Of a DNA stretch of 64,000 nt, positions 1-64,000 are shown in pieces (position 1 is the first letter of the stretch; the number at the start of each line of letters is the position of its first letter). Position numbers and translations under genes: made by a program. The notes under the pieces are model-generated. The model worked only from the letters and a program-made list of their open reading frames with translations. It had not been told where the DNA came from and did not search any database. The DNA comes from an uncultured Acidobacteriota bacterium (GTDB taxonomy: Bacteria; Acidobacteriota; Vicinamibacteria; Vicinamibacterales; CAVVIG01): the NCBI GenBank assembly GCA_963792785.1, contig CAWBXO010000002.1:256330-320329 (forward strand). The letters run 5' to 3'.

Positions 1-89
1 GAGGACCTGAACAGCCTCGACTTCAGTCGACCCGCGCTCTACCTCCATTACATAGGTCATGTTGTCCCTGTGTCGCAGCTTGAACGTGT

Positions 90-2375
90 TTAGCGACTTC
101 GAAGCAGTGGCCGGATGGCTCCCTTGAGGATGACGTCGGTGGATGCCCACGTCGGGGCCGGGGAACGTGCGATTGGTCGTTGAACGAGGGGCATCGTCGC
201 CGTGTCGCGCCAGCCTCGCCAGCCGCACTCCTGGCAGCGATAGGGCCGCTTCTGCGTCAGTTTCCTGCGCAGACGCTCAGGCCCGGTCCTCGTGTGAGAC
301 CGATTGAGCGCCATGGCCCCGCACGCCTGGCATGGCTGATTCGCGGCCTCGGGCCACGCGCTTCTCAAAGGGCTCCCGACCTCGAAGGGAGTCGCGACCG
401 TCTGGAAGCGCGTCGGGAGGCTGTCGAACACCTTCTCCAGTTGGGTGATCACGGCGAGCGCAACCGGAACTCTGGACGTGTCGGCGACCGCGGGACCGGC
501 TGCCGCGGGGACCAGTTCGGCGGCAGCCGCCGGCCGGGCCAGATCCGCCGCGAACTGCTCGACGTTGATCTGGATCCTCAGCAGCGTGACGCCGAGTCGC
601 TCGCACCGTGCACGCACGTCGGCCAGCCGCGGCCCGGCAATCTTGTCTGACGACACGATCACCGCCCGCGCGGCGAAACGCCGTACCGCCGTCTCTATCG
701 CGCGAACCGATCCGGCGACCGGCGCGCCGTTCACCAGCTTCCCCGCGAGGGCCGGATCGTCGTCGAGGAACGCGACCGGGTACAGCGCGGCGTTCACGTC
801 GGACGTCAATTCCCTGAACGCCCTGGCGCCCTTGCGCCCGGCGCCATAGATCAGGGCGCGAGTGCCCGGCTGTTTCGTGCGCCGCAGGGCCATGAGGACC
901 TGGTAGGACGCCCGGGATCCCGTCACGAGCATGAGCGCGACCAGGGCATAGATGCCGAAGAGGGAGACAAGCGATGGCGTCGCATCCGGCGCCATCACGA
1001 GGTGGACGGCGAGCCCGGCCAGCGCGGCGAGCGCCACCGCGCCGCACGCGCGCACGAAGTCCTTCGCGTCGGCGAGCCGCCAGCTCCCGCGATAGATGTT
1101 CAGCCTCCAGAACACCACGACGGTGATGGGCGCGAGGACCGCCACCATCGAAAATGCCGTGGTGCGGAACGTGGCGAGCCGCCAGTCGTCCGTCTTGAGC
1201 GCCACGGCGCCGTAGACGGCGAGGGCGACGATCAGCAGATCCACGAACACGACGAACATCGACCGCTTGACCACCGGCGCCTCGTAGAGGTGCAGGGCCG
1301 CGCCGTTGCGGAGGACGGCAAATTCCTCGTACTCCAGCCTCGCGACGCCGATGAACCCGGCCATGAGCAGCGCCAGGGCGAAGAGCGCCGCTTCGAGGGT
1401 GGTCATGAACATCGAAATGAACGCGCCGCAGGCAAGCAGGAGGCCGACGCCGTACAGAATGAAGACGGCGCGTTGATGGTTGATCCCGAGCGCCAGCAAC
1501 CGGTGGTGGAGGTGGTTCCGGTCGGCCTCGAACACGCCGCCGGCGCTCTTCTCATCCAGGCGTTTGAGGAATCGGCGGGCCATCGAGATCAACGTCTCCG
1601 CGATCGGGAGGCCGAGCACGAACACCGGCAGGAGGACGGCGAAACCGGCCGACAGCGTCGAGCCGCCGCTCACCGCCAACGCCGCGAGACAGAACCCGAC
1701 GGCCGTGGCCCCCGTGTCGCCGAGGAACATGCGGGCGGGGTGGAGGTTGTAGGGCAAAAAGCCCGCGAGCGCGCCCGCCACCACCAGGACCGCCGCCGCC
1801 ATGTTCGGCTGGCCGACCAGCAGGAACACGCCGCCAAGGCTGATTGACGAGATGAGCCCGAGGCCCGCCGACAGGCCATCGAGCCCGTCGACGATGTTGA
1901 AGGCGTTGGTCAGACCGACCATCCACACCACCGACAGCGGGAAGGCAAACAGGCCGAGTGGGATCGTCGCCCCGAAGAGGTGGACCTCCCGCGCGAGCGA
2001 GATGCCGAACCCGACGGCGATCACTGCGCCGAGGAGGTGCGCGATGAATTTTTCCCGGGCGCGAAGGGGCCGGATGTCGTCCCAGATGGACACGCCGAGA
2101 ACCGGCACGAGTCCGAGGGCGATGCCCAGGGAGAACCGCGTCGGCAGCGTCAATCCCGACGTCCACCTGATCCAGTAGTTCGCCCCGCCCACCAGGACGA
2201 TCGCGCCGACCACGGCCAGCCCTCCGAGCCGCGGAACTGGACGGCCGTGGAGCTTGCGCGGCCCGGGCTGGTCCATGGCCCCGACTCGACGCGCGAGGCG
2301 ACTTGCCAGCGGCGCCAGCGCGAAGCTGACGCCAGCCGCCAGGGCGGCCGGGATCAACAGGAGCGACAAATTCAT
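90..2375 (-). CDS. Fusion protein: MraY/WecA-family polyprenyl-phosphate HexNAc-1-phosphate transferase + extra TM segments + CoA_binding_3/CapD-N-like Rossmann module + C-terminal zinc ribbon (probable EPS priming enzyme)
   Basis: 761-aa ORF. WecA/MraY-type motifs are present: 'MDQPGPRKLHGRPVPRLGGLAV', 'NAFNIVDGLDGL', 'FLGDTGA'. A later 'ALIYGAGRKGARAF...VAFLDDDPALAGKLVNGAPVAG' resembles the nucleotide-binding module of WbaP/CapD-type proteins. The tail has CQAC...(about 24 aa)...CQEC. It is the last gene of the wza-wzc string, 1 nt after the wzc stop. Confidence 0.8.
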   Translation of the reverse strand: MNLSLLLIPAALAAGVSFALAPLASRLARRVGAMDQPGPRKLHGRPVPRLGGLAVVGAIVLVGGANYWIRWTSGLTLPTRFSLGIALGLVPVLGVSIWDDIRPLRAREKFIAHLLGAVIAVGFGISLAREVHLFGATIPLGLFAFPLSVVWMVGLTNAFNIVDGLDGLSAGLGLISSISLGGVFLLVGQPNMAAAVLVVAGALAGFLPYNLHPARMFLGDTGATAVGFCLAALAVSGGSTLSAGFAVLLPVFVLGLPIAETLISMARRFLKRLDEKSAGGVFEADRNHLHHRLLALGINHQRAVFILYGVGLLLACGAFISMFMTTLEAALFALALLMAGFIGVARLEYEEFAVLRNGAALHLYEAPVVKRSMFVVFVDLLIVALAVYGAVALKTDDWRLATFRTTAFSMVAVLAPITVVVFWRLNIYRGSWRLADAKDFVRACGAVALAALAGLAVHLVMAPDATPSLVSLFGIYALVALMLVTGSRASYQVLMALRRTKQPGTRALIYGAGRKGARAFRELTSDVNAALYPVAFLDDDPALAGKLVNGAPVAGSVRAIETAVRRFAARAVIVSSDKIAGPRLADVRARCERLGVTLLRIQINVEQFAADLARPAAAAELVPAAAGPAVADTSRVPVALAVITQLEKVFDSLPTRFQTVATPFEVGSPLRSAWPEAANQPCQACGAMALNRSHTRTGPERLRRKLTQKRPYRCQECGWRGWRDTATMPLVQRPIARSPAPTWASTDVILKGAIRPLLRSR

Positions 2376-2376
2376 T

Positions 2377-4698
2377 TCAGGACGCGTTCGTGCGAAGGTA
2401 GTAGCCGTCGCTCCGATAGTGCGGCGCGTAGTAGTAGCGATGCCGGTCGACGTCGACCCTGTTCAGGACGGCGCCGACAATCCGGCCGTTGACGGCTTGC
2501 AAGCGCTCCACGGCGAGCGCGGCGGCCTGTCGGCTCGCCATCTCGGCCCCGACCACCAGCACGACGCCTTGCGCGAACTGCGCCAGCACGGTGGCGTCAG
2601 TCACGGCGAGCACGGGGGGACAGTCGAGAATGATCCAGCGGATCCGCTCGCCGAGGTTCGTCAGCAGGTAGCGGAACCTCGGTGAGCCGAGCAATTCCGC
2701 CGGATTGGGAGGCAGGTACCCGGCCGGGAGCACCAGCAATCCCGGGATGCCGGTCTGGTGGATCACGGCCCTCGCCTTGGCGTTGCCGATCAGCAGGTTC
2801 GACAGGCCCGGCTCCTGCCTGACTCCGAACAGGCTGTGGACCCGGGGCCTGCGGAGGTCGGTGTCGATCAGCAGGACCTCCTCCCCGGTTTGGGCGATGC
2901 CCACCGCCAGGTTGCTCGCCGCAACCGTTTTGCCCTCTCCGGCGACGGTGCTCGTGACGACGATCGTATTGGGACCCGCATGGGCCGACGAGAACACGAC
3001 GTTCGTTCGAATGGTCCGGTATGCCTCGGAGAACGCCGGGGGCACGCCGTTGTTCATCAGCGGACGCGCGCCCAGAAGCTTCGGCGCAATGCGCGGCACC
3101 AGGCCAAGCATCGGCAGCCCGAGGTGGACCTTGATGTCGTCAGGCGTCTTGATCCGGTCGTCGAGCGACTCGAACGCCACCGCCAGGCCCACGGCCAGGA
3201 GACTGCCGCCCAGGAGGCCCACCAACAGGAGGAGCGGATTGTTCGGCCTGACGGGTGCGCGAGGCACCTCGGCGAGATCGACCAGGCGGATATTGCTGCT
3301 CTTCAGCTCGCTCGAGACACCGGTCTCCTTGGCACGCTGGAGAAGCCCATCGTAGAGCTGCCGGTTGCTCTCGGCGTCGCGCTTGAGCACGTTGCCGTCG
3401 ATTTCCCTGCCGTTCACGTCGAGCGCCACGCGTTTCTGGGCCTCGAGTGCCTCCCCGAGCCTCTGCTCCTGCGACTGCGCGGCGAGGTAGTCGTTTCGCA
3501 CCGCGCCGACGACCTTTTCGATCTCGACCTGCAGTTTCTCTTCCGCAGACCGGATGGCCGTCGTCACCTTGATCATGTCGGGATGCAGATCGCCGAGCTG
3601 GTCGGCGAGCTGCGCGCGCTGACGGCGCAGGTCGGCGAGCTGCGTCTTGAGCCCCTGGATGAAGGCGTTCTCCTGAATGGCCGGAAACGTGTCGAGCGCG
3701 GAGGGGTTGGCCTGGATGCCCTGCACCTGGCGATACCGGGCCTCCTTCTCAATCCGTTCGGTCTTGGCCCGGGTCACCGCCGCGCTGAGATCCGTCAGTC
3801 GCTGAACCACGATATTCTGGCGGTCCTCCATCGAGACGCCGTCGTTCTGTTCGCGCCATTTCTGAAACACCGCCTCGCTCTCGTCGAGCTTCTTGCGCTG
3901 CTCGGCGAGCTGTTCCTGCAGCCGCCCGGACGCCTCCTTCGAATCGGAGAGCTTGAACTCGAGGCTCTGCTCGATGTAGTTGCGGGCGTGGCTGTTGGCG
4001 ATGTCGGCAGCGAGCACGGGGTCCGGCAGTTGAAAGCGGAGATCGACGAGACGACTGCCTTTGACCGGCGACACGACCAGGCGCGCCAGGAATGCGTCGA
4101 TGGCCTGCGACTGCCGAAGCGTCTCGCCGACTCGACGCGAATCGGGCTGGTCCGCCGGCGCCGCCGGCGCCGCCGGCGTCGCGCGGGCCATCACCGAACG
4201 AATCGCCTGCCCGACCGCGCCGAACCCGCCGGAGGCGCCCGGCGTTGCGAACAACGGGTTGTCCCAGAGGTTCAGCGCCTCGAGCGTCCGCGCGGCCAGC
4301 GCGCGGCCCTCGAGCAACTTGTACTGGGTTTGATAGTACGTATCCGTCCCCTGGTCCTGGCCGGCCAGCGGCTCGAACGCGACGACGTTCTGGTTTTCGG
4401 CCTCGATCAACAGCCTCGCGCGGCTCTCGTAGATCCGCGTGGCGGTGAGCGCATACACACCCACGCTGGTCATCACGAGGACGAAGACAGTGGCGGCCGT
4501 CCAGCGTCGCCTGTACACCATCCGCACGTACCGGCGCAGGTCGACTTCCAGTTCCCGGTCGGCGTCGTCGGTCAGATTGCGCGCGCCGCGAGGCACGCCC
4601 GCGGCCGCATTCGCCGTGTGGTATCGCGGGTCCGGATCCGGGGACGTTTCACCTGCCGGCGGATCGAGAGGCTGGTCGAAATCGCGCTGCCCCAGCAT
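2377..4698 (-). CDS. Polysaccharide co-polymerase / BY-type tyrosine autokinase (Wzc/GumC/EpsG-like)
   Basis: 773-aa ORF. The N-terminal part is a Wzz-type chain-length-determinant region with a long coiled coil. The C-terminal part has P-loop 'VTSTVAGEGKTVAASNLA', 'LLIDTDLRRP' and 'IILDCPP'. The start codon shares 1 nt with the wza stop. Confidence 0.85.
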   Translation of the reverse strand: MLGQRDFDQPLDPPAGETSPDPDPRYHTANAAAGVPRGARNLTDDADRELEVDLRRYVRMVYRRRWTAATVFVLVMTSVGVYALTATRIYESRARLLIEAENQNVVAFEPLAGQDQGTDTYYQTQYKLLEGRALAARTLEALNLWDNPLFATPGASGGFGAVGQAIRSVMARATPAAPAAPADQPDSRRVGETLRQSQAIDAFLARLVVSPVKGSRLVDLRFQLPDPVLAADIANSHARNYIEQSLEFKLSDSKEASGRLQEQLAEQRKKLDESEAVFQKWREQNDGVSMEDRQNIVVQRLTDLSAAVTRAKTERIEKEARYRQVQGIQANPSALDTFPAIQENAFIQGLKTQLADLRRQRAQLADQLGDLHPDMIKVTTAIRSAEEKLQVEIEKVVGAVRNDYLAAQSQEQRLGEALEAQKRVALDVNGREIDGNVLKRDAESNRQLYDGLLQRAKETGVSSELKSSNIRLVDLAEVPRAPVRPNNPLLLLVGLLGGSLLAVGLAVAFESLDDRIKTPDDIKVHLGLPMLGLVPRIAPKLLGARPLMNNGVPPAFSEAYRTIRTNVVFSSAHAGPNTIVVTSTVAGEGKTVAASNLAVGIAQTGEEVLLIDTDLRRPRVHSLFGVRQEPGLSNLLIGNAKARAVIHQTGIPGLLVLPAGYLPPNPAELLGSPRFRYLLTNLGERIRWIILDCPPVLAVTDATVLAQFAQGVVLVVGAEMASRQAAALAVERLQAVNGRIVGAVLNRVDVDRHRYYYAPHYRSDGYYLRTNAS

Positions 4699-5534
4699 CA
4701 GAAGAACCTCCCGGGAACGATGATCGTGTCGCCTTCGGTCACGGGATCGTCCTCATTCACCTTGAGTTCCAGTTTCTTGCCATCGCTCACGCGGACGACA
4801 CGGGTCCGGTTCGCGGCTCCGCGGTCCGTGACGCCGCCGGCCAGGGAAAGCGCCTGCCGGACCGTCGTGTCGGCCTGAATCGGATACGCGCCCGGATTTC
4901 TGACCTGGCCGGAGACGTAGACGGTGCCCGCGCGGCGCACGAAGATCGTGTCCCCGTCGTGCAGGAGAATGCTTTGCAGCGCCGCGCCGGCCTGCAGGTC
5001 AGCGAGCTCGACGCGGACCACATCGGCCCCGGCCGTTTCGGTGCCGGTCGGCAGGCTCGGTGCGCCGGGCGCGTCACCGCCACCGTGCACGATGATGGCC
5101 TCCCTCCCGGCATGCTCCGTCGTCGACCCGGCGCGCGCGAGGGCTTCGATGAGCGTCATCTGGCCGGTGAGGAAATAGGCGCCAGGCGACCTGACCTCGC
5201 CGACGACAAACACTCGCTGGCTGCGGTACTCGTCCACCGCCACGATGACCTGTGGATCCTTCAGGTAGCCCTGTTTCAGCCGCTGCCGAATCGCCGCTTC
5301 GACCTCACGCAGGCTGAGGCCTCCGGCGGTGACACGTCCAATCAGCGGAAGCGTGAACGTGCCGTCTGCTTCGACGGCGAATTTTCCTGAAAGGCTCGGC
5401 TGGTCGAACACGGTCACGGCCAGCACGTCCTGCGGGCCGACCAGGTACGACGCGACAGGCTGCTGCGCCGAGGCCACGGCGCAGAACGGGAGGAGCAGAA
5501 GGACGGCGAACAAGGACAGGGATCTGGATGTCAT
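4698..5534 (-). CDS. Polysaccharide export outer-membrane protein (Wza-like, Poly_export + SLBB)
   Basis: Signal peptide 'MTSRSLSLFAVLLLLPFCAVASA'. Wza-type motifs 'YLVGPQDVLAVTVFDQPSLSG' and 'PLIGRVTAGGLSLREVE', followed by an SLBB-like repeat. I chose the ATG at 5534, which overlaps the upstream stop as ATGA; the longest ORF reaches 5585. Confidence 0.8.
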   Translation of the reverse strand: MTSRSLSLFAVLLLLPFCAVASAQQPVASYLVGPQDVLAVTVFDQPSLSGKFAVEADGTFTLPLIGRVTAGGLSLREVEAAIRQRLKQGYLKDPQVIVAVDEYRSQRVFVVGEVRSPGAYFLTGQMTLIEALARAGSTTEHAGREAIIVHGGGDAPGAPSLPTGTETAGADVVRVELADLQAGAALQSILLHDGDTIFVRRAGTVYVSGQVRNPGAYPIQADTTVRQALSLAGGVTDRGAANRTRVVRVSDGKKLELKVNEDDPVTEGDTIIVPGRFF

Positions 5535-5938
5535 GGCGTGGCCTCGCTGGGGAGTGCGGTGGCGGTCGGTGTCACGTCTTCCCACGTATCGACGTGCCCG
5601 TCGTGTGTGCTGGAGGTGCCCACCCGGGTCACGGTGCCGCTGGCGTCGTAGTACTCCCAGAGGTCGACGACGCCGTCGCCGTCTCGATCGACCTCTGTTC
5701 GGAGAATTCGCTCGCCGTCGAGGTAGCTCCAGGTGTCGAACCGGCCGTTGCCGTCGGCGTCGTAGATCAACAAGCGAAGGCGTCCAGTGTCGGGATTCAC
5801 GATGCGCCGTACACGCGGGTCGTCAGGAGTTCGCTCGCCATACGGACCGCTGATGCGGTAGGCAAGCATGCCGGACGCTGCCGCGGCGAGAAGACCCGAG
5901 ACGAGGATCGCCCGCTCAGCGACGTGCCGCCCTCGCAT
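5531..5938 (-). CDS. Hypothetical membrane-anchored protein with DxDGDG/DxDGNG Ca-binding-like repeats
   Basis: 135-aa ORF with one N-terminal hydrophobic helix. It contains 'DADGNGRFDTW', 'DRDGDGVVDLWEYYD' and 'THDGHVDTWE' repeats. It is translationally coupled to both neighbours. Confidence 0.45.
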   Translation of the reverse strand: MRGRHVAERAILVSGLLAAAASGMLAYRISGPYGERTPDDPRVRRIVNPDTGRLRLLIYDADGNGRFDTWSYLDGERILRTEVDRDGDGVVDLWEYYDASGTVTRVGTSSTHDGHVDTWEDVTPTATALPSEATP

Positions 5939-6160
5939 CTATCGATCCGGACTCGCCGGACACGCTCCCAGATGATCGCCGTGCGCCAGGTGCGCCGGCA
6001 CGGCGTTTTGGCTTACCGTGATCGTCTGCGCGTTGGCTGGATTGCCCGGCGGGAGGTGACAAATCGTCACGTCGGACTTCTCGGCCAGCATGGTGCCCGC
6101 GAACCACACCGTGGCCACGACGGCCAGCGCGATCAGCCCGATCCATAGTCGCCACTTCAT
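5939..6160 (-). CDS. Small secreted/anchored hypothetical protein (ICHxPPGNP...AHLxHGD motif)
   Basis: 73-aa ORF with an N-terminal TM/signal segment 'WIGLIALAVVATVWFAG', then 'ICHLPPGNPANAQTITVSQNAVPAHLAHGDHLGAC'. It sits directly upstream of the EPS export genes with no gap. Confidence 0.4.
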   Translation of the reverse strand: MKWRLWIGLIALAVVATVWFAGTMLAEKSDVTICHLPPGNPANAQTITVSQNAVPAHLAHGDHLGACPASPDR

Positions 6161-6510
6161 CAGTCCTCCTCCGAGCCAACCGTCGGCGGTCCCCGGCCTC
6201 GCAGTGCCCGTGGACCTCGCCCGGCCCGCCGCGAGTCTCAGCGACCGGCGCTCGGTAGAGCTCCGCCCTGTGACTTACAGTGGAAGACGACCGTCCGCGA
6301 CGGCCACGAACAGATGTGCCGATCGACCGGAGGTGTCTCGAAGATCGTGATTGTGTGCTCGCGGCGTGCCGCCGCCAATGAGGGCGGGCGCGAAAAATGA
6401 GGGGGAGACGGGATCCTATGGGAGAGAGTCAGGCATCACAGCCGATAGACTCATCTACAGCGGCATTTTGAACCCGCGCCACGAATGTTATAGGGCAGAG
6501 ATCCCACGGA

Positions 6511-7268
6511 TCACGACGCGCTCTTGATGCGGCCATTTCCTCGTGGCGACCGGATGGTCTCGGCACGGGCGAGCGGCGCCTTGATCAGGCCGTGCTGGAG
6601 CGCGCACATCGCCAACTCGAACCGGCTGTGCAGCTCGAGCTTGCGGAAGATCGACGTGAGGTGATTGCGGACCGTGGCCTCGCTGATGTGCAGGCGGTCG
6701 GCGATCGCCTCGTTCCCCAGGCCTTGCGCGACGACGGTGACGAGCTGGCGTTCGCGCAGCGTCAATTGCCCGAACTTCGCGGTCTCGAGGCGGTCGATCC
6801 CATCCCATGCGACAGATCGCCGAGCAGGCGCGCCGTCATGGAACGATCGAGCCATACTTCGCCCGCGCTCACCTTGCGAATCGCCTTCAGGAGCACCGTG
6901 GGGGTCTCGTCCTTCCGCACGAGACCTTTGGCGCCCGCCAGAAACACACTCGAGACGATCGCGGCGTCTGAGGCATTGGTCAGTGCGATGACGCGCGTCT
7001 TCCTCGCAAGGCGGGCGATCAACTTGGGCGTGAGATCGTGGTGCGCGGGATCGAGATCGACGAGCGTGACGTCGGGCTCGTGGACCGCCAGCAACGTGCC
7101 GGGATCTTCGAGCAGCTCGCCTTCACCAACGACCTCCAAGTCCGGCTCACCGTCGATCAACATGCGCAATCCGGCGCGCGTGATGCGGGCCTGTCCGAGC
7201 AGCGCGACATGAACGGCCCGCCCGGCCCGTGGCTCTCGCGGTGAACGTTTCAAGCGGGACAATTTCAT
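6511..7268 (-). pseudogene. NarL/FixJ-type response regulator (REC + LuxR HTH) interrupted by a single frameshift near 6815-6840
   Basis: The REC part lies in one frame ('...DVTLVDLD...VIALTN...GAKGLVRK...EVWLDRSMTARLLGDLS'). The LuxR HTH lies in another ('WDGIDRLETAKFGQLTLRERQLVTVVAQGLGNEAIADRLHISEATVRNHLTSIFRKLEL'). The two ORFs (6762..7454 and 6511..6855) overlap. Confidence 0.7.
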
Positions 7269-7890
7269 CGATTGCCACTTTATACCTAAGATCCGTCGCG
7301 TACGCGCCAGACATTTCTGTTGCGCTTTCGACGTAGGAGGCAGACTTATTACAAACGTGCGGGAAATCAATGGAGCGTAAGTGTAATGCGTCCGGCACGG
7401 TCGGTGCTGAGAATAGCATCGCCGATGGAGTTGAGCGTCATGTCGGCGAGGCATCGGTCGAATTTTGAGTGACCAGCAGGATCCATCTGTTCATATTTGC
7501 GTCGTGGTCGATGGCCGCGAGCGGCTCGCGGTACTCCTGTTCCCGTGCAAATCAAGGCCGATATGTTTGAGTATTGGGACCTCGCCGGGCTCACAGTGTT
7601 CAAAAGCGGACACGTTCGGACATTCTTCAAGCAACGGTGTGCACACCAACGCTTCCCTAGGCAAGGCGTGCACGTCGAACGGACGTCAACTGCGGGTCAC
7701 GGCGTCGGAAGACCCAGCCAATGGGCCGATCGTGGTCGAGATCGCGGCGGCGCTGAGGCAGCTAAGGTTATGGACACCACCTGCTGCTAGCGATTCCAGG
7801 GCTGGCGAATGATGGGGCAGAGACCAAGCGCGAATGCGCGGCGAGCGAATTCGCGCTGCGGCTCGGCGGTTGACCGTGCCCTCGGCAATC

Positions 7891-8901
7891 CTATTCGTCG
7901 ACAATCAACCTCGCCACGCCGAACACACGCCGCCCGGCGGTCTTCAGCACGACGCGGTACCGTCCGGGGGCGACCGACCCGGACGCGGGGTGCCAGGCGT
8001 CCCACACGCGGAAGCCGTCGGCATGCGCGGTGATGCTGACCTCGCGGGACACGCGGAGAAGTTCGCGGTCGCGCCACCACTCGAATTGTATGGTCGCCGG
8101 AAGAGCCGACGGCGCGAAGACCTGGACCACTACGTAGACCGATCCGCCGGCTTCGGCCGCCGTGACGCGATCGGGGAACGGCGTGGTCAATTCGAGGGTG
8201 CCGCTCTCGATTCCCGAGCCGAACGTGGCCCGCGCCAGCCTGAGCGGAACCGGCGGGATCAGTCCCGGCACACTCACCGGCACCGCCAGCATGACCACGC
8301 CGGCCGCCACGAGCCAGAGGCGTCCCCTCGATCCCTGTGGTGCGGTGCGGAACGCCAGCGGCGCCGCGACGCCGACCGCGATCAGCATCGCGGCCGGTGT
8401 GGCGAGTCGGGTCGGGAGTCCCACGAGGAGGGGAAGCAGCAGGTTGACGGCGGCGAACGCGACGATGGTGAAGAACGTCATCGCGAACACGGGCCGCGTG
8501 CGCACCCAACGGTCGAAGAGCAGGTCGATGCACGAGAGGACGGCCAGCACTCCCAGCAGCGCCAGAAAGAAGATGTTCGGTGACTGGATGACCGTGGAGT
8601 GCGCGTAGAACGGCAGCAGAAAGAACAGCGTCTCCTGGTACAACACGCGTGTGACGTAGGACGTGACCTCGTGCGCGAGCTTCGGTGGCCCGGCCACGTC
8701 CGCGGCAGCCCGACTGAAGAACAGCGTGGACGTCCAGAGCAGGGCCAGAAAGGCCACCACCCACACCACCAGGTAGTAGCGCTCCCGTGCGAGCCACACG
8801 ATGACGATGCCCGCGGTCAGCGCCCAGGCTGAATGCAGCATCCAGATCAGGGTCCGGTGACGACCCCAGAAGAGGCCTACGCGTTCATGCAGCGCCAGCA
8901 T
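7891..8901 (-). CDS. Multi-pass membrane protein with C-terminal soluble beta-rich domain (DUF2914-like)
   Basis: About 7 hydrophobic helices followed by 'GSVYVVVQVFAPSALPATIQFEWWRDRELL...GRYRVVLKTAGRRVFGVARLIV'. I chose the start at 'MLALHERVGLFWG' to avoid a 5' overlap with the divergent rsmH. The family call is from memory. Confidence 0.5.
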   Translation of the reverse strand: MLALHERVGLFWGRHRTLIWMLHSAWALTAGIVIVWLARERYYLVVWVVAFLALLWTSTLFFSRAAADVAGPPKLAHEVTSYVTRVLYQETLFFLLPFYAHSTVIQSPNIFFLALLGVLAVLSCIDLLFDRWVRTRPVFAMTFFTIVAFAAVNLLLPLLVGLPTRLATPAAMLIAVGVAAPLAFRTAPQGSRGRLWLVAAGVVMLAVPVSVPGLIPPVPLRLARATFGSGIESGTLELTTPFPDRVTAAEAGGSVYVVVQVFAPSALPATIQFEWWRDRELLRVSREVSITAHADGFRVWDAWHPASGSVAPGRYRVVLKTAGRRVFGVARLIVDE

Positions 8902-8978
8902 GCTCGAAGCCCGTATTGTCCCATCACGCGCGCGATCGCCAACGCGCAGACGCCGCGCGCGTGGGATGATACGGGGCC

Positions 8979-10013
8979 GTGCGCACGCGACGCCCACGAT
9001 ACCCGGGCCGGAACCCTCGGAGATTCGAGGACAAGTACAAGGAACTGAACCCCGAGAAGTACGCCGCCGAGGTGCAGAAGATCCTCGCGTCCGGCAAGAC
9101 GCCGGCGGGCACGCATCGCCCGATCATGGCGGAGGAAGTCCTTCGCTGCTTTCGACCGGCGCCCGGCGACGTGGCCGTCGACTGCACGCTCGGTGGTGGC
9201 GGCCACGCACGGGCGATCCTCGAACGCGTGCAGCCCGGCGGACGCCTGATCGGACTCGACGTCGATCCGTTCGAATTGCCCCGCACCGAGGCCCTGCTCC
9301 GGACGGCCGGCTTCGGCCCCGACACCTTCGTCGCCCGCCACGGGAACTTCGCCGGCCTGCCGCAGGTGCTCGCCGCCGAAGGACTCTCGGCCGCCGATCT
9401 GATCCTCGCCGACCTGGGCGTCTCCTCGATGCAGCTGGACAACCCCGCGCGCGGCTTCAGCTACAAGGGGGCCGGCCCCCTCGACATGCGGATGAATCCC
9501 TCGCGTGGCGAACCCGCGTCGCAGCTCCTCGCCCGCGTCAGCGAAGAGACGCTCGCGCGCCTGCTGCAGGCGAACGCCGACGAACCGCACGCCGCGCTCA
9601 TCGCCAGTGTGCTCAAGCGGCAGCCGATCGAGACGACCCACGCCGTCGAGCGCCTGGTGCGCACCGGACTCACCTCCGCCCTGCCGACGCTGGCGAAGAC
9701 CGACGTGAAGATGTCGGTTCGCCGGACGTTCCAGGCGCTGCGCATTGCGGTGAATGACGAGTTGTCCGCCCTCGACGCGCTGCTGCGTTCGCTGCCGCAG
9801 TGCCTCGCGCCGGGCGGTCGAGTCGTGATCCTGACCTTCCACTCCGGCGAAGACCGGCGCGTCAAGAAGGCGTTTCAGGCGGGCTCTCGATCGGGGGTGT
9901 ATTCCGCTGTGGCAGACGAGGTCATTCGCGCGACAAAGGAAGAGACCCGCGCGAACCGGCGAGCCTCGTCCGCGAAGTTGCGCTGGGCCGTGCGCGGCCA
10001 CGGTTCCTTATAG
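8979..10013 (+). CDS. rsmH: 16S rRNA (cytosine1402-N4)-methyltransferase RsmH/MraW-family, with about 45-aa N-terminal extension
   Basis: RsmH signatures are present: 'HRPIMAEEVL', 'DCTLGGGGHARAIL', 'ADLGVSSMQLDNPARGFSY', 'GPLDMRMN', 'LRIAVNDELSAL', 'ILTFHSGEDRRVK'. Confidence 0.85.
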   Translation: MRTRRPRYPGRNPRRFEDKYKELNPEKYAAEVQKILASGKTPAGTHRPIMAEEVLRCFRPAPGDVAVDCTLGGGGHARAILERVQPGGRLIGLDVDPFELPRTEALLRTAGFGPDTFVARHGNFAGLPQVLAAEGLSAADLILADLGVSSMQLDNPARGFSYKGAGPLDMRMNPSRGEPASQLLARVSEETLARLLQANADEPHAALIASVLKRQPIETTHAVERLVRTGLTSALPTLAKTDVKMSVRRTFQALRIAVNDELSALDALLRSLPQCLAPGGRVVILTFHSGEDRRVKKAFQAGSRSGVYSAVADEVIRATKEETRANRRASSAKLRWAVRGHGSL

Positions 10014-10047
10014 AGCGTCACCGGAAACCGACCGGGACCGGAGACCT

Positions 10048-10197
10048 TCAGCTGCCCGCCGAGACCTTCGCCGCGTGCGCGTCCTGCTTGTCCTTGCGCG
10101 CGGCGTTTCGCGTCTGCCACGACTTGCCTTCGGTCTTCGGCTTCGGCTTCAGCTTCTTGTGCGACTCACGGGTCGGCGGTGTGGTCGTGTTGGCCAT
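10048..10197 (-). CDS. Possible small highly basic protein (49 aa)
   Basis: Manually translated: 'MANTTTPPTRESHKKLKPKPKTEGKSWQTRNAARKDKQDAHAAKVSAGS'. It is below the ORF-track length cutoff and has no recognised homology. Confidence 0.2.
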   Translation of the reverse strand: MANTTTPPTRESHKKLKPKPKTEGKSWQTRNAARKDKQDAHAAKVSAGS

Positions 10198-10219
10198 GTG
10201 TTCCTTTGCTCCGAGCCTA

Positions 10220-10486
10220 TCACGTTCTCCGGCGAGGGGTCAGCGCCTTGCGGGCACGCGTCGCGGCCGTTCGCGACTTCCTGGCCACGCTCGCCGCCCT
10301 GTTGACGACGGCACCCGACCGCGCCCCGGTCTTCTCGGCGAACGCGATGAGCTTCTTTTGAGCCTTCGTGTATTTCTTCGGCCGAGGCTTCAACTTGCTG
10401 ACGCGTCCGGCGACACGGCCGAGCGCGCGGCCGGTCATCTTGGCGGCCTTGATGATTCTCTCGCCTGGTTTCCGACGCTTGGCCAT
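10220..10486 (-). CDS. Small Lys/Arg-rich hypothetical protein
   Basis: 88-aa ORF 'MAKRRKPGERIIKAAKMTGRALGRVAGRVSKLKPRPKKYTKAQKK...'. It lies co-directionally between the redoxin gene and the 49-aa ORF. Confidence 0.35.
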   Translation of the reverse strand: MAKRRKPGERIIKAAKMTGRALGRVAGRVSKLKPRPKKYTKAQKKLIAFAEKTGARSGAVVNRAASVARKSRTAATRARKALTPRRRT

Positions 10487-10504
10487 ATGCGCTCCTTCCT
10501 TCTT

Positions 10505-11746
10505 TTATGGCTTCGCCGGCTCATCGATGAGCCGCGCGATCAGATCGTGTTCTTCCTGCTTCAACTGCAGGTGCTCGTCGCCGGTGGCTTCGCTCGCGAA
10601 ACCAGCGTGCACGCGCCTGACCCGGCCGTCGCGTCCCAGGATGATGGTCGTGGGGTAGACGGCGAAGTTGACCAGCTGCGACAGCTTCGCGGCGGCCTCG
10701 TCGGTGGTTCCCGCCACCAGGATCGGGAACTCGACGCCGTAGCGTTTGGTGAAAGCGAGCACGCGCGGGCGGGCCACTGACAGCGTCGCGTCGTTTTCGA
10801 AGAACAGGCCGACGACCTCCAGGCCTGTCGCGTGGAACTCGTGGTAGAGCTCGGTCATGAACGGCGCTTCGTCATGGCAGTTCGGGCACCAGGTCCCGCC
10901 GATGGTGAGCAGGACCACCCGGCCCTGAAACATGGCGTCGGCATCGCTGATCGTCTTCCCGTCGAGATCGGATCCGGAGAAGTGAAAGCGCTCGGCCGGA
11001 TCCTTCACGCTGGTGAAGCGCGACAGGTCGGGCGGCTCGGGTATGCCCTTCGCCCGCGCCTCATTCGTGCGCGCCGCGAGATAGGTCGCCCGATGATCGA
11101 GCGTCACGCTGAGCGTGCCGTCCGCGTTGGGCTGCGCCTCGAAGAGCAGCGGCCTCTCGCCGGCGAAGTGGCTCATCACCAGCCGGCCGTCCTCCCAATG
11201 GCCGACGAGCGTTCCCGTATCGCCCGACGTTTTCAGGATCGCGCCCGAGACTTCGGGACCGGATTGCCGGAGGTAGAGCCGCCACGACACGTCGAGCTTC
11301 GACCCGTCGTCGGCGGTGTGATACATGGCCCAGTTGCCCTCGACCTCGGGAACCTCGCCGACCGCCTGCGCCACGGGCACAAACCGCTGCGCGTGAAATT
11401 CCCGCCGACGCGCCGTCGCGCCTGCACTGCCATAGGTGCCGCGGAGCTGGTCGCCCTCGAGCGTGGCTTCGAGCGTCGTGTTGAGAAAGTCCCACTCGAG
11501 CGTCAGTGTTCCGTTGTCGAGGCTGCCAGACGTCGAGCCCACCTTCCGATCGCCCTCGAAGAAGAAGCCTTGGGCCAGAGGTCCGTCTTGCGCGATCTCG
11601 AAACGGAAGGGGACGTCCACGTTGTTGGCGACGACGACCGCGTCCCACAGTCCGGCCATGCCCGGGGCGGCCGGTGCGGGCGTACGGGAGCAGCCAACTG
11701 CCGTGGTGACAAGGATCAGCGCGCAGGCGTTCAGGATTCTAGACAT
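10505..11746 (-). CDS. Lipoprotein with C-terminal TlpA/ResA-like thioredoxin-fold domain (thiol:disulfide oxidoreductase)
   Basis: Lipobox 'LVTTAVGC'. The C-terminal domain has 'VVLLTIGGTWCPNCHDEAPFMTELYHEF...GLEVVGLFFE' (WCxxC). The N-terminal 250 aa are not recognised. Confidence 0.8.
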   Translation of the reverse strand: MSRILNACALILVTTAVGCSRTPAPAAPGMAGLWDAVVVANNVDVPFRFEIAQDGPLAQGFFFEGDRKVGSTSGSLDNGTLTLEWDFLNTTLEATLEGDQLRGTYGSAGATARRREFHAQRFVPVAQAVGEVPEVEGNWAMYHTADDGSKLDVSWRLYLRQSGPEVSGAILKTSGDTGTLVGHWEDGRLVMSHFAGERPLLFEAQPNADGTLSVTLDHRATYLAARTNEARAKGIPEPPDLSRFTSVKDPAERFHFSGSDLDGKTISDADAMFQGRVVLLTIGGTWCPNCHDEAPFMTELYHEFHATGLEVVGLFFENDATLSVARPRVLAFTKRYGVEFPILVAGTTDEAAAKLSQLVNFAVYPTTIILGRDGRVRRVHAGFASEATGDEHLQLKQEEHDLIARLIDEPAKP

Positions 11747-11813
11747 CTTATGGAGGAGCTCTTGTGAGGAGCTCTTGTGTGGATAAGTGTAGCTCCGATA
11801 TCACTGAGCCGGT

Positions 11814-12554
11814 TCAGAAGGTGACCACAAGGGCGACCGACGTCAGCGTGTCCGTGGTGCGGAAGCCGGGAGCCGGCTTGTGCAGATATTCCACCCGCTG
11901 CGAGAGCTTCAGCGACAGCGCCGTTGCGATCGCTGCCGCGACGCTCGCCTCGTTCGCCACGCGGACGTCGCCGGAATCGCTCAGGTTCTGCGTGACATTG
12001 AGCTCTTCGGCGACGGTGCTGTGGTCGCTGATCTTCCAACCGTAGCGCGCTCCGGCGCCCGCCGTCGAGGCCGACGTCCGCGGCGCGTTGACGTGCACCT
12101 CACGCAGGTAGCCGAGGCTGCCGAACACCTGGAGCGTCTGCGGGCCCGGAGGCAGGACGTCGAGCGCCAGACCGCCGTTCACCTGTTCGCGGCTGCCGAT
12201 CCCGGCGAATCGGTTGCGCAGGAACAGGAAATCACCGAAGCCGTGGAGGCGCGCGCGAATCAGGCGCGAGGCCCGGGCCGCCGCCGCGAGCGACGATGCC
12301 GTGACGATCGATTCCGAAGAGCTTCGGACTCCGGTGACACGCGCGAGCGCGTCCCACACGCCCGGGCGATGATAGTCGAGCTCACCGCCGGCCCCGTACG
12401 TCTGCGTCCGGCTGTTGCCGGTCGCGGCCACGATCGAGATCTGCGCCAGGCCCGACCAGCCCTCGGGCGGCGGCTCGGGCGCCTGCGCGCGGGCCACGGC
12501 CGGCGCGAGGAGGAGGCAGCCACAGACCGGGATCCACTGGAGGATGTGCTTCAT
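11814..12554 (-). CDS. DUF481-family outer-membrane beta-barrel protein
   Basis: Signal peptide ending in 'ARAQA'. It contains 'GWSGLAQISIVAATGNSRTQTYGAGGELDY', alternating beta-strand patterns, and a C-terminal '...ALVVTF'. Confidence 0.65.
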   Translation of the reverse strand: MKHILQWIPVCGCLLLAPAVARAQAPEPPPEGWSGLAQISIVAATGNSRTQTYGAGGELDYHRPGVWDALARVTGVRSSSESIVTASSLAAAARASRLIRARLHGFGDFLFLRNRFAGIGSREQVNGGLALDVLPPGPQTLQVFGSLGYLREVHVNAPRTSASTAGAGARYGWKISDHSTVAEELNVTQNLSDSGDVRVANEASVAAAIATALSLKLSQRVEYLHKPAPGFRTTDTLTSVALVVTF

Positions 12555-12564
12555 GCGTACACCG

Positions 12565-12840
12565 TCACAAGGCCGCCCGGCGGAACAGGCCGAGGATTGC
12601 GACGAACAGCGCCGCGCCGATGATCGACCAGACGATCGGGAACGCCTGCCCGCCGATCGTCAGGACGAAAAGCGCCGGCAGGCCGAGCGCCGAGGCGAGC
12701 CACGTACCAAGGAGCGCGCCGATGAACCCCAGCGCGACCGAGGCGAGACAGCCGATGCCAGAGAAGCCTCCGAGGGTCTCGCCGATGCCGCCGCAAATGC
12801 CGGCGACGATGAGAAGAATGATGAAGTCGGCGATTGTCAC
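12565..12840 (-). CDS. GlsB/YeaQ/YmgE-family small membrane protein
   Basis: Gly-rich three-helix pattern 'ADFIILLIVAGICGGIGETLGG...FIGALLGTWLA...PIVWSIIGAALFVAILGLF'. I chose the GTG start at 12840; the longest ORF reaches 12912. Confidence 0.7.
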   Translation of the reverse strand: MTIADFIILLIVAGICGGIGETLGGFSGIGCLASVALGFIGALLGTWLASALGLPALFVLTIGGQAFPIVWSIIGAALFVAILGLFRRAAL

Positions 12841-12915
12841 GTGCGCCCCCTGAACGAGCTCGCGACCACGGGCGAGCTTGCCATTACGCAAGCAAGAATC
12901 TGACCACGCCACACA

Positions 12916-13560
12916 TCAGCTCGATGGAGCACCGGACAGCGCGCGTTCGGCGCGATCTTCCAGCCGTTGCTCGTGCCGCCGGACGAAGAGCACGCCGCCG
13001 CCCGCCGCCGCCGCCGTGCCGCCAAGCAGCACGAGATTGAGCGGCCCGGTGAATCGCGAAAGCGTCTGGCCGAGGCTATAGGCGAGAAACCCGTATCCCG
13101 CCGCCCATAGGACGCCGCCCGCGGCGTTGAAGAACAGAAACCGCTTCCACCCCATGCGGTTGATGCCCGCGAGCAGGGCGGCGAAGGTGCGAAGGACGGC
13201 AATGAAGCGCCCGAAAAAGACGACCTTGCCGCCGTGACGATGGAAGAGGTACTGGCCGAGCTTGAGCCGTCGAGGGGTGAGGCGCAACACCGGCGCGTGC
13301 CGCCGGATCCACGGATACCCGAGGTCGCGCCCGACCCAGAAACCGATGTTGTCGCCGGCGATCGCCCCGAGGGCCGCGGCGATGACGACGCTGAAGATGC
13401 TGATGCGGCCTGTTGAGCCTGCGTAGACCGCCGCGGTCAGGAGCGTCGTCTCGCCCGGCAGGGGCAGGCCGACGCTCTCGAGCCCGACCACGACCGCGAC
13501 GATCCATCCGCCGTGCGCGGCGATGAGGCTCTTCAGGAACGCGTCGGCGGCCGCCAGCAT
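12916..13560 (-). CDS. DedA-family membrane protein
   Basis: 'GLESVGLPLPGETTLLTAAVYAG', 'AIAGDNIGFWVGRDLG' and 'HGGKVVFFGRFIAVLRTFAALLAGI' match DedA/SNARE-associated motifs. Confidence 0.8.
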   Translation of the reverse strand: MLAAADAFLKSLIAAHGGWIVAVVVGLESVGLPLPGETTLLTAAVYAGSTGRISIFSVVIAAALGAIAGDNIGFWVGRDLGYPWIRRHAPVLRLTPRRLKLGQYLFHRHGGKVVFFGRFIAVLRTFAALLAGINRMGWKRFLFFNAAGGVLWAAGYGFLAYSLGQTLSRFTGPLNLVLLGGTAAAAGGGVLFVRRHEQRLEDRAERALSGAPSS

Positions 13561-13604
13561 GCCGGGCGGAGATGCAACGGCCGATCCGCAGCCTACAATG
13601 CGGT

Positions 13605-13955
<351 letters not shown>

Positions 13956-14167
13956 TCGGTTGAACTGGACGATCGGGCTGCCGTGAAGCTGGCATACCAC
14001 GCCCGAGGTGGCAGCTGTGCCCAACGGCGTCCAACGGGAACATCTGGAACATCAATTGCTCCACACAGATTTGTTTAGGCCGGATCGCCGGGATTTCGGC
14101 GTGGTCCGCCCGCGCGCGCGAGAAGCCCGTCGAGCGGCGATCCGGCCAGGCCAGAAATGGGAGGCCG

Positions 14168-14653
14168 ATGATGGCATCGCGAATCATCGTTGCCACGCTG
14201 CTCGCCCTCGGGACTCTGTCCCCAGCGACGTTTGCAGTGCCACGCAGCAGCGCGGCGCCGGTGCGGCAGTTGGCGGTGGTCAGCTTCGACAAAGCGACCG
14301 ATGTCGCTGGCGTGCTGCTGAATGCAGGACAGTACGTGATCGTCCACGATGCCGGAAAAATGGCTCGCGGCGAGGCGTGCACGACTTTTTACCGCTTCGG
14401 TGAATCCGGGGAGGCCGCTCTAGAGGAGGCCGTGTCGTTTCATTGCATCCCTCGCGAGCGCGAAGTCGCCCACAAGACCACACTCACCATGACCACGGTC
14501 CCCTGCGACAAAAGTGGTTGCCTTGACGATTGGTACATGAACAAACTGCTCGAATACCAATTCGCAGGTGATTCAGAAGGGCATGGCGTTCCGGATCGAA
14601 CGCCCGCTTTTGCTGGTGCGAAAGGGTCCGAGGAACGGCCCACCATGCAATAG
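14168..14653 (+). CDS. Secreted hypothetical protein
   Basis: 161-aa ORF with signal peptide 'MMASRIIVATLLALGTLSPATFA' and several Cys residues. No recognisable family. Local GC looks lower than its surroundings. Confidence 0.4.
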   Translation: MMASRIIVATLLALGTLSPATFAVPRSSAAPVRQLAVVSFDKATDVAGVLLNAGQYVIVHDAGKMARGEACTTFYRFGESGEAALEEAVSFHCIPREREVAHKTTLTMTTVPCDKSGCLDDWYMNKLLEYQFAGDSEGHGVPDRTPAFAGAKGSEERPTMQ

Positions 14654-15001
14654 CGGGTGTTGAGGGCTGGACCGGCAGCGGCGCGCGTTCTCTTCGACGC
14701 GCGACCGGCTAGTGCTGGAGACAGTCGGTTGGGTTGGCTCCCGCGACCACGCCAACGGTGAACGCATCGCCTATCCCGCAATAGAAGATGTTGATCGAGA
14801 GATTGGCACTGCTTTGTCTCCGCATCGAACGATACTCAATGGGGTTTCGCCCCGATCGCTTTCGCCATTACCACCGACGCTTGAATCTCACCTATCTCTC
14901 GCCGCAACTGGATCGCCAACTATACTGCCAGTCCATGTCACGGGGCCGTGACATTCCCACGATCCAGCCCTGGGACGCGACGGGCTTATAGTCAGGGAAC
15001 C

Positions 15002-15643
15002 GTGCGTCGATCCACGCTTCTCAAGATTGTCCTTGGACTGGCGGCCCTCGCGCTGTTCGGCGTCCTCTTCGTTCGCTCGGCGAGGAACACAGCCGCGCAG
15101 CCGTACACGATGGAGCGGGCGCAGCTCGACGGGTGGGTGGTCGCGCTCGACCCCGCGCCCGACGCGTCCGGCGTCGTGCTGGGTCTGCGCCCGCCGGGCA
15201 CCCTGGCCCCGCCGCTCTTCAACCAGATTTTCTCGCGCGTCGGACTCACGCTCAACCAGCCGGACCCGCTGGCGATGCCGCTCGTGCTGAACGCGGAGTT
15301 CGATCGTCCGGGAATGGCCGGCGCGTTGCCCCTCGACGCGCTCGAGGACATGGCGCGCGCGAGCGGTCTCCAATCGACGCCGCCGCTGCCGACCTGCCTG
15401 GCGCACCGCCGCATCAGCCAGCCGGGTTCGACCCGCGATCTATTCTTTCTACGATTCGAGTTCCCCCCACTTGCGGCGTTGCGCCTCGCCATCGCCGCGC
15501 GCCTCGGCCCTGCCGCCGGCTTCGACCCTGCCGGCCTCAGCCCCATCGTCATCATCGCTGGCACCGACAGGGACTTCCGCAGCTGGCTGCCGCTGCAGGG
15601 CGACGCCACCCAGGACTGCGTCGCGCCGATCGTGGTGCAATAG
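15002..15643 (+). CDS. Membrane-anchored hypothetical protein
   Basis: The ORF spans 14948..15643. I prefer the GTG at 15002, giving 'VRRSTLLKIVLGLAALALFGVLFV' as an N-terminal anchor. No recognisable family. Confidence 0.4.
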   Translation: MRRSTLLKIVLGLAALALFGVLFVRSARNTAAQPYTMERAQLDGWVVALDPAPDASGVVLGLRPPGTLAPPLFNQIFSRVGLTLNQPDPLAMPLVLNAEFDRPGMAGALPLDALEDMARASGLQSTPPLPTCLAHRRISQPGSTRDLFFLRFEFPPLAALRLAIAARLGPAAGFDPAGLSPIVIIAGTDRDFRSWLPLQGDATQDCVAPIVVQ

Positions 15644-15655
15644 CTCCCGCCCGAG

Positions 15656-16162
15656 CTACAGCGTGTCCTGGCGCGCGAAGCGTCCCTCGTAGACGGCGCT
15701 GCCCTCGCAGCGCTGGAGCACGATCTGAAGGAGCCGCACACCCGCGTGGATTAGCAGCGTCCGGCCCGACAGGTTCGACATCTCGAGCACCTGGCGGTTC
15801 GCGACGCCCGGCTGCACGAAGCCCGACGTGACGTGGATCATGAGGCCGAGGCGCGCAAACCGACTGCGGCCTTCGAGCCATCCACCGATGTCTCCGGGCA
15901 GCGTGATGCGCTCGCGAGTGATGCCGTGGATGGTCTCGCCCGGGGCCAGCGGATACGGCGTCTGGAGCGAGCGCACGTCGGTCATCGTCCGGTAATCGAC
16001 GTCGTCCGTCACCGAGACCGGCTCGCGCCCGTGCATGACGCGGATCTCGTCGCCAAGATGCAGGTCGATCGACGCCGCCCCCACCTGGTCCGGGAAGAAC
16101 GGATCGATCACCACTCGCCCTGCCTCGATCTCCCGCCGAATGACGTCGCGCGTGAGGATCAT
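15656..16162 (-). CDS. dcd: dCTP deaminase (dUTPase superfamily)
   Basis: 168 aa. 'AASIDLHLG', 'GWLEGRSRFARLGLMIHVTSGFVQPG' and 'LEMSN' resemble the Dcd family. Confidence 0.85.
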   Translation of the reverse strand: MILTRDVIRREIEAGRVVIDPFFPDQVGAASIDLHLGDEIRVMHGREPVSVTDDVDYRTMTDVRSLQTPYPLAPGETIHGITRERITLPGDIGGWLEGRSRFARLGLMIHVTSGFVQPGVANRQVLEMSNLSGRTLLIHAGVRLLQIVLQRCEGSAVYEGRFARQDTL

Positions 16163-16192
16163 CGTGTCAATTCAAGTGTAGCTCGCGGAACA

Positions 16193-17563
16193 CTACGAAC
16201 GGCGCCGGTGAGCCTCGACGGCCGTCAGACACACGGCCAGCCACACCAGGCCCGCCGCGATGCCCGCCAGCACGTCGCTCGGGTAGTGCGCACCGAGGTA
16301 GACGCGGCTCGTCGCGATGAGCAGAATCAGCGCCGCCGCCGAGACCGCGACCGCGACGCGTCGCCGCCACGAGTCGAGCGTGACCATCAGCCAGACGGCC
16401 AGGAATCCGTAGAGCGTCGTGGCGCTCATCGCGTGCCCGCTCGGAAAGCTGAAGCTCGTGAGCATCACCAGGGGATGCGCCCACTGCGGGCGCGCACGGT
16501 GAAAGGCGTGCTTCAGCAGCACGTTCAGGAGTTCTCCGCCGGGCACGACGAGCACGAGCCCGGTCAGCCAGTATTGCAACCCTCGCCAGAGGAAGTACGC
16601 GCCGGCCGCGACGCTCAGCGCGGCGACGACGCGCCAGCCGCCCAGTTGCGTCAGCAGCTCCACCACTCGCGTCAGGCCTGGCGTGTTGTGCGCCTCGAAC
16701 CAGTGCGAGACGAGGCGATCGACGTGCGTGAGCGGATCGCCCGCGACAACGTCCTGGGCGATGCCGCCGAAGATCCAGGCGAAGGTCACCAGCACGAGGA
16801 CGCCGACGGTCAGGTACAAGCCGAGCTCCCCTTCCGGGGAGAGCCGCGCGATGAGGAAACTCCGCGCGCGCGCAACGCGGACGCCGATCGCCCCGGTCGT
16901 CGCACGGCGCCGCACGGCGGCAAACCGTCGGGTGATCGCCGCTTCGTGACGCTCCGCCCATCGCCAGAGCAGCGTCAGGCCGATGAAACCAGCAAACACG
17001 GCGGCGACGACGACGCTCGCGCGCCCCATCCAGACTTCCGCCCGGTGCCAGCTCTCTCCGAGGACGAACCCGAGCCAGACGAAGGTGGCGGCCCACATCA
17101 CGCCGCCCGCGGCGTTGTACGGGAGGAACACGGAATAGCGCATGCCAGAGGAACCGGCCACGAACGGCGCCAGCGCCCGGAGGAACCCGACGAACCGGCC
17201 GGCGAAGACGGCCTTGCCCCCGTATCGCGCGAAGAAGCGATCCACCCGCTTCAGGGCCGCGCCATCGACGCCGATCCACCGCCCGTGTTTCACGAGCGCG
17301 GCGCGCCCGGCACGCCGGCCGAGCTCATAGCCGAGTGTGTCACCGAGAATCGCGCCGGCGGCGACGATGATGAACAGATCGACCGGCTCGAAGACGCCAC
17401 GCGACGCGAGAAACCCCGCGAGCAGCACGATGCTCTCGCCGGGTACCAGGAGGCCGATGAAGGCGGCCGACTCCAGCGTCGCCGCGACGAAGACGGCCAG
17501 GTATCCCCAGTGGCCGAGATCGGTGATCACCTGGGGGAAGCCGTCCAGCATGCCGTTCGCCAA
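16193..17563 (-). CDS. Bifunctional DedA-family / PAP2 (acid phosphatase/undecaprenyl-PP phosphatase-like) membrane protein
   Basis: The N-terminal half is DedA ('ATLESAAFIGLLVPGE', 'ILGDTLGYELGRR', 'YGGKAVFAGRFVGFLRALAPFVAG'). The C-terminal half has PAP2 motifs 'KHAFHRARP', 'PSGH' and 'SRVYLGAHYPSDV'. Confidence 0.8.
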   Translation of the reverse strand: MANGMLDGFPQVITDLGHWGYLAVFVAATLESAAFIGLLVPGESIVLLAGFLASRGVFEPVDLFIIVAAGAILGDTLGYELGRRAGRAALVKHGRWIGVDGAALKRVDRFFARYGGKAVFAGRFVGFLRALAPFVAGSSGMRYSVFLPYNAAGGVMWAATFVWLGFVLGESWHRAEVWMGRASVVVAAVFAGFIGLTLLWRWAERHEAAITRRFAAVRRRATTGAIGVRVARARSFLIARLSPEGELGLYLTVGVLVLVTFAWIFGGIAQDVVAGDPLTHVDRLVSHWFEAHNTPGLTRVVELLTQLGGWRVVAALSVAAGAYFLWRGLQYWLTGLVLVVPGGELLNVLLKHAFHRARPQWAHPLVMLTSFSFPSGHAMSATTLYGFLAVWLMVTLDSWRRRVAVAVSAAALILLIATSRVYLGAHYPSDVLAGIAAGLVWLAVCLTAVEAHRRRS

Positions 17564-17629
17564 TGATAGCGTCGGCGGGTGCGATGTCGGTTGGATGGGA
17601 GGAGGCGGAGCCGGCGGCTCCGCCCCGGT

Positions 17630-18175
17630 TCAGTGGACGATCGAAGGCGTGAGACTCGCGCGCCAGTCGCTGGCCAGAATCGAATAGAGCGCCTGATCGT
17701 GGTACTCGCCGCGGCGCTGGAACGACCGCCGCAGGACGCATTCCCGCACGGCGCCGACCTTGGCCAGTGCGCCATTGCCGCGCCCGTTGCGGACCGAGGC
17801 GCGCGCCTCCAGGCGCTCCACCCCGAGGGTGTCGAACGCGAACGCCAGCGTGAGCGCGGCGCCGTCGGCGAACACGCCCGTGCCCCAGAACGCCGATCCG
17901 ATCGCGAAGCCCCACTCCGCCGTCTCGAAGGTCGCCCCGAGGGCGCGGATCTGGAAGATCCCGATCGCGGCGTCCAGCCCCGGCACCGTCACGGCGAAGC
18001 AGATGTAGGTCCCGGCCGCCGCCTGCTGGTGCGTCCAGGCGATGAAGCGCTCGAACCCCTCCACCGTGGTCGGCGGCGGCGAGATGAAGCGCGAGACTTC
18101 CTCGGTCGTCAGCAGCGCGTGCAGCGATGGCGCGTCCGACGGCCGGAGCTGGCGCAGCGTCACCCGGCGTCCCAC
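17630..18175 (-). CDS. GNAT-family N-acetyltransferase (RimJ/RimL-like)
   Basis: 'VTLRQLRPSDAPSLHALL' and 'WGFAIGSAFWGTGVFADGAALTLAFAFDTLGVERLEARASVRNGRGNGALAKVGA' fit the Acetyltransf_3 pattern. Confidence 0.8.
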   Translation of the reverse strand: MGRRVTLRQLRPSDAPSLHALLTTEEVSRFISPPPTTVEGFERFIAWTHQQAAAGTYICFAVTVPGLDAAIGIFQIRALGATFETAEWGFAIGSAFWGTGVFADGAALTLAFAFDTLGVERLEARASVRNGRGNGALAKVGAVRECVLRRSFQRRGEYHDQALYSILASDWRASLTPSIVH

Positions 18176-18284
18176 CGAGGGCGGGCAGCGCGCGCTGCCA
18201 GTCGGAGGCGGCCGCCGCGACCGTCGGCGGCATCACCGCCACGGCGTCACGAGCCGGCTGATACGGCATCCTCTCCATGAGAGG

Positions 18285-20334
18285 CTACCTGGCCGGCACC
18301 AGGGTCTCGCCGCTCCAGAGGACGAAGTCTCCGGTCGACGTGCCCCAGACGATGTTGTCACTGCCCCAGGTGCCCCACACGATGTTGTCCGTGCCCCAGG
18401 TACCCCACACGATGTTGTCGCCAAACGACGCGGTGCCCCAGACGATGTTGTCGCTGCCCCAGGTGCCCCACACGACGTTGTCGCAGTTGAAGCCGCCGCA
18501 GCTGGTGCCCCAGACGATGTTGTCATCGCCCCAGGTGCCCCACACGATGTTGTCGCTGCCCCAAGTGCCCCACACGATGTTGTCTCGCCCCAGTACCAGA
18601 CGATGTCGTCGCCCCAGGTGCCCCACACGATGTTGTCGCGTGCCCCAGGTGCCCCACACGATGTTGTCGCACCCGAAGCCGCAGGTCGTGCCCCAGACGA
18701 TGTTGTCGCCGCCGAAGCCCTGCGCCACGCCCCACGTGGTCGAGAGATCCCACGCATTGGCGTTCGGGTCGAGCGTCCCGCCGGCGATCATCCGGTTGCC
18801 CCACAGCAGGTGGCGGCTCCAGCTCGGATCGAGCGGCAGCGTCGCGCCCGGCTCCGGGTCTCGCGTAGAAGGCGGCGAGCTGCACCGCGCCGAGCGTGTT
18901 CAGGAAGCCGGCGCCTTCGCGCAGCGCCGAGTACTCGCTGTGCGACTCGGCCGTGTACTGGAGAATCCCCTTCACCATGTTCGGCGTGAGCGCGGGGTTC
19001 GCCTGCATCATCAGCGCGACCGTGCCGGCCACGACCGGCGCCGCCATGCTCGTGCCGCTCAGCGTGAGGTACGGCTTCGTCGAGTCGAGCGATGAGCGTC
19101 CCGCTCAGCAGCGACGGCCGGGTTCGCCGATGTTGACGAGCGTGCTGCCGGGCGCCGCCAGCGACACCGTGCCGGCGCCGGGCGCCACCAGGTCGGGCTT
19201 GGCCGCGTAGTCGATGTAGGTCGGGCCGCTCGAGCTGAAGCTCGCCATCTGATCGTCGGCACGGTCCGTCGTGCCCATCGTGGACGAGGCGCCCACGGTC
19301 AGCACCCACGGCGCGTTGCCGGGCGCCGTGATCCCGCCCCACTGCAGCACGCCGTCGTTGTTCTTGCCGTGATTGCCCGCGGCCACGACGACGACGATGC
19401 CGGCGTCGGTGAGGCGCTTGGCGGCCAGCGTGAGCGGGTCGGTGAAGTAGGACTCGAGAATCGGCGCGCCGACCGACATGTTGACGACGCGCACGTTGTA
19501 CTGGGCGCCGTTCGTGAGCAGCCAGTCCATCGCCGCGATGATGTTGCTGATCGTGCCGGCGCCGTTCGCGTCCAGCACCTTCAGCGACACGAGCGAGGCG
19601 TCGGGCGCCACGCCGGCCTTCAGGCCGTCCGAGTCGTAGCCGTTGCCGAGGATGATGCCGGCGACGTGCGTGCCGTGGCCGTTGTCGTCGTAGGGCAGCG
19701 TCTGTCCGTTCACGAAGTCGACGAACTTCGACACGCGCTGGTCGCCGTACGGATAGGACGTCGAGCCGCCGTTGGGCCGCAGGTCGTCGTGCCAGGTGAC
19801 GCCCGAGTCGATCACCGCGACGCCGACGCCGGCGCCGGTGTAGCCGTACTGCTGCCGGACGACGTCGGCGCCGATCGTGACCCCCGTCCGGTAGTTGGAG
19901 GCCGTCGATGGGACGGTCGTCGTGAATACGGAAGACGTCGGGCAGCGCGGCCAGTTTGTCGACGAGCTTGTTGGGCAGCTCGAGGACCTGACCGTTCAGA
20001 ATTTCAGCTTGCCGCCGCGCGCGTACTTCCGGAATTCGGCCGGGACACTGGCGCCGGGCTGCAGCGTGACGATCACGCGGGTCGTGCCGTTCGGCTTCAG
20101 CTTCGCCTTCCTGGCAACTTCGGGATCCACCCGATACTGGCGCACGTTCGAGTTCGGCGCGCCGGACCGAACGGTCTTGGGCGCCTGCTTCGCGCCGGCG
20201 GCGGCCGCGAGGGGCGCCGCGCCGAACACGGCGAGCAGGCCCGCAAGGGCCAGAGACGTTGGACGGAAGCCCCAGACAGTCTTGCGCCGGGGCGAGGTGG
20301 TCGGGTGGATGAGCTTAATCACGGCCTGCCTCAT
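18285..20334 (-). pseudogene. Secreted subtilisin-like S8 serine peptidase (I9 propeptide + S8 core + C-terminal DNIVWG-repeat domain), reading frame interrupted several times
   Basis: The signal/propeptide ORF (19996..20376) ends at a TGA. The catalytic Asp is in 'VAVIDSGV', His in 'HGTHVAG', Asn in 'AAGNHG' and Ser in 'LSGTSMAAPVVAG'. These lie on ORFs 19105..19815 and 18523..19047, separated by an in-frame TGA at 19105-19107. A frame change near 18830 leads into the repeat-domain ORF 18285..18791. Confidence 0.75.
18309..18707 (-). repeat. Coding tandem repeat, basic unit about 27 nt (WG[TS]WG[xD]DNIV), about 13 copies
   Basis: The motif 'gtgccccacacgatgttgtc' plus 'ccccaggt' recurs on the + strand. 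Translation gives DNIVWGT x12-13, with occasional Cys-containing insertions (TCGFGC, SCGGFNC). Confidence 0.8.
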
Positions 20335-20645
20335 CGCAAGTGGTGAGCCGTACTTCAGACCGCTCGACGAAATCACATAACCCCTTATCTGACAGTCAGT
20401 TGATGGTACTTACCGGCTCTTGATGAGGTCTAGCGATGTTCAGTAATACGACATTATGGACGTTAATGGACCATTAAACGTCCCGTTATCGCTAATATTT
20501 AGGTCCATAACCGACAATGCGTCTCGTTATGGAACACAAACACTGGCAATTGGACACGAGACTTCGGCTTTTCCCGCTTTCAGGCAATCGGTGCCGGCGG
20601 TTCGGCCGGCGACTTCGGCAGTGTTACCATCCCCGGGAAAATCCC

Positions 20646-22016
20646 ATGAACCCCTTGGACCTGGAGGAGCTCGCGACTTCCGTCACCGGCGGAGTGCGCC
20701 TGCCAGCGGACGATGAATACGACACAGCCCGAGCCATCTGGAACACCCGGTTCAATCGAAAGCCCGACGCCATTGCCCGGTGCGCCAAGCCGGAGGACGT
20801 GAAGGCCTCGATCGACTTCGCCCGCCGCAACGGCCTTCTGCTGTCCGTCAAGGGCGGAGGCCACGCGTACGCCGCCAACACCGTGGGTGACGGCGGCCTC
20901 CTGATCGATCTGTCGCTCATGCACGGCGTGCGCATCGATGCCGGCACGCGGACCGCGCACGTCGGAGCCGGCGCCACCTGGGGCGGGTTCGACCAGACCG
21001 CTCAGCAATCCGGCCTGGCGGCGCCCGGGCCGACGGTGTCCACCGTCGGCGTTGCGGGTTCAACCCTTGGCGGAGGGTCCGGGTGGCTCTCGCGGAAGTT
21101 CGGCCTGGCGCTCGACAACCTCGCCTCGGTCGAGGTCGTCACCGCCGACGGCCGAATCCTCCGCGCCAGCGAGAAGGAACACCCGGATCTCTTCTGGGCG
21201 CTTCGCGGCGGCGGGGGTAATTTCGGCGTGGCCACCTCGTTCGAGTTCCGCCTGCACCGCGCGGGTCCGGACGTCTTCGCCGGACAGATCGTCTACCCCT
21301 TCGAACGCGTGCGGGACGCGCTTCGTCTGTATCGCGACGTCATGGCCACGGCGCCCGACGAACTCCAGTGCTACCCGTTCATCATTCGAATCCCGCCCGT
21401 GGACGTCTTCCCGAAGGAGTTTCACGGCCAGCTGGCGGTCGACTTCGTAGTGATGCACATCGGCGAAGACGGAGAGCGTGCCGTGAAGCCGTTCCTCGAC
21501 TTCGGCACCCCCATCCTGGCCGCCGTCGGGACCCAGCGCTATACAGACGTGCAGCAGAGCTTCGACGCGGGCCTCCCCGCGGGTCGGCGCTACTCGTCGA
21601 GGTCCCACGACCTGGGGGATCTTTCCGACGGCGTCATCGAGGCTCTTGCGAGCGGAATCGGCTCGATGCCTGGAGAGTTCACGGTCGTCTACCTGGCGTG
21701 CGGCGGCGGGGCGATGTCGCAGGTGGCTCCGGACGCGACGGCGTACTTCCCTCGCCTGGCTCCCTTCAGCGTCCACATCCTCGCGGGCTGGACGGACGCG
21801 AGCCGGGACGCCGAGATCACGGGATGGGCTCGGGCGCTGCAGCAGGCGCTGGCGCCCTATGCCATGGGAAGCGTCTACGTGAATCTGCTGGATGCCGACG
21901 AGGGCGATCGAGTCCGCGCCGCGTATGGCGGGAACTACGAGCGACTCGCCGCGCTGAAGAGAACGTGGGATCCGGAGAACCTGTTCCGGATGAACCACAA
22001 CATTCTCCCCGCGTAG
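20646..22016 (+). CDS. FAD-linked oxidase (FAD_binding_4 + C-terminal BBE domain)
   Basis: 'PDAIARCAKPEDVKASIDFARRNGLLLSVKGGGHAY', 'GVAGSTLGGGSGWLSRKFG', 'DLFWALRGGGGNFGV', and the BBE tail 'YERLAALKRTWDPENLFRMNHNI'. Start at ATG 20646 ('MNPLDLEEL'). Confidence 0.85.
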   Translation: MNPLDLEELATSVTGGVRLPADDEYDTARAIWNTRFNRKPDAIARCAKPEDVKASIDFARRNGLLLSVKGGGHAYAANTVGDGGLLIDLSLMHGVRIDAGTRTAHVGAGATWGGFDQTAQQSGLAAPGPTVSTVGVAGSTLGGGSGWLSRKFGLALDNLASVEVVTADGRILRASEKEHPDLFWALRGGGGNFGVATSFEFRLHRAGPDVFAGQIVYPFERVRDALRLYRDVMATAPDELQCYPFIIRIPPVDVFPKEFHGQLAVDFVVMHIGEDGERAVKPFLDFGTPILAAVGTQRYTDVQQSFDAGLPAGRRYSSRSHDLGDLSDGVIEALASGIGSMPGEFTVVYLACGGGAMSQVAPDATAYFPRLAPFSVHILAGWTDASRDAEITGWARALQQALAPYAMGSVYVNLLDADEGDRVRAAYGGNYERLAALKRTWDPENLFRMNHNILPA

Positions 22017-22072
22017 CCGCCTCGCGCGGCGGGGAGGCCGCGGGCGCTCGCCACGGGTTTCCACCCGGTCGT

Positions 22073-23176
22073 ATGATGGGAGCCATGGACGGCGCGTACG
22101 TGTTCGCCGAGCGGCCCCAGCGCGTGTACTGGGAAATCACCCGCGCGTGCGACCTCGCCTGCCGGCACTGCCGCGCCGAGGCGGCGCCCGAGCCCGACCC
22201 GGACGAGCTGACGACGGCGGAAGGGCGACGCCTGCTCGAGCGCATGGCGGCGTTCGGCGAGCCGCTTCCGCACGTCGTCTTCACGGGCGGTGATCCGTTG
22301 AAGCGAGCGGATCTCTTCACCCTGATCGCCCAGGCGCGCGACCTCGGTCTCCACGTCTCGGTGGCGCCGAGCGCCACGCCGCTGCTCACGGCCGGCGCGC
22401 TGCGGGCGCTTCACACGGCTGGCGTCCAAGCCATCTCGCTCAGTCTCGACGGATCGACGGCCGCCACCCACGACGCGATTCGGGGGATTCCCGGCACCTA
22501 CGAACGGACGCTCGAGGCCGCCCGCGTGGCGCGCGAGGTGGACCTGCCGTTCCAGGTGAACACGCTCGTCTGCGCGGAGACGCTCGACGACCTGCCCGCC
22601 ATCCACGAGCGGGTCATCGCGAGCGGGGCCGCACGATGGAGCCTGTTCTTTCTCGTGTCCGTCGGCCGCGGACAGGTGCTGCAGCCGATCTCGGCTGAAG
22701 CCACCGAGCGGTTGCTTCAGTGGATCGCCGGGCTCTCGCGATCGGCGGGACGCGGCGGCCTGGTCGTGACGACCACCGAGGCGCCCCATCTGCGGCGCGT
22801 CGTCAGCGAACAGCGGCGGGCGGTGCCCGCGGGGTCACGGCCCGAGCGGCCGGCCGGCGCACCGGTCCATTCCGCCGCCGGCATTCGCGACGGCAACGGC
22901 ATCGTCTTCATCTCGCACACGGGCGAGATCTGCCCGTCGGGATTTCTGGAGCTTTCCAGCGGCAACGTGCGGCGCGACGACCTCGTCGAGGTCTACCAGG
23001 CCTCGCCGCTCTTCCAGCAACTGCGCGATCCCGGCGCGTTCGGCGGACGATGCGGCCGCTGCGAATATCGCTGGGTCTGCGGCGGATCGCGGGCGCGGGC
23101 GTACTCGGTGGCAGGGGACCCGCTCGCCGAGGATCCGCTGTGCATGCACGAACCGCCGCCGGGTTTTTCAAACTGA
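22073..23176 (+). CDS. Radical SAM / SPASM-domain enzyme (NirJ/AhbD-like; resembles the TIGR04053-type family)
   Basis: CX3CX2C cluster in 'EITRACDLACRHCRA'. SPASM region 'GEICPSGFL...GRCGRCEYRWVCGGSRARAY'. The subfamily assignment is from memory and is not verified. Confidence 0.85.
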   Translation: MMGAMDGAYVFAERPQRVYWEITRACDLACRHCRAEAAPEPDPDELTTAEGRRLLERMAAFGEPLPHVVFTGGDPLKRADLFTLIAQARDLGLHVSVAPSATPLLTAGALRALHTAGVQAISLSLDGSTAATHDAIRGIPGTYERTLEAARVAREVDLPFQVNTLVCAETLDDLPAIHERVIASGAARWSLFFLVSVGRGQVLQPISAEATERLLQWIAGLSRSAGRGGLVVTTTEAPHLRRVVSEQRRAVPAGSRPERPAGAPVHSAAGIRDGNGIVFISHTGEICPSGFLELSSGNVRRDDLVEVYQASPLFQQLRDPGAFGGRCGRCEYRWVCGGSRARAYSVAGDPLAEDPLCMHEPPPGFSN

Positions 23177-23199
23177 TCGGCGGCTCGTACAATCACCGG

Positions 23200-24054
23200 G
23201 TGGCTGCCTGTCGTCGACTCACGCTCGGGCTGCTGACGGGCGTCCTTGTCGCCGCGGCGGCGGCCGCCGCGGATCGGCTCCCTCCCGTGCTGCTTTCCCG
23301 CCAGATCATGGCCCAGGCGCAGCTGCAGGTCGGCGACACGGTCGCGTTCTCGACCGAGCGGGCTGGCGCGCGCGTGATGCGGTTCCGCGTCGCGGGCGTG
23401 TACGAGCCGACGCCGGACCCGATGAAGTTCAACGTCCCGCGGCACGAGGCGCGGTTCCATCTTCCGGATCTCATGGCCCTGACGGCTGGCGATCCCGCCG
23501 ACCCGCAGGCCGCCGAGTCGGTCACCACGATCAACGTGAAACTGAACGACGCGTCCGCCGCGACGGGCTTCGCCGCGGACGTGGCGGCGCGAGGCGCCGG
23601 CCTGGTGGCGCGCGCGACCGTGAGCCCGAACGCGGGCAACCCGTTCACGGTGCTCGAACGGTTCCACCTCGCCATCGCCGTGGTCACCGTCGCCGGCAGC
23701 ACGGCCTTCCTCCTGGCCCTGATGGTGATTCGCGCCGAGGAGCGACGCGAGATCGTCGGCATGCTGCGGCTCATCGGGGTCTCGCGGCGCTCGATCGTCC
23801 TCGAGGTCCTGCTCGAGGGCCTGGTCGTCGCCGTCGGTGGCGCGATCCTCGGGGTGGCGATCGCCGCCCTCGCGCAGTACGGCATCAACCTGTTCTTCCA
23901 GGTCCGCTACGACACCACGCTCGTGTTCGTCCGCGTCACGCCGGCGATCGCGCTGCGCTGCCTGGCGGTCGCCCTGCCGATCGGCATCGTGACCGGCGCC
24001 GCCGCCGCGTGGATGCTGGTGCGGCAGCCCCCGGCCGGGCTGGTGCGGCGATGA
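23200..24054 (+). CDS. FtsX/MacB-type ABC transporter permease (4-TM type)
   Basis: N-terminal TM, about 170-aa periplasmic domain, then three TMs with 'RAEERREIVGMLRLIGVSRRSIVLEVLLEGLVVAVGGAILGVAIA'. I chose the GTG start at 23200. The stop overlaps the next start. Confidence 0.7.
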   Translation: MAACRRLTLGLLTGVLVAAAAAAADRLPPVLLSRQIMAQAQLQVGDTVAFSTERAGARVMRFRVAGVYEPTPDPMKFNVPRHEARFHLPDLMALTAGDPADPQAAESVTTINVKLNDASAATGFAADVAARGAGLVARATVSPNAGNPFTVLERFHLAIAVVTVAGSTAFLLALMVIRAEERREIVGMLRLIGVSRRSIVLEVLLEGLVVAVGGAILGVAIAALAQYGINLFFQVRYDTTLVFVRVTPAIALRCLAVALPIGIVTGAAAAWMLVRQPPAGLVRR

Positions 24055-25256
24055 CCGGCTTCGGGCTGGCCCGCCGAACCGTCGCATGCCATCGGGCACG
24101 CACGGCGCTGGCGATTGTCGGCGTCGCGGTGATCGGCGCGCTCAACTTCGACATGCTGCTGCTGTCGCGCGGGCTGGTGCTGTCGTTCGCGGACATGATC
24201 GGCAGCACCGGTTTCGACGTGCGCGTGGCCGCCGGAAGCGGCCTCGCCGCGCTCCGCCAGCCGATCGACGACGCCGCCCGCCTGGTGGCCGAGATTCGCC
24301 AGCTCCCCGAGGTCGCGGACGCCGCGATGGTGCAGAGCGACGAGGGCGCGGTCGTCGTGCCCGACCAGCGCAATCTGGGTGTCACGGTCGTGGGCGCCAG
24401 CCCCTCGTCGATCCCGCCCGGCTGGACGTTGACCGCCGGCCGGAACTTCACGGCCGCCGAGTCGGCTGCGACACCGCCGTTCATCGTCAGCCGGCAGCTC
24501 GCGTCGATGTTGCAGCTCGGGCCGGGCGCGGCCCTTCGGCTGCGGGTTGGAAGCCGGGCGGCCGGATCGGTCCTCCCGGCCGTCGCCGGGCGCGTGGTCG
24601 GCATCGCCGACTTCACCTTCGAGACCGCCGGTGAGCTGACGGTGGCGACCACGGTCGAGGGATTCCGGACCGTTCACGGCGGGCAGTCGGCCGACAGCGC
24701 GGACGTCGTACTGGTGGCGTCGCGAGCCACGGCGGGCACGGACGCCGCCGTGGCGGCGATCGCACGACTCCGGCCGGATCTTCGCGTGTACTCGAACGCC
24801 GATCTCGTCCGGGAGTTCAACGAGAACGGGTTCGCGTATTTTCGCCAGATCTCGATCCTGCTGTCCGTGACGACCGCGCTGTTCACGTTCCTGCTGGTGG
24901 CGGTGCTGCTGATCGTGTCGGCGAACCAGCGGCTGGGAGAAATCGCGGCGCTGCGGGCCATCGGCATCGCGCGGCGGCGCGTCGCGGCCATGCTGCTCTG
25001 GGAATCCGCGCTGCTCGTCGGCGCCGGAGGTGTCCTGGCGCTTCCCCTCGGGGGCGCGCTGGCGGTCGTGCTCGACCAGATCCTGCGCGGCATGCCGGGG
25101 CTGCCCGAGCGGCTGCACTTCTTCGTGTTCGAGCCGCGGGCCATCGTCCTGCAGGCCGTCCTGCTCGGCGCCACGGCGGTCGCTGCCGCCATCTATCCGG
25201 TACGTCTGGCCATGACGCTCCCCATCGCGCCGACGCTTCGGCGCGAAACGGTGTAA
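24051..25256 (+). CDS. FtsX/MacB-type ABC transporter permease, second subunit
   Basis: 'MTGFGLARRTVACHRARTALAIVGVAVIGAL' forms TM1, followed by a periplasmic domain. The FtsX region has 'NQRLGEIAALRAIGIARRRVAAMLLWESALLVGAGGVLALPLG'. ATGA overlap with the upstream gene. Confidence 0.75.
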   Translation: MTGFGLARRTVACHRARTALAIVGVAVIGALNFDMLLLSRGLVLSFADMIGSTGFDVRVAAGSGLAALRQPIDDAARLVAEIRQLPEVADAAMVQSDEGAVVVPDQRNLGVTVVGASPSSIPPGWTLTAGRNFTAAESAATPPFIVSRQLASMLQLGPGAALRLRVGSRAAGSVLPAVAGRVVGIADFTFETAGELTVATTVEGFRTVHGGQSADSADVVLVASRATAGTDAAVAAIARLRPDLRVYSNADLVREFNENGFAYFRQISILLSVTTALFTFLLVAVLLIVSANQRLGEIAALRAIGIARRRVAAMLLWESALLVGAGGVLALPLGGALAVVLDQILRGMPGLPERLHFFVFEPRAIVLQAVLLGATAVAAAIYPVRLAMTLPIAPTLRRETV

Positions 25257-25258
25257 CG

Positions 25259-25927
25259 ATGATCATCGACGCGCGTGGACTGCGCCGTGTCTTTCCGATG
25301 GCGGCGGGCGCCGTGGAAGCGGTGCGGGACGTCACGATCCGCGTGGCGGCGGGAGAGTACGTCGCGATCTCGGGGCCGTCGGGATGCGGCAAGTCCACGC
25401 TGCTCCAGTTGCTCGGATGCGTGGACGTCCCGACCTCCGGCTCCCTCTCCTTCGAGGGACGCGAGGTGGGAGGCCTCGGTGAAGACGAACGAAGCCGCCT
25501 TCGCCTCCGCCGTCTCGGCTTCGTGTTCCAGCGGTTCTTCCTGCTGCCGATGCTGACGGCCTGGGAGAACATCGAGCTGCCGCAGGCCGAGGCCGGGTCG
25601 CCGACGGCCGTCCGCCGTGGCCGGACGCGCGAGCTGCTGGAGTACGTGGGGCTTGCCGGCCGCGCGGATCACCTGCCGTCGCAGCTCTCAGGCGGCGAGA
25701 TGCAGCGCGTCGCGATCGCGCGGGCGCTCGCCAACCGGCCGGCGCTCCTGCTCGCGGACGAGCCGACCGGGGAGCTCGACGAACGCACCGGCCACCATGT
25801 CGCCGACCTCTTCGACCGCGTCAACGCCGACGGCACCGCCATCGTGCTCGTGACCCACAACGCCAGCCTGGCCGCGCGCGCCCGCGTGCGCCTCGCGATG
25901 CGCAACGGTGGGATCGAGGCCGCATGA
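25259..25927 (+). CDS. ABC transporter ATP-binding protein (MacB/LolD-like)
   Basis: Walker A 'GPSGCGKST', Q-loop, signature 'LSGGEMQRVAIARAL', Walker B 'LLLADEPTGELD', H-loop 'VLVTHN'. Confidence 0.9.
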   Translation: MIIDARGLRRVFPMAAGAVEAVRDVTIRVAAGEYVAISGPSGCGKSTLLQLLGCVDVPTSGSLSFEGREVGGLGEDERSRLRLRRLGFVFQRFFLLPMLTAWENIELPQAEAGSPTAVRRGRTRELLEYVGLAGRADHLPSQLSGGEMQRVAIARALANRPALLLADEPTGELDERTGHHVADLFDRVNADGTAIVLVTHNASLAARARVRLAMRNGGIEAA

Positions 25928-27345
25928 TCCTCCGCCTGGCGGTCCGATCGCTCGCGATGCGCCCGTGGCGAACGCTGGTCCTCTCGCTCGGCTTCGGGCT
26001 CGGCATCGGCGTCATGGCCATTCTGCTCGGCGTCGGCGAAGTGATTCTCGAGCAGTCGCGATCCCCCGCGCTCCAGGGTGGCGGCGACGTCGTGATCGGC
26101 GGCCTCGCGGGCGAGGTCGAGAACGCGCGGTTCGTGCTGTCCGGCGTGCTCGGCGCCGGCGCGCTGCGCTCGAACATCGCGGCGGCCGCCCCGTCCAGGC
26201 GGACCACCCTGTACCTGATCGCGAACGCGGGGACCTGGCCCGTCGTCGCGCGCGGCGGCGTGCCCAGTCTCGAGCGCGCTGTCGGCGATCCGGAGACGTC
26301 GGCGGTGGCGGGCTGGACCGACACGCCGGCGGATCGGGCATGGGCCCATCCGGACCTGGCGAGCGTCTTGCGGACCATGGATCGGTTCCATCCGGAACCC
26401 GACGTGCCCGAGTTTGCCGACTCGTGGGCCGAGTGGCTCTACTTCAACGGCCGCACCGCGGACGGCGAGACGCGGTTCTACCTGACGTTCCTCGTCGGAC
26501 CGAAGTCGGCGGACGAGACGCGCGCGGCGGGCGTGCGGCTTCAGCTGGAGCGCGGCGGACGCACGCGAAGCTATTCGGCATCGGCGGACGTGGACGAACG
26601 GCAGATCCTGGACGAGGCGCCCGACCTGGAGATCGGCGAGAATCGCGTGCGCCTCGACGAGACGCGGTATCACATCACGCTGCGGCTGCAATCCGAGGAT
26701 GACCGCGACGTGTGGGCGACGGGCGCCCTCGTCCTGGACGCCGCCCCGGACGGCGTCCTCACGTCGTTCCCGCCCGCGGTGCTCCACGGCGCGCGAGGCT
26801 GGGAATCGGGGTACGTCGTGCCGGCCTTGTCGGGCACCGTCCGGGGCACGCTCGACGTGGGCGGCGCCCCGGTCGTCCTGGACGGGATGACCGGCTATCA
26901 CGATCACAACTGGGGTTTCTGGCGGGACGTGCGGTGGCAATGGGGACAGGTGGCGCACGATGGCCTGTCGATTGTCTATGGCCGCGTCTTTCCTCCGGCG
27001 AGCGTCGCGGATGCCTCCCGCGTTCCGGGATTCCTCGGTGTGCTCGGCGGCGAAGGCGCGCTTGGCGTCGCGACGAACGTGACGATCGACGAGCAGGATG
27101 CCGACGGCGATCCGCATGAGGTGACCGTCCGCGCGCGCGGCCGGCGGCTCGACCTCCAGCTCCACCTGTCGGTCGACCGCACCGTGCGGACCGCCCGCGG
27201 ACCCGTGGCCTCTCGCGGGGACCAGAACGCGATCTTCCTGCAGTTGGGCGGCGTGTTCGAGGTGGCCGGCACGGTGGGCGACCGGGCGATCGACTTCACC
27301 GCCCGCGGCGCGGCCGAAACGTTCCGCCGAAGCCCGTCGCCATGA
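25924..27345 (+). CDS. Membrane-anchored CrtC/AttH-like (lipocalin-like beta-barrel) protein; N-terminus mimics MacB/FtsX TM1
   Basis: 'MILRLAVRSLAMRPWRTLVLSLGFGLGIGVMAILLG' looks like a permease TM1, but no FtsX C-terminal TMs follow. 'WAEWLYFNGRTADGETRFYLTFLVG' and 'GYHDHNWGFW' resemble AttH/CrtC family motifs (from memory). Its start overlaps the ATPase stop. Confidence 0.6.
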   Translation: MILRLAVRSLAMRPWRTLVLSLGFGLGIGVMAILLGVGEVILEQSRSPALQGGGDVVIGGLAGEVENARFVLSGVLGAGALRSNIAAAAPSRRTTLYLIANAGTWPVVARGGVPSLERAVGDPETSAVAGWTDTPADRAWAHPDLASVLRTMDRFHPEPDVPEFADSWAEWLYFNGRTADGETRFYLTFLVGPKSADETRAAGVRLQLERGGRTRSYSASADVDERQILDEAPDLEIGENRVRLDETRYHITLRLQSEDDRDVWATGALVLDAAPDGVLTSFPPAVLHGARGWESGYVVPALSGTVRGTLDVGGAPVVLDGMTGYHDHNWGFWRDVRWQWGQVAHDGLSIVYGRVFPPASVADASRVPGFLGVLGGEGALGVATNVTIDEQDADGDPHEVTVRARGRRLDLQLHLSVDRTVRTARGPVASRGDQNAIFLQLGGVFEVAGTVGDRAIDFTARGAAETFRRSPSP

Positions 27346-27501
27346 CGTCCCTACCAGATCGTCTGACGCCCGTCGCTCGACCTCGCTCAGCAGGAAGAAG
27401 ATCATCAACAGACCGGTGCGGTTCTTTTCAGGCCTGACCGTGCCCGAAGTCGCCGAACATCTCGGCTCAGACGCGATCTCAGCCAGTGATACCATCCCCC
27501 G

Positions 27502-28329
27502 GTGCCGATGAAGCCGGCTGAAGGCACCGCGATCGGGGACGCATCCTACCGGCGTTTCTGGCAAGCCGTCGGCCGCGACTTTCCCAGCCTGACCGGCGCC
27601 GCCTCGACGACGTACTATTTCGAGAGCGAGAAACGGCTGATCACGCAGGCGCTGCCTTCGCTCGACGGGTGCGCGCTGCTCAAGACGGACCTGTGGGACG
27701 AGGCCAAGAACACCCGCATCCTGCAGTGGGCGGCCGACCAGGGCGCCCGCGTGTACGGCATCGACCTGTCGGAACCCATCCTCCGCGAAGCCCGCGAGGC
27801 CTTCGGCACACGCCGGCTCAGGTCCGCCGTCAGCGACGTGCGCCGCCTGCCATTCCGCGACGGCTCGTTCGACGCGATCTACTCGATGGGCACGATCGAG
27901 CACTTCACGGAAACCGAAGCCTCGGTCGTCGAACTCGCGCGCGTCCTCAAGCCGGGCGGCCGCCTCATTCTGGGCGTGCCCAACCGGCATCACCCCTTCC
28001 TGCGTCCCCTGCTCGTGGCCGTGCTGTGGCGGCTGGGCCTCTACGGGTATGGATACGAGAAGAGCTACTCGCGGCGCGCGCTGCGCCGCATGCTCGAAGG
28101 CGCCGGCCTCGAGGTCGGGCTGGAGACGGGCATCCTCTTCATGCCGGGCTCGGTCAGAATGCTGGACCTCTGGTGCCACACGCGCGCGCGGCCGCTCGCC
28201 CGCGTGACCGGCGCGCTGGTGAGCATCTTCGCCTGGCTGGACTGGCACGTGCCGGCACTGCGCCGCCACGGCTATCTGCTGGCGTCGGTCGGGTCTCGCG
28301 CGGCGTCCGCCCGCGACGAGCATCCTTGA
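27502..28329 (+). CDS. Class I SAM-dependent methyltransferase
   Basis: 'ALLKTDLWDE...ARVYGIDLSEPILREA', 'FRDGSFDAIYSMGTIEHF' and 'LKPGGRLILGVPN' fit a Methyltransf_11-like pattern. Alternative ATG at 27508. Confidence 0.8.
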   Translation: MPMKPAEGTAIGDASYRRFWQAVGRDFPSLTGAASTTYYFESEKRLITQALPSLDGCALLKTDLWDEAKNTRILQWAADQGARVYGIDLSEPILREAREAFGTRRLRSAVSDVRRLPFRDGSFDAIYSMGTIEHFTETEASVVELARVLKPGGRLILGVPNRHHPFLRPLLVAVLWRLGLYGYGYEKSYSRRALRRMLEGAGLEVGLETGILFMPGSVRMLDLWCHTRARPLARVTGALVSIFAWLDWHVPALRRHGYLLASVGSRAASARDEHP

Positions 28330-28340
28330 AAAGCCTCCTG

Positions 28341-29465
28341 ATGGTGCAACCGTCGCTGCAGCCGCCCGGGGGTGGCAACGGTGTGGCGGCGTGGATGCTC
28401 GAGGCGCTCCGGGGCGAGTACACGCTCGCCGTCTATACCTGGAACCCGCTGAACGTCGAAGCGATCAATCACTTCTACGGCACGTCCCTCTCGGCCGACG
28501 CGATCGACGCGAGCGCCGTGCCGGCGGCCCTGCGGATCCTCATCGATGCGGCGCCCCTGCCGCTTTCGCTGTTGAAGACCTCGCTCCTCCTGGGCCTGGC
28601 ACGCCGGCATGCGTCGCGATACGACGTGCTCGTCTCGGCGAATAATGAAATGGATCTCGGCCGGCGCGGGATCCAGTACGTGCACTATCCGGCGTACCTG
28701 CGTCCCCGGCCGCTGGTGGACATCCGCTGGTACCACCTGGGCCTGGCGCTCGACGCCTATTACTGGCTGTGCGACCGTCTCGCCAACTGGTCGATGGATC
28801 GCATCGTCACCAATCTCACGCTGGTCAACTCCGACTGGACGGCCGCCATTTTTCGCGCGCGGCACGGCGGCGCCCCCCGGACCCTCTATCCGCCGGTGAC
28901 CGGACCGTTTCCAGAGGTCCCGTGGGACCGGCGCCAGAACGACTTCGTCTGCGCCGGCAGGATGTCTCCCGAGAAGGACCTCGACTCGGTGATCGACATC
29001 GTCGAGGCCGTACGACGCGTGCACCCGGACGTCCGCCTTCACGTCATCGGGTCTCGCGGGCCCAGGCGCTACACACGCCATGTCCTCGGCCGTATCGCCA
29101 GGCGCCGGGAGTGGATCACGCTGCACCTCGACGTTGCGCACGACGAGGTGCGCCATCTCGTGACAGCCAGCCGGTACGGCCTGCACGCGATGCCGGGCGA
29201 GCACTTCGGCATGGCGCCGGCCGAGATGGCGACGGGCGGGAATATCGTGTGGGTTCGAGCAGACGGCGGGCAGATGGAGATCGTGGGCCACGATCCGAGA
29301 CTGATCTTTCGTTCAGTGGACGACGCGGTCGCGAAGATCCTCCGGACCATGGCCGATCCGGCCGAGCAGACTGCCCTTCGGGCCCACCTCGCGTCCGTGA
29401 CGCCTCAGTTCGCGGTCGAACGGTTCATCGAGGACGTGCGCGCGGCGGCTCACGAACTGGCCTGA
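28341..29465 (+). CDS. GT4-family (GT-B fold) glycosyltransferase
   Basis: 'GGGNGVAAWMLEAL' at the N-terminus, and 'FVCAGRMSPEKDLDSVI...GLHAMPGEHFGMAPAEMATGGNIVWV' (E-x7-E-like region). A TTG at 28326, overlapping the upstream stop, is an alternative start. Confidence 0.75.
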   Translation: MVQPSLQPPGGGNGVAAWMLEALRGEYTLAVYTWNPLNVEAINHFYGTSLSADAIDASAVPAALRILIDAAPLPLSLLKTSLLLGLARRHASRYDVLVSANNEMDLGRRGIQYVHYPAYLRPRPLVDIRWYHLGLALDAYYWLCDRLANWSMDRIVTNLTLVNSDWTAAIFRARHGGAPRTLYPPVTGPFPEVPWDRRQNDFVCAGRMSPEKDLDSVIDIVEAVRRVHPDVRLHVIGSRGPRRYTRHVLGRIARRREWITLHLDVAHDEVRHLVTASRYGLHAMPGEHFGMAPAEMATGGNIVWVRADGGQMEIVGHDPRLIFRSVDDAVAKILRTMADPAEQTALRAHLASVTPQFAVERFIEDVRAAAHELA

Positions 29466-29538
29466 CGATCTGAAGGCGGGACGTGCGGGGCCCGAGCCTG
29501 ACGGCTCGAGCCCCCTGAGCTTCCGTGCGGGCGAGCGG

Positions 29539-30642
29539 CTACTTGATGGTGATCTTCTGGACGTCCCACATGCTGGCGGAGCCGACGTAGACGGTGTTGG
29601 GGCTCCGGCAGTCGAGCGAGTGCACCAGATTCCCCGTATCCTCAGCGCCGTGGTCCTGGCCGGTGATGAACATGCCCAGCACTTTCCCGGTCATGTCCAT
29701 CTTGTAGACCTTGCCCGTACCGTCTCCGCTGAACAGATACTCCGGAGAGCTCTTGGTAACGCAGAGCGCCCACGGCGCGCCGATGCCGGTAATGGTGCTC
29801 TTGAAGTTCAGGTTGTTGTCGTAGACCTGGATGCGCCTGTTGCCGCGGTCGGCGACGTAGATATTGTCTTCAGCGTCGGACGCGATGCTGTGCGGCGTGC
29901 TGAACTGATCCTGGCCGTTGCCCCAGGTGCCCAGTTCCTTCAGCCAATGGCCGTCCGGTGAAATCTTCACGACGCGGGAGTTGCCGTAGCCGTCGGGCAC
30001 GAACAGATTGCCCTGCGAGTCGAACGCGATGTCGGTCTCGCGGTCGAACTGGCCGACCCGGCCTTTCGGATGCGGATCCTTGGTCGGCTGATTCGGAGCA
30101 GTGAAGTGCAGGATCTCGAGGTTCGCCTGGAGGTAGTCGATCGCCTCGGGCGTCCGGCCCAGCCAGAGGACGTGCTGACCCGCGGGGTTGTACTTGACGA
30201 TCATCCCGGAGCCTTCGTCCACCTGCCACACGTTGTCGCCCTTGTCGACGCGGACCGCGTGCGCGAACGACTCGCCGTAGTTGTTGGGGCCCCACTCCTT
30301 GACGAACTTGTAGTTGTTGTCGAACTCCCACAGCACCGCGGCCTTCCCGCCGCGCGCGACGCCCTGGTTGATCGAGCGCGAGTACACGAACAGGTGGCCC
30401 TGCGAATTGGTGGCCACGCCGACCGTCTGCCCCATGGTGTAGCCGGGAATGCTGAGCTGCAGGTACTGGTCCACGACCTGCAGCTTGGGGTAGCCCGCTT
30501 CGAGGGTCGCTTGCGCGGCCTGTTGCGCGGCAGACCCGGCCAGACCCTGCGCCTGGGTCCGGCGCGGCGAGAGAACGAGGATGCCCGCGACCAGCAGCGC
30601 GCCGATCGCGAGGCCGGACAGCAGGACGTGCATGCGCTTCAT
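29539..30642 (-). CDS. Secreted NHL-repeat beta-propeller protein
   Basis: Signal/anchor 'MKRMHVLLSGLAIGALLVAGILVL'. NHL-like units 'DSQGNLFVPDGYGNSRVVKISPDG', 'SDAEDNIYVADRGNRRIQVYD' and 'TNSQGHLFVYSR'. Confidence 0.75.
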   Translation of the reverse strand: MKRMHVLLSGLAIGALLVAGILVLSPRRTQAQGLAGSAAQQAAQATLEAGYPKLQVVDQYLQLSIPGYTMGQTVGVATNSQGHLFVYSRSINQGVARGGKAAVLWEFDNNYKFVKEWGPNNYGESFAHAVRVDKGDNVWQVDEGSGMIVKYNPAGQHVLWLGRTPEAIDYLQANLEILHFTAPNQPTKDPHPKGRVGQFDRETDIAFDSQGNLFVPDGYGNSRVVKISPDGHWLKELGTWGNGQDQFSTPHSIASDAEDNIYVADRGNRRIQVYDNNLNFKSTITGIGAPWALCVTKSSPEYLFSGDGTGKVYKMDMTGKVLGMFITGQDHGAEDTGNLVHSLDCRSPNTVYVGSASMWDVQKITIK

Positions 30643-30749
30643 AGCGTGAAGTCTCCTCTCAGAAATGAACCGACGAGAGGGATTATCTTCAATCGGCCGC
30701 AAATGGCAACTGAAAGCGCTCCCTCCGCCGGGCTTTGAGACAACACGAC

Positions 30750-30941
30750 CTAGCGCTCGACCCACTCCACGAACGATCCGACGCTGTCGGTCACGATCAT
30801 GACCCGCAGGACCCGGTCGTTGTGATACATCAGCTTGGCGCCGGCTCTCGCATCCTCGAGCGACGGGTAGTGCACCCACGTCTGCTCGAGGCCCGAGGCC
30901 GTGCCCTGCTTCATCGTTGGCCTGAGTCTGAATTCAGGCAT
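30750..30941 (-). CDS. Small hypothetical protein co-transcribed with csp
   Basis: 63-aa ORF starting 8 nt after the cold-shock gene's stop. No recognised family. Confidence 0.35.
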   Translation of the reverse strand: MPEFRLRPTMKQGTASGLEQTWVHYPSLEDARAGAKLMYHNDRVLRVMIVTDSVGSFVEWVER

Positions 30942-30948
30942 CGCCGCC

Positions 30949-31155
30949 TCAGGCGAGTCTGACGTTCTCGCCGCGCGGACCCTTCGGACCCTGGCCCTTT
31001 TCGAAGGTCACGGCCTGACCCTCACGCAGATCGTCGAACGCGGTCTGCTCGCACGCCGAGTTGTGGAAGAAATACTCGTTCCCGTCGCCAGCCAGAATGA
31101 AGCCGAAGCCCTTGTCGCTGACGAGACGCTTGATCGTGCCGTTCATGGGTGCCAT
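30949..31155 (-). CDS. Cold-shock protein (CSD)
   Basis: 'GTIKRLVSDKGFGFILAGDGNEYFFHNSA' contains the RNP1 (KGFGFI) and RNP2-like (FFH) motifs. Confidence 0.9.
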   Translation of the reverse strand: MAPMNGTIKRLVSDKGFGFILAGDGNEYFFHNSACEQTAFDDLREGQAVTFEKGQGPKGPRGENVRLA

Positions 31156-31200
31156 GCAAAACTCCTTGAGATGTGAAATTTCCGACGGGGGTGAAAGTGC

Positions 31201-31530
31201 TTACTCGGGGATTAACGACCGCATCGTCCAGTCCGGATCGGCCAGGATGCCTTCATACATGGCCTCGGTCATCGACCGCTTCGCATAGTGACAGGCCATC
31301 ACGAACCGATCCTTGTCGTCGCGCCAGTCCAGCCGCTTGACGACGGCCCGGAAGGTGTACGCGCGCGTCGACAGCTCCAGATCGTCGCCCACCTTCGGCA
31401 GCGCCGGCAGCTCTATCACTTTCCAGAACCGCGACTCGCTGTTCGTGATGCGCCGGCCGTCGTCAGCAGGACTGCTCACGGTGATGCTGGGCAGACGAAG
31501 ATTCACTTCGAGCGTGATCATGGACTCCAT
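31201..31530 (-). CDS. Hypothetical protein
   Basis: 109-aa ORF with coding-like composition. No recognised family. Confidence 0.4.
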   Translation of the reverse strand: MESMITLEVNLRLPSITVSSPADDGRRITNSESRFWKVIELPALPKVGDDLELSTRAYTFRAVVKRLDWRDDKDRFVMACHYAKRSMTEAMYEGILADPDWTMRSLIPE

Positions 31531-31741
31531 AGCGCGCTCCGATCGTCGGCCGACTTGGGCCTAGTCGAGGCGCACCCGGCGGGTGCCGCTTGGACGCTGG
31601 CGGGCTCAGTGCGGTAGAACACTTCCACTCTACCCCATTTCCGGGTCCAGCACCCCTTTTTGGCCTGATCGAGGGGGTACACCCGCGGTATTGCCCAATC
31701 GACCCGAAAAACGGGGCCAGACCTGGACTGTGGCCGCGTGC

Positions 31742-32857
31742 TCAGGCGCCCAGCCTCACCGTCCGCCGCCCCAGCATATTCATCCGCGTCGTCCGGATCG
31801 TTGCGGCCTCGGCGACGCCGCCGTCGGCATAGCGGAACCGCAGCGCGTCCTGCGGGCACTGCACGATGCAGGCACCGCACGTGATGCACTGATCGGGCCG
31901 CCGGATCTCGACCTTTCTGAGGCCGCCGTTCATCTGGAGCACGTCGCGCGGGCACACCTGCACGCACTCGGCGGCGCCCGTGCACCGCGACGCCACGAGC
32001 TCGATCCGCACGGGATTCTGATAGGCGTTGATGTAGCTGCTGTACCAGGGCGTGGTGCCCGCGAGATCGACCGACACGATCGCCATCGTGCCGGCCGCGA
32101 CGGCGCCGACCAGCGCCAGATGGCTCGCCGAGGCGGTCGCCAGGATCCGGAGGAACCCGGCGCCGAGGGCAAACCCAAGAGCGGCACAGGCCGCAAACGT
32201 GAGCCACCGGGCCCCGCCGCGCACGTTGAGCCACGGCAGCAGGCCGAACAACCCGAACACGATCGCCGCGACGAGCACGACCGACGCCGCCATCACGCGT
32301 GCGCCGCCGAGCCACCAGACAACCGGCGCGACAAGAGCCATCGTCGGGAGCGCCCACACGAGCGCCATCTCGAAGCGCTCCCACAGCGGGAAGCGCATGA
32401 ACCGGTCCCGCCGGTACACGCGGCGGCCGCGATCGAGAAATTCCGGAAGATCCTCCAGCCGCGCGGGGCCCCAGCGCGTGGCCCAGCCCGTCGCCTCGGT
32501 CACCTTGCGGCGCTCGACGCCGGTGGCCGAGAGCTGCGGCAGGACGATCTCGCGGTGATCGACGAGGCCGTCGATGCCCGACACGCGAATGGCGGCGATC
32601 ACGTCATGATGCGTCAGGTGCCCGCCGCCGGCGGCGCACCAGACGTTGATCCCCTTGCTGTCGGCGCAGAGCAGCCAGGCGCTTCGTCCCGCAAGGACAT
32701 CGCGAAGCCGCCGCACGGTGAGGGTGAAGTTCCCGGTGAGGAGCACCGGTGCGTCGCGGCCGGGACGGCCGATGCGCACCAGCCCGGGCGGCGCCCGATG
32801 CGGAATCATGCGGAACGCGGTGTCGCGGACGTACGCCGGAACGTCCCGCAGCCTCAC
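31742..32857 (-). CDS. HgcAB-like fusion protein: HgcA-type corrinoid-binding domain + about 5 TM helices + HgcB-like 2x[4Fe-4S] ferredoxin domain
   Basis: 'PGLVRIGRPGRDAPVLLTGNFTLTVRRLRDVLAGRSAWLLCADSKGINVWCAAGGGHLT' parallels the HgcA cap-helix region N(V/I)WCA(A/G)GK. A hydrophobic block follows. The C-terminus has 'CTGAAECVQVCP' and 'CITCGACIVQCP'. I chose the GTG start at 32857, which overlaps the upstream stop as GTGA. Alternative ATG at 32809. Confidence 0.75.
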   Translation of the reverse strand: MRLRDVPAYVRDTAFRMIPHRAPPGLVRIGRPGRDAPVLLTGNFTLTVRRLRDVLAGRSAWLLCADSKGINVWCAAGGGHLTHHDVIAAIRVSGIDGLVDHREIVLPQLSATGVERRKVTEATGWATRWGPARLEDLPEFLDRGRRVYRRDRFMRFPLWERFEMALVWALPTMALVAPVVWWLGGARVMAASVVLVAAIVFGLFGLLPWLNVRGGARWLTFAACAALGFALGAGFLRILATASASHLALVGAVAAGTMAIVSVDLAGTTPWYSSYINAYQNPVRIELVASRCTGAAECVQVCPRDVLQMNGGLRKVEIRRPDQCITCGACIVQCPQDALRFRYADGGVAEAATIRTTRMNMLGRRTVRLGA

Positions 32858-33522
32858 GCCGGGCCTTCCTGGCGCGCCGCGTACAGGATCATGAAGGATC
32901 CCGACCAGAGCCGCGTCTCTTCGACGTTGACGAAACCCGCGGCGCGAACGCGCGCGGCCAGGCCATCCACCGGCCGCGTCGTCGTCTGCGTCAGCAGGTA
33001 GGTGAGAGACACGAGCGGCAGGCGCAGGAGCCGGCGCCACGCGCGGCGAAGGGCACCGCCGGCGGCGATCTCGTCCGCGATCACGATCGCACCGTCGGGT
33101 TTGAGGCGCGAGAAGGCCGCGCGCAGCGCGTAGGCCTGCGCCTCGGGCGACAACTCACTGAACACGAGACACGAGACCACCGCGTCCAGACTCGCGGCCG
33201 GCACGCGGTCCTCGACCTCGGCGGCATCGAGCTGCAGCCACTCGATCCGGCCCCCGCCAGGCGGGACGGGTTTGTGCCGTGCGACTTCGAGCATCTCGGC
33301 ATTGCTGTCGATAGCGACGACGTCCGCGCCGCGCGCGGCGCAGGCCAGGCTGACGCCGCCCGTCCCGCACCCGATGTCGAGCACGCGCCGGCGAGGCCCG
33401 GCGACACGCGCCGCGATTCGATCGTACACCTCGTCGATCCGGCCGCGCGAGAGCAGCCGGATCCCGCGGTCGTAGCGTTCTGGCGTCGATTCCAGCACCT
33501 TCATCCACACGAAGCTGCTCAC
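32854..33522 (-). CDS. SAM-dependent methyltransferase associated with corrinoid protein (CpaM-like)
   Basis: 'VLDIGCGTGGVSLACAARGADVVAIDSNAEMLEVAR', 'LDAVVSCLVFSEL', 'LKPDGAIVIADE'. The GTG at 33522 is preceded by GGAGGA at 6-nt spacing. Alternative ATG at 33504. The CpaM name is recalled from NCBIfam and is not verified. Confidence 0.7.
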   Translation of the reverse strand: MSSFVWMKVLESTPERYDRGIRLLSRGRIDEVYDRIAARVAGPRRRVLDIGCGTGGVSLACAARGADVVAIDSNAEMLEVARHKPVPPGGGRIEWLQLDAAEVEDRVPAASLDAVVSCLVFSELSPEAQAYALRAAFSRLKPDGAIVIADEIAAGGALRRAWRRLLRLPLVSLTYLLTQTTTRPVDGLAARVRAAGFVNVEETRLWSGSFMILYAARQEGPA

Positions 33523-33601
33523 GGTCGATCCTCCGTGCGCGACGTGGTCGCGGTTCCGCCCACGATAGATCGAAAACCCGGGCCGAGGTACACTGGCCGC
33601 G

Positions 33602-34579
33602 TTGGCTGGTCGACTTGAACGGCCCGGACGCGTGTGGACTGTGGCCGCGCCGGAAGCCGGCCTCACCCTCGACAAATTTCTCGCCGCCGCCGACCGCCTG
33701 GTGTCGCGCTCGAAGGCCGCCGCCGCGCGCGGGCGGGGCAAGGTCTTCGTCAACGACCACGAAGCCGGGCGCGCCGAGGCCGGGCTTCGCCTGAAGCGCG
33801 GCGATGTCGTCCGCGTCTGGGACGACCGGCCCGGCAGCGCGACGCGGCGGCCGTTTCCCTTCAAGGCCGGCGATCTCGACATCCTCTACGAAGACGCGGC
33901 GCTCGTCCTGCTCAACAAGCCGGCCGGCCTGCTCGCGGTGCCGCTCGAACGGCGCGAAGAGGAAGTCTCGATCTTCGACCAGCTCGAACAGCACCTGCGG
34001 TCGCACGGCAAGCTCAAGCCGCTCGTCGTCCATCGCATCGACCGCGACACCTCAGGCGTCGTGCTCTTCGCCAAGGACGGCCGCACGCAGGCGGCGTTGA
34101 AGCAGCAGTTCCGGGAGCGCACGCCCGAGCGCGTGTACCTCGCCGTCGTCTACGGCCGGCCGAGCCCGCCGGCGGGCGTCTGGCGGGATCACCTCGTCTG
34201 GGACACGAAGGCGCTGATTCAGAAGGAAACGGATCCGAAGGATCCCAAGGGTGTCGAGGCGATCTGCCGCTACCGCGTCGTCGAGGCCTTCGAGTCGACG
34301 AGCCTGATCGAAGTGACGCTGCAGACCGGGAAGCGGAACCAGATCCGGATTCAGGCGCGGTTGCGCGGGCACACGCTCGTCGGCGAGCGCCGGTACACCT
34401 TCGGTCCCGACACGCTGCGGCCGATTCCCTTCAAGCGTCAGGCGCTGCACGCGTGGCGCCTGGCGTTCCGGCATCCCGCGGACAATCGCGCGATGTCGCT
34501 CGAGGCGCCCGTGCCCCCCGACATGAAGAAGCTGGTGTCACGCCTCAGGCACGAGGCGAAGATGCCCAAGCGGGCGTGA
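33602..34579 (+). CDS. RluA-family 23S rRNA pseudouridine synthase (S4 domain + catalytic domain, RluD-like)
   Basis: 'LDKFLA...SRSKAAAARGRGKVFVN' (S4-like), and the catalytic 'LVVHRIDRDTSGVVLFAK' and 'GRPSPPAGVW...GKRNQIRIQA'. Confidence 0.85.
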   Translation: MAGRLERPGRVWTVAAPEAGLTLDKFLAAADRLVSRSKAAAARGRGKVFVNDHEAGRAEAGLRLKRGDVVRVWDDRPGSATRRPFPFKAGDLDILYEDAALVLLNKPAGLLAVPLERREEEVSIFDQLEQHLRSHGKLKPLVVHRIDRDTSGVVLFAKDGRTQAALKQQFRERTPERVYLAVVYGRPSPPAGVWRDHLVWDTKALIQKETDPKDPKGVEAICRYRVVEAFESTSLIEVTLQTGKRNQIRIQARLRGHTLVGERRYTFGPDTLRPIPFKRQALHAWRLAFRHPADNRAMSLEAPVPPDMKKLVSRLRHEAKMPKRA

Positions 34580-34595
34580 TCCCGATTTCGGACGC

Positions 34596-36269
34596 TCACC
34601 GCGCGTAGCGATCGTGCCGAATCGAGCTCGCCAGCGCCAGGATGGTCTCCGCCGGCACACCGAGGCGTCCGAGCGCCTGGCGTGTCATCTCGATCGCCGC
34701 CTCGAATTCCGGGGAGGTCACTTCGTCGACGCCGAGCGCGTACAACGCCCGAACAGCCTCGGGACCGTCGGCCCTCGCGCCGATCGGCAGGCCGGTGCGA
34801 AGGCGGGAAGCGGACGAGACGATCGCGCGGACGTCGGGCAACGCCGGTACCGTCACCAGCAGCAGTTTCGCGCGGGGCAGGCCCGCCGCCTCCAGCACCA
34901 CCGCGTGGCTCGCGTCGCCGTAGACCACCGGCAGCCCGAGGGCCTTCGCCTGCTGAACGCGCCGGTCGTCGATCTCCACCAGCACGAACGGGAGCGACAG
35001 ACGCGCGAGTCCCTCGGCGACCGTTCGCCCGACGCGTCCGGCCCCCGCCACGACGACATGATCGGCAAGGCCGCCCGAGGGAAGATTGGCGCGCTCGAGC
35101 GGCTCCCGCGGCGCGCGCGCCAGGAGGCGCCGGCCGATCCACGGCGTCGCGCTGGAGACGATGGGCGTCAGCGCCATCGTCACGACCGCGGTGTTCAGGA
35201 CGAGCGTGTAGAGGTCGGCGCTGATCGCCCCGTCCGCGCGGCCGACCGTGGCGAGCACGAAGGTGAACTCGCCGACCTGGAACAGGGTCAGCGCGGCGGC
35301 GAGCGGCACGATGCGCCGGTAGCCGAACAGGCGCACGACACCGGCCAGGATGGCCCCTTTCCCGACGACGACCGCCGCGACCACGATCGCCAGCGTGCCC
35401 AGTTGCCGCCAGACCAGCGCAGGATCCAGCAGCATGCCCACCGACACGAAGAACAGCATGCCGAACAGATCGCGGAGCGGCGCCACATCGCTCAGCGCCT
35501 GGTGGGCGTAGTCGGATTCACTGATGACGAGGCCCGCGATGAACGCCCCGAGCGCCACGGACAGGCCCAGGCTCCAGGCGGCGTAGCCCACGCCGAGCGC
35601 CACGGCGATCGTCATGAGCAGGAACAGCTCGCGCGAGTTCCACCGGGCGACCGTGGCCATGAGCCGCGGGATCGCGCGCGTCGCCACCAGCACGATGAGG
35701 CCGAGCAACAGGAAGGCCCGGGCGGTCGCCGCCGCGATCCGCCAGACCTGTCCGCCCGGCTGCCCAAGCTCCGGCAGCACGATCATCAGCGGCACCACGG
35801 CCAGGTCCTGCACGACGAGCATGCCGAGCATGACGCGGCTCGACAGTGTGCCGAGCCGTCCCTGCGCCTGCAGTGTCTTGAGCGCCACCATGGTGCTGGA
35901 CAGCGCGATCAGGGCGCCGAACCAGAGCGCCGGCGTCCAGCTCCACCCAAGCGCGGTGGCCAGGCCCATGCCCAGGGCGATCGTGAGCACGATCTGCAGC
36001 GCCCCGCCGCCAATCGCGACGGCGCGCACCGGCGCGAGCGAGCGGAACGAGACTTCGAGGCCGAGGGAAAACAGCAGGAGCGCGACCCCCAGCTCAGCCA
36101 GCTGCTCGATGCCCTGGACCGACGCCACCGTGAACCCGCCCGTGAACGGGCCGACGGCGACGCCCGCCAGGATGTAGCCGACGATCAGCGGCTGCCCCAG
36201 CCGACGCGCGAGGAATCCGCCGGCAAGGGCGGCGACCAGGACGAGCGTGAGATCGGCCAGCAGCTCCAT
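34596..36269 (-). CDS. CPA2-family cation:proton antiporter with C-terminal TrkA-N (KTN) domain (KefB/YbaL-like)
   Basis: 'MELLADLTLVLVAALAGGFLARRLGQPLIVGYILAGVAVGP', 12-13 TM segments, then the Rossmann motif 'HVVVAGAGRVGRTVAEGL'. Confidence 0.85.
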   Translation of the reverse strand: MELLADLTLVLVAALAGGFLARRLGQPLIVGYILAGVAVGPFTGGFTVASVQGIEQLAELGVALLLFSLGLEVSFRSLAPVRAVAIGGGALQIVLTIALGMGLATALGWSWTPALWFGALIALSSTMVALKTLQAQGRLGTLSSRVMLGMLVVQDLAVVPLMIVLPELGQPGGQVWRIAAATARAFLLLGLIVLVATRAIPRLMATVARWNSRELFLLMTIAVALGVGYAAWSLGLSVALGAFIAGLVISESDYAHQALSDVAPLRDLFGMLFFVSVGMLLDPALVWRQLGTLAIVVAAVVVGKGAILAGVVRLFGYRRIVPLAAALTLFQVGEFTFVLATVGRADGAISADLYTLVLNTAVVTMALTPIVSSATPWIGRRLLARAPREPLERANLPSGGLADHVVVAGAGRVGRTVAEGLARLSLPFVLVEIDDRRVQQAKALGLPVVYGDASHAVVLEAAGLPRAKLLLVTVPALPDVRAIVSSASRLRTGLPIGARADGPEAVRALYALGVDEVTSPEFEAAIEMTRQALGRLGVPAETILALASSIRHDRYAR

Positions 36270-36342
36270 CGAGGGACCGAGCGTACACGCCGGTGGAGGG
36301 TGAGTAAACTGGGCCAGACTGGCGCGCCGCTCGTGGGATACC

Positions 36343-36810
36343 ATGACCGGCATGCGGCGCCGGCTTCTCGGCTGTCTGACCCTCTCGGCAGCGCTCCTTG
36401 CCCCCGCGTACTCCGCCGCGCAGACGACCCGCGTCCGCTCCGATCAGGAGGCGCTGACCGAGCTGGAGCACCAGTGGAACGACGCGGTGTACCGGCAGGA
36501 CGCCGATTTCGTCGCCTCGGTCCTCGCCGACGAGTTCGTGGCCACGTACGAGGACGGCAGCCGCGGCGACAAGGCCAGCGAGCTCGAGCTGGTCCGCACC
36601 TTCAATCAGTACGTGGAGTCCGCGATCCAGGACGACTTCACGATCCGCGTCTACGGCGACACGGCGATCGTCTGGTTCACGCTGCACCTGACCGGCGTCC
36701 GCCAGGGCCAGCACGCCGAGGTCACGCTCCGCTTCACCGACGTCTTCGTGTTTCGCGACACCCGCTGGCAATGCGTGTCGAGCCAGAGCACGAAGGTCAC
36801 GCCGGCGTAG
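36343..36810 (+). CDS. Secreted SnoaL-like/DUF4440 (NTF2-fold) protein
   Basis: Signal peptide 'RRRLLGCLTLSAALLAPAYSAAQ'. 'ALTELEHQWNDAVYRQDADFVASVLADEFVATY' and 'TDVFVFRDTRWQCVSSQ' are typical of DUF4440. Confidence 0.6.
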   Translation: MTGMRRRLLGCLTLSAALLAPAYSAAQTTRVRSDQEALTELEHQWNDAVYRQDADFVASVLADEFVATYEDGSRGDKASELELVRTFNQYVESAIQDDFTIRVYGDTAIVWFTLHLTGVRQGQHAEVTLRFTDVFVFRDTRWQCVSSQSTKVTPA

Positions 36811-36849
36811 GCGCCGGACGGCGCAACGGGCGGTGGAATCGGCGCGCAT

Positions 36850-36945
36850 TGGCGGAGAAGGGAGGGAGTCGAACCCTCCGGGGATCGTGTCGATCCCCAG
36901 ACTGGTTTTGAAGACCAGCGGCGCCACCGGGCACCTTCCTTCTCC
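36850..36945 (-). tRNA. selC: tRNA-Sec (anticodon UCA), CCA encoded
   Basis: The reverse complement reads GGAGAAGG-AA-GGTGCC-CGGT-GGCGCC-G-CTGGT-CTTCAAA-ACCAG-(long variable arm GGGGATCG-ACA-CGATCCCC)-GAGGG-TTCGACT-CCCTC-CCTTCTCC-G-CCA. This gives an 8-bp acceptor stem, a 6-bp D stem with a 4-nt loop, the UCA anticodon and a long extra arm, matching the bacterial tRNA-Sec architecture. Confidence 0.9.
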
Positions 36946-37043
36946 TCACGTCGCCAGTCTACCGGGACTGCGGCCCGGGGAACTTGTCGGCCGCGACGCG
37001 CGTAGGATCACACAGATCCGGGCGTCCATCCCTGAGGTGAACC

Positions 37044-39515
37044 GTGACGATCGGCCGTGTGCTGGACGATACGAGCCGCGACGTTCGCGATGGCGTGCGG
37101 TCGCTTCTGCGCCGCCCGGGGTTCACCGCCGTGGCCATCCTGTCGCTGGCGCTCGGCATCGGCGCGAACACGGCCATCTTCACCCTCGTCAACGCCATCA
37201 TCCTCCGCCCCACCCCGATCGATCGCCCTGACCAGATCGTCAACATCTACCTCAATCAACCCTCCGCCTCCTACAGCACGCTGTCGTACCCGGAGTTCAG
37301 GGACATTCGCGACGCCACCGCAGGCGTGTTCAGCGGGCTCGGCGCCACGCAACTCGTGCCGGCGCAGGTCGATGGCGCCGACGGGATCGGCATCGAGTTC
37401 GCCGAGGCCGTGACGGGCACCTATTTCCCGATGCTCGGCATTCACGCGGTGATCGGCCGCACGCTGCTGCCCGACGACGACGTCGGCCGGGGAGGCCACG
37501 CGGTCGTCATGCTCGACTACGGCTACTGGCAGGCGGCGTTCGGTGCCGATCCGGCGGTCGTCGGCCGTGAGCTCCGAATCAGCGGCCGAGCCTACACCGT
37601 GATCGGCGTCGGACCGCCGGACTTCCTGGGCAGCATCACGGGGCTCCGGCCCGCGTTCTACGCGCCGTACGCGATGGTCGAGGAGCTCGTCGGCGACACG
37701 ATGTTCGACAACCGGGGCAACCACTCGCTGTTCGTCAAGGCCCGCCGGCGCGACGGCGTCACGCTTCCCCAGGTCCAGGCCGCCGTCACCTCGGTCGCCA
37801 CCCGCCTCACCGAAAGCCGCATTCAGGGTTGGGATCCGGCCAGCGCGTTCCTCACGGTCCCGACGACCGACGTCCTCCTCTACCCGCCGCTGGATCAGTA
37901 CATCCGCGGAAGCGCGTGGCTGCTCATGGTGGTGGTCGCCCTCGTGCTGCTGCTGGCCTGCACGAACCTGGCGAGCTTTCTCCTCGCCCGCGCGGTCGAT
38001 CGGCGCAAGGACATCGCGGTGCGGCTCGCATTGGGCGCATCGCGGTGGTCGCTCGTGCGGCGCCTGCTCACCGAGAGCACGCTGCTGAGCCTGCTGGCGG
38101 GCGGGGTCGGGGTCGGCCTGGCCGTCGCGCTGCTGCATCTGCTGGTCCGCGTCGATCTTCCCGTGCCGCTGCCGATCAATCTCGATCTCGGCCTGGACTG
38201 GACGGTGCTGCTCTTCACGCTCGGCGTGTCGGTCGTCGCCGGCGCGCTGCTCGGTCTCGTCCCGGCGCTCCAAAGCACGCGCCCGGATCTGGTGGCCGTC
38301 ATCAAGACCGAGAGCGCGGGCGGCGGGCAGCCCACCCACCGGCGGTGGCGAAACGCCCTGGTCGTCACCCAACTCACGATTTCTCTCGTCCTCCTGGTGG
38401 GCGCCGGCCTGTTCCTTCGCAGCTTCCAAAAGGTGCTGGCGGTGGATCCCGGCTTCGGACGGGATCCGGCGGCCATCCTGACCTTCATGACGCCGGCGAC
38501 GCGATTCACCGACGACGAGGGGCGCGTCTACGCGAAGCGGCTGCTCGAGCGGTTTCGGGCCGTTCCGGGAGTGACCGCCCTCGGGGTCATCAGCAACCTC
38601 CCGCTCAACCCGCTCAGCACCTCCTCCATGCCGTTCAACGTGGACGGACACGAGCCGCCGGTCGACCAGCGCGCCTTCATCGCCGACCGCGCCGAGGTCG
38701 ATGCCGGGTTCTTTGACGCCGTCGGGATCAGGATCCTGCGCGGCCGGAACTTCACCGACGCCGATCGGCACGGCAGCCAGGCGGTGGCGATCGTCAGCGA
38801 AGCCATGGCGCAGCGCTTCTGGCCGGGCGGCGACGCCATCGGCCGCCTGATCCGGACGGTCGACGACGACGACCAGGACCTGGTCGTCGTCGGAGTGGCC
38901 AGCGACGCCAAGGTGCGGACGCTCAGCGAAGCCCCGCGGAACATGATCTATCGCTCGTACGAACAGTTCTTCCCGCGCTCGCTGACCGTCGTCGCCAGGA
39001 CCTCGGCCGATCCAGATCGGACGGCGCTCGCACTGCTGGCTGCGGGACGCGAGGTGGATCCGAACTTGTGGGTCTGGGAAATGAAGACGATGGAGCGGCA
39101 CCTGGCCACGATGCGGCTGCCGGCGCAGCTGTCGGCCTTCGTGCTCGCGGTCTTCGCCGTTCTGTCTCTCGCGCTGGCGGCGATTGGGCTGTACGGCGTG
39201 GTCAGCTACGCCGTGTCCGAGCGCACGCGTGAGGTCGGGATCCGGATGGCGCTCGGCGCCGATCCAGGCTCCGTCGTCAGGCTGCTCGCCTTGAGCGGCC
39301 TTCGACTGGTGCTGATCGGGACGGGGATCGGCCTGGCCGGCGCGCTGGTGGTGACGCGGCTGTTGAGCAGCCTGCTGTTCGGCGTGGAGACGTTCGATCC
39401 CGTCACCTTCGCGGTGGTGCCCCTCGTGCTCGGGGCAACCGCCGGCCTCGCCGCGTACCTTCCGGCCCGCCGCGCCAGCCGGATCGATCCCGTGACGGCC
39501 CTCCGGGCGGACTAG
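37044..39515 (+). CDS. ADOP-family duplicated MacB/FtsX-type ABC permease
   Basis: 823 aa. 'DVRDGVRSLLRRPGFTAVAILSLALGIGANTAIFTLVNAIILRP' is the typical ADOP N-terminus. It has two FtsX modules, each preceded by a large periplasmic domain. No adjacent ATPase gene. Confidence 0.85.
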   Translation: MTIGRVLDDTSRDVRDGVRSLLRRPGFTAVAILSLALGIGANTAIFTLVNAIILRPTPIDRPDQIVNIYLNQPSASYSTLSYPEFRDIRDATAGVFSGLGATQLVPAQVDGADGIGIEFAEAVTGTYFPMLGIHAVIGRTLLPDDDVGRGGHAVVMLDYGYWQAAFGADPAVVGRELRISGRAYTVIGVGPPDFLGSITGLRPAFYAPYAMVEELVGDTMFDNRGNHSLFVKARRRDGVTLPQVQAAVTSVATRLTESRIQGWDPASAFLTVPTTDVLLYPPLDQYIRGSAWLLMVVVALVLLLACTNLASFLLARAVDRRKDIAVRLALGASRWSLVRRLLTESTLLSLLAGGVGVGLAVALLHLLVRVDLPVPLPINLDLGLDWTVLLFTLGVSVVAGALLGLVPALQSTRPDLVAVIKTESAGGGQPTHRRWRNALVVTQLTISLVLLVGAGLFLRSFQKVLAVDPGFGRDPAAILTFMTPATRFTDDEGRVYAKRLLERFRAVPGVTALGVISNLPLNPLSTSSMPFNVDGHEPPVDQRAFIADRAEVDAGFFDAVGIRILRGRNFTDADRHGSQAVAIVSEAMAQRFWPGGDAIGRLIRTVDDDDQDLVVVGVASDAKVRTLSEAPRNMIYRSYEQFFPRSLTVVARTSADPDRTALALLAAGREVDPNLWVWEMKTMERHLATMRLPAQLSAFVLAVFAVLSLALAAIGLYGVVSYAVSERTREVGIRMALGADPGSVVRLLALSGLRLVLIGTGIGLAGALVVTRLLSSLLFGVETFDPVTFAVVPLVLGATAGLAAYLPARRASRIDPVTALRAD

Positions 39516-39566
39516 ACGGCTTGGCCTTCGTTGAAACGGGACGGCATTTGTGCGAGCCTCATCGGG

Positions 39567-40955
39567 ATGGCACACAGCGGCGGGCGGCTTCGGGACCTGC
39601 CCTCGATCGACCGCCTCCTGGTTCTCGCCGCTGAGGAGCCTCGTCTGGCCCGGTTCGCCCGCGAGAGCATCGCGCGCGCCTGCCGGGAGATCGTGGGCGA
39701 GTTGCGGCGCGCCCTCGAACTCGGCGAGCCGTCCGATTCACGATCGCTCGCCGAGGCGTCGGTGCTCGAGCGGGTCCGCGAGCGGCTCACGACGATGGCC
39801 GACGGCGGCCTCACGCGCGTGGTCAACGCCACCGGCACGATCCTGCACACGAACCTCGGGCGCGCGCCGCTCGCGGCGCCGGCCGTCGAGGCCGTCCGTC
39901 TGGCGGCCGCCCATCCCGTGACGCTCGAGTACGACCTGGAGCGCGGCGAGCGCGGGCGGCGTGAGGCCCAGTTGGAACGGCTGCTCGTCGAACTCACCGG
40001 CGCCGAGGCCGCGACAGTCGTCAACAACAACGCCGCCGCGACGCTGCTGGCGCTGAACACCCTCGCCGACGGCAAAGACGTGGTGGTGTCGCGCGGCGAG
40101 CTCATCGAGATCGGCGGCGCGTTCCGGATCCCCGAGATCATGGCGAAGAGCGGGGCCGTGCTGCGGGAGGTCGGCACCACCAACCGCACCCACGCCGCCG
40201 ACTACGAGCGCGCGATCGGCGAGCGGACGGGCCTGCTGCTGAAGGTCCACACGAGCAATTACAAGGTCGTCGGCTTCGTGGCGGACGTGCCCCTGCCGGA
40301 CCTGGTCGCCATCGGCCGGCGGCACGGCGTGCCCGTCATGGAGGATCTGGGGAGCGGGGCGCTGGTCGATCTCGGCCGGTACGGCCTGCCCGCGGAACCC
40401 GTGGTGCGCGACCGCGTCGGGATGGGCGCCGACGTGGTGACCTTCAGCGGCGACAAGGTGCTCGGCGGCCCGCAGGCAGGCCTGATCGTCGGATCGCATC
40501 GCTGGGTGGGCGAGATCTCGCGGAACCCGCTGCACCGCGCCGTACGGTGCGGCAAGCTCACGATCGCGGCCCTCGAGGCCACGCTGAAGCTCTACGCGGG
40601 GGCCGGCGACCCGGCCGTGGACGTGCCGACGCTGGTGATGCTGACGCGGCCGATCGAGCACCTCGAGGACGTCGGAGCGCGGGCCCTGCCCCTGCTCGCG
40701 GCGGCGCTGGGCCCGGAGTTCCGGCTGTCGCTGCGGCCATCGACCTGCCAGATCGGCAGCGGCGCCCTTCCGACCGAAGAGATCCCGTCGAGGGCGATCG
40801 TCGTCGAGCACGATCGCCTGCCCGCCCACCGGATCGCCGAGCGCTTCCGGCGCGCGCGCCCGCCCGTCGTCGGGCGCGTCGTCGCCGATCGCTTTCTCCT
40901 CGACCTGCGGACGATCTTCGATCCGGCCGAGCTGGCGCCGGGCCAGCCGGATTGA
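39567..40955 (+). CDS. selA: L-seryl-tRNA(Sec) selenium transferase
   Basis: '[11 protein letters not shown]', '[18 protein letters not shown]', '[20 protein letters not shown]' and '[17 protein letters not shown]' (PLP lysine). The longest ORF starts at TTG 39531. Confidence 0.9.
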
Positions 40956-40965
40956 ACGGCCCGGC

Positions 40966-42903
40966 ATGTCCCACGTCATCGGCACGGCCGGACATATCGA
41001 CCACGGGAAGACGAGCCTCGTGAAGGCGCTCACCGGCGAGGACACTGATCGGCTCGCGGAGGAAAAGGCGCGGGGGATTTCGATCGAGCTCGGCTTCGCG
41101 CATCTCGATCTCCCGGGCGGCGGTCGAGCCGGAATCGTCGATGTGCCGGGTCACGAGCGCTTCATTCGCACCATGCTCGCCGGCGCGCACGGCATGGACC
41201 TCGTGCTCTTCACCGTCGCGGCTGACGACGGGGTCATGCCGCAGACCGAGGAACACTTCGACATCCTCCACCTGCTGGGCGTCGATCACGCGGTCTTCGT
41301 CGTCACGAAGGTCGATCTGGTGCCCGCGGCGCGGGTGGCCGAGGTCGCCGACGAGATCCGGATCCTCGCGTCCGGCACCGCGCTGGCGCAAGCGCCGATC
41401 GTCGCGTTCTCGTCCGTGACGCTCCGCGGCCTCGACGAGCTGCGCGCCGAGATCGCGCGCGTGCTGGCGGCGATCGATCGGCCCGTGCCGCCCGGCTACT
41501 TCCGCCTTCCCGTCGATCGGGCGTTCGTCCTCCAGGGACACGGGCTGGTGGCGACCGGCACGGCGGTCGCCGGCGTCGTCAAGCCGGGCGATCGCCTGCG
41601 CGCCCTGCCACATGGCCAGACGTTCCGTGTGCGCACCGTGCAGGTGCACAACGAGCCGGTCGACCAGGGGGCGTGGGGCCAGCGCGTGGCCCTGAATCTC
41701 AGCGGAGACGCCAGGCCCGCGCTCGAGCGCGGCGACGTCTTGTGCGACGAGCGCGTCACCTCCAGCTCCGATCGCTTCGATGCGTCGCTCGAGGCGCGCG
41801 CCTCGGCGGGCACGTCGGCCGTGCTGAAGGACCGTCAGCGCGTGCGCGTCCACCTCGGCACGGCGGAGCGGATGGCCCGGCTGATCCTGCTCGGCCCGCG
41901 CGACCGCCTCGACGCGAGGGAAACGGCGTTCGGCCAGCTCGTGCTGTCGCAGCCGCTCTTCGCGGCGCGCGGCGACCGGTTCGTGATCCGCGACGAGACG
42001 GCTCGACGGACGCTCGGCGGCGGCGTGGTGCTCCATCCCCGGCCGCGGATCCATCGCCGGCGCGAGCCGGACCTGGAAGCGCGCCTCAGGATCCTGCAGA
42101 CGGGGAGCCTGTCGGAGGTGCTGGCGCTGGTCATCGACGAGCACGAGGCGTTCGCGGTGCCGCTCGCGCCCGTGTGCGAGCTGCTCAACGCCACGCCCGG
42201 CGACGTCGCCGGCGCGCTGGCGGCGGCGGCCGATGTCCGGGCCATCCGCCTCGAGGGCGACTCGGCCTATACGACGGCGAGAAAGTGGCGCGCCTCGACC
42301 GATGCGCTGCTCGCCTCGCTTCGCGCGTTCCACGCCGGCCATCCGCTCGCGCCGGGCCAGGACATGGAGACGCTGCGCGACACGCTGCCATGGGCGGCTC
42401 CCCCGGGCGTCTTTCGCGCCTGGGTGGACCAGCTCGAGCGAGAGGGCGTCCTCACCCGCGACGGCAGCGTCGTGCGCGCGCCGGAACACACGACCGCGCT
42501 GCGGGGCGACGCGCGCCGCGTCGCGGACCGCATTCTGGCGCTGCTCGGCGAACATCCGCTGACGCCGCCCGATCCTCCGCAACTGGCGGCCGCGCTCGGC
42601 ATCGACGGCGCCCGGCTCGTCGAACTCCTGCGCGCGCTCGAGCGCGAGGGCGCGATCGTTCGACTCGCGCGCGACTTGTATATCCTGACGGAGGCGCTGG
42701 ACACGGTGACGCGGTCCCTTCGCGAGGAGCTGCCCGACGGCGCGCTCCTCACGCTGGCGTCGTTCCGCGAACGATTCGGGACCAGCCGGAAGTATGCGAT
42801 CCCGCTGCTGGAGCATCTCGACCGCGACGGTGTCACGGAGCGTGTCGGCGACGCGCGGCGCCTGAAGGCCGACGCCAGGGAGGTCCGAGAGTGGCGAAAC
42901 TGA
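40966..42903 (+). CDS. selB: Selenocysteine-specific translation elongation factor
   Basis: G1 '[10 protein letters not shown]', '[10 protein letters not shown]', G3 'DVPGHERF', G4 'TKVD', and a long C-terminal winged-helix region ending '[17 protein letters not shown]'. Confidence 0.9.
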
Positions 42904-43961
42904 GCCGCCGCAAGAAGCTGAAGCTGACCGGGCTGACCCAGCGGGTGGCCGCCGCCGGTTGAGCGGCCAAGCTCGGCCCGGCCGACCTGCTGCAGGTACT
43001 GCACAGCCTCCCGACGTTCGCGGATCCCGATCTGATTGTCGGCACGGAAACGTCCGACGATGCGGGAGTGTTCCGCCTGCGGCCCGATCTGGCGATCGTG
43101 AACACGGTGGATTTCTTCACGCCGATCGTGGACGACCCGTTCACGTTCGGGCAGGTGGCGGCCGCCAACGCCTTGAGCGACATCTACGCGATGGGCGCCG
43201 AGCCGAAGACCGCGCTCAACATCGTCGGGTTCCCCAAGGGAAAGATGGATCTGGCCGTGCTCACCGAGATCATCCGCGGCGGGTCGGACCGGGCGCGGGA
43301 AGCCGGGGCCGTGGTCGTCGGGGGGCACACGATCATCGACGACGAGCTCAAGTACGGCATGGCCGTGACAGGCGTGGTGCACCCGGACCGTGTGATCCGG
43401 AACGTCGGCGTGCGCGCCGGCGACGCGCTCGTCCTGACCAAGGCGCTGGGCACTGGCATCATCGCGACCGCGTTGAAGCGGCGCAAGGCGTCGAGGGAGA
43501 GCGTCCGCGCGGCCACTCGGTCGATGGTGGCGCTGAACCGTGCGGCGTCGATCGTGATGCGGCGGTTCCAGGTGCACGCGTGCTCCGACGTCACCGGTTT
43601 CGGCCTGATGGGACACGCCCTCGAGATGGCGAGCGCCAGCGGCGTCACGATCGTCCTCGACGCCGGCAGCCTGCCGCTCCTGCCGGGCGCCAGGCGCCTG
43701 GCCCGGCTGGGCTTTCTGACGGGCGGATGCCGGCGGAATCGTGACCACGTGATGCAGCGCGGCGCGATCGACGGGCCGATCGATCAGGCGCTCGTCGAAC
43801 TCGCGTTCGATCCGCAGACATCGGGCGGGCTGCTGATGGCCGTCGCGCCCGACCGGGCGCGGGACCTCGTGAATGCGCTGCACGCCCGCGGCGTCGGCGC
43901 CGCGGCCGTCGTCGGGCGGGCGACGGCGCCCGGACCGTTCGCCGTGAGGCTGCGCGCGTAA
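42891..43961 (+). CDS. selD: Selenide, water dikinase (selenophosphate synthetase), Sec-containing form; in-frame TGA at 42960-42962 read as selenocysteine
   Basis: ORF 41673..42962 ends '...KLTGLTQRVAAAG' then TGA. The same frame continues 'AAKLGPADLLQVL...TETSDDAGVF...VDFFTPIVDDPFTFGQVAAANALSDIYAMGA'. The alignment to E. coli SelD 'RLTQYSHGAGCGCKI' places U at Cys17 and keeps Lys20. The GTG at 42891 is preceded by GGGAGG. Confidence 0.85.
42988..43007 (+). promoter_or_regulatory. Candidate SECIS-like hairpin for the selD UGA (weak)
   Basis: UGCUGCAG-GUA-CUGCACAGC lies 25 nt after the UGA. It has a 5-bp stem plus a bulged extension and a G/U-containing apical loop. Found by eye only; other local pairings (GGCC...GGCC at 42965-42978) are possible. 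Confidence 0.3.
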
Positions 43962-43971
43962 GACCGATGGG

Positions 43972-45114
43972 CTACGGCGTGGTGCGCTGGCGCACGAGCG
44001 ACCGGAGCGTGAAGGTCCACGAGAGCGGCACGGACTCCGGATTGAAGCAGACCGTGTCGTCGCAGGCCTGATAGTCCAGCGTCGCGTGGACGGTCAGCGA
44101 GTCGAGGCCTCGCAGCGCGGCCTGCGCGTCCGGGGTCCCCTGCAGGACGATGTCCTGCAGCAGCGTGAACGGCTTCTGGTACACGGGCACGCGCTCGTTC
44201 AAGGGCTCGAAGAAATAGACCTCCGACGCCGGGTACCGCGGCGGCAGCACCTGAATGAGCGGCGAGTCCTCGATGCGCACCGCGATCGGCCGGTAGCCGT
44301 CTGCGCCTGGCGCGTACACGTGCACGCCGGGATGCGGCGTGATGTCGAAGGCGAGCGTGAGGCGGTTGCCCGGCGCGAGGGCCGAATCGCTGGGATAGGC
44401 CGTCACGTCGAGGTGCGCGGTCGCCAGCTTCGTGCCGGCGACGTTCGCGCCGGCGTCGGTGCGCATCAGGATGCTCGACACGGTGCTGCGGTCGATGTAG
44501 AAATCCTCGAAGAACCGTGCCGTCACGCGGCCGCTGCGATCCAGCATGAACGTCCCGGGGAACGCGATGCCGGCCATCCGCGGGCTCGCGCCCACGACCG
44601 AGACGTACATCTTGATGTCGTCCGCCAGCGCGGGATCCTTGGCGTTGGGCCCGGCCAGCTCCATCGCCACGGTGTTGAGGATGCCGTAGCGCTTGATCGT
44701 CTCCGACCCGACGTCGGCCAGCATCGGGAACGTGATCGCGTGCTGGCGGCTGAACGCCTGGATGATCTCCGGCGAGTCGTAGCTGATCACGGCCAGACCC
44801 AGGCCCCGGTCAGCGAGCTCCTTCGTGCGGCTTTGCAGCTCGACGAGCTGCGTCTTGCAGTACGGTCACCAATCGGCCGACCGGACGAAGACGAGCATGG
44901 CGCCCCGCGGGCCCATGATCGACTGCAGCGTCTCGGTCCGGCCGTTCTGATCGGGCAGGCTGAAGTCGGGCACGCGCTCGCCGACCTGAGGCCCGAGCTT
45001 CGATACGTCGACCTTCGCCCGCGCCGCGGGCGGGGACTGGGCCGCCGGTCCCGCGGACAGGCCCACACCTGCCAGCAGGGCGACAAACGGTATACAGCGG
45101 AGTGGCGATCTCAT
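43972..45114 (-). CDS. Selenoprotein: secreted AhpC/TSA-redoxin-like thiol:disulfide oxidoreductase (W-U-P-Y-C active site) fused to a DsbD-N/DsbC-like (PF11412-type) domain; TGA at 44866-44868 read as Sec
   Basis: ORF 44866..45264 ends '...GAMLVFVRSADW' then TGA. The same frame continues 'PYCKTQLVELQSRTKELADRGLGLAVISYDSPEIIQAF...' into ORF 43972..44790 (44865-44790=75, in frame). Signal peptide 'MRSPLRCIPFVALLAGVGLSAGPAAQ'. The C-terminal 'TLDYQACDDTVCFNPESV' is typical of DsbD-alpha-like domains. Confidence 0.75.
44835..44851 (-). promoter_or_regulatory. Candidate bacterial SECIS hairpin for the redoxin UGA
   Basis: On the mRNA: UGA + 14 nt (CCGUACUGCAAGAC) + GCAGCUC-GUC-GAGCUGC. This is a perfect 7-bp stem, or 6 bp with a CGUCG loop, with G/U in the apical loop. 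Confidence 0.5.
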
Positions 45115-45244
45115 GGCTTCTGCCCTCGCGATCGACGAATCGCTTCGGGCATTGTAGCAATCTCCGCACCCCGATCCAGCGGAAACGGCGCGCCTGTCTT
45201 CGCTCCTCCTGCCAGAGTTGTCATGAGGCAACGACAGTCGCCAA

Positions 45245-47578
45245 TCAAAAGCGGTAGAACGCATTCACGTACAAGTTCCGTCCTGGCTCGCGAACCCGCA
45301 CCGTCGAACGGAAGGGATCCCGCTGGTACGAGAGGTAGTCGAGATACAGCTTGTCGAAGGCGTTGTCGAGGTTGACCGTCAGGCGCAGCGACTTGAACTG
45401 CCGTCCCGCGCGAAGGTTCAGCACGCCGGAGCCCGGCGTGGGCTCCTCGAGCAGGTCGCTGTCGACGTGGTGCTGCGACGCCGCCACCAGGACCTCCGCC
45501 TCTCCGAACACCGTCAGCCGGTCGTACCGAAGCCCCAGCGACCCGTTGAACGGCGGAATCTCCGCGAGGTTCGTACTGGTGATGCCGCGGCTGGGGTCGG
45601 CCTGCTTGGTGCCTCGCGTGTACGCGGCCATTGCCGTCGCGAACCACCGGTCGGACAACGAGTACGTGACGTTCGCTTCGCCGCTGGTCATGCGGGCGCT
45701 CACACCCTGGTACGACTGTGCGGTCTGATTCATCACGCCGCCGACCGCGTTGATCTTCGCCCCCGGCTCGAGGGCGATGAAATGGCTCAGCCAATCGCGG
45801 TAAACGCTGACGGACGCGACGAGGCGCTGGTACTGGTACGTCACCTCGGCGTTGACGCCGGTATTCCCGGTGGGCGCAAGCGTCGGGTTCCCCACCCAAT
45901 CCGAGCCCATGCGCTGGAGGGCGTAGTAGCGCTCCTGCGGGTCGGGCACGCGCTCGGTATGGCCGATGCCGCCGCCGATCGTCAGATTGGCGGACGCGTG
46001 ATGGGTCACGCGGACGTTTCCCGACGGCATCACGTCCGACGCTGCCGTCGATCGCGTGTCGTGGTAGGCGAAGTACAGATCCGTGTTCGCCTTCTCCGGG
46101 TCGGCCACGCTGCGCGCCCAATCCAGCCGGCCGCCCAAGTCCAGGCGCGTCGCCTTCGACAACGGCCGGCCGTACTCCGCATAAGTGCCGATGCTGTCCG
46201 TGGTGACGTCGGGAATCGCGTATCGGAGCTGGAACTGACTGGCTCTCATCGCAGTGGTGGCGTTCCATCGCCGGCGCGACACCTCGAGACCCATGCTCAG
46301 ACCGGAGAGGTCCGCCTGGACCTTTCCGCCCGCGACGCTCGAGTCGGCCTCCGTGATCATGCTGTAGGGGCGCGGCGAGCCGAGCGATGACGTGCGAAAC
46401 TGATCGGTCATCGAGTGCCCGACACGCGTGAAGTACGCCGCCGTGGAGAACGCCTTGATGCGTCCGTCCGGGTTCGCCACATCGTAGCTGGCCCTGTAGC
46501 GGTCGGCGTGGTCCGAGGTCGCGTCCATCTGCAGATACGGATACAGCACGTTGTCGGCCTGCTGGCCCGTGTACGAGACCTGGACGGTGTGCCCGGCGCG
46601 CGGCGATAGAAACAGGTTCAGCCAGCCGGTATTCGCGCCGAACGCCGGCGAGCCGGCGTTTTCGGGACGATAGTTCGCCTCGTCGGTGAATCTCGCGCCG
46701 GAGCCGTCGCGATACGCGTCCGACGCCCGATACGAGTAGCCGCCCAGGAGGGACCACTTGCGTGTCCCGTACGACATCGTGGCGGACGGGTTGAGATAGC
46801 GGAACGACCCGACGGAGACATTCGTTTCCGAATGGAATCCCTCGGCTGGCTTCTTCGTCACGATGTTGACCACGCCGCCCAGGCTTCCCGGGTTCAGGAC
46901 ATCGAACGGCCCCTTGCCGACGTCGATGTGATCCACCTCGGCGAAGTCAGCGTGGAACACGGCGGGATCCATGTCGTTGGGACAGGCCCCGTAGACCGTC
47001 TGACCGTCGATGAGGATCGTGAGATCCTTGCCCCGGTAGCCGTGCAGGACGATGTCGTTGCCGAGGCCGCCCTTTCGGATCTTCGACACACCGTTCATGC
47101 GAGACAGCGCTTCGCCGATGTCCCGCGCCGTGCTTTCCCGGATCTCGGACGCCTGGATGCTGTCCCGCGTCGCCGCCGCGACGACCGTCACGACCTCGCT
47201 GTAGGTCGCGGGCGCCATCGTGAAGTCCACCTCGCGCGTCTGTCCCTCGGCCACGACCAGATCGCGAAGAATCTGCGTCTGGAAGCCGTCCAGATCCGCG
47301 CGCACCTCGTAGCGCCCTGGGCGGAGCCCTGTTCCGCGGTAGCCGCCGTGATCGCCGGTGACGACGGTCACGGTCGAACCGCCCGTGACGTCGGTAATGG
47401 TCACGACGACGCCAGGCAGACGCGCGGCGTCCGGGTCCGTGACAAAGCCGACGACCGCGCCGGGGCCGGCTTGCTCGGGCGCCGCCTCAGGACGCACGGC
47501 TGTCTGGGCCGCGCTCCGTGCCGGAAACGACAAGACAAGACACACGATCGCCAGCGCCCCGATCGATGATCGATCCAT
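45245..47578 (-). CDS. TonB-dependent outer-membrane receptor with N-terminal carboxypeptidase-regulatory-like (CarbopepD_reg_2) domain
   Basis: Signal peptide, then 'VVGFVTDPDAARLPGVVVTITD...GGYRGTGLRPGRYEVRADLDGF', then the plug ('ALSRMNGVSKIRKGGLGNDIVLHGYRGKDLTILIDG'). A 22-strand-type barrel ends in the terminal 'NAFYRF'. The longest ORF starts at 47596. Confidence 0.85.
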   Translation of the reverse strand: MDRSSIGALAIVCLVLSFPARSAAQTAVRPEAAPEQAGPGAVVGFVTDPDAARLPGVVVTITDVTGGSTVTVVTGDHGGYRGTGLRPGRYEVRADLDGFQTQILRDLVVAEGQTREVDFTMAPATYSEVVTVVAAATRDSIQASEIRESTARDIGEALSRMNGVSKIRKGGLGNDIVLHGYRGKDLTILIDGQTVYGACPNDMDPAVFHADFAEVDHIDVGKGPFDVLNPGSLGGVVNIVTKKPAEGFHSETNVSVGSFRYLNPSATMSYGTRKWSLLGGYSYRASDAYRDGSGARFTDEANYRPENAGSPAFGANTGWLNLFLSPRAGHTVQVSYTGQQADNVLYPYLQMDATSDHADRYRASYDVANPDGRIKAFSTAAYFTRVGHSMTDQFRTSSLGSPRPYSMITEADSSVAGGKVQADLSGLSMGLEVSRRRWNATTAMRASQFQLRYAIPDVTTDSIGTYAEYGRPLSKATRLDLGGRLDWARSVADPEKANTDLYFAYHDTRSTAASDVMPSGNVRVTHHASANLTIGGGIGHTERVPDPQERYYALQRMGSDWVGNPTLAPTGNTGVNAEVTYQYQRLVASVSVYRDWLSHFIALEPGAKINAVGGVMNQTAQSYQGVSARMTSGEANVTYSLSDRWFATAMAAYTRGTKQADPSRGITSTNLAEIPPFNGSLGLRYDRLTVFGEAEVLVAASQHHVDSDLLEEPTPGSGVLNLRAGRQFKSLRLTVNLDNAFDKLYLDYLSYQRDPFRSTVRVREPGRNLYVNAFYRF

Positions 47579-48071
47579 TTGTGATCGCATACACACACCC
47601 TCCTCGAGATGACGTGATCGCGGAAGGGACCTCCCGTTCCGCAGCTCCGGCGAGAGCCGGACGTCGACACGACGCCGAACGAGGAGCTACGCGCGAGGAG
47701 GGGGTGCGATCGGGAACGAGGAACAGGTCGAGGGGACGAGCCGGCGCCTCTTGGGGGGCCGGTGCGCCGACGGACGGGCCGGTTACGCGGGTCGGCGTGG
47801 TGAGGACGCCGGTTTCGCCAATCAGCGCTGCGACGATGGCGATGCCGTCGTCAGCCGCGCCGCGGCACGAGCACGACTTCGAGTCGCCGCTCGACGGCGC
47901 ATGGTGCATTGGGCACTCGGCGCCATCGCCATGCGCGCACGTGCACTGCACGGACGTGGCGTCGCTCGACACGGCGCCACACAGGGCAACCGGGGCAGCG
48001 CTCACGAATGTGAGCTGGAGCACCAGCCAACTGCCCGCGAGCCGCGTGAGGCGATGACGCATCCGTTGCAT
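47487..48071 (-). CDS. Hypothetical Cys/His-rich exported protein (extent uncertain)
   Basis: ATG lies 7 nt after the upstream stop. Hydrophobic N-terminus 'LTRLAGSWLVLQLTFVSAAPVAL', then 'CGAVSSDATSVQCTCAHGDGAECPMHHAPSSGDSKSCSC'. The 3' end overlaps the TonB-receptor start by about 90 nt, so the real stop or frame is doubtful. Confidence 0.3.
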   Translation of the reverse strand: MQRMRHRLTRLAGSWLVLQLTFVSAAPVALCGAVSSDATSVQCTCAHGDGAECPMHHAPSSGDSKSCSCRGAADDGIAIVAALIGETGVLTTPTRVTGPSVGAPAPQEAPARPLDLFLVPDRTPSSRVAPRSASCRRPALAGAAEREVPSAITSSRGGCVYAITNGSIIDRGAGDRVSCLVVSGTERGPDSRAS

Positions 48072-48078
48072 CGCGTGA

Positions 48079-48621
48079 CTACTTCTGCACGATAACCGGA
48101 TCGCCGGTCTCGTGCTCCTTGATCTGATACCGCAGGAAGTCGTGGATCGCGTCCCGCGCGTCGGCGTTCGACGTGGCAATCCGGACGACGCCTCCGCGCT
48201 CGGTGGCCTGGTACGTGTACGTGATCTCCGTCTCGAGCCGCTGCATCGTCGCGACCCCGGGCGGCATTTCGCCGTGCGTCATGAGCGGCTTCTCGAAGTC
48301 GCCCCGGGCGAACGCCTGGGCAATCTCCTGGAGGTGCGCCCGGACTTCACCGAGCGTCGTCTCGTCGGTCGGATCGTTGGCGACGACGGCAATCGCGCCG
48401 CCCTCGGCGGTCAGCGTGAAGTGATGCGTGGCCTTGTCCTGGTCGAAGCCCATGGCCATCTGGCCGTGTTGCTTCAACTCGGCCTCCTTCTTCAACTGGG
48501 CCATGTGCTGTTCGTGCGTCATGCCCGCGGGCATGTCCGGATGTTGCTGGGCCGCCACGACGGACACGAATGGGAGGCTCACGAAGACGAAGACCGCCGA
48601 GAGCCGAGCCAAGGGTTTCAT
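48079..48621 (-). CDS. Periplasmic His/Met-rich hypothetical protein
   Basis: Signal peptide 'MKPLARLSAVFVFVSLPFVSVVAAQQ', then 'HPDMPAGMTHEQHMAQL...HGQMAMGFDQDKATHHF'. A truncated paralog lies at 56461..56697. Confidence 0.5.
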   Translation of the reverse strand: MKPLARLSAVFVFVSLPFVSVVAAQQHPDMPAGMTHEQHMAQLKKEAELKQHGQMAMGFDQDKATHHFTLTAEGGAIAVVANDPTDETTLGEVRAHLQEIAQAFARGDFEKPLMTHGEMPPGVATMQRLETEITYTYQATERGGVVRIATSNADARDAIHDFLRYQIKEHETGDPVIVQK

Positions 48622-48627
48622 GGCATC

Positions 48628-48659
48628 ATCATAGACCCTCGAACGGGTTCAAGGGTCAA
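48628..48659 (-). promoter_or_regulatory. MerR-type promoter/operator: -35 TTGACC, 20-bp spacer containing an 11-bp-arm dyad, -10 TATGAT
   Basis: The minus strand reads ggggacTTGACCcttgaacccgttcgagggtcTATGATgatgccATG. The dyad is GACCCTTGAAC-cc-GTTCGAGGGTC (10/11 complementary) and overlaps the -35 and spacer. The -10 ends 6 nt before the ATG of 48079..48621, implying a leaderless or near-leaderless transcript. The merR-family gene ends 30 nt upstream. Confidence 0.55.
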
Positions 48660-48688
48660 GTCCCCTCTGTCCGCGATGGCCCCAGGGG

Positions 48689-49153
48689 TCAGGATCGGGT
48701 CTTGAGATTCGGCAGCGGAGCACGAGCCGGAAGACGATCGTCGGCCCCCAGGGACTCCAGCAGGCGTGCCGACTGGTTCGGGGGCGTACGCGCCAGGCGC
48801 TGATCCCAGTCCCGAATCGTCCGGTTGATGTCCTTACGGGCCGCCGTCAGCTCCGCGATTCGCCGATCCACTGCGGCAAGAATGCGATCGGCCGCGACAC
48901 GAACGTCGCGACATGGCGTGCCGCCTGCAGCCCGCACTCGCAGGAACCCAGCCACGTCGCGCAAGGAGAAGCCAAACCGCAGAGCGTGCCGAACGAGCCG
49001 GACCCGATCGACCGCGGACGCCGGGAACTGCCTGTAGCCTGCGGCTGTTCGCGTCGCCTTGGGCAGCAAGCCGAGCCGCTCGTAGTGCCGGATCGTATCG
49101 ACGCTGACGCCCGCGCGCTCGGCAATCTCTCCGATCCGCAATGCATCGGCCAT
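48689..49153 (-). CDS. MerR-family transcriptional regulator
   Basis: 'LRIGEIAERAGVSVDTIRHYERLGLLPKATRTAAGYRQF' is the wHTH, followed by a coiled-coil dimerisation helix. There is a single Cys ('GGTPCRDV') and no CueR-type C-terminal Cys pair. Confidence 0.85.
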   Translation of the reverse strand: MADALRIGEIAERAGVSVDTIRHYERLGLLPKATRTAAGYRQFPASAVDRVRLVRHALRFGFSLRDVAGFLRVRAAGGTPCRDVRVAADRILAAVDRRIAELTAARKDINRTIRDWDQRLARTPPNQSARLLESLGADDRLPARAPLPNLKTRS

Positions 49154-49189
49154 GTTGGCAATGATACGGCGAATGGACCGATCGCCGCG

Positions 49190-50212
49190 CTACGGCCGCA
49201 GCGTCGGCCATTCTTCGATCGCGATCTTCCCCGCCAGCCGGACGCCGCCGCTCCCGTCCGGACCGAGCACGAGTGTTCCTCCGTCCGGCAGGTCCGCCGC
49301 CCACTGCGGAAACGCGCCGGCGATGTTCGGCTGGTGCGTCACGAAAATCGTGTCCGTCCCCGCCGGCCATTCGGCGACCGCGCGGCGGAGCCACGCCGCC
49401 TGCGCGTCCGACACGCCGTTCATGCTCTGGCCGCCGTCGCCGAGCTCGGGCTGAACGCGGGGATCGGCAAGCCCGGCCAGCCTCGCGGTTTCCCTGGCTC
49501 GATAGGTTGGACTGACGAACACCAGTCCCACGGGAATCTTCAGATCGCGGATCGCGCGGCCCATCGCAGTCGCGGTGTCACGGCCGTTCCGGTCGAGCTG
49601 CCGTTCGAGACGGGTGTTGTCCGGATCGGCCGACTGCCGGTCCGGCGGTTCCCGCGGCGAGCTGGCGTGCCTGACGACAAGGGCGTAGCCGCCCTGCCGG
49701 AGCGCGGCCACCAACGCCGCGCCCGCCAGCAGGTCGGCCGACTGCGGCGGCGCGAACACCTGGTTCGGATACGGATTGGCGGCCGGGCGCTGCACGCGAT
49801 TGAACCCGAAGTCGGTGGCCTCGTGGCAGCTGTTGCACGCCGTCGTCAACGCGTCGAAGGCCTGAACGAACGCGGCACGGTCTTTCTGCTCCACTGCCGA
49901 TCTCAACTCCGCGAGCGGTTCCGTCACCATGCGCGGGATCGCGTCTTTCGGGTCGACGGGCGATTCCTTGTGGGTCGGGTGGTACGCCACCACGTCGTCG
50001 AACCCCTCGCCCAACTCGTCGAGCTCGTACGCGGCGAGCTGCCAGTTGCCGGCGTCTCCGGCGAGCCACAGTTTCGCGTGGCGCATCTGCTGCAGGCTCA
50101 TGATCTCGCCCAGCCCCGGGACGTACGCGCCGGCGGCGCCGCCGCATGCGGCGCCGAGGCAGGCCGAAAGCATCGCCGCCACGGCGAGCGCGATGCGCGT
50201 GTGCTTCTCCAT
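49190..50212 (-). CDS. Lipoprotein fusing a cytochrome c'-like four-helix domain (C-terminal CXXCH) with a histidine-phosphatase (PGAM/SixA-like) domain
   Basis: Lipobox 'AAMLSAC'. A helical about 140-aa region ends in 'ALTTACNSCHEATDF'. The C-terminal half has 'YALVVRHASS...' (RHG-type motif), 'FVSPTYRARETA' and 'IFVTHQPNI'. Confidence 0.6.
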   Translation of the reverse strand: MEKHTRIALAVAAMLSACLGAACGGAAGAYVPGLGEIMSLQQMRHAKLWLAGDAGNWQLAAYELDELGEGFDDVVAYHPTHKESPVDPKDAIPRMVTEPLAELRSAVEQKDRAAFVQAFDALTTACNSCHEATDFGFNRVQRPAANPYPNQVFAPPQSADLLAGAALVAALRQGGYALVVRHASSPREPPDRQSADPDNTRLERQLDRNGRDTATAMGRAIRDLKIPVGLVFVSPTYRARETARLAGLADPRVQPELGDGGQSMNGVSDAQAAWLRRAVAEWPAGTDTIFVTHQPNIAGAFPQWAADLPDGGTLVLGPDGSGGVRLAGKIAIEEWPTLRP

Positions 50213-50259
50213 TCATCACCTCGATTTCCCCGATGAGCGCGGTGCTATTATCGTGCCCG

Positions 50260-50571
50260 ATGCGCGATCCCGTCGAACGCGAGTTCCTGCTCGCCTTCTG
50301 GAAGATTCATATCCTGCACCATGCCGGCGAGCAGGGCGTCTACGGGCAGTGGATGCTCGAGGAACTGCACCGCCACGGCTATCGGCTGAGCCCCGGCACG
50401 CTCTACCCGATCCTGGCGCGCATGGCGCGGCACGGCTGGCTGCGTCCGGTGGAGCGCCAGCGCTCCAAGGCCGCGCGCGTGTACCGGCTGACGCCGAAGG
50501 GGCGCAAGGTCCTCAAGCAGGTGCTCGCCGCTCTGGATGAGCTCTCGCACGAAGTCGACGAGCATCGTTGA
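50260..50571 (+). CDS. PadR-family transcriptional regulator
   Basis: 'FWKIHILHHAGEQGVYGQWMLEELHRHGYRLSPGTLYPILARMARHGWL...RVYRLTPKGRKVL'. Confidence 0.85.
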   Translation: MRDPVEREFLLAFWKIHILHHAGEQGVYGQWMLEELHRHGYRLSPGTLYPILARMARHGWLRPVERQRSKAARVYRLTPKGRKVLKQVLAALDELSHEVDEHR

Positions 50572-50624
50572 CATCCGCGCTCGCACCCGCCTAATATTAC
50601 GGTCTTCGTAAACGATTCACGATA

Positions 50625-52065
50625 ATGAATCCGACGATACCGCGCGCGCCTGCCGTCGCGTGCCTGCTGACGTCGATCGTGCTGGCGCCGCTCGCCGCGG
50701 CCGCCCAGGCGCCGCCGCCTCGGGACCCCGCCGCCCCCGTGTTGTTCACACTCGAGGAGGCGATCCGCTACGCCGCCGATCACTATCCGTCCGTGCGGGC
50801 GGCGATCGAACAGGTCGCCGCGTCCGACGCCGGCGTTCGCGTCGCGCGCGCGGCCGCTCTGCCGAGGCTCGATTCGGTGTGGCAGACGAATCGCGCGACC
50901 GCCAACAACATCTTCGGACAACTCCTGCCGCAGTCGGTGATCTCGCCGATTTCCGGCCCGGTACTCGCGTCGCCGTCCGCCGACAGCGCGTGGAGCAGCG
51001 CCGTCGGCGCGCTCGCGTCGTGGGAACCGTTCGACTTCGGCCTCCGCGGAGCGGGGGTGGCCGGCGCCGAAGCCGCCCTCACCCGCGCGCGCGCCGACGA
51101 GGCCCTCACGCGCCTCGACGTCCAGAACGCCGTCGGCGAGGCCTTCCTCGACGTGCTGGCCGCCCAGCAGGCGAGCACGGCCGCGCAGGCGGATCTCGAT
51201 CGGCGCGACGTCCTGCGCCGCTCGATCCAGGCGCTCGTGGACAACCAGCTTCGGCCCGGCGCGGACGCCTCGCGGGCCGACGCCGAGCGCGCGGATGCCG
51301 AAACGCGCGTGATTCGAGGCGCGGCGCGACGCGACGCTCGCGCGGATCGACGCTCTCCCGCCTGCTCGGGCTCGGCGCCGGCCCCGGCATCACGGCGGTC
51401 GGCGGCGCGCTGCTCGAGCGCGAAGCGCCGGCCGCGCCGTCGAGCGGGGCCGCGGAACCCGCGGTCCATCCGCTCGCGCAGGCCCAGCAGGCCGCGGTCG
51501 AGCAGGCGCAGGCCGCCGAGCGGACGCTGGCCCGCACCGACCTGCCGCGCGTGTTCCTGCAATCCAGCGTGTCGGCCCGGGGCAGCGGCGCGAATGCCGA
51601 CCGGTCCGTTCGACGGCGGCGCGGGGGGCCTCGGTCTCGAGCGGGTGAACTGGGCCGCCGGCGTGCAGGTCGTCTTCCCGAACATCTTCGACTTGTCGAG
51701 TCTTCGCGCGCGAAAGGACGCCGCGGCCGCGGCCGCGCGCGATCGAGGGCGCGCGGTACGACGAAGCGCTGCTCACCGTCACGAGCCAGCAGCAGCGCGC
51801 GGCGGCGCTCCTGGAGGCGTCGCGGGCCATTGCCGCCAACACGCCCGTGCAGCTCGCGGCGGCGCGGCAGAGCGAGTCGCAGGCGCGGGCGCGCTACGAC
51901 GCCGGCCTGGCGGGCCTGAGCGAGGTGGCCGACGCGCAGAGCCTGCTGGCGCGGGCCGAGATGCAGGACGCGCTCGCGCGCGTCGACGTGTGGCGGGCGC
52001 TGCTCGCCGGGGCGGTCGCGCAAGGCGACCTCGGCCCGTTCCTGAACCTGGTGCGCCAGCCGTGA
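50625..52065 (+). pseudogene. TolC-like outer-membrane efflux factor (OMF), at least 4 frameshifts
   Basis: Frame 0 carries 'LFTLEEAIRYAADHYPSVRAA...LPRLDSVWQTNRATANNIFG...'. It then switches near 51320 ('EARRDATLARIDAL'), near 51365 ('LLGLGAGPGITAV...LPRVFLQSSVSARGSGANAD'), near 51600 ('GPFDGGAGGLGLERVNWAAGVQVVFPNIFDLSSLRARK') and near 51745 ('IEGARYDEALLTVTSQQ...ARARYDAGLAGLSEVADAQ...'). OMF homology continues across all the frames. Confidence 0.75.
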
Positions 52066-52079
52066 GAGGGTCCCGAGCC

Positions 52080-55271
<3,192 letters not shown>

Positions 55272-55275
<4 letters not shown>

Positions 55276-56456
55276 GCACACGCCACTCCTCCTGGACCAT
55301 CCGGCGGACACTCGCTCTGGGCTGCTGGCTCGCCGTGGGCGTCGCGGGCTGCGGTGGCCCGGGCGCTCCCGCGCCGTCCGGCGAAGCCGCCGCGCCGCAG
55401 ACGCCGACGATCGATGTCGTCCGCGTCGTCGCACACCCGGTCGACGTGACGCTCGACATGCCGGGAGAGCTGGACCCGTACGAGAGCGTCGCGATCTTTC
55501 CGAGGGTGACCGCCTTCGTGAAGACGATGCGCGTCGATCGGGGGTCGCAGGTGCGAGCGGGCGAATTGCTGGCGGAACTCGACGCGCCGGAAATGCTCGC
55601 GCAGCGCGCCGAAGCGCAGTCGAAGCTGCAAGGCGCCCAGGCCGATCTCGCTGCGGCGCGCGCGGACGCGGACGCCGATCGCGGCACGTACGAGAAGCTG
55701 CAGGCCGCCTCCGCGACGCCCGGCGTGGTCGCCGGGAACGATCTCACCCTGGCCCAGAAGACGGCGGACGCCGCCCAGAGCCGGATCGCGGCCGCCGAGC
55801 AGAGTGTGGAGGCCGCGCGCCAGGCGCTGAACTCCGTCACGCAGATGGAGGACTACCTGAGAGTGACGGCGCCCTTCGCGGGCGTGGTCACCGAACGCAA
55901 CGTGCACCCGGGAGCCCTCGTGGGGCCGGGCGGCGGATCCACCGGCGGCGCGCCGATGCTGCGCATCGTCAACACGCGCCGGCTGCGCCTCGTGGTGCCG
56001 GTGCCGGAAGCCTATGTCGCCGGCGTCACGCCAGGCGGCGCGATCCCGTTCACCGTGCCGGCCTATCCCGGCCGGACGTTCTCGGCAACGGTCGCCCGAC
56101 TCGCGCACGCCATCGATGTGAAAACGCGGACGATGGCCGTCGAGCTCGACGTCGACAACGCGGACGGACAACTGGCCGCCGGCACGTTCTGCCAGGTGCG
56201 GTGGCCCGTCCGCCGGCCGCAGCCGTCGCTGTTCGTGCCGAGCGCCAGCGTGACGAGCACGACCGGGCGGACGTTCGTCGTGCGCATTCGCGACGGGAAG
56301 ACGGAGTGGATCGACGTCAGGACCGGGCTGACGCAAGGCGCCACGGTCGAAGTATTCGGCGATCTCCAGGCCGGAGATCAGGTCGCCGTCCGCGGCACGG
56401 ACGAGACGCCAGCGGGAACGCAGGTGATCGTCAAGGACGCGGCGGCCGTCTCATGA
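55272..56456 (+). CDS. Efflux RND periplasmic adaptor (membrane fusion protein), lipoprotein, apparently intact
   Basis: 'MSTRHSSWTIRRTLALGCWLAVGVAGC' contains the lipobox. 'GELDPYESVAIFPRVTAFVKTMRVDRGSQVRAGELLAELDAPE' is the lipoyl-like part, followed by a coiled-coil hairpin. 'LRVTAPFAGVVTERNVHPGALV' is the beta-barrel part. The ATG overlaps the inferred RND stop as ATGA. Confidence 0.85.
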
Positions 56457-56460
56457 AGAC

Positions 56461-56697
56461 ATGAAGATCCTGACCCGGCTCTCCACGGTCTTCACGCTCG
56501 CGACCGTCCTCGCGCCCCTCGCCGCCGCGCGATCGTTCGCCGAGGGCGATTTCGAGAAGCCGTTGATGACGCACGGTGAGATGCCGCCCGGGGTGGCGAC
56601 GATGCAGCGTCTGAAGGCGAAGATCACGTACACGTACGATTTCCTGCGGTATCAGATCCGGGAGCACGCCACCGGAGATCCCCTCACGGTCCGGTGA
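56461..56697 (+). pseudogene. Truncated, internally deleted paralog of the 48079..48621 periplasmic protein
   Basis: 78-aa ORF. 'FAEGDFEKPLMTHGEMPPGVATMQRLKAKITYTY' and 'DFLRYQIREHATGDPLTV' match 'FARGDFEKPLMTHGEMPPGVATMQRLETEITYTY' and 'DFLRYQIKEHETGDPVIV' in the 180-aa protein. The His/Met-rich N-terminal half and a central segment are missing. Confidence 0.45.
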
Positions 56698-56715
56698 CGG
56701 GCTGAGAAGATCCTG

Positions 56716-57186
56716 TCACGGCTTGGGAGGGCGCACAGAGCGGCGCTTGACCGCGTGGCGGGCGCTCGCCTCCTCGACCGAATGCGACAGCGTGAGGGTC
56801 CGGTCCTTCCGCGCCATGGCGACCAGCGCCCCATGGTACTCGTGCAGCAGCTTCAGCTCGTCCTCGCTCAGATCCTCGACGTCGATCAGGCGGTTGCTCG
56901 CGCCGTCAATCGCCGCCACCAGCTCGTTCAGCTTGAGCTGGATCGCCATGGCGTCCTTGTTCTGGGACCGCTGAATCAGGAACACCATGAGGAACGTGAC
57001 GACCGTCGTGCCCGTGTTGATCACGAGCTGCCACGTGTCGGAATAGCCGAACAGCGGGCCGGTCAGAGCCCAGACAGCGATGATGAGGCAGGCCGCCGCG
57101 AATGCGCTCGTGCCGCCGGTCCACCGGGTGACGGCCCCCGAGAACGACTCGACCGCGTGACTGATCCGCCCGCGCGTGCGCACCAC
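56716..57186 (-). CDS. Low-affinity iron permease family (PF04120-like) membrane protein
   Basis: 'GTSAFAAACLIIAVWALTGPLFGYSDTWQLVINTGTTVVTFLMVFLIQRSQNKDAMAIQLKLNELV' is typical of this family (from memory). Confidence 0.75.
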   Translation of the reverse strand: MVRTRGRISHAVESFSGAVTRWTGGTSAFAAACLIIAVWALTGPLFGYSDTWQLVINTGTTVVTFLMVFLIQRSQNKDAMAIQLKLNELVAAIDGASNRLIDVEDLSEDELKLLHEYHGALVAMARKDRTLTLSHSVEEASARHAVKRRSVRPPKP

Positions 57187-57220
57187 GACGCCTCCGTTAC
57201 CTCGGCTCGAGTCCGGCCGC

Positions 57221-58051
57221 TCACAACCCGCAGGCCGACGGATCGCCGCCCTCGAGACCCCGCCTCAACGCGGCCACGCAATCCGCCGACGACCCGTGGG
57301 TGAACGAATCGGGGACGACGGACCCCTGGGTCTCGCGTTGGAGCCGGTCGTCGCCGATGGCTGCCGCCGCCTGGAGGCCTTCCTCCGCATCGCCCGGGTC
57401 GAGCAGCCCCCGCGCGGCGGCCGTGTGGCCCCACACGCCGGCTAGGCAGTCTGCCTGCAACTCCTGCCGCACCGATTGCGCGTTGGCCTGGCGCCGGGGC
57501 AGGCCGTCGCCGCCCGACAGCGCTCCGGCCAGATTCTGCACGTGATGCCCGACTTCGTGCGCGATGACGTATGCCTGGGCGAAATCGCCTGGCGCGCCGA
57601 AGCGGCTCTGCAGTTCCTGGAGGAAGCTCAAATCGAGATAGACCTTCCGATCGCCGGGACAATAGAACGGTCCGGTGGCCGCCGACGTGAAGCCGCACGC
57701 CGAGTCGACCGATCCGGAAAACAGCACCAGCACCGGCTTCTCGTAGGCCGCGCCCGAGCGCGCGAAGATCGCGGTCCACGCGTCCTCGGTGTCGGCGAGG
57801 ATCTTCGAGGCGAAGACGGCCTCTGGATCGGACGCCGGGGGCGCGCCCGTCGGGCCGCTGGCCACGCCGCCCGACGACGGCACCGCATCGGATAGCAGCA
57901 GCATCGGATCGATCCCGAGGAAGTAGCTGGCGGCGAGGACCAGGACGATCCCGCCGATGCCGAGGTGGACCGGCCGCAGGCCGGCACCGCCTCCCGCCAT
58001 GCCGCGCCGATCTTCGACCTTGTCGCTTTCCCTCGTGCCGCCCAGTCTCAT
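57221..58051 (-). CDS. YpfJ-family putative neutral zinc metallopeptidase
   Basis: 'SDKVEDRRG', one TM, 'GPFYCPGDRKVYLDLSF', and 'FAQAYVIAHEVGHHVQN' (HExxH). Confidence 0.85.
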   Translation of the reverse strand: MRLGGTRESDKVEDRRGMAGGGAGLRPVHLGIGGIVLVLAASYFLGIDPMLLLSDAVPSSGGVASGPTGAPPASDPEAVFASKILADTEDAWTAIFARSGAAYEKPVLVLFSGSVDSACGFTSAATGPFYCPGDRKVYLDLSFLQELQSRFGAPGDFAQAYVIAHEVGHHVQNLAGALSGGDGLPRRQANAQSVRQELQADCLAGVWGHTAAARGLLDPGDAEEGLQAAAAIGDDRLQRETQGSVVPDSFTHGSSADCVAALRRGLEGGDPSACGL

Positions 58052-58111
58052 CGCGGAGATCCTCTCACGGGCCGGTGACGGATCGAGGCGGCCGCGGCGC
58101 GGCCGCGGGCG

Positions 58112-59638
58112 TCAGGCGCCTTCGCCGGGCATCGCGAGGTCGGGCATCGGGCGGGCGACGAAGAACCGGCGCACGGCCATGCCGAGATAGCGAGCCGAGC
58201 GCGTCGAGCGGGCGACGCGCGCGCTGTCGGTCGCGATGCCGGTGTTCGCGTACATCTGGCGGTACAGCTTCGAGATCAGGACGAAGGCGAGCCGCGACTT
58301 CAGCGACTTGACCACGTGCGCCCGCGACCAGATGTTGGTCCAGTTGTAGAAGCGATCCCAGGCGCCCTGCGCGCCCACGCGAATCTGCTCGAGCGACATC
58401 GTCGGGTGCGGCGTGAAGAGCTTCGGGCGCCGCGCCTCGGGGATGAGCCAGTGCTGCGTCACCGACACGCCGTCGATCGTCTTGTCGCGGTTCTTCGGAT
58501 CGGCGGCCCACTTCTCGAAGTCCACGGTGCCGGGGAAGGGCGTCAGCAGGACGAACTGCGCGAACGTCAGGTCCGCCTTCTCGGCGAGCGCGACCGTCGT
58601 CGCGAACGTGTCCTCGCGATCGCTCGGCAGGCCGAAGATGAACGAGCCGAGCACGTGGACGCCGTGCTTGCGGAACTGCTTCAGGCGCGCGACGAGCTCG
58701 TCGCCGTACAGGTTGAAGCCCTTGTAGACGTCCTTCAGGCCTTCCTTGCTCACCGACTCGACGCCCACGAGCGCCCCGCGGATGCGCGCGCGCTGCATCG
58801 CGTCGAGGAATTCGGGATCCTCCGCCGCTTCCATCGTGATCTGCGTGAAGAAGATGAGATCCGACGGCAGCTTCGAGAGCTTCTCCATCAGGTCGAAGCG
58901 CTCCTGGCGCAGCGCCTGAAGCTCGTTGAGGCGCGTCGGGTCGGACCGCCGCTTCGCCTGCGCGATGTCGTCGAAGGTGACGGGATAGAAGTTGTCGTCG
59001 GCGAGCGCGATGAACTTGAAGCCGAGGCGCCGCAGTTCGACGACCTCGCGCACCACGGGATCCACGCCGCGCTGGCGCGGCTCCTGACCGTCGGTGCGCC
59101 ACACCGAACAGAACGAGCAGTGCTTCGGGCAGCCGCGCACGGTCTGCACCGACGCCCACATGTAGCGATCCTTCGGCAGAAGATCCCAGCGCGCGGGAGA
59201 AAACTCCTTGCCCGCGATCTGCCCGCCGTCGTACAGCGGCTTGGGCTGTCCGGCCAGGCAATCCGTCACCACCTGCTGCCACATCATGTCGCCGTCGCCC
59301 TTGACGACGGCGTGCGCATTGCCGTGCTCGCGCACCTCGTCGGGAAACAGCGTCGCGTGGATGCCGCCGAACACGACCCACGCCCCGCGCTCGCGCGCCT
59401 GGCGGCCGATTTCATAGCCGCGCAGCGCGTTGCCGGTGTGGATCCCGATCCCGACGACGTCGCCCGGCGCGATGGTGTCGAAGTCCATCGAGTCCAGCGT
59501 CTCGTCGACGATGAGGGGATCGCCCCACTGGGTGCCGGTCGCCGCCGCGAGGACGTATAACCAGCGCGGCGTAATGACCGCCACGCCGAAGGCTCGGGCG
59601 CTCGGGTTGACGAGATGAATGCGCGGGGATGTCGGCAT
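58112..59638 (-). CDS. B12-binding-domain radical SAM protein
   Basis: The N-terminal cobalamin-binding-like Rossmann part is 'DVVGIGIHTGNALRGYEIGRQARERGAWVVFGGIHATLFPDE'. The radical SAM cluster is 'VRGCPKHCSFCSVW'. The long ORF is trimmed to ATG 59638 ('MPTSPRIHLVNP'). Confidence 0.85.
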   Translation of the reverse strand: MPTSPRIHLVNPSARAFGVAVITPRWLYVLAAATGTQWGDPLIVDETLDSMDFDTIAPGDVVGIGIHTGNALRGYEIGRQARERGAWVVFGGIHATLFPDEVREHGNAHAVVKGDGDMMWQQVVTDCLAGQPKPLYDGGQIAGKEFSPARWDLLPKDRYMWASVQTVRGCPKHCSFCSVWRTDGQEPRQRGVDPVVREVVELRRLGFKFIALADDNFYPVTFDDIAQAKRRSDPTRLNELQALRQERFDLMEKLSKLPSDLIFFTQITMEAAEDPEFLDAMQRARIRGALVGVESVSKEGLKDVYKGFNLYGDELVARLKQFRKHGVHVLGSFIFGLPSDREDTFATTVALAEKADLTFAQFVLLTPFPGTVDFEKWAADPKNRDKTIDGVSVTQHWLIPEARRPKLFTPHPTMSLEQIRVGAQGAWDRFYNWTNIWSRAHVVKSLKSRLAFVLISKLYRQMYANTGIATDSARVARSTRSARYLGMAVRRFFVARPMPDLAMPGEGA

Positions 59639-59660
59639 GAAGTCTTTTGGTCCGGCTAGT

Positions 59661-59861
59661 CTAGTCCGGCAAGGCGGCTGCCGTCGGGTCATCCACCACA
59701 AGGCGGACGACCCTGAACTGCGCCACTTCGGTCTGGGCGGTGACCGCGATCTTGTCGGAGGCCGGCACGCGCGGCACGCAGCCGCGCGAAAGCTGGCCGG
59801 CCCGGAGGCCAGCCAGCACGGCAAATTCGAACGCCCCGATGGAGAGGGGACGTCTGATCAT
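59661..59861 (-). CDS. Possible RNA polymerase omega subunit-like small protein
   Basis: 66 aa. 'GAFEFAVLAGLRAGQLSRG' weakly resembles the RpoZ 'NRFELVLLAAKRARQL' helix. It starts 3 nt after the RRM gene's stop. Low certainty. Confidence 0.3.
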   Translation of the reverse strand: MIRRPLSIGAFEFAVLAGLRAGQLSRGCVPRVPASDKIAVTAQTEVAQFRVVRLVVDDPTAAALPD

Positions 59862-59863
59862 GG

Positions 59864-60178
59864 TTACCAGCGCGGCTCGCGACGGCGTCCGCCGCCGCCG
59901 CCGCCGCCGAACCCACCACCGGCCGAGGCCGGCTTCGGGCGCGCCTCGTTCACGGTGAGGCCGCGGCCTCCCATCTGGTAGTCGTTCAGGTCCGCGATGG
60001 CCTTCTGGGCCTCCTCGTCCGTGCTCATTTCCACGAACGCAAAGCCACGCGCGCGGCCCGTGGCCATATCGCGCATCACCTTGACGCTTTCCACGTTGCC
60101 GGCCTTGGAAAAGAGCTCCTGGAGCTCGCCTTCCTCGGTCTGATAGGGGATGTTTCCGACGTAGAGCTTCCGGCCCAT
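59864..60178 (-). CDS. RRM-type RNA-binding protein with Gly/Arg-rich tail
   Basis: RNP2 'KLYVGNI', RNP1 'RGFAFVEM', and the tail 'GGGFGGGGGGGRRR'. Confidence 0.85.
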   Translation of the reverse strand: MGRKLYVGNIPYQTEEGELQELFSKAGNVESVKVMRDMATGRARGFAFVEMSTDEEAQKAIADLNDYQMGGRGLTVNEARPKPASAGGGFGGGGGGGRRREPRW

Positions 60179-60500
60179 GACGCTGACTCCTCTTGAAAAA
60201 AATAGAGATCGACGCTCGATCCCACACGAACAGATCGAGGGGATATCGTCTCTTTGCTTAGGCTGATCTTCAAGGAGAAGCGAGTCAGGACGGAAACTCG
60301 TGACACCCAAGGAGGCGGCTCACAGCAAGTGGCAAAATCCACCGCCGATACTACCACAGTCGCCCTGTGTTATGATGTGACCTCGGTTCTTGCCACGCGC
60401 TCTGCTGTCTGTAGGCGTAACGAGCCTTCCCTGACTCGGTCCTCCTCAAGTCCTGCTTAGCTCCGAGGCCTGTTCGTCCACCAGTTTCCGGAGCTTTGCC

Positions 60501-61763
60501 ATGTCTTTTTCGACCCTCGGTCTCTCGCCCTCGTTGTGTACACCGCTCGCCGGCCTGGGCTACACCCAGCCCACGCCCGTCCAGATGGAAGCGATTCCCG
60601 TCGTCCTCACCGGCCGCGACCTGCTGGCGCGCGCGCAAACCGGCACCGGCAAAACGGCCGCCTTCGGCCTGCCGATGATCGACCGCCTGATGCTCCGCAG
60701 CCCGCGCCCGGCCCGGCCGCGCACGCCGCGCGGCCTCGTCCTCGTGCCCACGCGCGAGCTCGCCATCCAGGTGCACCGCGCCCTGGTCACCTACGGCGCG
60801 CCCGCCCGGCTGCGCGCCGCCGCCGTGTTCGGCGGCGTGAATATCCGCCCGCAGATGCAGGAGCTCCAGCGCGGCCTGGAAGTCGTCGTCGCCACGCCGG
60901 GCCGGTTGATCGACCACATGCAGCAGCGGACGATCGATCTGTCGGGCGTCGAGGTGCTCGTCCTCGACGAAGCGGATCGCATGCTGGACATGGGCTTCCT
61001 GCCGTCGCTCCGGCGCGTGCTGGCCGCGCTGCCGCGCGACCGGCAGACGCTGCTCTTCTCGGCCACGTTCTCGCCCGAGGTCGTGCAGCTCTCGGCGGGA
61101 TTCACGAAGGAGCCGGCGCGCGTGGACGTGTCGGCCGGACAGGGCGTGCCGCCCACCGTGTCGCACCTCGTCCATCACATCGCCGACGGACGCAAGGGCG
61201 ACGCCCTCCGGCACGTGCTGACGCAGCCGCCGGTCGGCCAGGCGCTCGTGTTCTGCAAGACGAAGCGCGGGTCCAACAAGGTGGGCGAGTACCTGGAGCG
61301 CGCCGGGATCAAGGCCGCCGTCATCCACGGCAACAAGAGCCAGGGCGCGCGCAACCGCGCGCTCGGCGACTTCAAGGCCGGCCGCGTGGCCGTGCTCGTG
61401 GCCACTGACATCGCGGCGCGCGGCCTCGACATCGTGCAGCTGCCGCTGGTGGTGAACTTCGACCTGCCGATCGTCGCCGAGGACTACATCCACCGCGTCG
61501 GCCGCACCGGGCGCGCCGGCCTCACCGGGCAGGCGATCTCGCTCGTCTCGTCGGCGGACCGGACGCTCCTGCACGGCATTCAGAAGCTGCTGCCGGCGCC
61601 GCTCGAGCAGGCCGCGCTGACGGGCTTCGAAGCCACCGGCGCGTCGCTCGCCCCGGTCCCGTCGCGCCAGCCCGGCCGCCGCCCCGGCTACCGGCCGCCG
61701 GCGCATCGCGGGGCGCCCGCGCGTCACGGCGCGCCTCGCCGTTCCGCCGCCGGCTCGCGCTGA
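60501..61763 (+). CDS. rhlE: ATP-dependent DEAD-box RNA helicase (RhlE-like)
   Basis: 'MSFSTLGLSP...YTQPTPVQMEAIP' (Q motif), 'AQTGTGKTAAF', 'DEAD', 'SAT', 'HRVGRTGRAG', and a basic C-terminal tail. The N-terminus is very similar to E. coli RhlE. Confidence 0.9.
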   Translation: MSFSTLGLSPSLCTPLAGLGYTQPTPVQMEAIPVVLTGRDLLARAQTGTGKTAAFGLPMIDRLMLRSPRPARPRTPRGLVLVPTRELAIQVHRALVTYGAPARLRAAAVFGGVNIRPQMQELQRGLEVVVATPGRLIDHMQQRTIDLSGVEVLVLDEADRMLDMGFLPSLRRVLAALPRDRQTLLFSATFSPEVVQLSAGFTKEPARVDVSAGQGVPPTVSHLVHHIADGRKGDALRHVLTQPPVGQALVFCKTKRGSNKVGEYLERAGIKAAVIHGNKSQGARNRALGDFKAGRVAVLVATDIAARGLDIVQLPLVVNFDLPIVAEDYIHRVGRTGRAGLTGQAISLVSSADRTLLHGIQKLLPAPLEQAALTGFEATGASLAPVPSRQPGRRPGYRPPAHRGAPARHGAPRRSAAGSR

Positions 61764-61794
61764 CGCGCGGCAAGCGCCTGCTACAATCCGGCGC

Positions 61795-62151
61795 ATGGTG
61801 CGCGTCGACGTGCTCGGCGATCGCGTGGTCTTCGACGTCGAGGGCCTCGATCAGCTGTGGGCGCTGAAGGGCCGCCTCGAGATTCCACGCGCACACGTCA
61901 CGGGCGCCGAGTACGACCCGGACCAGGTCGGGCGCTGGTGGCACGGATGGAAATTGATGGGGTCGGACCTCCCCGGTGTGTTCGCGGCCGGGACGTTCTA
62001 CTATCACGGCGAGCTCGTGTTCTGGGACGTCCACGATCCCGGGCGGACCGTGATCGTCTCGCTCGATCACGAACGCTACAAGAAGCTCATCATCGAGGTG
62101 GACGACCCGCCGGCGGTCGTCTCGCGCCTTCGCGCCGCCGCGATCGCCTGA
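61795..62151 (+). CDS. Hypothetical protein
   Basis: 118-aa ORF with coding-like composition. No family recognised. Confidence 0.45.
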   Translation: MVRVDVLGDRVVFDVEGLDQLWALKGRLEIPRAHVTGAEYDPDQVGRWWHGWKLMGSDLPGVFAAGTFYYHGELVFWDVHDPGRTVIVSLDHERYKKLIIEVDDPPAVVSRLRAAAIA

Positions 62152-62157
62152 TCGGCC

Positions 62158-62619
62158 CTACCTCGGGTTCATCACCAGTTCGATCTGGTTCCCGTCCGGA
62201 TCCTTCACGAACGCGTAGTGCAGACCCTCGCCGGACACCGCGGGCGGGCGCATCAGCGTGCCGCCGTTCGCGGTGACCGACGCGATGGCCGTGTCGAGAT
62301 CCGGCACGTCCAGGATCAGCGACGCCATCGCCCCGGCAGGCGTGTTCGCCGGGCGGGTCATGACCACGATCGACGCCGACGCCGCCTGCCGGGCGGCGTC
62401 GCTGGTCGACCCTGCATTCAGCACGATCTCGATCGACCGCCCGCCGGCGGGCGGCCGGCGCGTCTCCGACATGCCGAACGCCTTTTCGTAGAACGCCGCG
62501 ATCGCCACGGGATCCGTCGCGAGCACGCGAACGGCCCGCACGTGGATCCCGGTCTCCTGGGCGCCGGCGCCCGCCGCCGCCAGCACACCCGCCGCCAGCG
62601 CCACCATCAGATGCTTCAT
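62158..62619 (-). CDS. Secreted VOC-family (glyoxalase/bleomycin-resistance fold) protein
   Basis: Signal peptide 'MKHLMVALAAGVLAAAGAGAQ'. 'AIAAFYEKAFGM' and 'HYAFVKDPDGNQIELV' are typical VOC beta-alpha-beta-beta-beta motifs. Confidence 0.7.
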   Translation of the reverse strand: MKHLMVALAAGVLAAAGAGAQETGIHVRAVRVLATDPVAIAAFYEKAFGMSETRRPPAGGRSIEIVLNAGSTSDAARQAASASIVVMTRPANTPAGAMASLILDVPDLDTAIASVTANGGTLMRPPAVSGEGLHYAFVKDPDGNQIELVMNPR

Positions 62620-62650
62620 GGCCGTGATTATGGGCCGCGGCCGCCGCAAG

Positions 62651-63979
62651 TCAACCGCCGATCGCGGGACGGGGATCCGCCGTCGCGTCGTAGCCGCTCG
62701 GACAGTCCTCGGTCAGCCGGTACAGCGTCGTCGGCGGGAATCCCCGATCGACGCCGAGCCCGACGCGTTCCAGCCAGCCGTCACGAGACGTCTGGGGCAT
62801 GAACGTGGCGACCACGTCTCCGGTCGCGCAGCGATAGTTGGGGGGTTCGGGATCCCCGGAGGGCCAAATCAGGAAACGCGCGCGGTCCGGGGGCTCGTCC
62901 GCGGCGGGCGCATCCGTCGTCGGGGCGAACCACCGCGTCCAGTCCGCCGGGCTCGCCGCGGAGACCAGGCGGTACTCGGAGCCTTCCTGCTCGACCGCCC
63001 AGAAGTAGTACGGCAGCGGACCCGCGACGATGGAGCCGGGCGGGACGTGGTCCTGCACGAATGCCGCGACCGGCGCCGGGTCGCGCGCGTCCCACGTCGC
63101 GGCGATCCGCGCGTAGCGCACGCCCGCCACGAGGACGTCGCAGGCCAGGAGCAGGCTCAGCGCGGCCGCGCACGCGCGGCCCAGGCCCTCCGGCCGCGCA
63201 GGAATCGCCGTCACGCAGGCCAGGGCCGCGATCAGCAGCGGCAGGGCGATATAGGTGGTGAAGGCGAACGTGAGGTTCGTGATGGCGATCCCGATCGCGA
63301 GCGTCAGCAGGCCCGTCGCCAGCGCCGCCGCCGCCGCGGCCCGACGCCGATCCCTGACGATGCCTGCGGTGAGCGGCCACAGGCTGAGCCCGCCGAGCAC
63401 GAGCGCGAACGCCGGCGTCAGCGCGCGCGACGGCAGGAACGCCCAGGCGCGGGATGCGCGCGGCAGCAGGGCCACGTCCTTGTCTTCGTTCGCCGCAACG
63501 CGTGCCAGCCGCGACAGCCAGCCGGCGGCGCCGCCGGGCTGTGAGAGGACCCAGGCGCCCAGGCCGATCGCGAGCACGCCCAGGGCCACGGCGATCAGCA
63601 GGCGGGCCGCGCGCCGATCGTCGGGCCGCCCCCACGGCAGCCAGATGCCGCAGACGGCGCAGGCGAGGATGAACGGATACGTCCTCGGTGTCGTGAGCGC
63701 GGCCAGCGTCAGCAGTCCCCCGCACGCGAGGGCCCATCCGAGACGGCGTGGCTCACGCGTCAGCGCCGCGGCGAACGCCGCCAGTGCGGCGACCTCGAAG
63801 CCGACGGCGAGGAGGTCCATCGAGCCGGCCGTCGCGTGAAAGCCGACTTCCGGGGTGAGCAGCGTGAGCGCGCCGACGAGCGCGGCCGGACCCGCGCGGC
63901 CGCCGATCTGGTACGCGAGCCCCGCCGCCGCCACCGCGACGAGCCACGCGGCGAACAGGCTGATCAGCCGCACGCTCAC
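62651..63979 (-). CDS. Multi-pass membrane protein, GT-C-like (ArnT/PMT_2-type glycosyltransferase-like); possibly 5'-truncated by the window edge
   Basis: About 10 hydrophobic helices followed by a soluble C-terminal about 130 aa. The reading frame is still open at the window end. The family call is tentative. Confidence 0.45.
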   Translation of the reverse strand: MSVRLISLFAAWLVAVAAAGLAYQIGGRAGPAALVGALTLLTPEVGFHATAGSMDLLAVGFEVAALAAFAAALTREPRRLGWALACGGLLTLAALTTPRTYPFILACAVCGIWLPWGRPDDRRAARLLIAVALGVLAIGLGAWVLSQPGGAAGWLSRLARVAANEDKDVALLPRASRAWAFLPSRALTPAFALVLGGLSLWPLTAGIVRDRRRAAAAAALATGLLTLAIGIAITNLTFAFTTYIALPLLIAALACVTAIPARPEGLGRACAAALSLLLACDVLVAGVRYARIAATWDARDPAPVAAFVQDHVPPGSIVAGPLPYYFWAVEQEGSEYRLVSAASPADWTRWFAPTTDAPAADEPPDRARFLIWPSGDPEPPNYRCATGDVVATFMPQTSRDGWLERVGLGVDRGFPPTTLYRLTEDCPSGYDATADPRPAIGG

Positions 63980-64000
63980 GCGGCGGACGCCGACCGTGTT

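What the first reader, a model, noticed from the sequence alone, without database searches (positions are those of the whole stretch)
31742..33522. HgcAB-like fused corrinoid/ferredoxin membrane protein coupled to a SAM methyltransferase: a candidate uncharacterised methyl-transfer module
Seen in sequence:
- The N-terminal 140 aa align by eye with the HgcA corrinoid domain: PGL..G.....PVL.T.N..LT...LR..L.......L..D.KGINVWCAAG.
- The cap-helix Cys that ligates cobalt in HgcA is kept (codon 32636-32638). The following Lys of the N(V/I)WCA(A/G)GK signature is Gly (NVWCAAGGG).
- A block of about 5 TM helices follows, then an HgcB-like ferredoxin domain fused in the same polypeptide.
- The first cluster motif is degenerate (CTGAAECVQVCP, 3 Cys) and the second is canonical (CITCGACIVQCP). 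The C-terminal Cys-Cys tail of HgcB is absent.
- The upstream class I SAM methyltransferase overlaps it by GTGA, and its GTG start has a strong GGAGGA Shine-Dalgarno sequence.

Established knowledge: HgcA/HgcB perform corrinoid-dependent Hg methylation. Fused HgcAB-type homologs that were tested (as I recall, e.g. Pyrococcus furiosus) did not methylate Hg, and their function is unknown.

Inference: this pair could be a self-contained SAM -> Co(I)-corrinoid -> unknown acceptor methylation system at the membrane. The acceptor could be a metal(loid) or a small molecule. The window also carries Se-utilisation genes and a B12-radical SAM enzyme.
Basis: partly seen in the sequence, partly recalled or inferred. 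Interest (0 to 1): 0.8.

Follow-up and report, generated by a model that had tools for sequence, protein, structure and literature searches.

The report
SAM methyltransferase plus HgcAB-like corrinoid protein
Two overlapping genes encode a SAM-dependent methyltransferase (CpaM) and a membrane-anchored vitamin-B12/iron-sulfur protein related to the mercury-methylating enzyme HgcAB; the pair belongs to an already named but functionally untested family that is almost certainly a self-contained methyl-transfer machine with an unknown target.

Summary
On the minus strand, a 222-aa class I SAM methyltransferase (33522-32854) overlaps by GTGA a 371-aa protein (32857-31742) made of a CFeSP/HgcA-type corrinoid domain, a membrane domain and a ferredoxin domain.

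Both genes pass curated NCBIfam cut-offs: "HgcAB-like fusion protein" (396 bits, cut-off 285) and "corrinoid protein-associated methyltransferase CpaM" (275 bits, cut-off 180). The larger protein fails the bona fide HgcA model (164 bits, cut-off 275). It is therefore a new member of a named, uncharacterised pair, not a new kind.

- The membrane domain has 4 helices, not 5.
- The 3-Cys first Fe-S motif is invariant in 120/120 close relatives, so it is a conserved [3Fe-4S]-type signature rather than decay.
- The selenium genes and the radical SAM gene are real but unlinked.

The coupling is very strong:
- CpaM sits directly upstream in 77 of 78 informative genomes across about 10 phyla.
- The two genes overlap by 4 nt in 61 of 76 pairs.
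- Their divergence is correlated (r = 0.77).
- More than 100 natural CpaM-HgcAB-like single-chain fusions exist.
- A TetR regulator leads the operon in about one third of loci.

Most likely mechanism (inferred): CpaM loads methyl from SAM onto Cys-ligated Co(I); the ferredoxin domain re-reduces cobalt; methyl then goes to an unknown acceptor at the membrane. Mercury methylation is unlikely.

The parts
32854..33522 (-). cpaM: class I SAM-dependent methyltransferase, 222 aa, GTG start
   Evidence: NCBIfam NF043040 CpaM 274.8 bits against cut-off 180, aligned 3-216 of the protein to 1-215 of the profile. Pfam Methyltransf_25/11/23. Invariant SAM motif LDxGCGTGG plus D72 and E102 in 19 orthologues.
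33529..33534 (-). Shine-Dalgarno GGAGGA, 6 nt upstream of the cpaM GTG
   Evidence: Read directly from the sequence.
32854..32857 (-). GTGA stop/start overlap (translational coupling of cpaM and the HgcAB-like gene)
   Evidence: The same 4-nt overlap occurs in 61 of 76 orthologous pairs: ATGA 37, GTGA 23, TTGA 1.
31742..32857 (-). HgcAB-like fusion protein, 371 aa
   Evidence: NCBIfam NF043039 396.1 bits against cut-off 285. AlphaFold pLDDT 89.3, pTM 0.83. Best Foldseek match is the HgcAB integrative model 9a0b_A, E 1e-11 over 292 columns.
32429..32803 (-). Corrinoid-binding domain (residues about 19-143), CFeSP/HgcA type
   Evidence: PF03599 CdhD residues 19-138. CFeSP 2h9a/2ycl/4c1n/4djd at rmsd 1.8-2.5 A over about 128 residues.
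32636..32638 (-). Cys74 codon (TGC): cap-helix Cys, the predicted lower axial thiolate ligand of cobalt
   Evidence: Invariant in 120 close relatives and in a 35-sequence divergent set. Aligns with the Cys of NVWCAAGKGT in true HgcA and with the cap-helix Thr position of CFeSP.
32066..32386 (-). Membrane domain: four TM helices (residues 158-184, 186-205, 216-238, 244-264)
   Evidence: Kyte-Doolittle peaks and DSSP on the AlphaFold model. The Arg-rich segment before TM1 and the even helix number place both soluble domains in the cytoplasm (inference, positive-inside rule).
32015..32068 (-). Conserved juxtamembrane linker D264-LAGTTPWYSSYINAYQ-N281
   Evidence: D264, G267, T269 and P270 are invariant; T268, W271, Y272, S274, I276, N277 and N281 are at least 90% conserved in 120 sequences. 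DLxGxTP is kept in the divergent set. Its role (active-site lid or substrate site) is an inference.
31829..32011 (-). Ferredoxin domain (residues about 283-343)
   Evidence: Pfam Fer4_7/Fer4_10/Fer4. NCBIfam HgcB model 54 bits, below its cut-off of 99.
31949..31984 (-). First Fe-S motif C292-x2-A295-x2-C298-x3-C302-P (three Cys; [3Fe-4S]-type signature)
   Evidence: Sequence. The second Cys is absent in 120/120 close relatives: A 98, S 13, T 4, K 2, V 2, R 1. It is present as Cys in the single-chain CpaM fusions of anaerobes.
31853..31888 (-). Second Fe-S motif C324-x2-C327-x2-C330-x3-C334-P (canonical [4Fe-4S])
   Evidence: Sequence. Invariant.
31745..31828 (-). C-terminal tail (residues 344-371), clade-specific, no Cys
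   Evidence: Median 36 residues after motif 2 in the close clade against 7 in the triple fusions; no C-terminal Cys-Cys in any of them. R355, G363 and R365 are invariant.

Best explanation
cpaM and the HgcAB-like gene form a translationally coupled, self-contained two-protein methyl-transfer module at the cytoplasmic face of the membrane.

SHOWN (by sequence, profile and fold evidence):
- The two gene products are a class I SAM-binding methyltransferase and a single polypeptide that carries a CFeSP/HgcA-type corrinoid domain with the HgcA cap-helix Cys, four TM helices and a two-cluster ferredoxin domain.
- The two genes are inherited, and in many organisms fused, as one unit.

INFERRED mechanism:
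(1) The ferredoxin domain takes electrons from a cellular donor and reduces the bound corrinoid to Co(I). Its clusters are probably [3Fe-4S] plus [4Fe-4S] in this clade, a form expected to tolerate oxygen better.
(2) CpaM binds SAM and transfers its methyl to Co(I), giving methyl-Co(III) stabilised by the Cys74 thiolate, and releases SAH. CpaM thus plays the 'MT1' role that MeTr plays for CFeSP. Chemically this resembles the SAM-plus-flavodoxin reductive methylation of methionine synthase.
(3) The Cys-ligated methyl-cobalt passes the methyl, as a carbanion or radical equivalent, to an unknown acceptor. The acceptor would be bound near the conserved juxtamembrane linker and TM domain. Cobalt is left oxidised, so the ferredoxin domain is needed in every cycle.

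The acceptor is not identified. A lipophilic or membrane-partitioning small electrophile is mildly favoured over a free metal cation, because the only recurrent extra gene is a TetR-type, small-molecule-sensing regulator. The patchy, cross-phylum and cross-domain distribution fits an accessory (detoxification or modification) function rather than core metabolism. It is not a bona fide mercury methylase.
For: Family identity: (NF043039 396 bits against 285; NF043040 275 against 180).

Fold: (pLDDT 89; HgcAB model 9a0b_A and CFeSP are the top matches).

Cys alignment and invariance.

Intact SAM-binding motifs in CpaM, invariant in 19 orthologues.

Coupling of the two genes:
- CpaM is directly upstream on the same strand in 77 of 80 loci. 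Two of the other three are cut by contig ends.
- Starting from CpaM instead, 4 of 4 places have the HgcAB-like gene next door.
- A 4-nt stop/start overlap occurs in 61 of 76 pairs, and pairwise identities of the two proteins correlate at r = 0.77 over 2850 pairs.
- Six tested long proteins pass both NCBIfam cut-offs in one chain, and at least 118 clusters of about 590-aa single-chain CpaM-corrinoid-TM-ferredoxin proteins exist. These stand alone in their neighbourhoods.

No other conserved partner except a TetR regulator in 26 loci.

Four TM helices put both soluble domains on one side of the membrane.

Precedent: purified HgcAB uses SAM, not methyl-THF, to form methyl-Cob(III) with Cys thiolate ligation, and its ferredoxin is proposed to supply two electrons per cycle (PMC11588087).
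Against: No biochemical datum exists for any member of this family. No paper in the library mentions CpaM.

HgcAB itself accepts SAM without any CpaM-like partner (PMC11588087), so the corrinoid protein might not need CpaM to be loaded.

The CpaM fold is that of ordinary small-molecule methyltransferases: AtmM/RebM, and Coq5 at TM 0.71. None of these is known to methylate a protein-bound corrinoid.

I could not inspect the coordinates of the models, so there is no geometric evidence that the SAM pocket faces the corrinoid.

The cluster type ([3Fe-4S]) is inferred from the motif alone.

The acceptor is unknown, and the argument for an organic acceptor rests only on the TetR association, which is seen in about a third of loci and not in this window.
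Confidence: 0.55

Rival explanations
1. The corrinoid domain is methylated by SAM directly, as reported for HgcAB. CpaM is a second, conventional methyltransferase that modifies the same substrate or the product at another atom. The pair would then be a two-step methylation pathway rather than a loader plus carrier.
For: HgcAB needs no separate methyltransferase to use SAM (PMC11588087). By fold and profile CpaM resembles small-molecule methyltransferases of the UbiE/Coq5, ArsM and RebM types.
Against: The obligate pairing in 77/78 informative loci, the translational coupling and the covalent fusion in more than 100 protein clusters are typical of subunits of one enzyme rather than successive pathway steps. 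In the fusions CpaM is joined directly to the corrinoid domain N-terminus. True HgcA, which lacks CpaM, forms a separate clade, so its SAM handling need not apply here.
Confidence: 0.15
2. The physiological chemistry is Co(I)-dependent reduction, for example dehalogenation of halomethanes or other organohalides, rather than methyl transfer to an acceptor. CpaM plus the ferredoxin domain would serve only to park or reactivate the cofactor by reductive methylation, as the SAM domain does in methionine synthase.
For: A 2026 preprint reports CCl4 dechlorination by heterologously expressed HgcAB (10.64898/2026.04.26.720869). A TetR-regulated, horizontally spread membrane module fits xenobiotic detoxification. 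Corrinoid plus two Fe-S clusters is also the cofactor set of reductive dehalogenases (established knowledge).
Against: The preprint concerns true HgcAB in anaerobes and is not peer reviewed. A stoichiometric, always-fused SAM methyltransferase is a costly solution for occasional repair. There is no homology to reductive dehalogenases in Pfam or NCBIfam.
Confidence: 0.12
3. It is a functional mercury methylase: an HgcAB variant that works in oxygen-exposed soil bacteria.
For: The cap-helix NVWC motif with the essential Cys is kept, and the overall architecture matches HgcA plus HgcB. Podar et al. note that a negative whole-cell assay does not prove that the fused enzyme cannot methylate Hg (PMC4646819).
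Against: - It scores 164 bits against the HgcA model, whose cut-off is 275.
- The Lys of the N(V/I)WCA(A/G)GK signature is Gly.
- The HgcB Cys73 and C-terminal Cys-Cys, reported as crucial for Hg methylation (PMC11588087), are absent in all 120 close relatives.
- Every cultured organism with a fused HgcAB that has been tested made no methylmercury (PMC10087281, PMC4646819).
- It branches apart from true HgcA.
Confidence: 0.04
4. The pair is a decaying or non-functional relic of hgcAB.
For: One Fe-S motif lacks a Cys and the HgcB tail is missing.
Against: Both reading frames are intact, with coding-type GC3 of 0.82-0.85. About 60 positions are invariant across 120 relatives, including all 7 cluster Cys and Cys74. 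The 'missing' Cys is missing in every member. Synteny and overlap are conserved across phyla.
Confidence: 0.01

Closest known systems
HgcA/HgcB mercury methylation system (e.g. Pseudodesulfovibrio mercurii ND132)
   Same: It shares a CFeSP-type corrinoid domain with the cap-helix N(V/I)WC motif and the Cys that ligates cobalt, a C-terminal membrane domain, and a partner 2-cluster ferredoxin. SAM is now shown to be the methyl source for HgcAB (PMC11588087). The best structural match of the window model is the HgcAB model 9a0b_A.
   Different: - The ferredoxin is fused to the corrinoid protein.
- There are 4 TM helices, not 5.
- The signature reads GGG instead of GKG after the Cys.
- The first Fe-S motif has 3 Cys.
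- HgcB Cys73 and the C-terminal Cys-Cys are absent.
- A dedicated SAM methyltransferase (CpaM) is obligately associated.
- It falls below the HgcA and HgcB NCBIfam cut-offs (164 against 275; 54 against 99).
- It forms a separate clade.
Fused HgcAB of Pyrococcus furiosus, Methanococcoides methylutens, Kosmotoga pacifica, Atribacteria (Podar 2015; Gilmour 2018)
   Same: Same NCBIfam family (HgcAB-like fusion protein) and same domain order. Function is unknown, and tested carriers produce no methylmercury.
   Different: The window protein belongs to a subclade that is distinct from the more distant short-tailed fused proteins in the representative set. The subclade has a 3-Cys first Fe-S motif and a tail of about 36 residues. 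It is found mostly in Myxococcota, Gemmatimonadota, Alphaproteobacteria, Actinomycetota and Acidobacteriota. I did not have the P. furiosus sequence itself to compare. The literature had noted a single aerobic carrier, Breoghania sp. L-A4.
Corrinoid iron-sulfur protein CFeSP (AcsC/AcsD) with MeTr and the reductive activator RACo, Wood-Ljungdahl pathway
   Same: The corrinoid-binding fold is homologous (rmsd about 2 A). The logic is the same: a methyltransferase loads Co(I), an Fe-S centre keeps cobalt reduced, and methyl is handed to a metal or electrophilic acceptor.
   Different: CFeSP is soluble and heterodimeric, has one N-terminal [4Fe-4S] cluster, has no protein ligand to cobalt (Thr where Cys74 lies) and takes methyl from methyl-tetrahydrofolate through a TIM-barrel MeTr. 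Here the presumed loader is a Rossmann-fold SAM enzyme and the carrier is membrane-anchored.
Reactivation module of cobalamin-dependent methionine synthase MetH (SAM plus flavodoxin reductive methylation)
   Same: SAM is used to methylate cob(I)/(II)alamin, coupled to a modest-potential electron donor. This is the chemistry proposed for CpaM plus the ferredoxin domain, and it works in aerobes.
   Different: The folds of both the SAM-binding and the B12-binding parts are unrelated. In MetH this is an occasional repair; here it would be the main loading step.
Class B (cobalamin-dependent) radical SAM methylases and TsrM
   Same: They use SAM plus cobalamin plus Fe-S for methylation of difficult acceptors. 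TsrM works without a 5'-deoxyadenosyl radical.
   Different: There is no radical SAM domain or CxxxCxxC motif and no Rossmann-type B12-binding domain. The ferredoxin-type clusters are in a separate domain.

Membership tests
HgcAB-like fusion protein (NCBIfam NF043039) | Whole-protein score at or above the curated cut-off (285 bits) | tested here: met
   396.1 bits, E 1.9e-118, residues 9-340 on profile positions 3-350 of 350.
HgcAB-like fusion protein (NCBIfam NF043039) | Corrinoid domain, transmembrane domain and ferredoxin domain in one polypeptide | tested here: met
   PF03599 over residues 19-138 and Fer4 families over 285-342. Four TM helices over residues 158-264.
HgcAB-like fusion protein (NCBIfam NF043039) | Cap-helix Cys in an N(V/I)WC context | tested here: met
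   The Cys74 codon is at 32636-32638. N71, W73 and C74 are invariant in the divergent 35-sequence alignment.
CpaM, corrinoid protein-associated methyltransferase (NCBIfam NF043040) | Whole-protein score at or above the curated cut-off (180 bits) | tested here: met
   274.8 bits, E 4e-82, full-length alignment.
CpaM, corrinoid protein-associated methyltransferase (NCBIfam NF043040) | Genomic association with an HgcAB-like corrinoid protein | tested here: met
   GTGA overlap in the window. 77/80 loci have the same arrangement. 4/4 reciprocal look-ups agree. Natural fusions exist.
CpaM, corrinoid protein-associated methyltransferase (NCBIfam NF043040) | Class I SAM-binding motifs intact | tested here: met
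   VLDIGCGTGG (motif I), acidic D72 and E102 are invariant in 19 orthologues. Actual SAM binding is not testable here.
Bona fide HgcA (NCBIfam NF040863; Hg-MATE high-stringency criteria) | Score at or above the curated cut-off (275 bits) | tested here: not met
   164 bits. Control proteins P0246, P0256 and P0258 score 333-373 bits.
Bona fide HgcA (NCBIfam NF040863; Hg-MATE high-stringency criteria) | Cap-helix signature N(V/I)WC(A/S)(A/G)GK (PMC10087281) | tested here: not met
   The window has NVWCAAGG: the Lys is Gly. True HgcA representatives have NVWCAAGKGT.
Bona fide HgcA (NCBIfam NF040863; Hg-MATE high-stringency criteria) | Five transmembrane helices (PMC11588087 introduction) | tested here: not met
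   Four helices by hydropathy and in the AlphaFold model.
Bona fide HgcB (NCBIfam NF040864) | Score at or above the cut-off (99 bits) and two CxxCxxCxxxCP motifs | tested here: not met
   54 bits. The first motif is CxxAxxCxxxCP.
Bona fide HgcB (NCBIfam NF040864) | Cys73 and the C-terminal Cys-Cys needed for Hg methylation (PMC11588087) | tested here: not met
   No Cys after residue 334. None of the 120 close relatives has a C-terminal Cys-Cys.
Bona fide HgcAB | Methylmercury production | not testable with these tools
   Only the literature is available: tested carriers of fused HgcAB were negative.
CFeSP large subunit / CdhE (NCBIfam NF003195, Pfam PF03599) | Full-length match including the N-terminal [4Fe-4S] and TIM-barrel parts | tested here: not met
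   Only the last 125 positions of the profile match: 64.8 bits against a cut-off of 306. Pfam CdhD profile positions 265-384 of 387. This is domain-level homology only.
7Fe ([3Fe-4S][4Fe-4S]) ferredoxin-type domain | First motif lacks the second Cys (CxxXxxCxxxCP) while the second motif is complete | tested here: met
   C292/A295/C298/C302 and C324/C327/C330/C334. The same holds in 120/120 relatives. That this pattern gives a 3Fe cluster is established knowledge (for example E. coli FrdB V207C, D. gigas ferredoxin II), recalled and not tested.
7Fe ([3Fe-4S][4Fe-4S]) ferredoxin-type domain | Actual presence of a [3Fe-4S] cluster | not testable with these tools
   Needs EPR or Mossbauer spectroscopy on purified protein.
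Class B radical SAM methylase | Radical SAM core with CxxxCxxC and an N-terminal B12-binding Rossmann domain | tested here: not met
   No Radical_SAM or B12-binding Pfam hit. Cys spacing is 292/298/302.

The most novel reading that the evidence does not exclude
This clade may be an oxygen-tolerant offshoot of the HgcAB enzyme family. It has a 3-Cys ferredoxin motif, an obligate CpaM partner, and is often TetR-controlled. It has spread by horizontal transfer through mostly aerobic soil and marine bacteria and into Thermoplasmata archaea. Under this reading it uses SAM-derived, Cys-ligated methyl-cobalt to methylate an environmental electrophile: a metal(loid), an organohalide-derived species or a quinone-like compound. 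That would give the first physiological function for the HgcA superfamily outside mercury and would reveal an unrecognised aerobic route to methylated metal(loid)s or xenobiotics.
Probability: 0.2. Interest if true: 0.8.

Novelty: new member of a known kind. Interest (0 to 1): 0.5.

Why it matters
Why microbes carry HgcAB-type enzymes is a long-standing puzzle. Mercury methylation gives no known benefit, and the native role of the family is unknown.

The fused paralogues are the nearest relatives, and their function is a blank. This analysis shows that they come with a dedicated SAM methyltransferase as an inseparable, often covalently fused partner. [quoted passage not shown]

It also shows that one subclade, with a conserved three-Cys cluster site, is widespread in lineages usually regarded as aerobic. 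The mercury literature knew of one such carrier. This matters for metagenomic surveys that must separate true methylators from look-alikes. For this window itself, the result is an ordinary, already nameable annotation.

Tried and rejected
(1) Scanning genome contigs with the divergent alignment A2 failed because no stretch was conserved enough. The close-clade alignment A1 was used instead. The 80 loci therefore sample only the window's subclade, and the 77/78 figure applies to that subclade.

(2) The reciprocal scan of metagenome contigs with the CpaM alignment was uninformative. The patterns, such as [VI]LD[IVM]GCGTG, are generic class I motifs, and only 2-4 of 80 loci were real CpaM, on contigs too short to judge. 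It was replaced by exact look-ups of three CpaM homologues.

(3) Clustering of all ORFs within 8 kb in 81 loci found no conserved transporter, B12 gene, sel gene or metal-resistance gene. It found only TetR, in 26 loci. P-type ATPases appear in 9 loci at scattered positions and are of different subtypes, so they were judged coincidental.

(4) The idea that the Se genes or the radical SAM gene of the window are functionally linked was rejected. They are real but lie 3-26 kb away, are separated by unrelated genes and are not syntenic elsewhere.

(5) A plasmid search by tblastn found nothing.

(6) The promoter and terminator scan of 31100-33900 gave nothing above shuffled expectation.

(7) Model coordinates are not exposed to the scripting tool. 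Distances between the CpaM SAM pocket, Cys74 and the clusters could not be measured.

(8) The exact window protein is not on record in the contig index, so the sample of origin was not identified.

(9) N-terminal extensions of 140-190 aa in another subgroup (P0183, P0187, P0199, P0209) have no Pfam or NCBIfam match. This was not pursued.

(10) The 'degenerate motif' and 'relic' readings were rejected on conservation.


Full report
WHAT IS THERE.

On the minus strand two genes overlap by GTGA. The first runs from GTG 33522 to TGA 32854 (222 aa) and has GGAGGA 6 nt upstream of its start. The second runs from GTG 32857 to TGA 31742 (371 aa). Both have the codon-position GC pattern of real genes in this 65-73% G+C window. 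Conservation of the N-terminus MSSFVWMKVLES in orthologues confirms the upstream GTG start.

IDENTITY.

- Against NCBIfam, the 371-aa protein scores 396 bits on NF043039 'HgcAB-like fusion protein' (cut-off 285).
- It scores only 164 bits on NF040863 'mercury methylation corrinoid protein HgcA' (cut-off 275) and 54 bits on the HgcB model (cut-off 99).
- The 222-aa protein scores 275 bits on NF043040 'corrinoid protein-associated methyltransferase CpaM' (cut-off 180).
- Pfam sees the C-terminal corrinoid part of PF03599 (CdhD) at residues 19-138, 4Fe-4S families at 285-342, and generic class I methyltransferase families in the other protein.
- The nearest solved sequences are CFeSP large subunits. 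No experimental HgcA structure turned up by sequence.
- An AlphaFold model built on 120 homologues is confident (pLDDT 89.3, pTM 0.83).
- Its best Foldseek match is the deposited integrative model of HgcAB (9a0b_A, E 1e-11, 292 columns). CFeSP follows at about 2 A rmsd over 128 residues.

The two models it proposed to test are exactly the ones that fit. The pair is already a named pair in NCBI's annotation system, and database copies carry those names.

CHECKING THE DETAILS.

- Cys74 (codon 32636-32638) is the Cys of NVWCAAGGGH.
- It aligns with the Cys of NVWCAAGKGT in proteins that pass the true HgcA model. It also aligns with the cap-helix Thr position in CFeSP.
- The Lys-to-Gly difference is real.
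- The membrane domain has four helices, not five. Hydropathy gives four peaks, and the model has helices 158-184, 186-205, 216-238 and 244-264. A natural three-domain fusion also models with four.
- An even number is what a fusion needs if the corrinoid and ferredoxin domains are to sit on the same (cytoplasmic) side. The Arg-rich stretch before TM1 agrees with that. This topology is an inference.
- The first Fe-S motif is C292-x2-A-x2-C298-x3-C302-P and the second is a full CxxCxxCxxxCP. There is no Cys after residue 334.
- The missing second Cys is not decay. It is missing in 120 of 120 close relatives (Ala 98, Ser 13, Thr 4, others 5), while all seven remaining Cys are invariant.
- From established knowledge of ferredoxin-type sites (E. 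coli FrdB V207C, D. gigas ferredoxin II), this pattern is the signature of a [3Fe-4S] cluster. That is a recalled precedent, not a test.
- The single-chain CpaM fusions found in Desulfobacterales, Calditrichota and Ignavibacteria-type bins keep four Cys.
- The three-Cys state therefore looks derived in the window's clade.

HOW TIGHT IS THE COUPLING?

A scan of one genome per species (GTDB r232), using two peptide patterns from the close clade, found 93 relatives. Eighty loci were fetched.
- A CpaM homologue lies immediately upstream on the same strand in 77 of them.
- Two of the other three are cut by the contig end. One (L031) has repeats in place of CpaM.
- In 61 of 76 pairs the stop and start overlap by four bases, as in the window.
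- Pairwise identities of the two proteins correlate at r = 0.77 over 2850 locus pairs.
- Starting from CpaM instead, three homologues looked up on long contigs all have the HgcAB-like gene next door, 4 of 4 places.

The search of 1.84 billion cluster representatives turned up proteins of 580-640 aa. Six of these were tested, and all pass both NCBIfam cut-offs in one chain, with CpaM at the N-terminus. A follow-up search found at least 118 clusters of such about 590-aa proteins. In the two lineages looked up they stand alone, with unrelated neighbours. This is Rosetta-stone evidence that the two window proteins work as one enzyme and need no further dedicated partner.

Clustering of all ORFs within 8 kb found one other recurrent gene. 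It is a TetR-family regulator of about 205 aa (PF00440 plus TetR_C_24). It lies directly upstream of CpaM with overlapping stop/start in 26 loci, and it is absent from the window.

DISTRIBUTION.

The carriers are labelled Myxococcota, Gemmatimonadota, Alphaproteobacteria, Actinomycetota, Acidobacteriota, Planctomycetota, Steroidobacteraceae, Deinococcales, Spirochaetaceae and two Thermoplasmata archaea. The Alphaproteobacteria include the isolate Allgaiera indica DSM 24802. Identities to the window protein are 50-69% throughout, which implies horizontal spread. By general knowledge these lineages are mostly aerobic or facultative.

The Hg literature treats fused HgcAB as rare and names one aerobic carrier. 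No plasmid copy was found. On a neighbour-joining tree of the corrinoid domain, the window protein nests inside the fused family and true HgcA forms its own clade.

MECHANISM.

What is shown is the parts list and the obligate association. What follows is inference.

Purified HgcAB forms methyl-Cob(III) with Cys-thiolate ligation from SAM, not from methyl-tetrahydrofolate. Its ferredoxin is proposed to deliver two electrons per cycle, because the methyl leaves as a carbanion or radical (PMC11588087).

The simplest reading of the window pair has three steps:
- CpaM, whose SAM motifs are intact and invariant, is the loader that moves the SAM methyl to Co(I) on the corrinoid domain.
- The fused ferredoxin domain re-reduces cobalt.
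- The Cys74-ligated methyl-cobalt then methylates an acceptor bound at the membrane interface. The stretch D264-N281 between TM4 and the ferredoxin domain is as conserved there as the cofactor sites.

A [3Fe-4S]/[4Fe-4S] pair, together with SAM-driven pulling of an uphill reduction, would resemble how methionine synthase is reactivated in aerobes. I put 0.55 on this scheme.

The acceptor is unknown. The TetR link, the membrane anchoring and the patchy distribution lean towards an accessory function on a small, probably lipophilic electrophile. This lean is weak.

RIVALS.

(a) The corrinoid domain takes SAM directly, as HgcAB does, and CpaM methylates the substrate or product elsewhere (0.15). 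The covalent fusions argue against this.

(b) Co(I) reductive chemistry such as halomethane dehalogenation, as a 2026 preprint reports for HgcAB, with CpaM serving for cofactor parking (0.12).

(c) True mercury methylation (0.04). Against it:
- the failed HgcA and HgcB cut-offs;
- the GKG-to-GGG change;
- the missing HgcB Cys73 and Cys-Cys tail;
- the negative culture tests of fused carriers.

(d) A relic (0.01), refuted by conservation.

SURROUNDINGS.

The pair is a two-gene operon here. It is flanked by a divergent RluA-type pseudouridine synthase (33602-34579, +), a Kef-type antiporter (34596-36353, -), an unannotated 109-aa ORF, a probable cold-shock protein (identified by eye only) and an NHL-repeat protein.

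- tRNA-Sec at 36850-36945;
- selA at 39531-40955 and selB at 40966-42903;
- selD ending at 43961, with an in-frame TGA at 42960-42962 at the active-site position.

They are the selenocysteine-decoding machinery. An ADOP permease and other genes separate them from the pair, and they are not syntenic with the pair elsewhere.

The radical SAM gene at 58112-59824 gives only sub-threshold hits to many B12-binding radical SAM families. It lies 25 kb away.

VERDICT.

This is a new member of a known, named, but biochemically untested family. It is not a new kind of system.

Beyond the label, this analysis adds:
- the four-helix topology;
- the invariant three-Cys cluster site of the clade;
- the near-absolute synteny, overlap and co-divergence with CpaM;
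- the abundance of single-chain fusions;
- the TetR association;
- the breadth of carriers.

Interest is moderate (0.5). The presence of the pair will not surprise a specialist who uses NCBI annotation. However, the function of the HgcA family is an open question, and this two-gene unit makes it directly testable.

Noticed in passing
window 36850-36945 (-), 39531-40955 (+), 40966-42903 (+), about 42906-43961 (+): A complete selenocysteine-decoding set: tRNA-Sec, selA, selB and selD. selD carries an in-frame TGA at 42960-42962, in the context AAAG*AAKLGP, at the position of the active-site Cys/Sec. SelD is therefore itself probably a selenoprotein and would be mis-called as a truncated ORF.
   Followed up: partly
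window 52174-56456 (+): An AcrB/CusA-type RND transporter appears in at least three separate ORFs. They match Pfam ACR_tran positions 32-218, 310-418 and 806-1020. The last piece is joined to an HlyD-type membrane-fusion domain. This could be frameshifts, a pseudogene or assembly errors.
   Followed up: no
window 58112-59824 (-): A 570-aa radical SAM protein has weak, sub-threshold similarity to many cobalamin-binding (class B) radical SAM families. The best hit is 75 bits against a cut-off of 360. It belongs to no curated family.
   Followed up: partly
L006:6695-7315, L051:6743-7354, L162:4390-5004 and 23 further loci: A TetR-family regulator (about 205 aa, TetR_N plus TetR_C_24) directly precedes cpaM with overlapping stop/start in 26 of 80 loci from several phyla. 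It is absent from the window. Its ligand could point to the substrate.
   Followed up: partly
proteins P0183, P0187, P0199, P0209 (468-539 aa): A subgroup of HgcAB-like fusion proteins carries an extra N-terminal region of 140-190 residues. The region has no Pfam or NCBIfam match.
   Followed up: partly
L041 and L059 (Thermoplasmata archaeon MAGs): Archaeal bins carry cpaM plus the HgcAB-like gene, with the HgcAB-like protein 53-60% identical to the bacterial window copy. This suggests inter-domain transfer or mis-binning.
   Followed up: no
L031:1-928: This is the only informative locus without cpaM. The space upstream of the HgcAB-like gene is filled with short repeated units (recurring peptide-like frames such as LDYARDERW and TLGMSGG) up to the contig end.
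   Followed up: partly
L161:5683-6776: In one long-read contig the HgcAB-like gene downstream of cpaM is called only as a 218-aa ferredoxin-containing fragment. This is probably a frameshift in the assembly.
   Followed up: no
L166-L168:8191-9939: In one lineage the single-chain CpaM-HgcAB-like gene is followed by Fe/Mn superoxide dismutase and a fused MsrA/MsrB methionine sulfoxide reductase, an oxidative-stress context. It was seen in a single gene neighbourhood, on three contigs that carry the identical protein.
   Followed up: no
window 37044-39515 (+) and 22720-25927 (+): An ADOP-family duplicated permease (839 bits) lies between tRNA-Sec and selA. Further FtsX-type permease genes with an ABC ATPase lie upstream. 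By general knowledge ADOP proteins are typical of Acidobacteriota, which hints at the source organism.
   Followed up: no
window 31201-31530 (-): A 109-aa ORF with coding-like GC3 (0.84) lies just downstream of the HgcAB-like gene. It has no Pfam match, and no counterpart was noticed in the 80 related loci.
   Followed up: partly

Follow-up and report, generated by a model that had tools for sequence, protein, structure and literature searches.

A predicted Acidobacteriota selenoprotein joining a Sec-redoxin to a DsbD-alpha-like domain, split into two reading frames at its UGA codon

The analysis reported here supports the conclusion, drawn from comparison of sequences, that two minus-strand open reading frames (ORFs) in the DNA of an uncultured Acidobacteriota bacterium are a single gene for an exported selenoprotein of 380 residues. 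The evidence as a whole is best explained by a fusion of a redoxin, whose active-site UGA is decoded as selenocysteine (Sec), with a DsbD-alpha-like domain, the two working after export as a tethered electron relay, and we hold this reading with considerable confidence. The fusion occurs commonly in Acidobacteriota from soil, and standard gene callers break it into two pieces. All positions given below refer to the window, the whole stretch of 64,000 nucleotides that was analysed.

Results

Gene, reading frame and gene ends

The initial annotation had taken two minus-strand ORFs (44866..45264 and 43972..44790) to be one frame parted by a TGA, and translation confirmed this. A single frame runs from an ATG at 45114..45112 to a TAG at 43974..43972, and its sole internal stop is the TGA at 44868..44866, which is codon 83. 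Read through the TGA, the frame gives ...GAMLVFVRSADW-U-PYCKTQLVELQ..., with the active-site motif RSADW-U-PYC around codon 83. The start of the gene had to be placed differently from the ORF track, which begins the upstream ORF at 45264, as the N-termini of homologues back the ATG at 45114, the position already given in the initial annotation. By inspection of the translation, the first codons provide a basic N-region, a hydrophobic core and small residues, and homologue N-termini are comparable. A promoter and terminator scan of 43800..45400 found none. The features of the gene are the following.

43972..45114, minus strand: complete selenoprotein gene, 380 codons plus a TAG stop with one in-frame UGA; ends agree with the N- and C-termini of homologues
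45037..45114, minus strand: probable Sec-type signal peptide, codons 1 to about 26, MRSPLRCIPFVALLAGVGLSAGPAAQ, cleavage site uncertain (inspection of the translation)
44518..44985, minus strand: redoxin domain, residues 44-199, AhpC/TSA (Prx/ResA-like) thioredoxin fold (Pfam PF00578, PDB profile matches, Foldseek)
44866..44868, minus strand: UGA codon 83, read as Sec in W-U-P-Y-C; aligned with the Cys of full-length homologues, TGA in 69 of 80 orthologous loci
44857..44859, minus strand: Cys86, second residue of the UxxC pair; invariant in alignment A3 and aligned with the peroxidatic Cys of AhpE
44835..44851, minus strand: SECIS hairpin GCAGCUC-GUC-GAGCUGC, 7-bp stem and 3-nt loop beginning G-U, encoding T-Q-L-V-E-L-Q
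44557..44559, minus strand: Pro186, presumed cis-Pro of a thioredoxin-type site; present in at least 90% of A3, at the position of the Prx Arg
44035..44385, minus strand: DsbD-alpha-like domain, residues 244-360 (Pfam PF11412, AF2, Foldseek)
44047..44064, minus strand: Cys351...Cys356 (YQAC-DDTV-C), putative redox pair; invariant in 87 sequences and aligned with E. coli DsbD

The UGA codon in relatives

The homologue set consisted of the best 120 matches, of which 87 span the active site (alignment A3) and 33 are truncated at the N-terminus. The 87 spanning sequences carry W-C-P-Y-C at the position of U, with W82, C83, P84 and C86 invariant, so the earlier expectation that U would align with Cys held. 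The genomic comparison covered 80 orthologous loci from species-level genomes, and at the orthologous codon 69 of them have TGA and 11 have TGC or TGT. When the window is added there are 70 TGA-bearing genes, and in every one no stop but the TGA interrupts the frame, with at least 75 open codons before it and at least 276 after it. Over the 30 codons upstream of the TGA the non-consensus fraction is 0.16 at first, 0.11 at second and 0.37 at third codon positions, which is a coding pattern, and the protein is conserved on both sides of the codon in the TGA loci (69/80). This suggests that the position is neither a genuine stop nor a domain boundary in relatives, which have either Cys or a TGA with open flanks, and the same TGA in 69 of 80 species-level assemblies argues against a sequencing error. 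Together with the hairpin comparison below, the Cys homologues and the conserved TGA support the earlier reading of the split ORFs as one selenoprotein.

It had also been predicted that a gene caller would report fragments, and this is what the protein collection searched contains. The product of the window is stored in the database as a 272-aa fragment (P0001), and the 33 truncated sequences among the best 120 homologues are of the same kind, most of them starting with V/MELQ just past the UGA; all of these entries are without the active site.

A SECIS-type hairpin downstream of the UGA

The hairpin GCAGCUC-GUC-GAGCUGC was found at 44835-44851 as claimed, with a gap of exactly 14 nt between it and the UGA. 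The published model of the bacterial SECIS (PMC13188914) requires 3-9 nt in the loop with a G among the first two of them, 4-16 bp in the stem, a distance of 16-37 nt between UGA and loop, and a minimum free energy no higher than -7.5 kcal/mol. The hairpin fits this model with its GUC loop, 7 bp, 21 nt from UGA to loop and -11.6 kcal/mol. The folding check suggested in the initial annotation gave a divided result. The isolated hairpin (27 nt) is stable, with z = -2.96 and only 1 of 200 shuffles folding as well, but in contexts of 44-76 nt the energy of this G+C-rich sequence is no better than that of shuffles (z = -0.68, -0.09 and +0.97). Because these longer-context energies are ordinary, folding of the single sequence gives no proof beyond chance; the comparative data do give it.

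Across 60 distinct sequences, 95.7% of cells are paired. Of these sequences, 50 have G-C and 10 have A-U at pair 21-31, and none leaves it unpaired, a covariation made of two synonymous changes, CAG>CAA (Gln) with CUG>UUG (Leu). The core stem is intact in 66 of 69 Sec sequences as against 1 of 11 Cys sequences (Fisher p = 1.8e-9), and in 8 of the 11 Cys genes an Asp codon (GAC/GAU) takes the place of the Glu or Gln found in every Sec gene; in those 8 it is the Asp codon that breaks the stem. Two Cys forms, from loci L045 and L046, retain Glu together with a nearly intact stem and may be recent conversions. Variation at third codon positions is 0.19 over +3..+36 compared with 0.37-0.44 in the flanks. 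The amino acids QLVELQ are partly conserved in the Cys forms as well, and therefore part of the nucleotide conservation of the hairpin is a protein-level constraint. No Rfam family matched the hairpin, and a permissive scan of 44760..44900 gave chance-level matches only. The agreement with the published criteria, the covariation and the restriction to TGA-bearing genes bear out the claim that the hairpin has the position and style of a bacterial SECIS, and the comparative evidence that it would act as one is strong.

Sec machinery and gene neighbourhood

The locus also holds genes for a complete Sec system, as had been stated, each scoring above curated cut-offs.

36850..36945, minus strand: tRNA-Sec, anticodon UCA (ARAGORN; Rfam RF01852, 76.5 bits)
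39531..40955, plus strand: selA, selenocysteine synthase (TIGR00474, 559 bits, cut-off 268)
40966..42903, plus strand: selB, Sec-specific, SECIS-binding elongation factor (TIGR00475, 343 bits, cut-off 242)
42891..43961, plus strand: selD, selenophosphate synthetase, with its own in-frame TGA at 42960..42962 (TIGR00476, 388 bits, cut-off 125)

The tRNA-Sec is the only Rfam match at gathering thresholds in the whole window, and selD ends at 43961, 10 nt from the stop codon of the redoxin gene on the opposite strand, so that the two are convergent. Sel genes adjoin the redoxin gene in only 4 of the 80 loci, which means that this adjacency is not a general trait of the family. The search for a conserved neighbourhood over the 80 loci found a largest neighbour cluster of 13/80, and the TonB-dependent receptor, the MerR gene and the other neighbours in the window are not kept beside the gene across these loci. 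Since no neighbour is conserved, the gene neighbourhood gives no functional lead. A tblastn search with E. coli DsbD as query found no DsbD/CcdA gene in the window, and one weak match in another locus (L031), a DsbD-beta/CcdA-like ORF about 4 kb from the redoxin gene.

The N-terminal redoxin domain

The assignment of the N-terminal domain to the AhpC/TSA-redoxins is supported by Pfam (PF00578, AhpC-TSA, 1.3e-26, 93.4 bits, above the gathering score) and by profile matches in the PDB to AhpE, BCP and ResA, the ResA structures at 4e-10 to 1e-4. For the full-length structure, the protein of the window was represented by P0003, a Cys homologue 68% identical to it, whose AF2 model reached pLDDT 91.4 and pTM 0.85. 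The best Foldseek matches of this model are again AhpE, BCP and ResA, with TM-scores of 0.77-0.84 relative to the target for AhpE and BCP, so the thioredoxin fold seen in this Cys-homologue model is of the Prx type.

The residues of the active site refine this assignment. In the alignment with the TxxC of AhpE, U83 lies opposite Thr and C86 opposite the peroxidatic Cys, and the GIAFPGTF of the window is aligned with GIANRGTF of AhpE, which puts Pro186 in place of Arg. The PxxxT/SxxC motif of peroxiredoxins is thus absent, with RSADWUPYC instead, and so is their catalytic Arg. Peroxiredoxin as a family assignment was rejected, as the Prx Pro, Thr and Arg are missing even though the fold is Prx-like. 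As in TlpA/ResA/CcmG proteins, helix 1, which begins at residue 85 in the P0003 model, starts with a W-C-x-x-C motif, here in the form W-U-x-x-C. Pro186 (at least 90% of A3) lies at the position where sequence alignment would place the cis-Pro loop, and is the presumed counterpart of its Pro. This supports reading W-U83-P-Y-C86 opposite Pro186 as a probable TlpA/ResA/CcmG-type dithiol oxidoreductase site in which the attacking Cys has become Sec. The protein is related to NCBIfam ResA (43.6 bits, cut-off 170) and DsbE (14.2, cut-off 123) and is not an equivalog of either. No NCBIfam selenoprotein model reached its cut-off with this protein; the best NCBIfam match was the SelL-related NF040769, at 57.3 bits against a cut-off of 120 and covering 2-170 of 173.

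The C-terminal DsbD-alpha-like domain

The Pfam check proposed for the C-terminal half placed DsbD_N (PF11412) above its gathering score at residues 244-360 (1.4e-8, 35.2 bits, cut-off 25). An AF2 model of the window's own residues 226-380 (pLDDT 90.2) has the Ig-like beta-sandwich fold of nDsbD, and its top 11 Foldseek matches in the PDB are all DsbD N-terminal domains or ScsB-alpha (E-values 3e-5 to 2e-4), although identity to DsbD structures is 13-16% and TM-scores are 0.5-0.66. The C-terminal motif YQACDDTVCFNPESV is present as described and contains C351 (44064..44062) and C356 (44049..44047). YQAC-DDTV-C aligns with YQGC-ADAGF-C of E. coli DsbD (C103/C109, mature numbering) with a deletion of one residue between the cysteines; the hhalign match is short, with 25 columns and a probability of 44%. 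PDB sequence searches with the domain, as a single sequence and as a 21-sequence profile, returned no DsbD, and the relationship is therefore seen only by Pfam, the fold search and the short profile alignment. The description of the C-terminus as DsbD N-terminal-like stands on its Pfam match, fold and Cys pair, but the domain extends over about 140 residues (~230-370) and not the ~200 first proposed.

AhpC-TSA/Redoxin and DsbD_N are the only Pfam domains in the protein, with no match to DsbD_TM, and, the signal peptide apart, no membrane helix occurs in the P0003 model. A full DsbD/ScsB membrane transporter was considered and rejected, as the protein is without the transmembrane beta and C-terminal gamma domains.

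Discussion

The fusion most likely works as a reductase in the periplasm that carries its own electron relay, the electron direction and the substrate being proposed by analogy. The hairpin 14 nt past UGA-83 would bind SelB carrying Sec-tRNA(Sec), leading to insertion of Sec, and the Sec-type signal peptide would direct the protein to the periplasm. In known DsbD-alpha complexes, the bond between the two proteins joins Cys109 to whichever cysteine comes first in the CxxC of the partner. The tethered relay is modelled on the complexes of DsbD-alpha with CcmG, DsbC and DsbD-gamma: a membrane system of the DsbD/CcdA/ScsB type would reduce C351/C356, this pair would then reduce the U83-C86 selenenylsulfide, and the U83 selenolate would in turn reduce oxidised envelope targets such as disulfides, sulfenic acids and possibly peroxides. 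Selenium may be of benefit here through faster exchange and through resistance to irreversible over-oxidation in an oxidising compartment.

Two alternatives concern the UGA itself. If translation really ended at the TGA, or if the TGA were a sequencing error or a lesion in a pseudogene, the product would be an 82-residue fragment, perhaps with a separately initiated fragment of 272 residues. Just such fragments are what gene callers report, P0001 being the window's own example, and the folding energy of the hairpin is unremarkable in longer contexts. However, this alternative has to account for the same codon in 69 of 80 independent assemblies as the sole stop of its frame, for coding constraint upstream of it, for a stop that would split a thioredoxin fold at its active site and for a hairpin that covaries and is lost in Cys forms. 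The comparative data on these sequences effectively refute it, and we give it next to no weight. The UGA could also be decoded as a standard amino acid, by a reassigned code or by near-cognate insertion of Trp, Cys or Arg, and some bacterial lineages have indeed reassigned UGA (for example PMC13462651). However, UGA is an ordinary stop in the window, where selB ends with TGA (42901..42903), and a complete Sec system is present; the codon occupies the position of a redox-active Cys, and the SECIS-type hairpin is conserved specifically with the TGA, all of which makes such decoding extremely improbable.

With Sec decoding preferred, two further alternatives concern what the protein does. The relay may run in reverse, as a soluble 'split DsbD' in which the Sec-redoxin, in the role of DsbD-gamma or ResA, takes electrons directly from a membrane CcdA-type transporter and passes them to the DsbD-alpha-like domain, which would reduce several thioredoxin-fold partners. 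In DsbD, electrons run from the thioredoxin-like gamma domain to the alpha domain, and the gamma-alpha complex (PDB 1VRS) is one of the structural matches of the C-terminal domain. ResA-type redoxins, moreover, are reduced directly by CcdA in organisms without alpha and gamma domains. The absence of a full DsbD from the window (tblastn) and the DsbD-beta/CcdA-like ORF about 4 kb away in L031 are also in keeping with a reversed order. Nevertheless, the redoxin matches Prx and ResA and not DsbD-gamma in sequence and fold searches, no CcdA neighbour is conserved, and an attacking Sec makes better sense in a catalyst at the end of the chain than in a carrier midway along it; we regard the reversed order as conceivable but doubtful. 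The protein could otherwise be a periplasmic selenoperoxidase, in which H2O2 or an organic peroxide would convert U83 to a selenenic acid, C86 would resolve this acid and the DsbD-alpha-like domain would recycle the site. The closest solved structures are indeed the peroxiredoxins AhpE and BCP, the Cys forms are publicly annotated as 'peroxiredoxin', and a selenocysteine where helix 1 of a thioredoxin fold begins is the arrangement of glutathione peroxidase too. In Caulobacter, a DsbD-family protein feeds a periplasmic pathway that ends in a peroxiredoxin (ScsB -> TlpA -> PprX; PMC3322552). Yet the defining Prx residues are missing (RSADWUPYC for PxxxTxxC and Pro186 for Arg), Caulobacter PrxL, a Prx-like envelope protein that also lacks them, has no detectable peroxidase activity (PMC3322552), and no peroxide-stress genes are conserved nearby, and we consider a selenoperoxidase unlikely.

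The periplasmic reductase with its relay from the DsbD-alpha-like domain to Sec therefore remains our preferred reading. A more speculative proposal, which we think improbable, is that the fusion is the missing periplasmic half of a 'split DsbD' with a bare CcdA-type transporter, working through a selenenylsulfide intermediate between U83 and a DsbD-alpha Cys, and that in many Acidobacteriota the envelope would receive its reducing power by way of a soluble relay that requires selenium. If this were true, an abundant soil phylum would depend on its selenium supply to maintain the redox state of the envelope.

The gene is a case of systematic mis-annotation even though the Sec form is the majority (69/80) among the species-level genomes recovered, and its correction adds a widespread selenoprotein to the selenoproteome of the Acidobacteriota, a phylum that is dominant in soil and has few selenoproteins on record. 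The hairpin illustrates how a SECIS constrains the coding sequence that contains it, being built from the codons of Q-L-V-E-L-Q with Gln and Leu codons that covary synonymously, and Sec loss is accompanied by a Glu-to-Asp change that dissolves the stem. A DsbD-alpha-type carrier tethered to a Sec thioredoxin-fold partner would also be a compact system for the study of selenol/thiol exchange in an envelope reducing pathway. It should be noted that no type of selenoprotein is more common in bacteria than the UxxC redoxins, and a specialist would for this reason find the protein useful and not surprising.

Comparison with known systems

Like the E. coli fdhF-type SECIS, the hairpin is a short G+C-rich stem just 3' of the UGA with a small apical loop starting G-U; it differs in sequence, in having no evident bulged U and in its loop of 3 nt (5 nt in variants without the closing pair).

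The C-terminal domain shares the Pfam family DsbD_N, the beta-sandwich and the YQxC...C pair with DsbD alpha of E. coli and Neisseria (PDB 1L6P, 6DPS, 1Z5Y, 1JZD, 1VRS), which exchanges electrons with CxxC thioredoxin-fold partners of the kind to which the domain is fused here. Unlike DsbD alpha, it is without the DsbD membrane domain, stands at the C-terminus of a soluble protein and has a cysteine spacing of Cx4C where DsbD has Cx5C. The Caulobacter envelope reducing pathway from ScsB through TlpA to PprX / PrxL (PMC3322552) is similar in that the alpha domain of a DsbD-family protein feeds exported AhpC/TSA-like and thioredoxin-like proteins, and ScsB-alpha is among the structural matches reported here; in Caulobacter, however, these are separate proteins and no selenium is involved, and the two cysteines of PrxL are far apart in sequence and form no CxxC (PMC3322552).

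The redoxin resembles TlpA/ResA/CcmG in its W-C-x-x-C-type motif, the Pro at the presumed cis-Pro position, the probable export signal and the match to ResA by profile and fold, and differs from them by Sec as the first Cys and by the fusion. Mycobacterium tuberculosis AhpE and BCP/PrxQ share the overall fold, with 26% identity to AhpE, but the protein here has Sec at the Thr position and Pro at the Arg position and is without the Prx Pro. Compared with AhpE and ResA it has an insertion of ~30-40 residues between residues 148 and 185.

Among selenoproteins, the nearest are the 'Prx-like thiol:disulfide oxidoreductase' proteins (PF00578, UxxC/UxxU; Kryukov and Gladyshev 2004, Table 1 of PMC13188914) and the 'Redoxin family protein' entry (PF08534, UxxC; Table 1 of PMC13188914). 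The protein has the PF00578 domain (93.4 bits) and the UxxC motif (U-P-Y-C) that define the former, and the likeness to that group (representative WP_010940744.1, Geobacter) is one of domain, motif and table description. HEU0032618.1 is another listed representative of the known UxxC redoxin selenoproteins. With both groups it shares the AhpC/TSA-Redoxin fold, Sec first in UxxC, Cys homologues and a SECIS immediately 3' in the coding sequence, and it differs from them by a probable signal peptide and a C-terminal DsbD-alpha-like domain with a redox pair. The table of 119 selenoprotein families (PMC13188914) holds no fusion of a Sec-redoxin to DsbD-alpha, and a search of selenoprotein reviews, databases and papers found no description of one, which is no proof of novelty. 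The protein itself is of a well-known kind of selenoprotein.

Results

A single gene with an in-frame UGA

The two entries of the ORF list at 44866..45264 and 43972..44790, which the initial annotation had read as a single frame split by one TGA, are indeed the two flanks of codon 83 of the same gene, and translation across this codon gives ...GAMLVFVRSADW-U-PYCKTQLVELQSR...

45114..45112 (ATG) to 43974..43972 (TAG), minus strand: redoxin gene, 380 codons, one internal stop
44868..44866, minus strand: internal TGA, codon 83, the only internal stop of the frame
44851..44835, minus strand: hairpin GCAGCUC-GUC-GAGCUGC, an inverted repeat 14 nt 3' of the UGA

When homologues were searched with the read-through protein, with Cys substituted for U, the top 120 matches formed two populations. 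The first (87 of 120) is full-length (~380 residues, 57-69% identity) and has W-C-P-Y-C at the UGA position throughout, confirming the alignment of the UGA with Cys that the initial annotation had proposed to check. The second (33 of 120; 272-292 residues, 72-83% identity) starts with V/MELQ or MISYD directly after the motif and includes the window's own database entry, P0001, so gene callers do yield fragments, as had been predicted. Because these short proteins resemble selenocysteine (Sec) forms clipped by gene callers, the orthologous DNA was examined. With one genome scanned for each species, 325 related stretches were found; the best 80 were analysed, and came mostly from Acidobacteriota (Vicinamibacterales, Bryobacterales, Terriglobia, Thermoanaerobaculia), with a few bins labelled otherwise. 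Among these 80 loci the active-site codon was TGA in 69 and TGC/TGT in 11. All 70 TGA genes (69 loci and the window) have this TGA as their sole in-frame stop, and the frame stays open for at least 75 codons on its 5' side and at least 276 on its 3' side. In the 30 codons 5' of the TGA the non-consensus fraction was 0.16, 0.11 and 0.37 at codon positions 1, 2 and 3, and such third-position bias is as expected of a sequence that would be translated.

A true stop or a sequencing error, either of which would have spoken against the initial reading, was not what the loci showed. For practical purposes these observations together rule out a sequencing error, a pseudogene and a true stop. Sequence comparison strongly supports reading the region as a single gene, with codon 83 predicted to be decoded as selenocysteine.

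One Sec-form locus, L004, encodes W-U-R-Y-C (about 6150-6200), the sole non-Pro residue at that position among 81 sequences. Ten loci (L002, L020, L032, L041, L058, L059, L061, L063, L069 and L080) include bins labelled Betaproteobacteria, Bifidobacteriaceae, Acidimicrobiia or Gemmatimonadetes; these labels on bins carrying an Acidobacteriota-type gene could reflect mis-binning or horizontal transfer.

The hairpin downstream of the UGA

The initial annotation placed the hairpin and its 14-nt spacing correctly, but folding of the lone sequence is no proof of significance in G+C-rich DNA. The isolated hairpin (27 nt) folds at -11.6 kcal/mol (z = -2.96; 1 of 200 shuffles as good), whereas longer frames of 44, 54 and 76 nt fold no better than shuffles (z = -0.68, -0.09 and +0.97), so one sequence is insufficient to show that the hairpin is meaningful. 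In the 69 Sec sequences, of which 60 are distinct, pairing extends to 95.7% of stem cells, and shifting the partner strand by 1-3 nt lowers it to 11-48%. At column pair 21-31, 50 distinct sequences have G-C, 10 have A-U and none lacks the pair, a covariation made of two synonymous changes (Gln CAG>CAA with Leu CUG>UUG); pair 22-30 is C-G, U-G or, once, U-A. The closing pair 24-28 is missing in 14 distinct sequences, which leaves a 5-nt loop, so this pair is dispensable. The loop invariably starts with G-U.

The core of six pairs is complete in 66 of the 69 Sec sequences but in a single one of the 11 Cys sequences (Fisher p = 1.8e-9). At a site that is Glu in every Sec gene bar three with Gln, eight of the 11 Cys genes encode Asp (GAC/GAU), whose codon creates a mismatch mid-stem. 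The hairpin is itself coding (ACG CAG CUC GUC GAG CUG CAA, T-Q-L-V-E-L-Q), and third-position variation is 0.19 over +3..+36 versus 0.37-0.44 in the flanks. Nucleotide conservation in the hairpin is partly peptide conservation, common to the Cys forms. Peptide constraint cannot account for the covariation or the Sec/Cys contrast. [quoted passage not shown] The redoxin hairpin agrees with it throughout (loop GUC, 7 bp, 21 nt, -11.6 kcal/mol), and the comparative evidence strongly supports its assignment as a putative SECIS, as first suggested.

Two Cys forms, L045 (6226-6279) and L046 (6145-6198), retain Glu, and their stem is fully intact in L045 and nearly so in L046, unlike in the other nine. 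Both seem to have converted from Sec to Cys recently, with decay of the SECIS still pending.

Selenocysteine machinery and gene neighbourhood

The selenocysteine genes that the initial annotation had listed were all found in the window by ARAGORN, Rfam and NCBIfam:

36850..36945, minus strand: tRNA-Sec (ARAGORN and Rfam)
39531..40955, plus strand: selA, well above the NCBIfam cut-off
40966..42903, plus strand: selB, well above the NCBIfam cut-off, stop codon TGA
42891..43961, plus strand: selD, well above the NCBIfam cut-off

Because selB terminates with UGA, this codon is also an ordinary stop in the window. The end of selD lies 10 nt from the redoxin-gene stop, as reported before; the two genes are convergent and therefore not co-transcribed. 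selD has an in-frame TGA of its own (42960..42962, ...AAAG-U-AAKLGP...) and is a selenoprotein gene of the known Sec-containing SelD type, probably starting at GTG 42891 with a 13-nt overlap with the end of selB; in the ORF list it is represented by just a 297-aa fragment starting at 43068. Small candidate hairpins, two alternatives, lie 24-33 nt after this UGA: CCUG-CUG-CAGG, and UGCAG-GUA-CUGCA at 42991..43003.

sel genes adjoin the redoxin gene in only 4 of the best 80 of 325 loci, and the most conserved neighbour occurs in at most 13 of them. In L023, L027, L032 and L001 the redoxin gene has selA, selB and selD no more than a few kb away, in varying arrangements; this linkage exceeds the effect of the window's close relative L001 alone and is far from a rule. 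A search with E. coli DsbD detected no DsbD or CcdA in the 64-kb window. On its own strand the redoxin gene is preceded by three genes, within 45245..49153:

45245..47596, minus strand: TonB-dependent receptor (best NCBIfam match TonB-dependent copper receptor, 199 bits, below cut-off)
48079..48621, minus strand: His/Met-rich exported protein, 180 aa, no Pfam match
48689..49153, minus strand: MerR-family regulator

These may form a metal (possibly copper) cluster, and they are not conserved beside the redoxin gene in other genomes. The receptor also faintly matches a "PCPU motif-type" selenoprotein receptor model; its own sequence reads ...GACPNDMD... and contains no in-frame TGA.

Two redox domains

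The initial description of an AhpC/TSA-redoxin with W-U-P-Y-C was borne out by Pfam (AhpC-TSA, residues 44-199, 1.3e-26; also Redoxin), fold and motif. In the PDB the 87-sequence profile matched AhpE of M. tuberculosis, BCP peroxiredoxins and ResA, and the same proteins were the best structural matches of a confident AlphaFold2 model of P0003, a 68%-identical Cys homologue (pLDDT 91.4, pTM 0.85). Aligned to AhpE, Sec-83 takes the place of the Thr in the peroxiredoxin TxxC, and Cys-86 that of its peroxidatic Cys. PxxxTxxC has lost its Pro, and Pro186 (GIAFPGTF), shared by at least 90% of the 87 sequences, stands where AhpE has the catalytic Arg (GIANRGTF). As two defining features, the PxxxTxxC Pro/Thr and the catalytic Arg, are absent, assignment as a peroxiredoxin was rejected, the term under which Cys forms are publicly annotated. 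No NCBIfam model reached its cut-off (top, "SelL-related redox protein", 57 bits versus 120). The active-site layout is like that of the thioredoxin-type dithiol oxidoreductases TlpA, ResA and CcmG (W-C-x-x-C and a cis-Pro loop).

The predicted DsbD-like C-terminal half was recovered by Pfam (DsbD_N, residues 244-360, 35.2 bits versus a cut-off of 25), with concordant fold matches. When the domain was used to search PDB sequences, no DsbD came up. The top eleven structural matches of an AlphaFold2 model of residues 226-380 of the protein encoded in the window (pLDDT 90.2) were DsbD N-terminal domains (E. coli, Neisseria) and ScsB-alpha, including complexes with DsbC, CcmG and DsbD-gamma (E-values 3e-5 to 2e-4; TM-scores 0.59-0.66 relative to the DsbD targets). 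In a short profile alignment with E. coli DsbD (25 columns, probability 44%), YQAC-DDTV-CFNPE lies on YQGC-ADAGF-CYPPE, which makes C351/C356, invariant in the 87 sequences, the counterparts of C103/C109, the redox pair of DsbD-alpha, at a spacing shorter by one residue. The two domains, each with a conserved redox pair, are strongly supported by comparison.

Discussion

The protein is probably exported, judging by eye from its signal-peptide-like N-terminus, and by analogy its two redox centres may exchange electrons. In the DsbD-alpha complexes of known structure, Cys109 forms a bond with the partner at the first cysteine of its CxxC, a position equivalent to Sec-83 in the redoxin. In the preferred scheme, C351/C356 would be reduced by a membrane system of the DsbD/CcdA/ScsB type and would in turn reduce the U83-C86 selenenylsulfide, and the U83 selenolate would then attack oxidised targets in the envelope. 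Electrons could also flow the other way, with the protein acting as a soluble "split DsbD" supplied through the redoxin; we regard this direction as unlikely. Peroxide reduction as the terminal chemistry would suit the AhpE and BCP matches, but the active-site layout differs from that of peroxidases, and this chemistry appears somewhat less probable still. The gene neighbourhood does not help in choosing among these functional schemes.

The redoxin gene is real and occurs widely, but is annotated wrongly. Its architecture hints at a mechanism, and it represents no conceptual departure from known selenoproteins. UxxC redoxins are a classic bacterial selenoprotein type. A 2026 inventory of 119 families includes a "Prx-like thiol:disulfide oxidoreductase" (PF00578, UxxC/UxxU), a "Redoxin family protein" (PF08534, UxxC) and many other thioredoxin-fold families (PMC13188914). 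In its descriptions of these families no fusion with DsbD-alpha was found, and nothing on the family was found in the other selenoproteome literature searched. In the Caulobacter envelope pathway from ScsB to TlpA to PprX/PrxL, DsbD-family alpha domains feed exported AhpC/TSA-like proteins (PMC3322552); those are separate proteins without selenium, whereas the protein described here is a fusion predicted to contain Sec.
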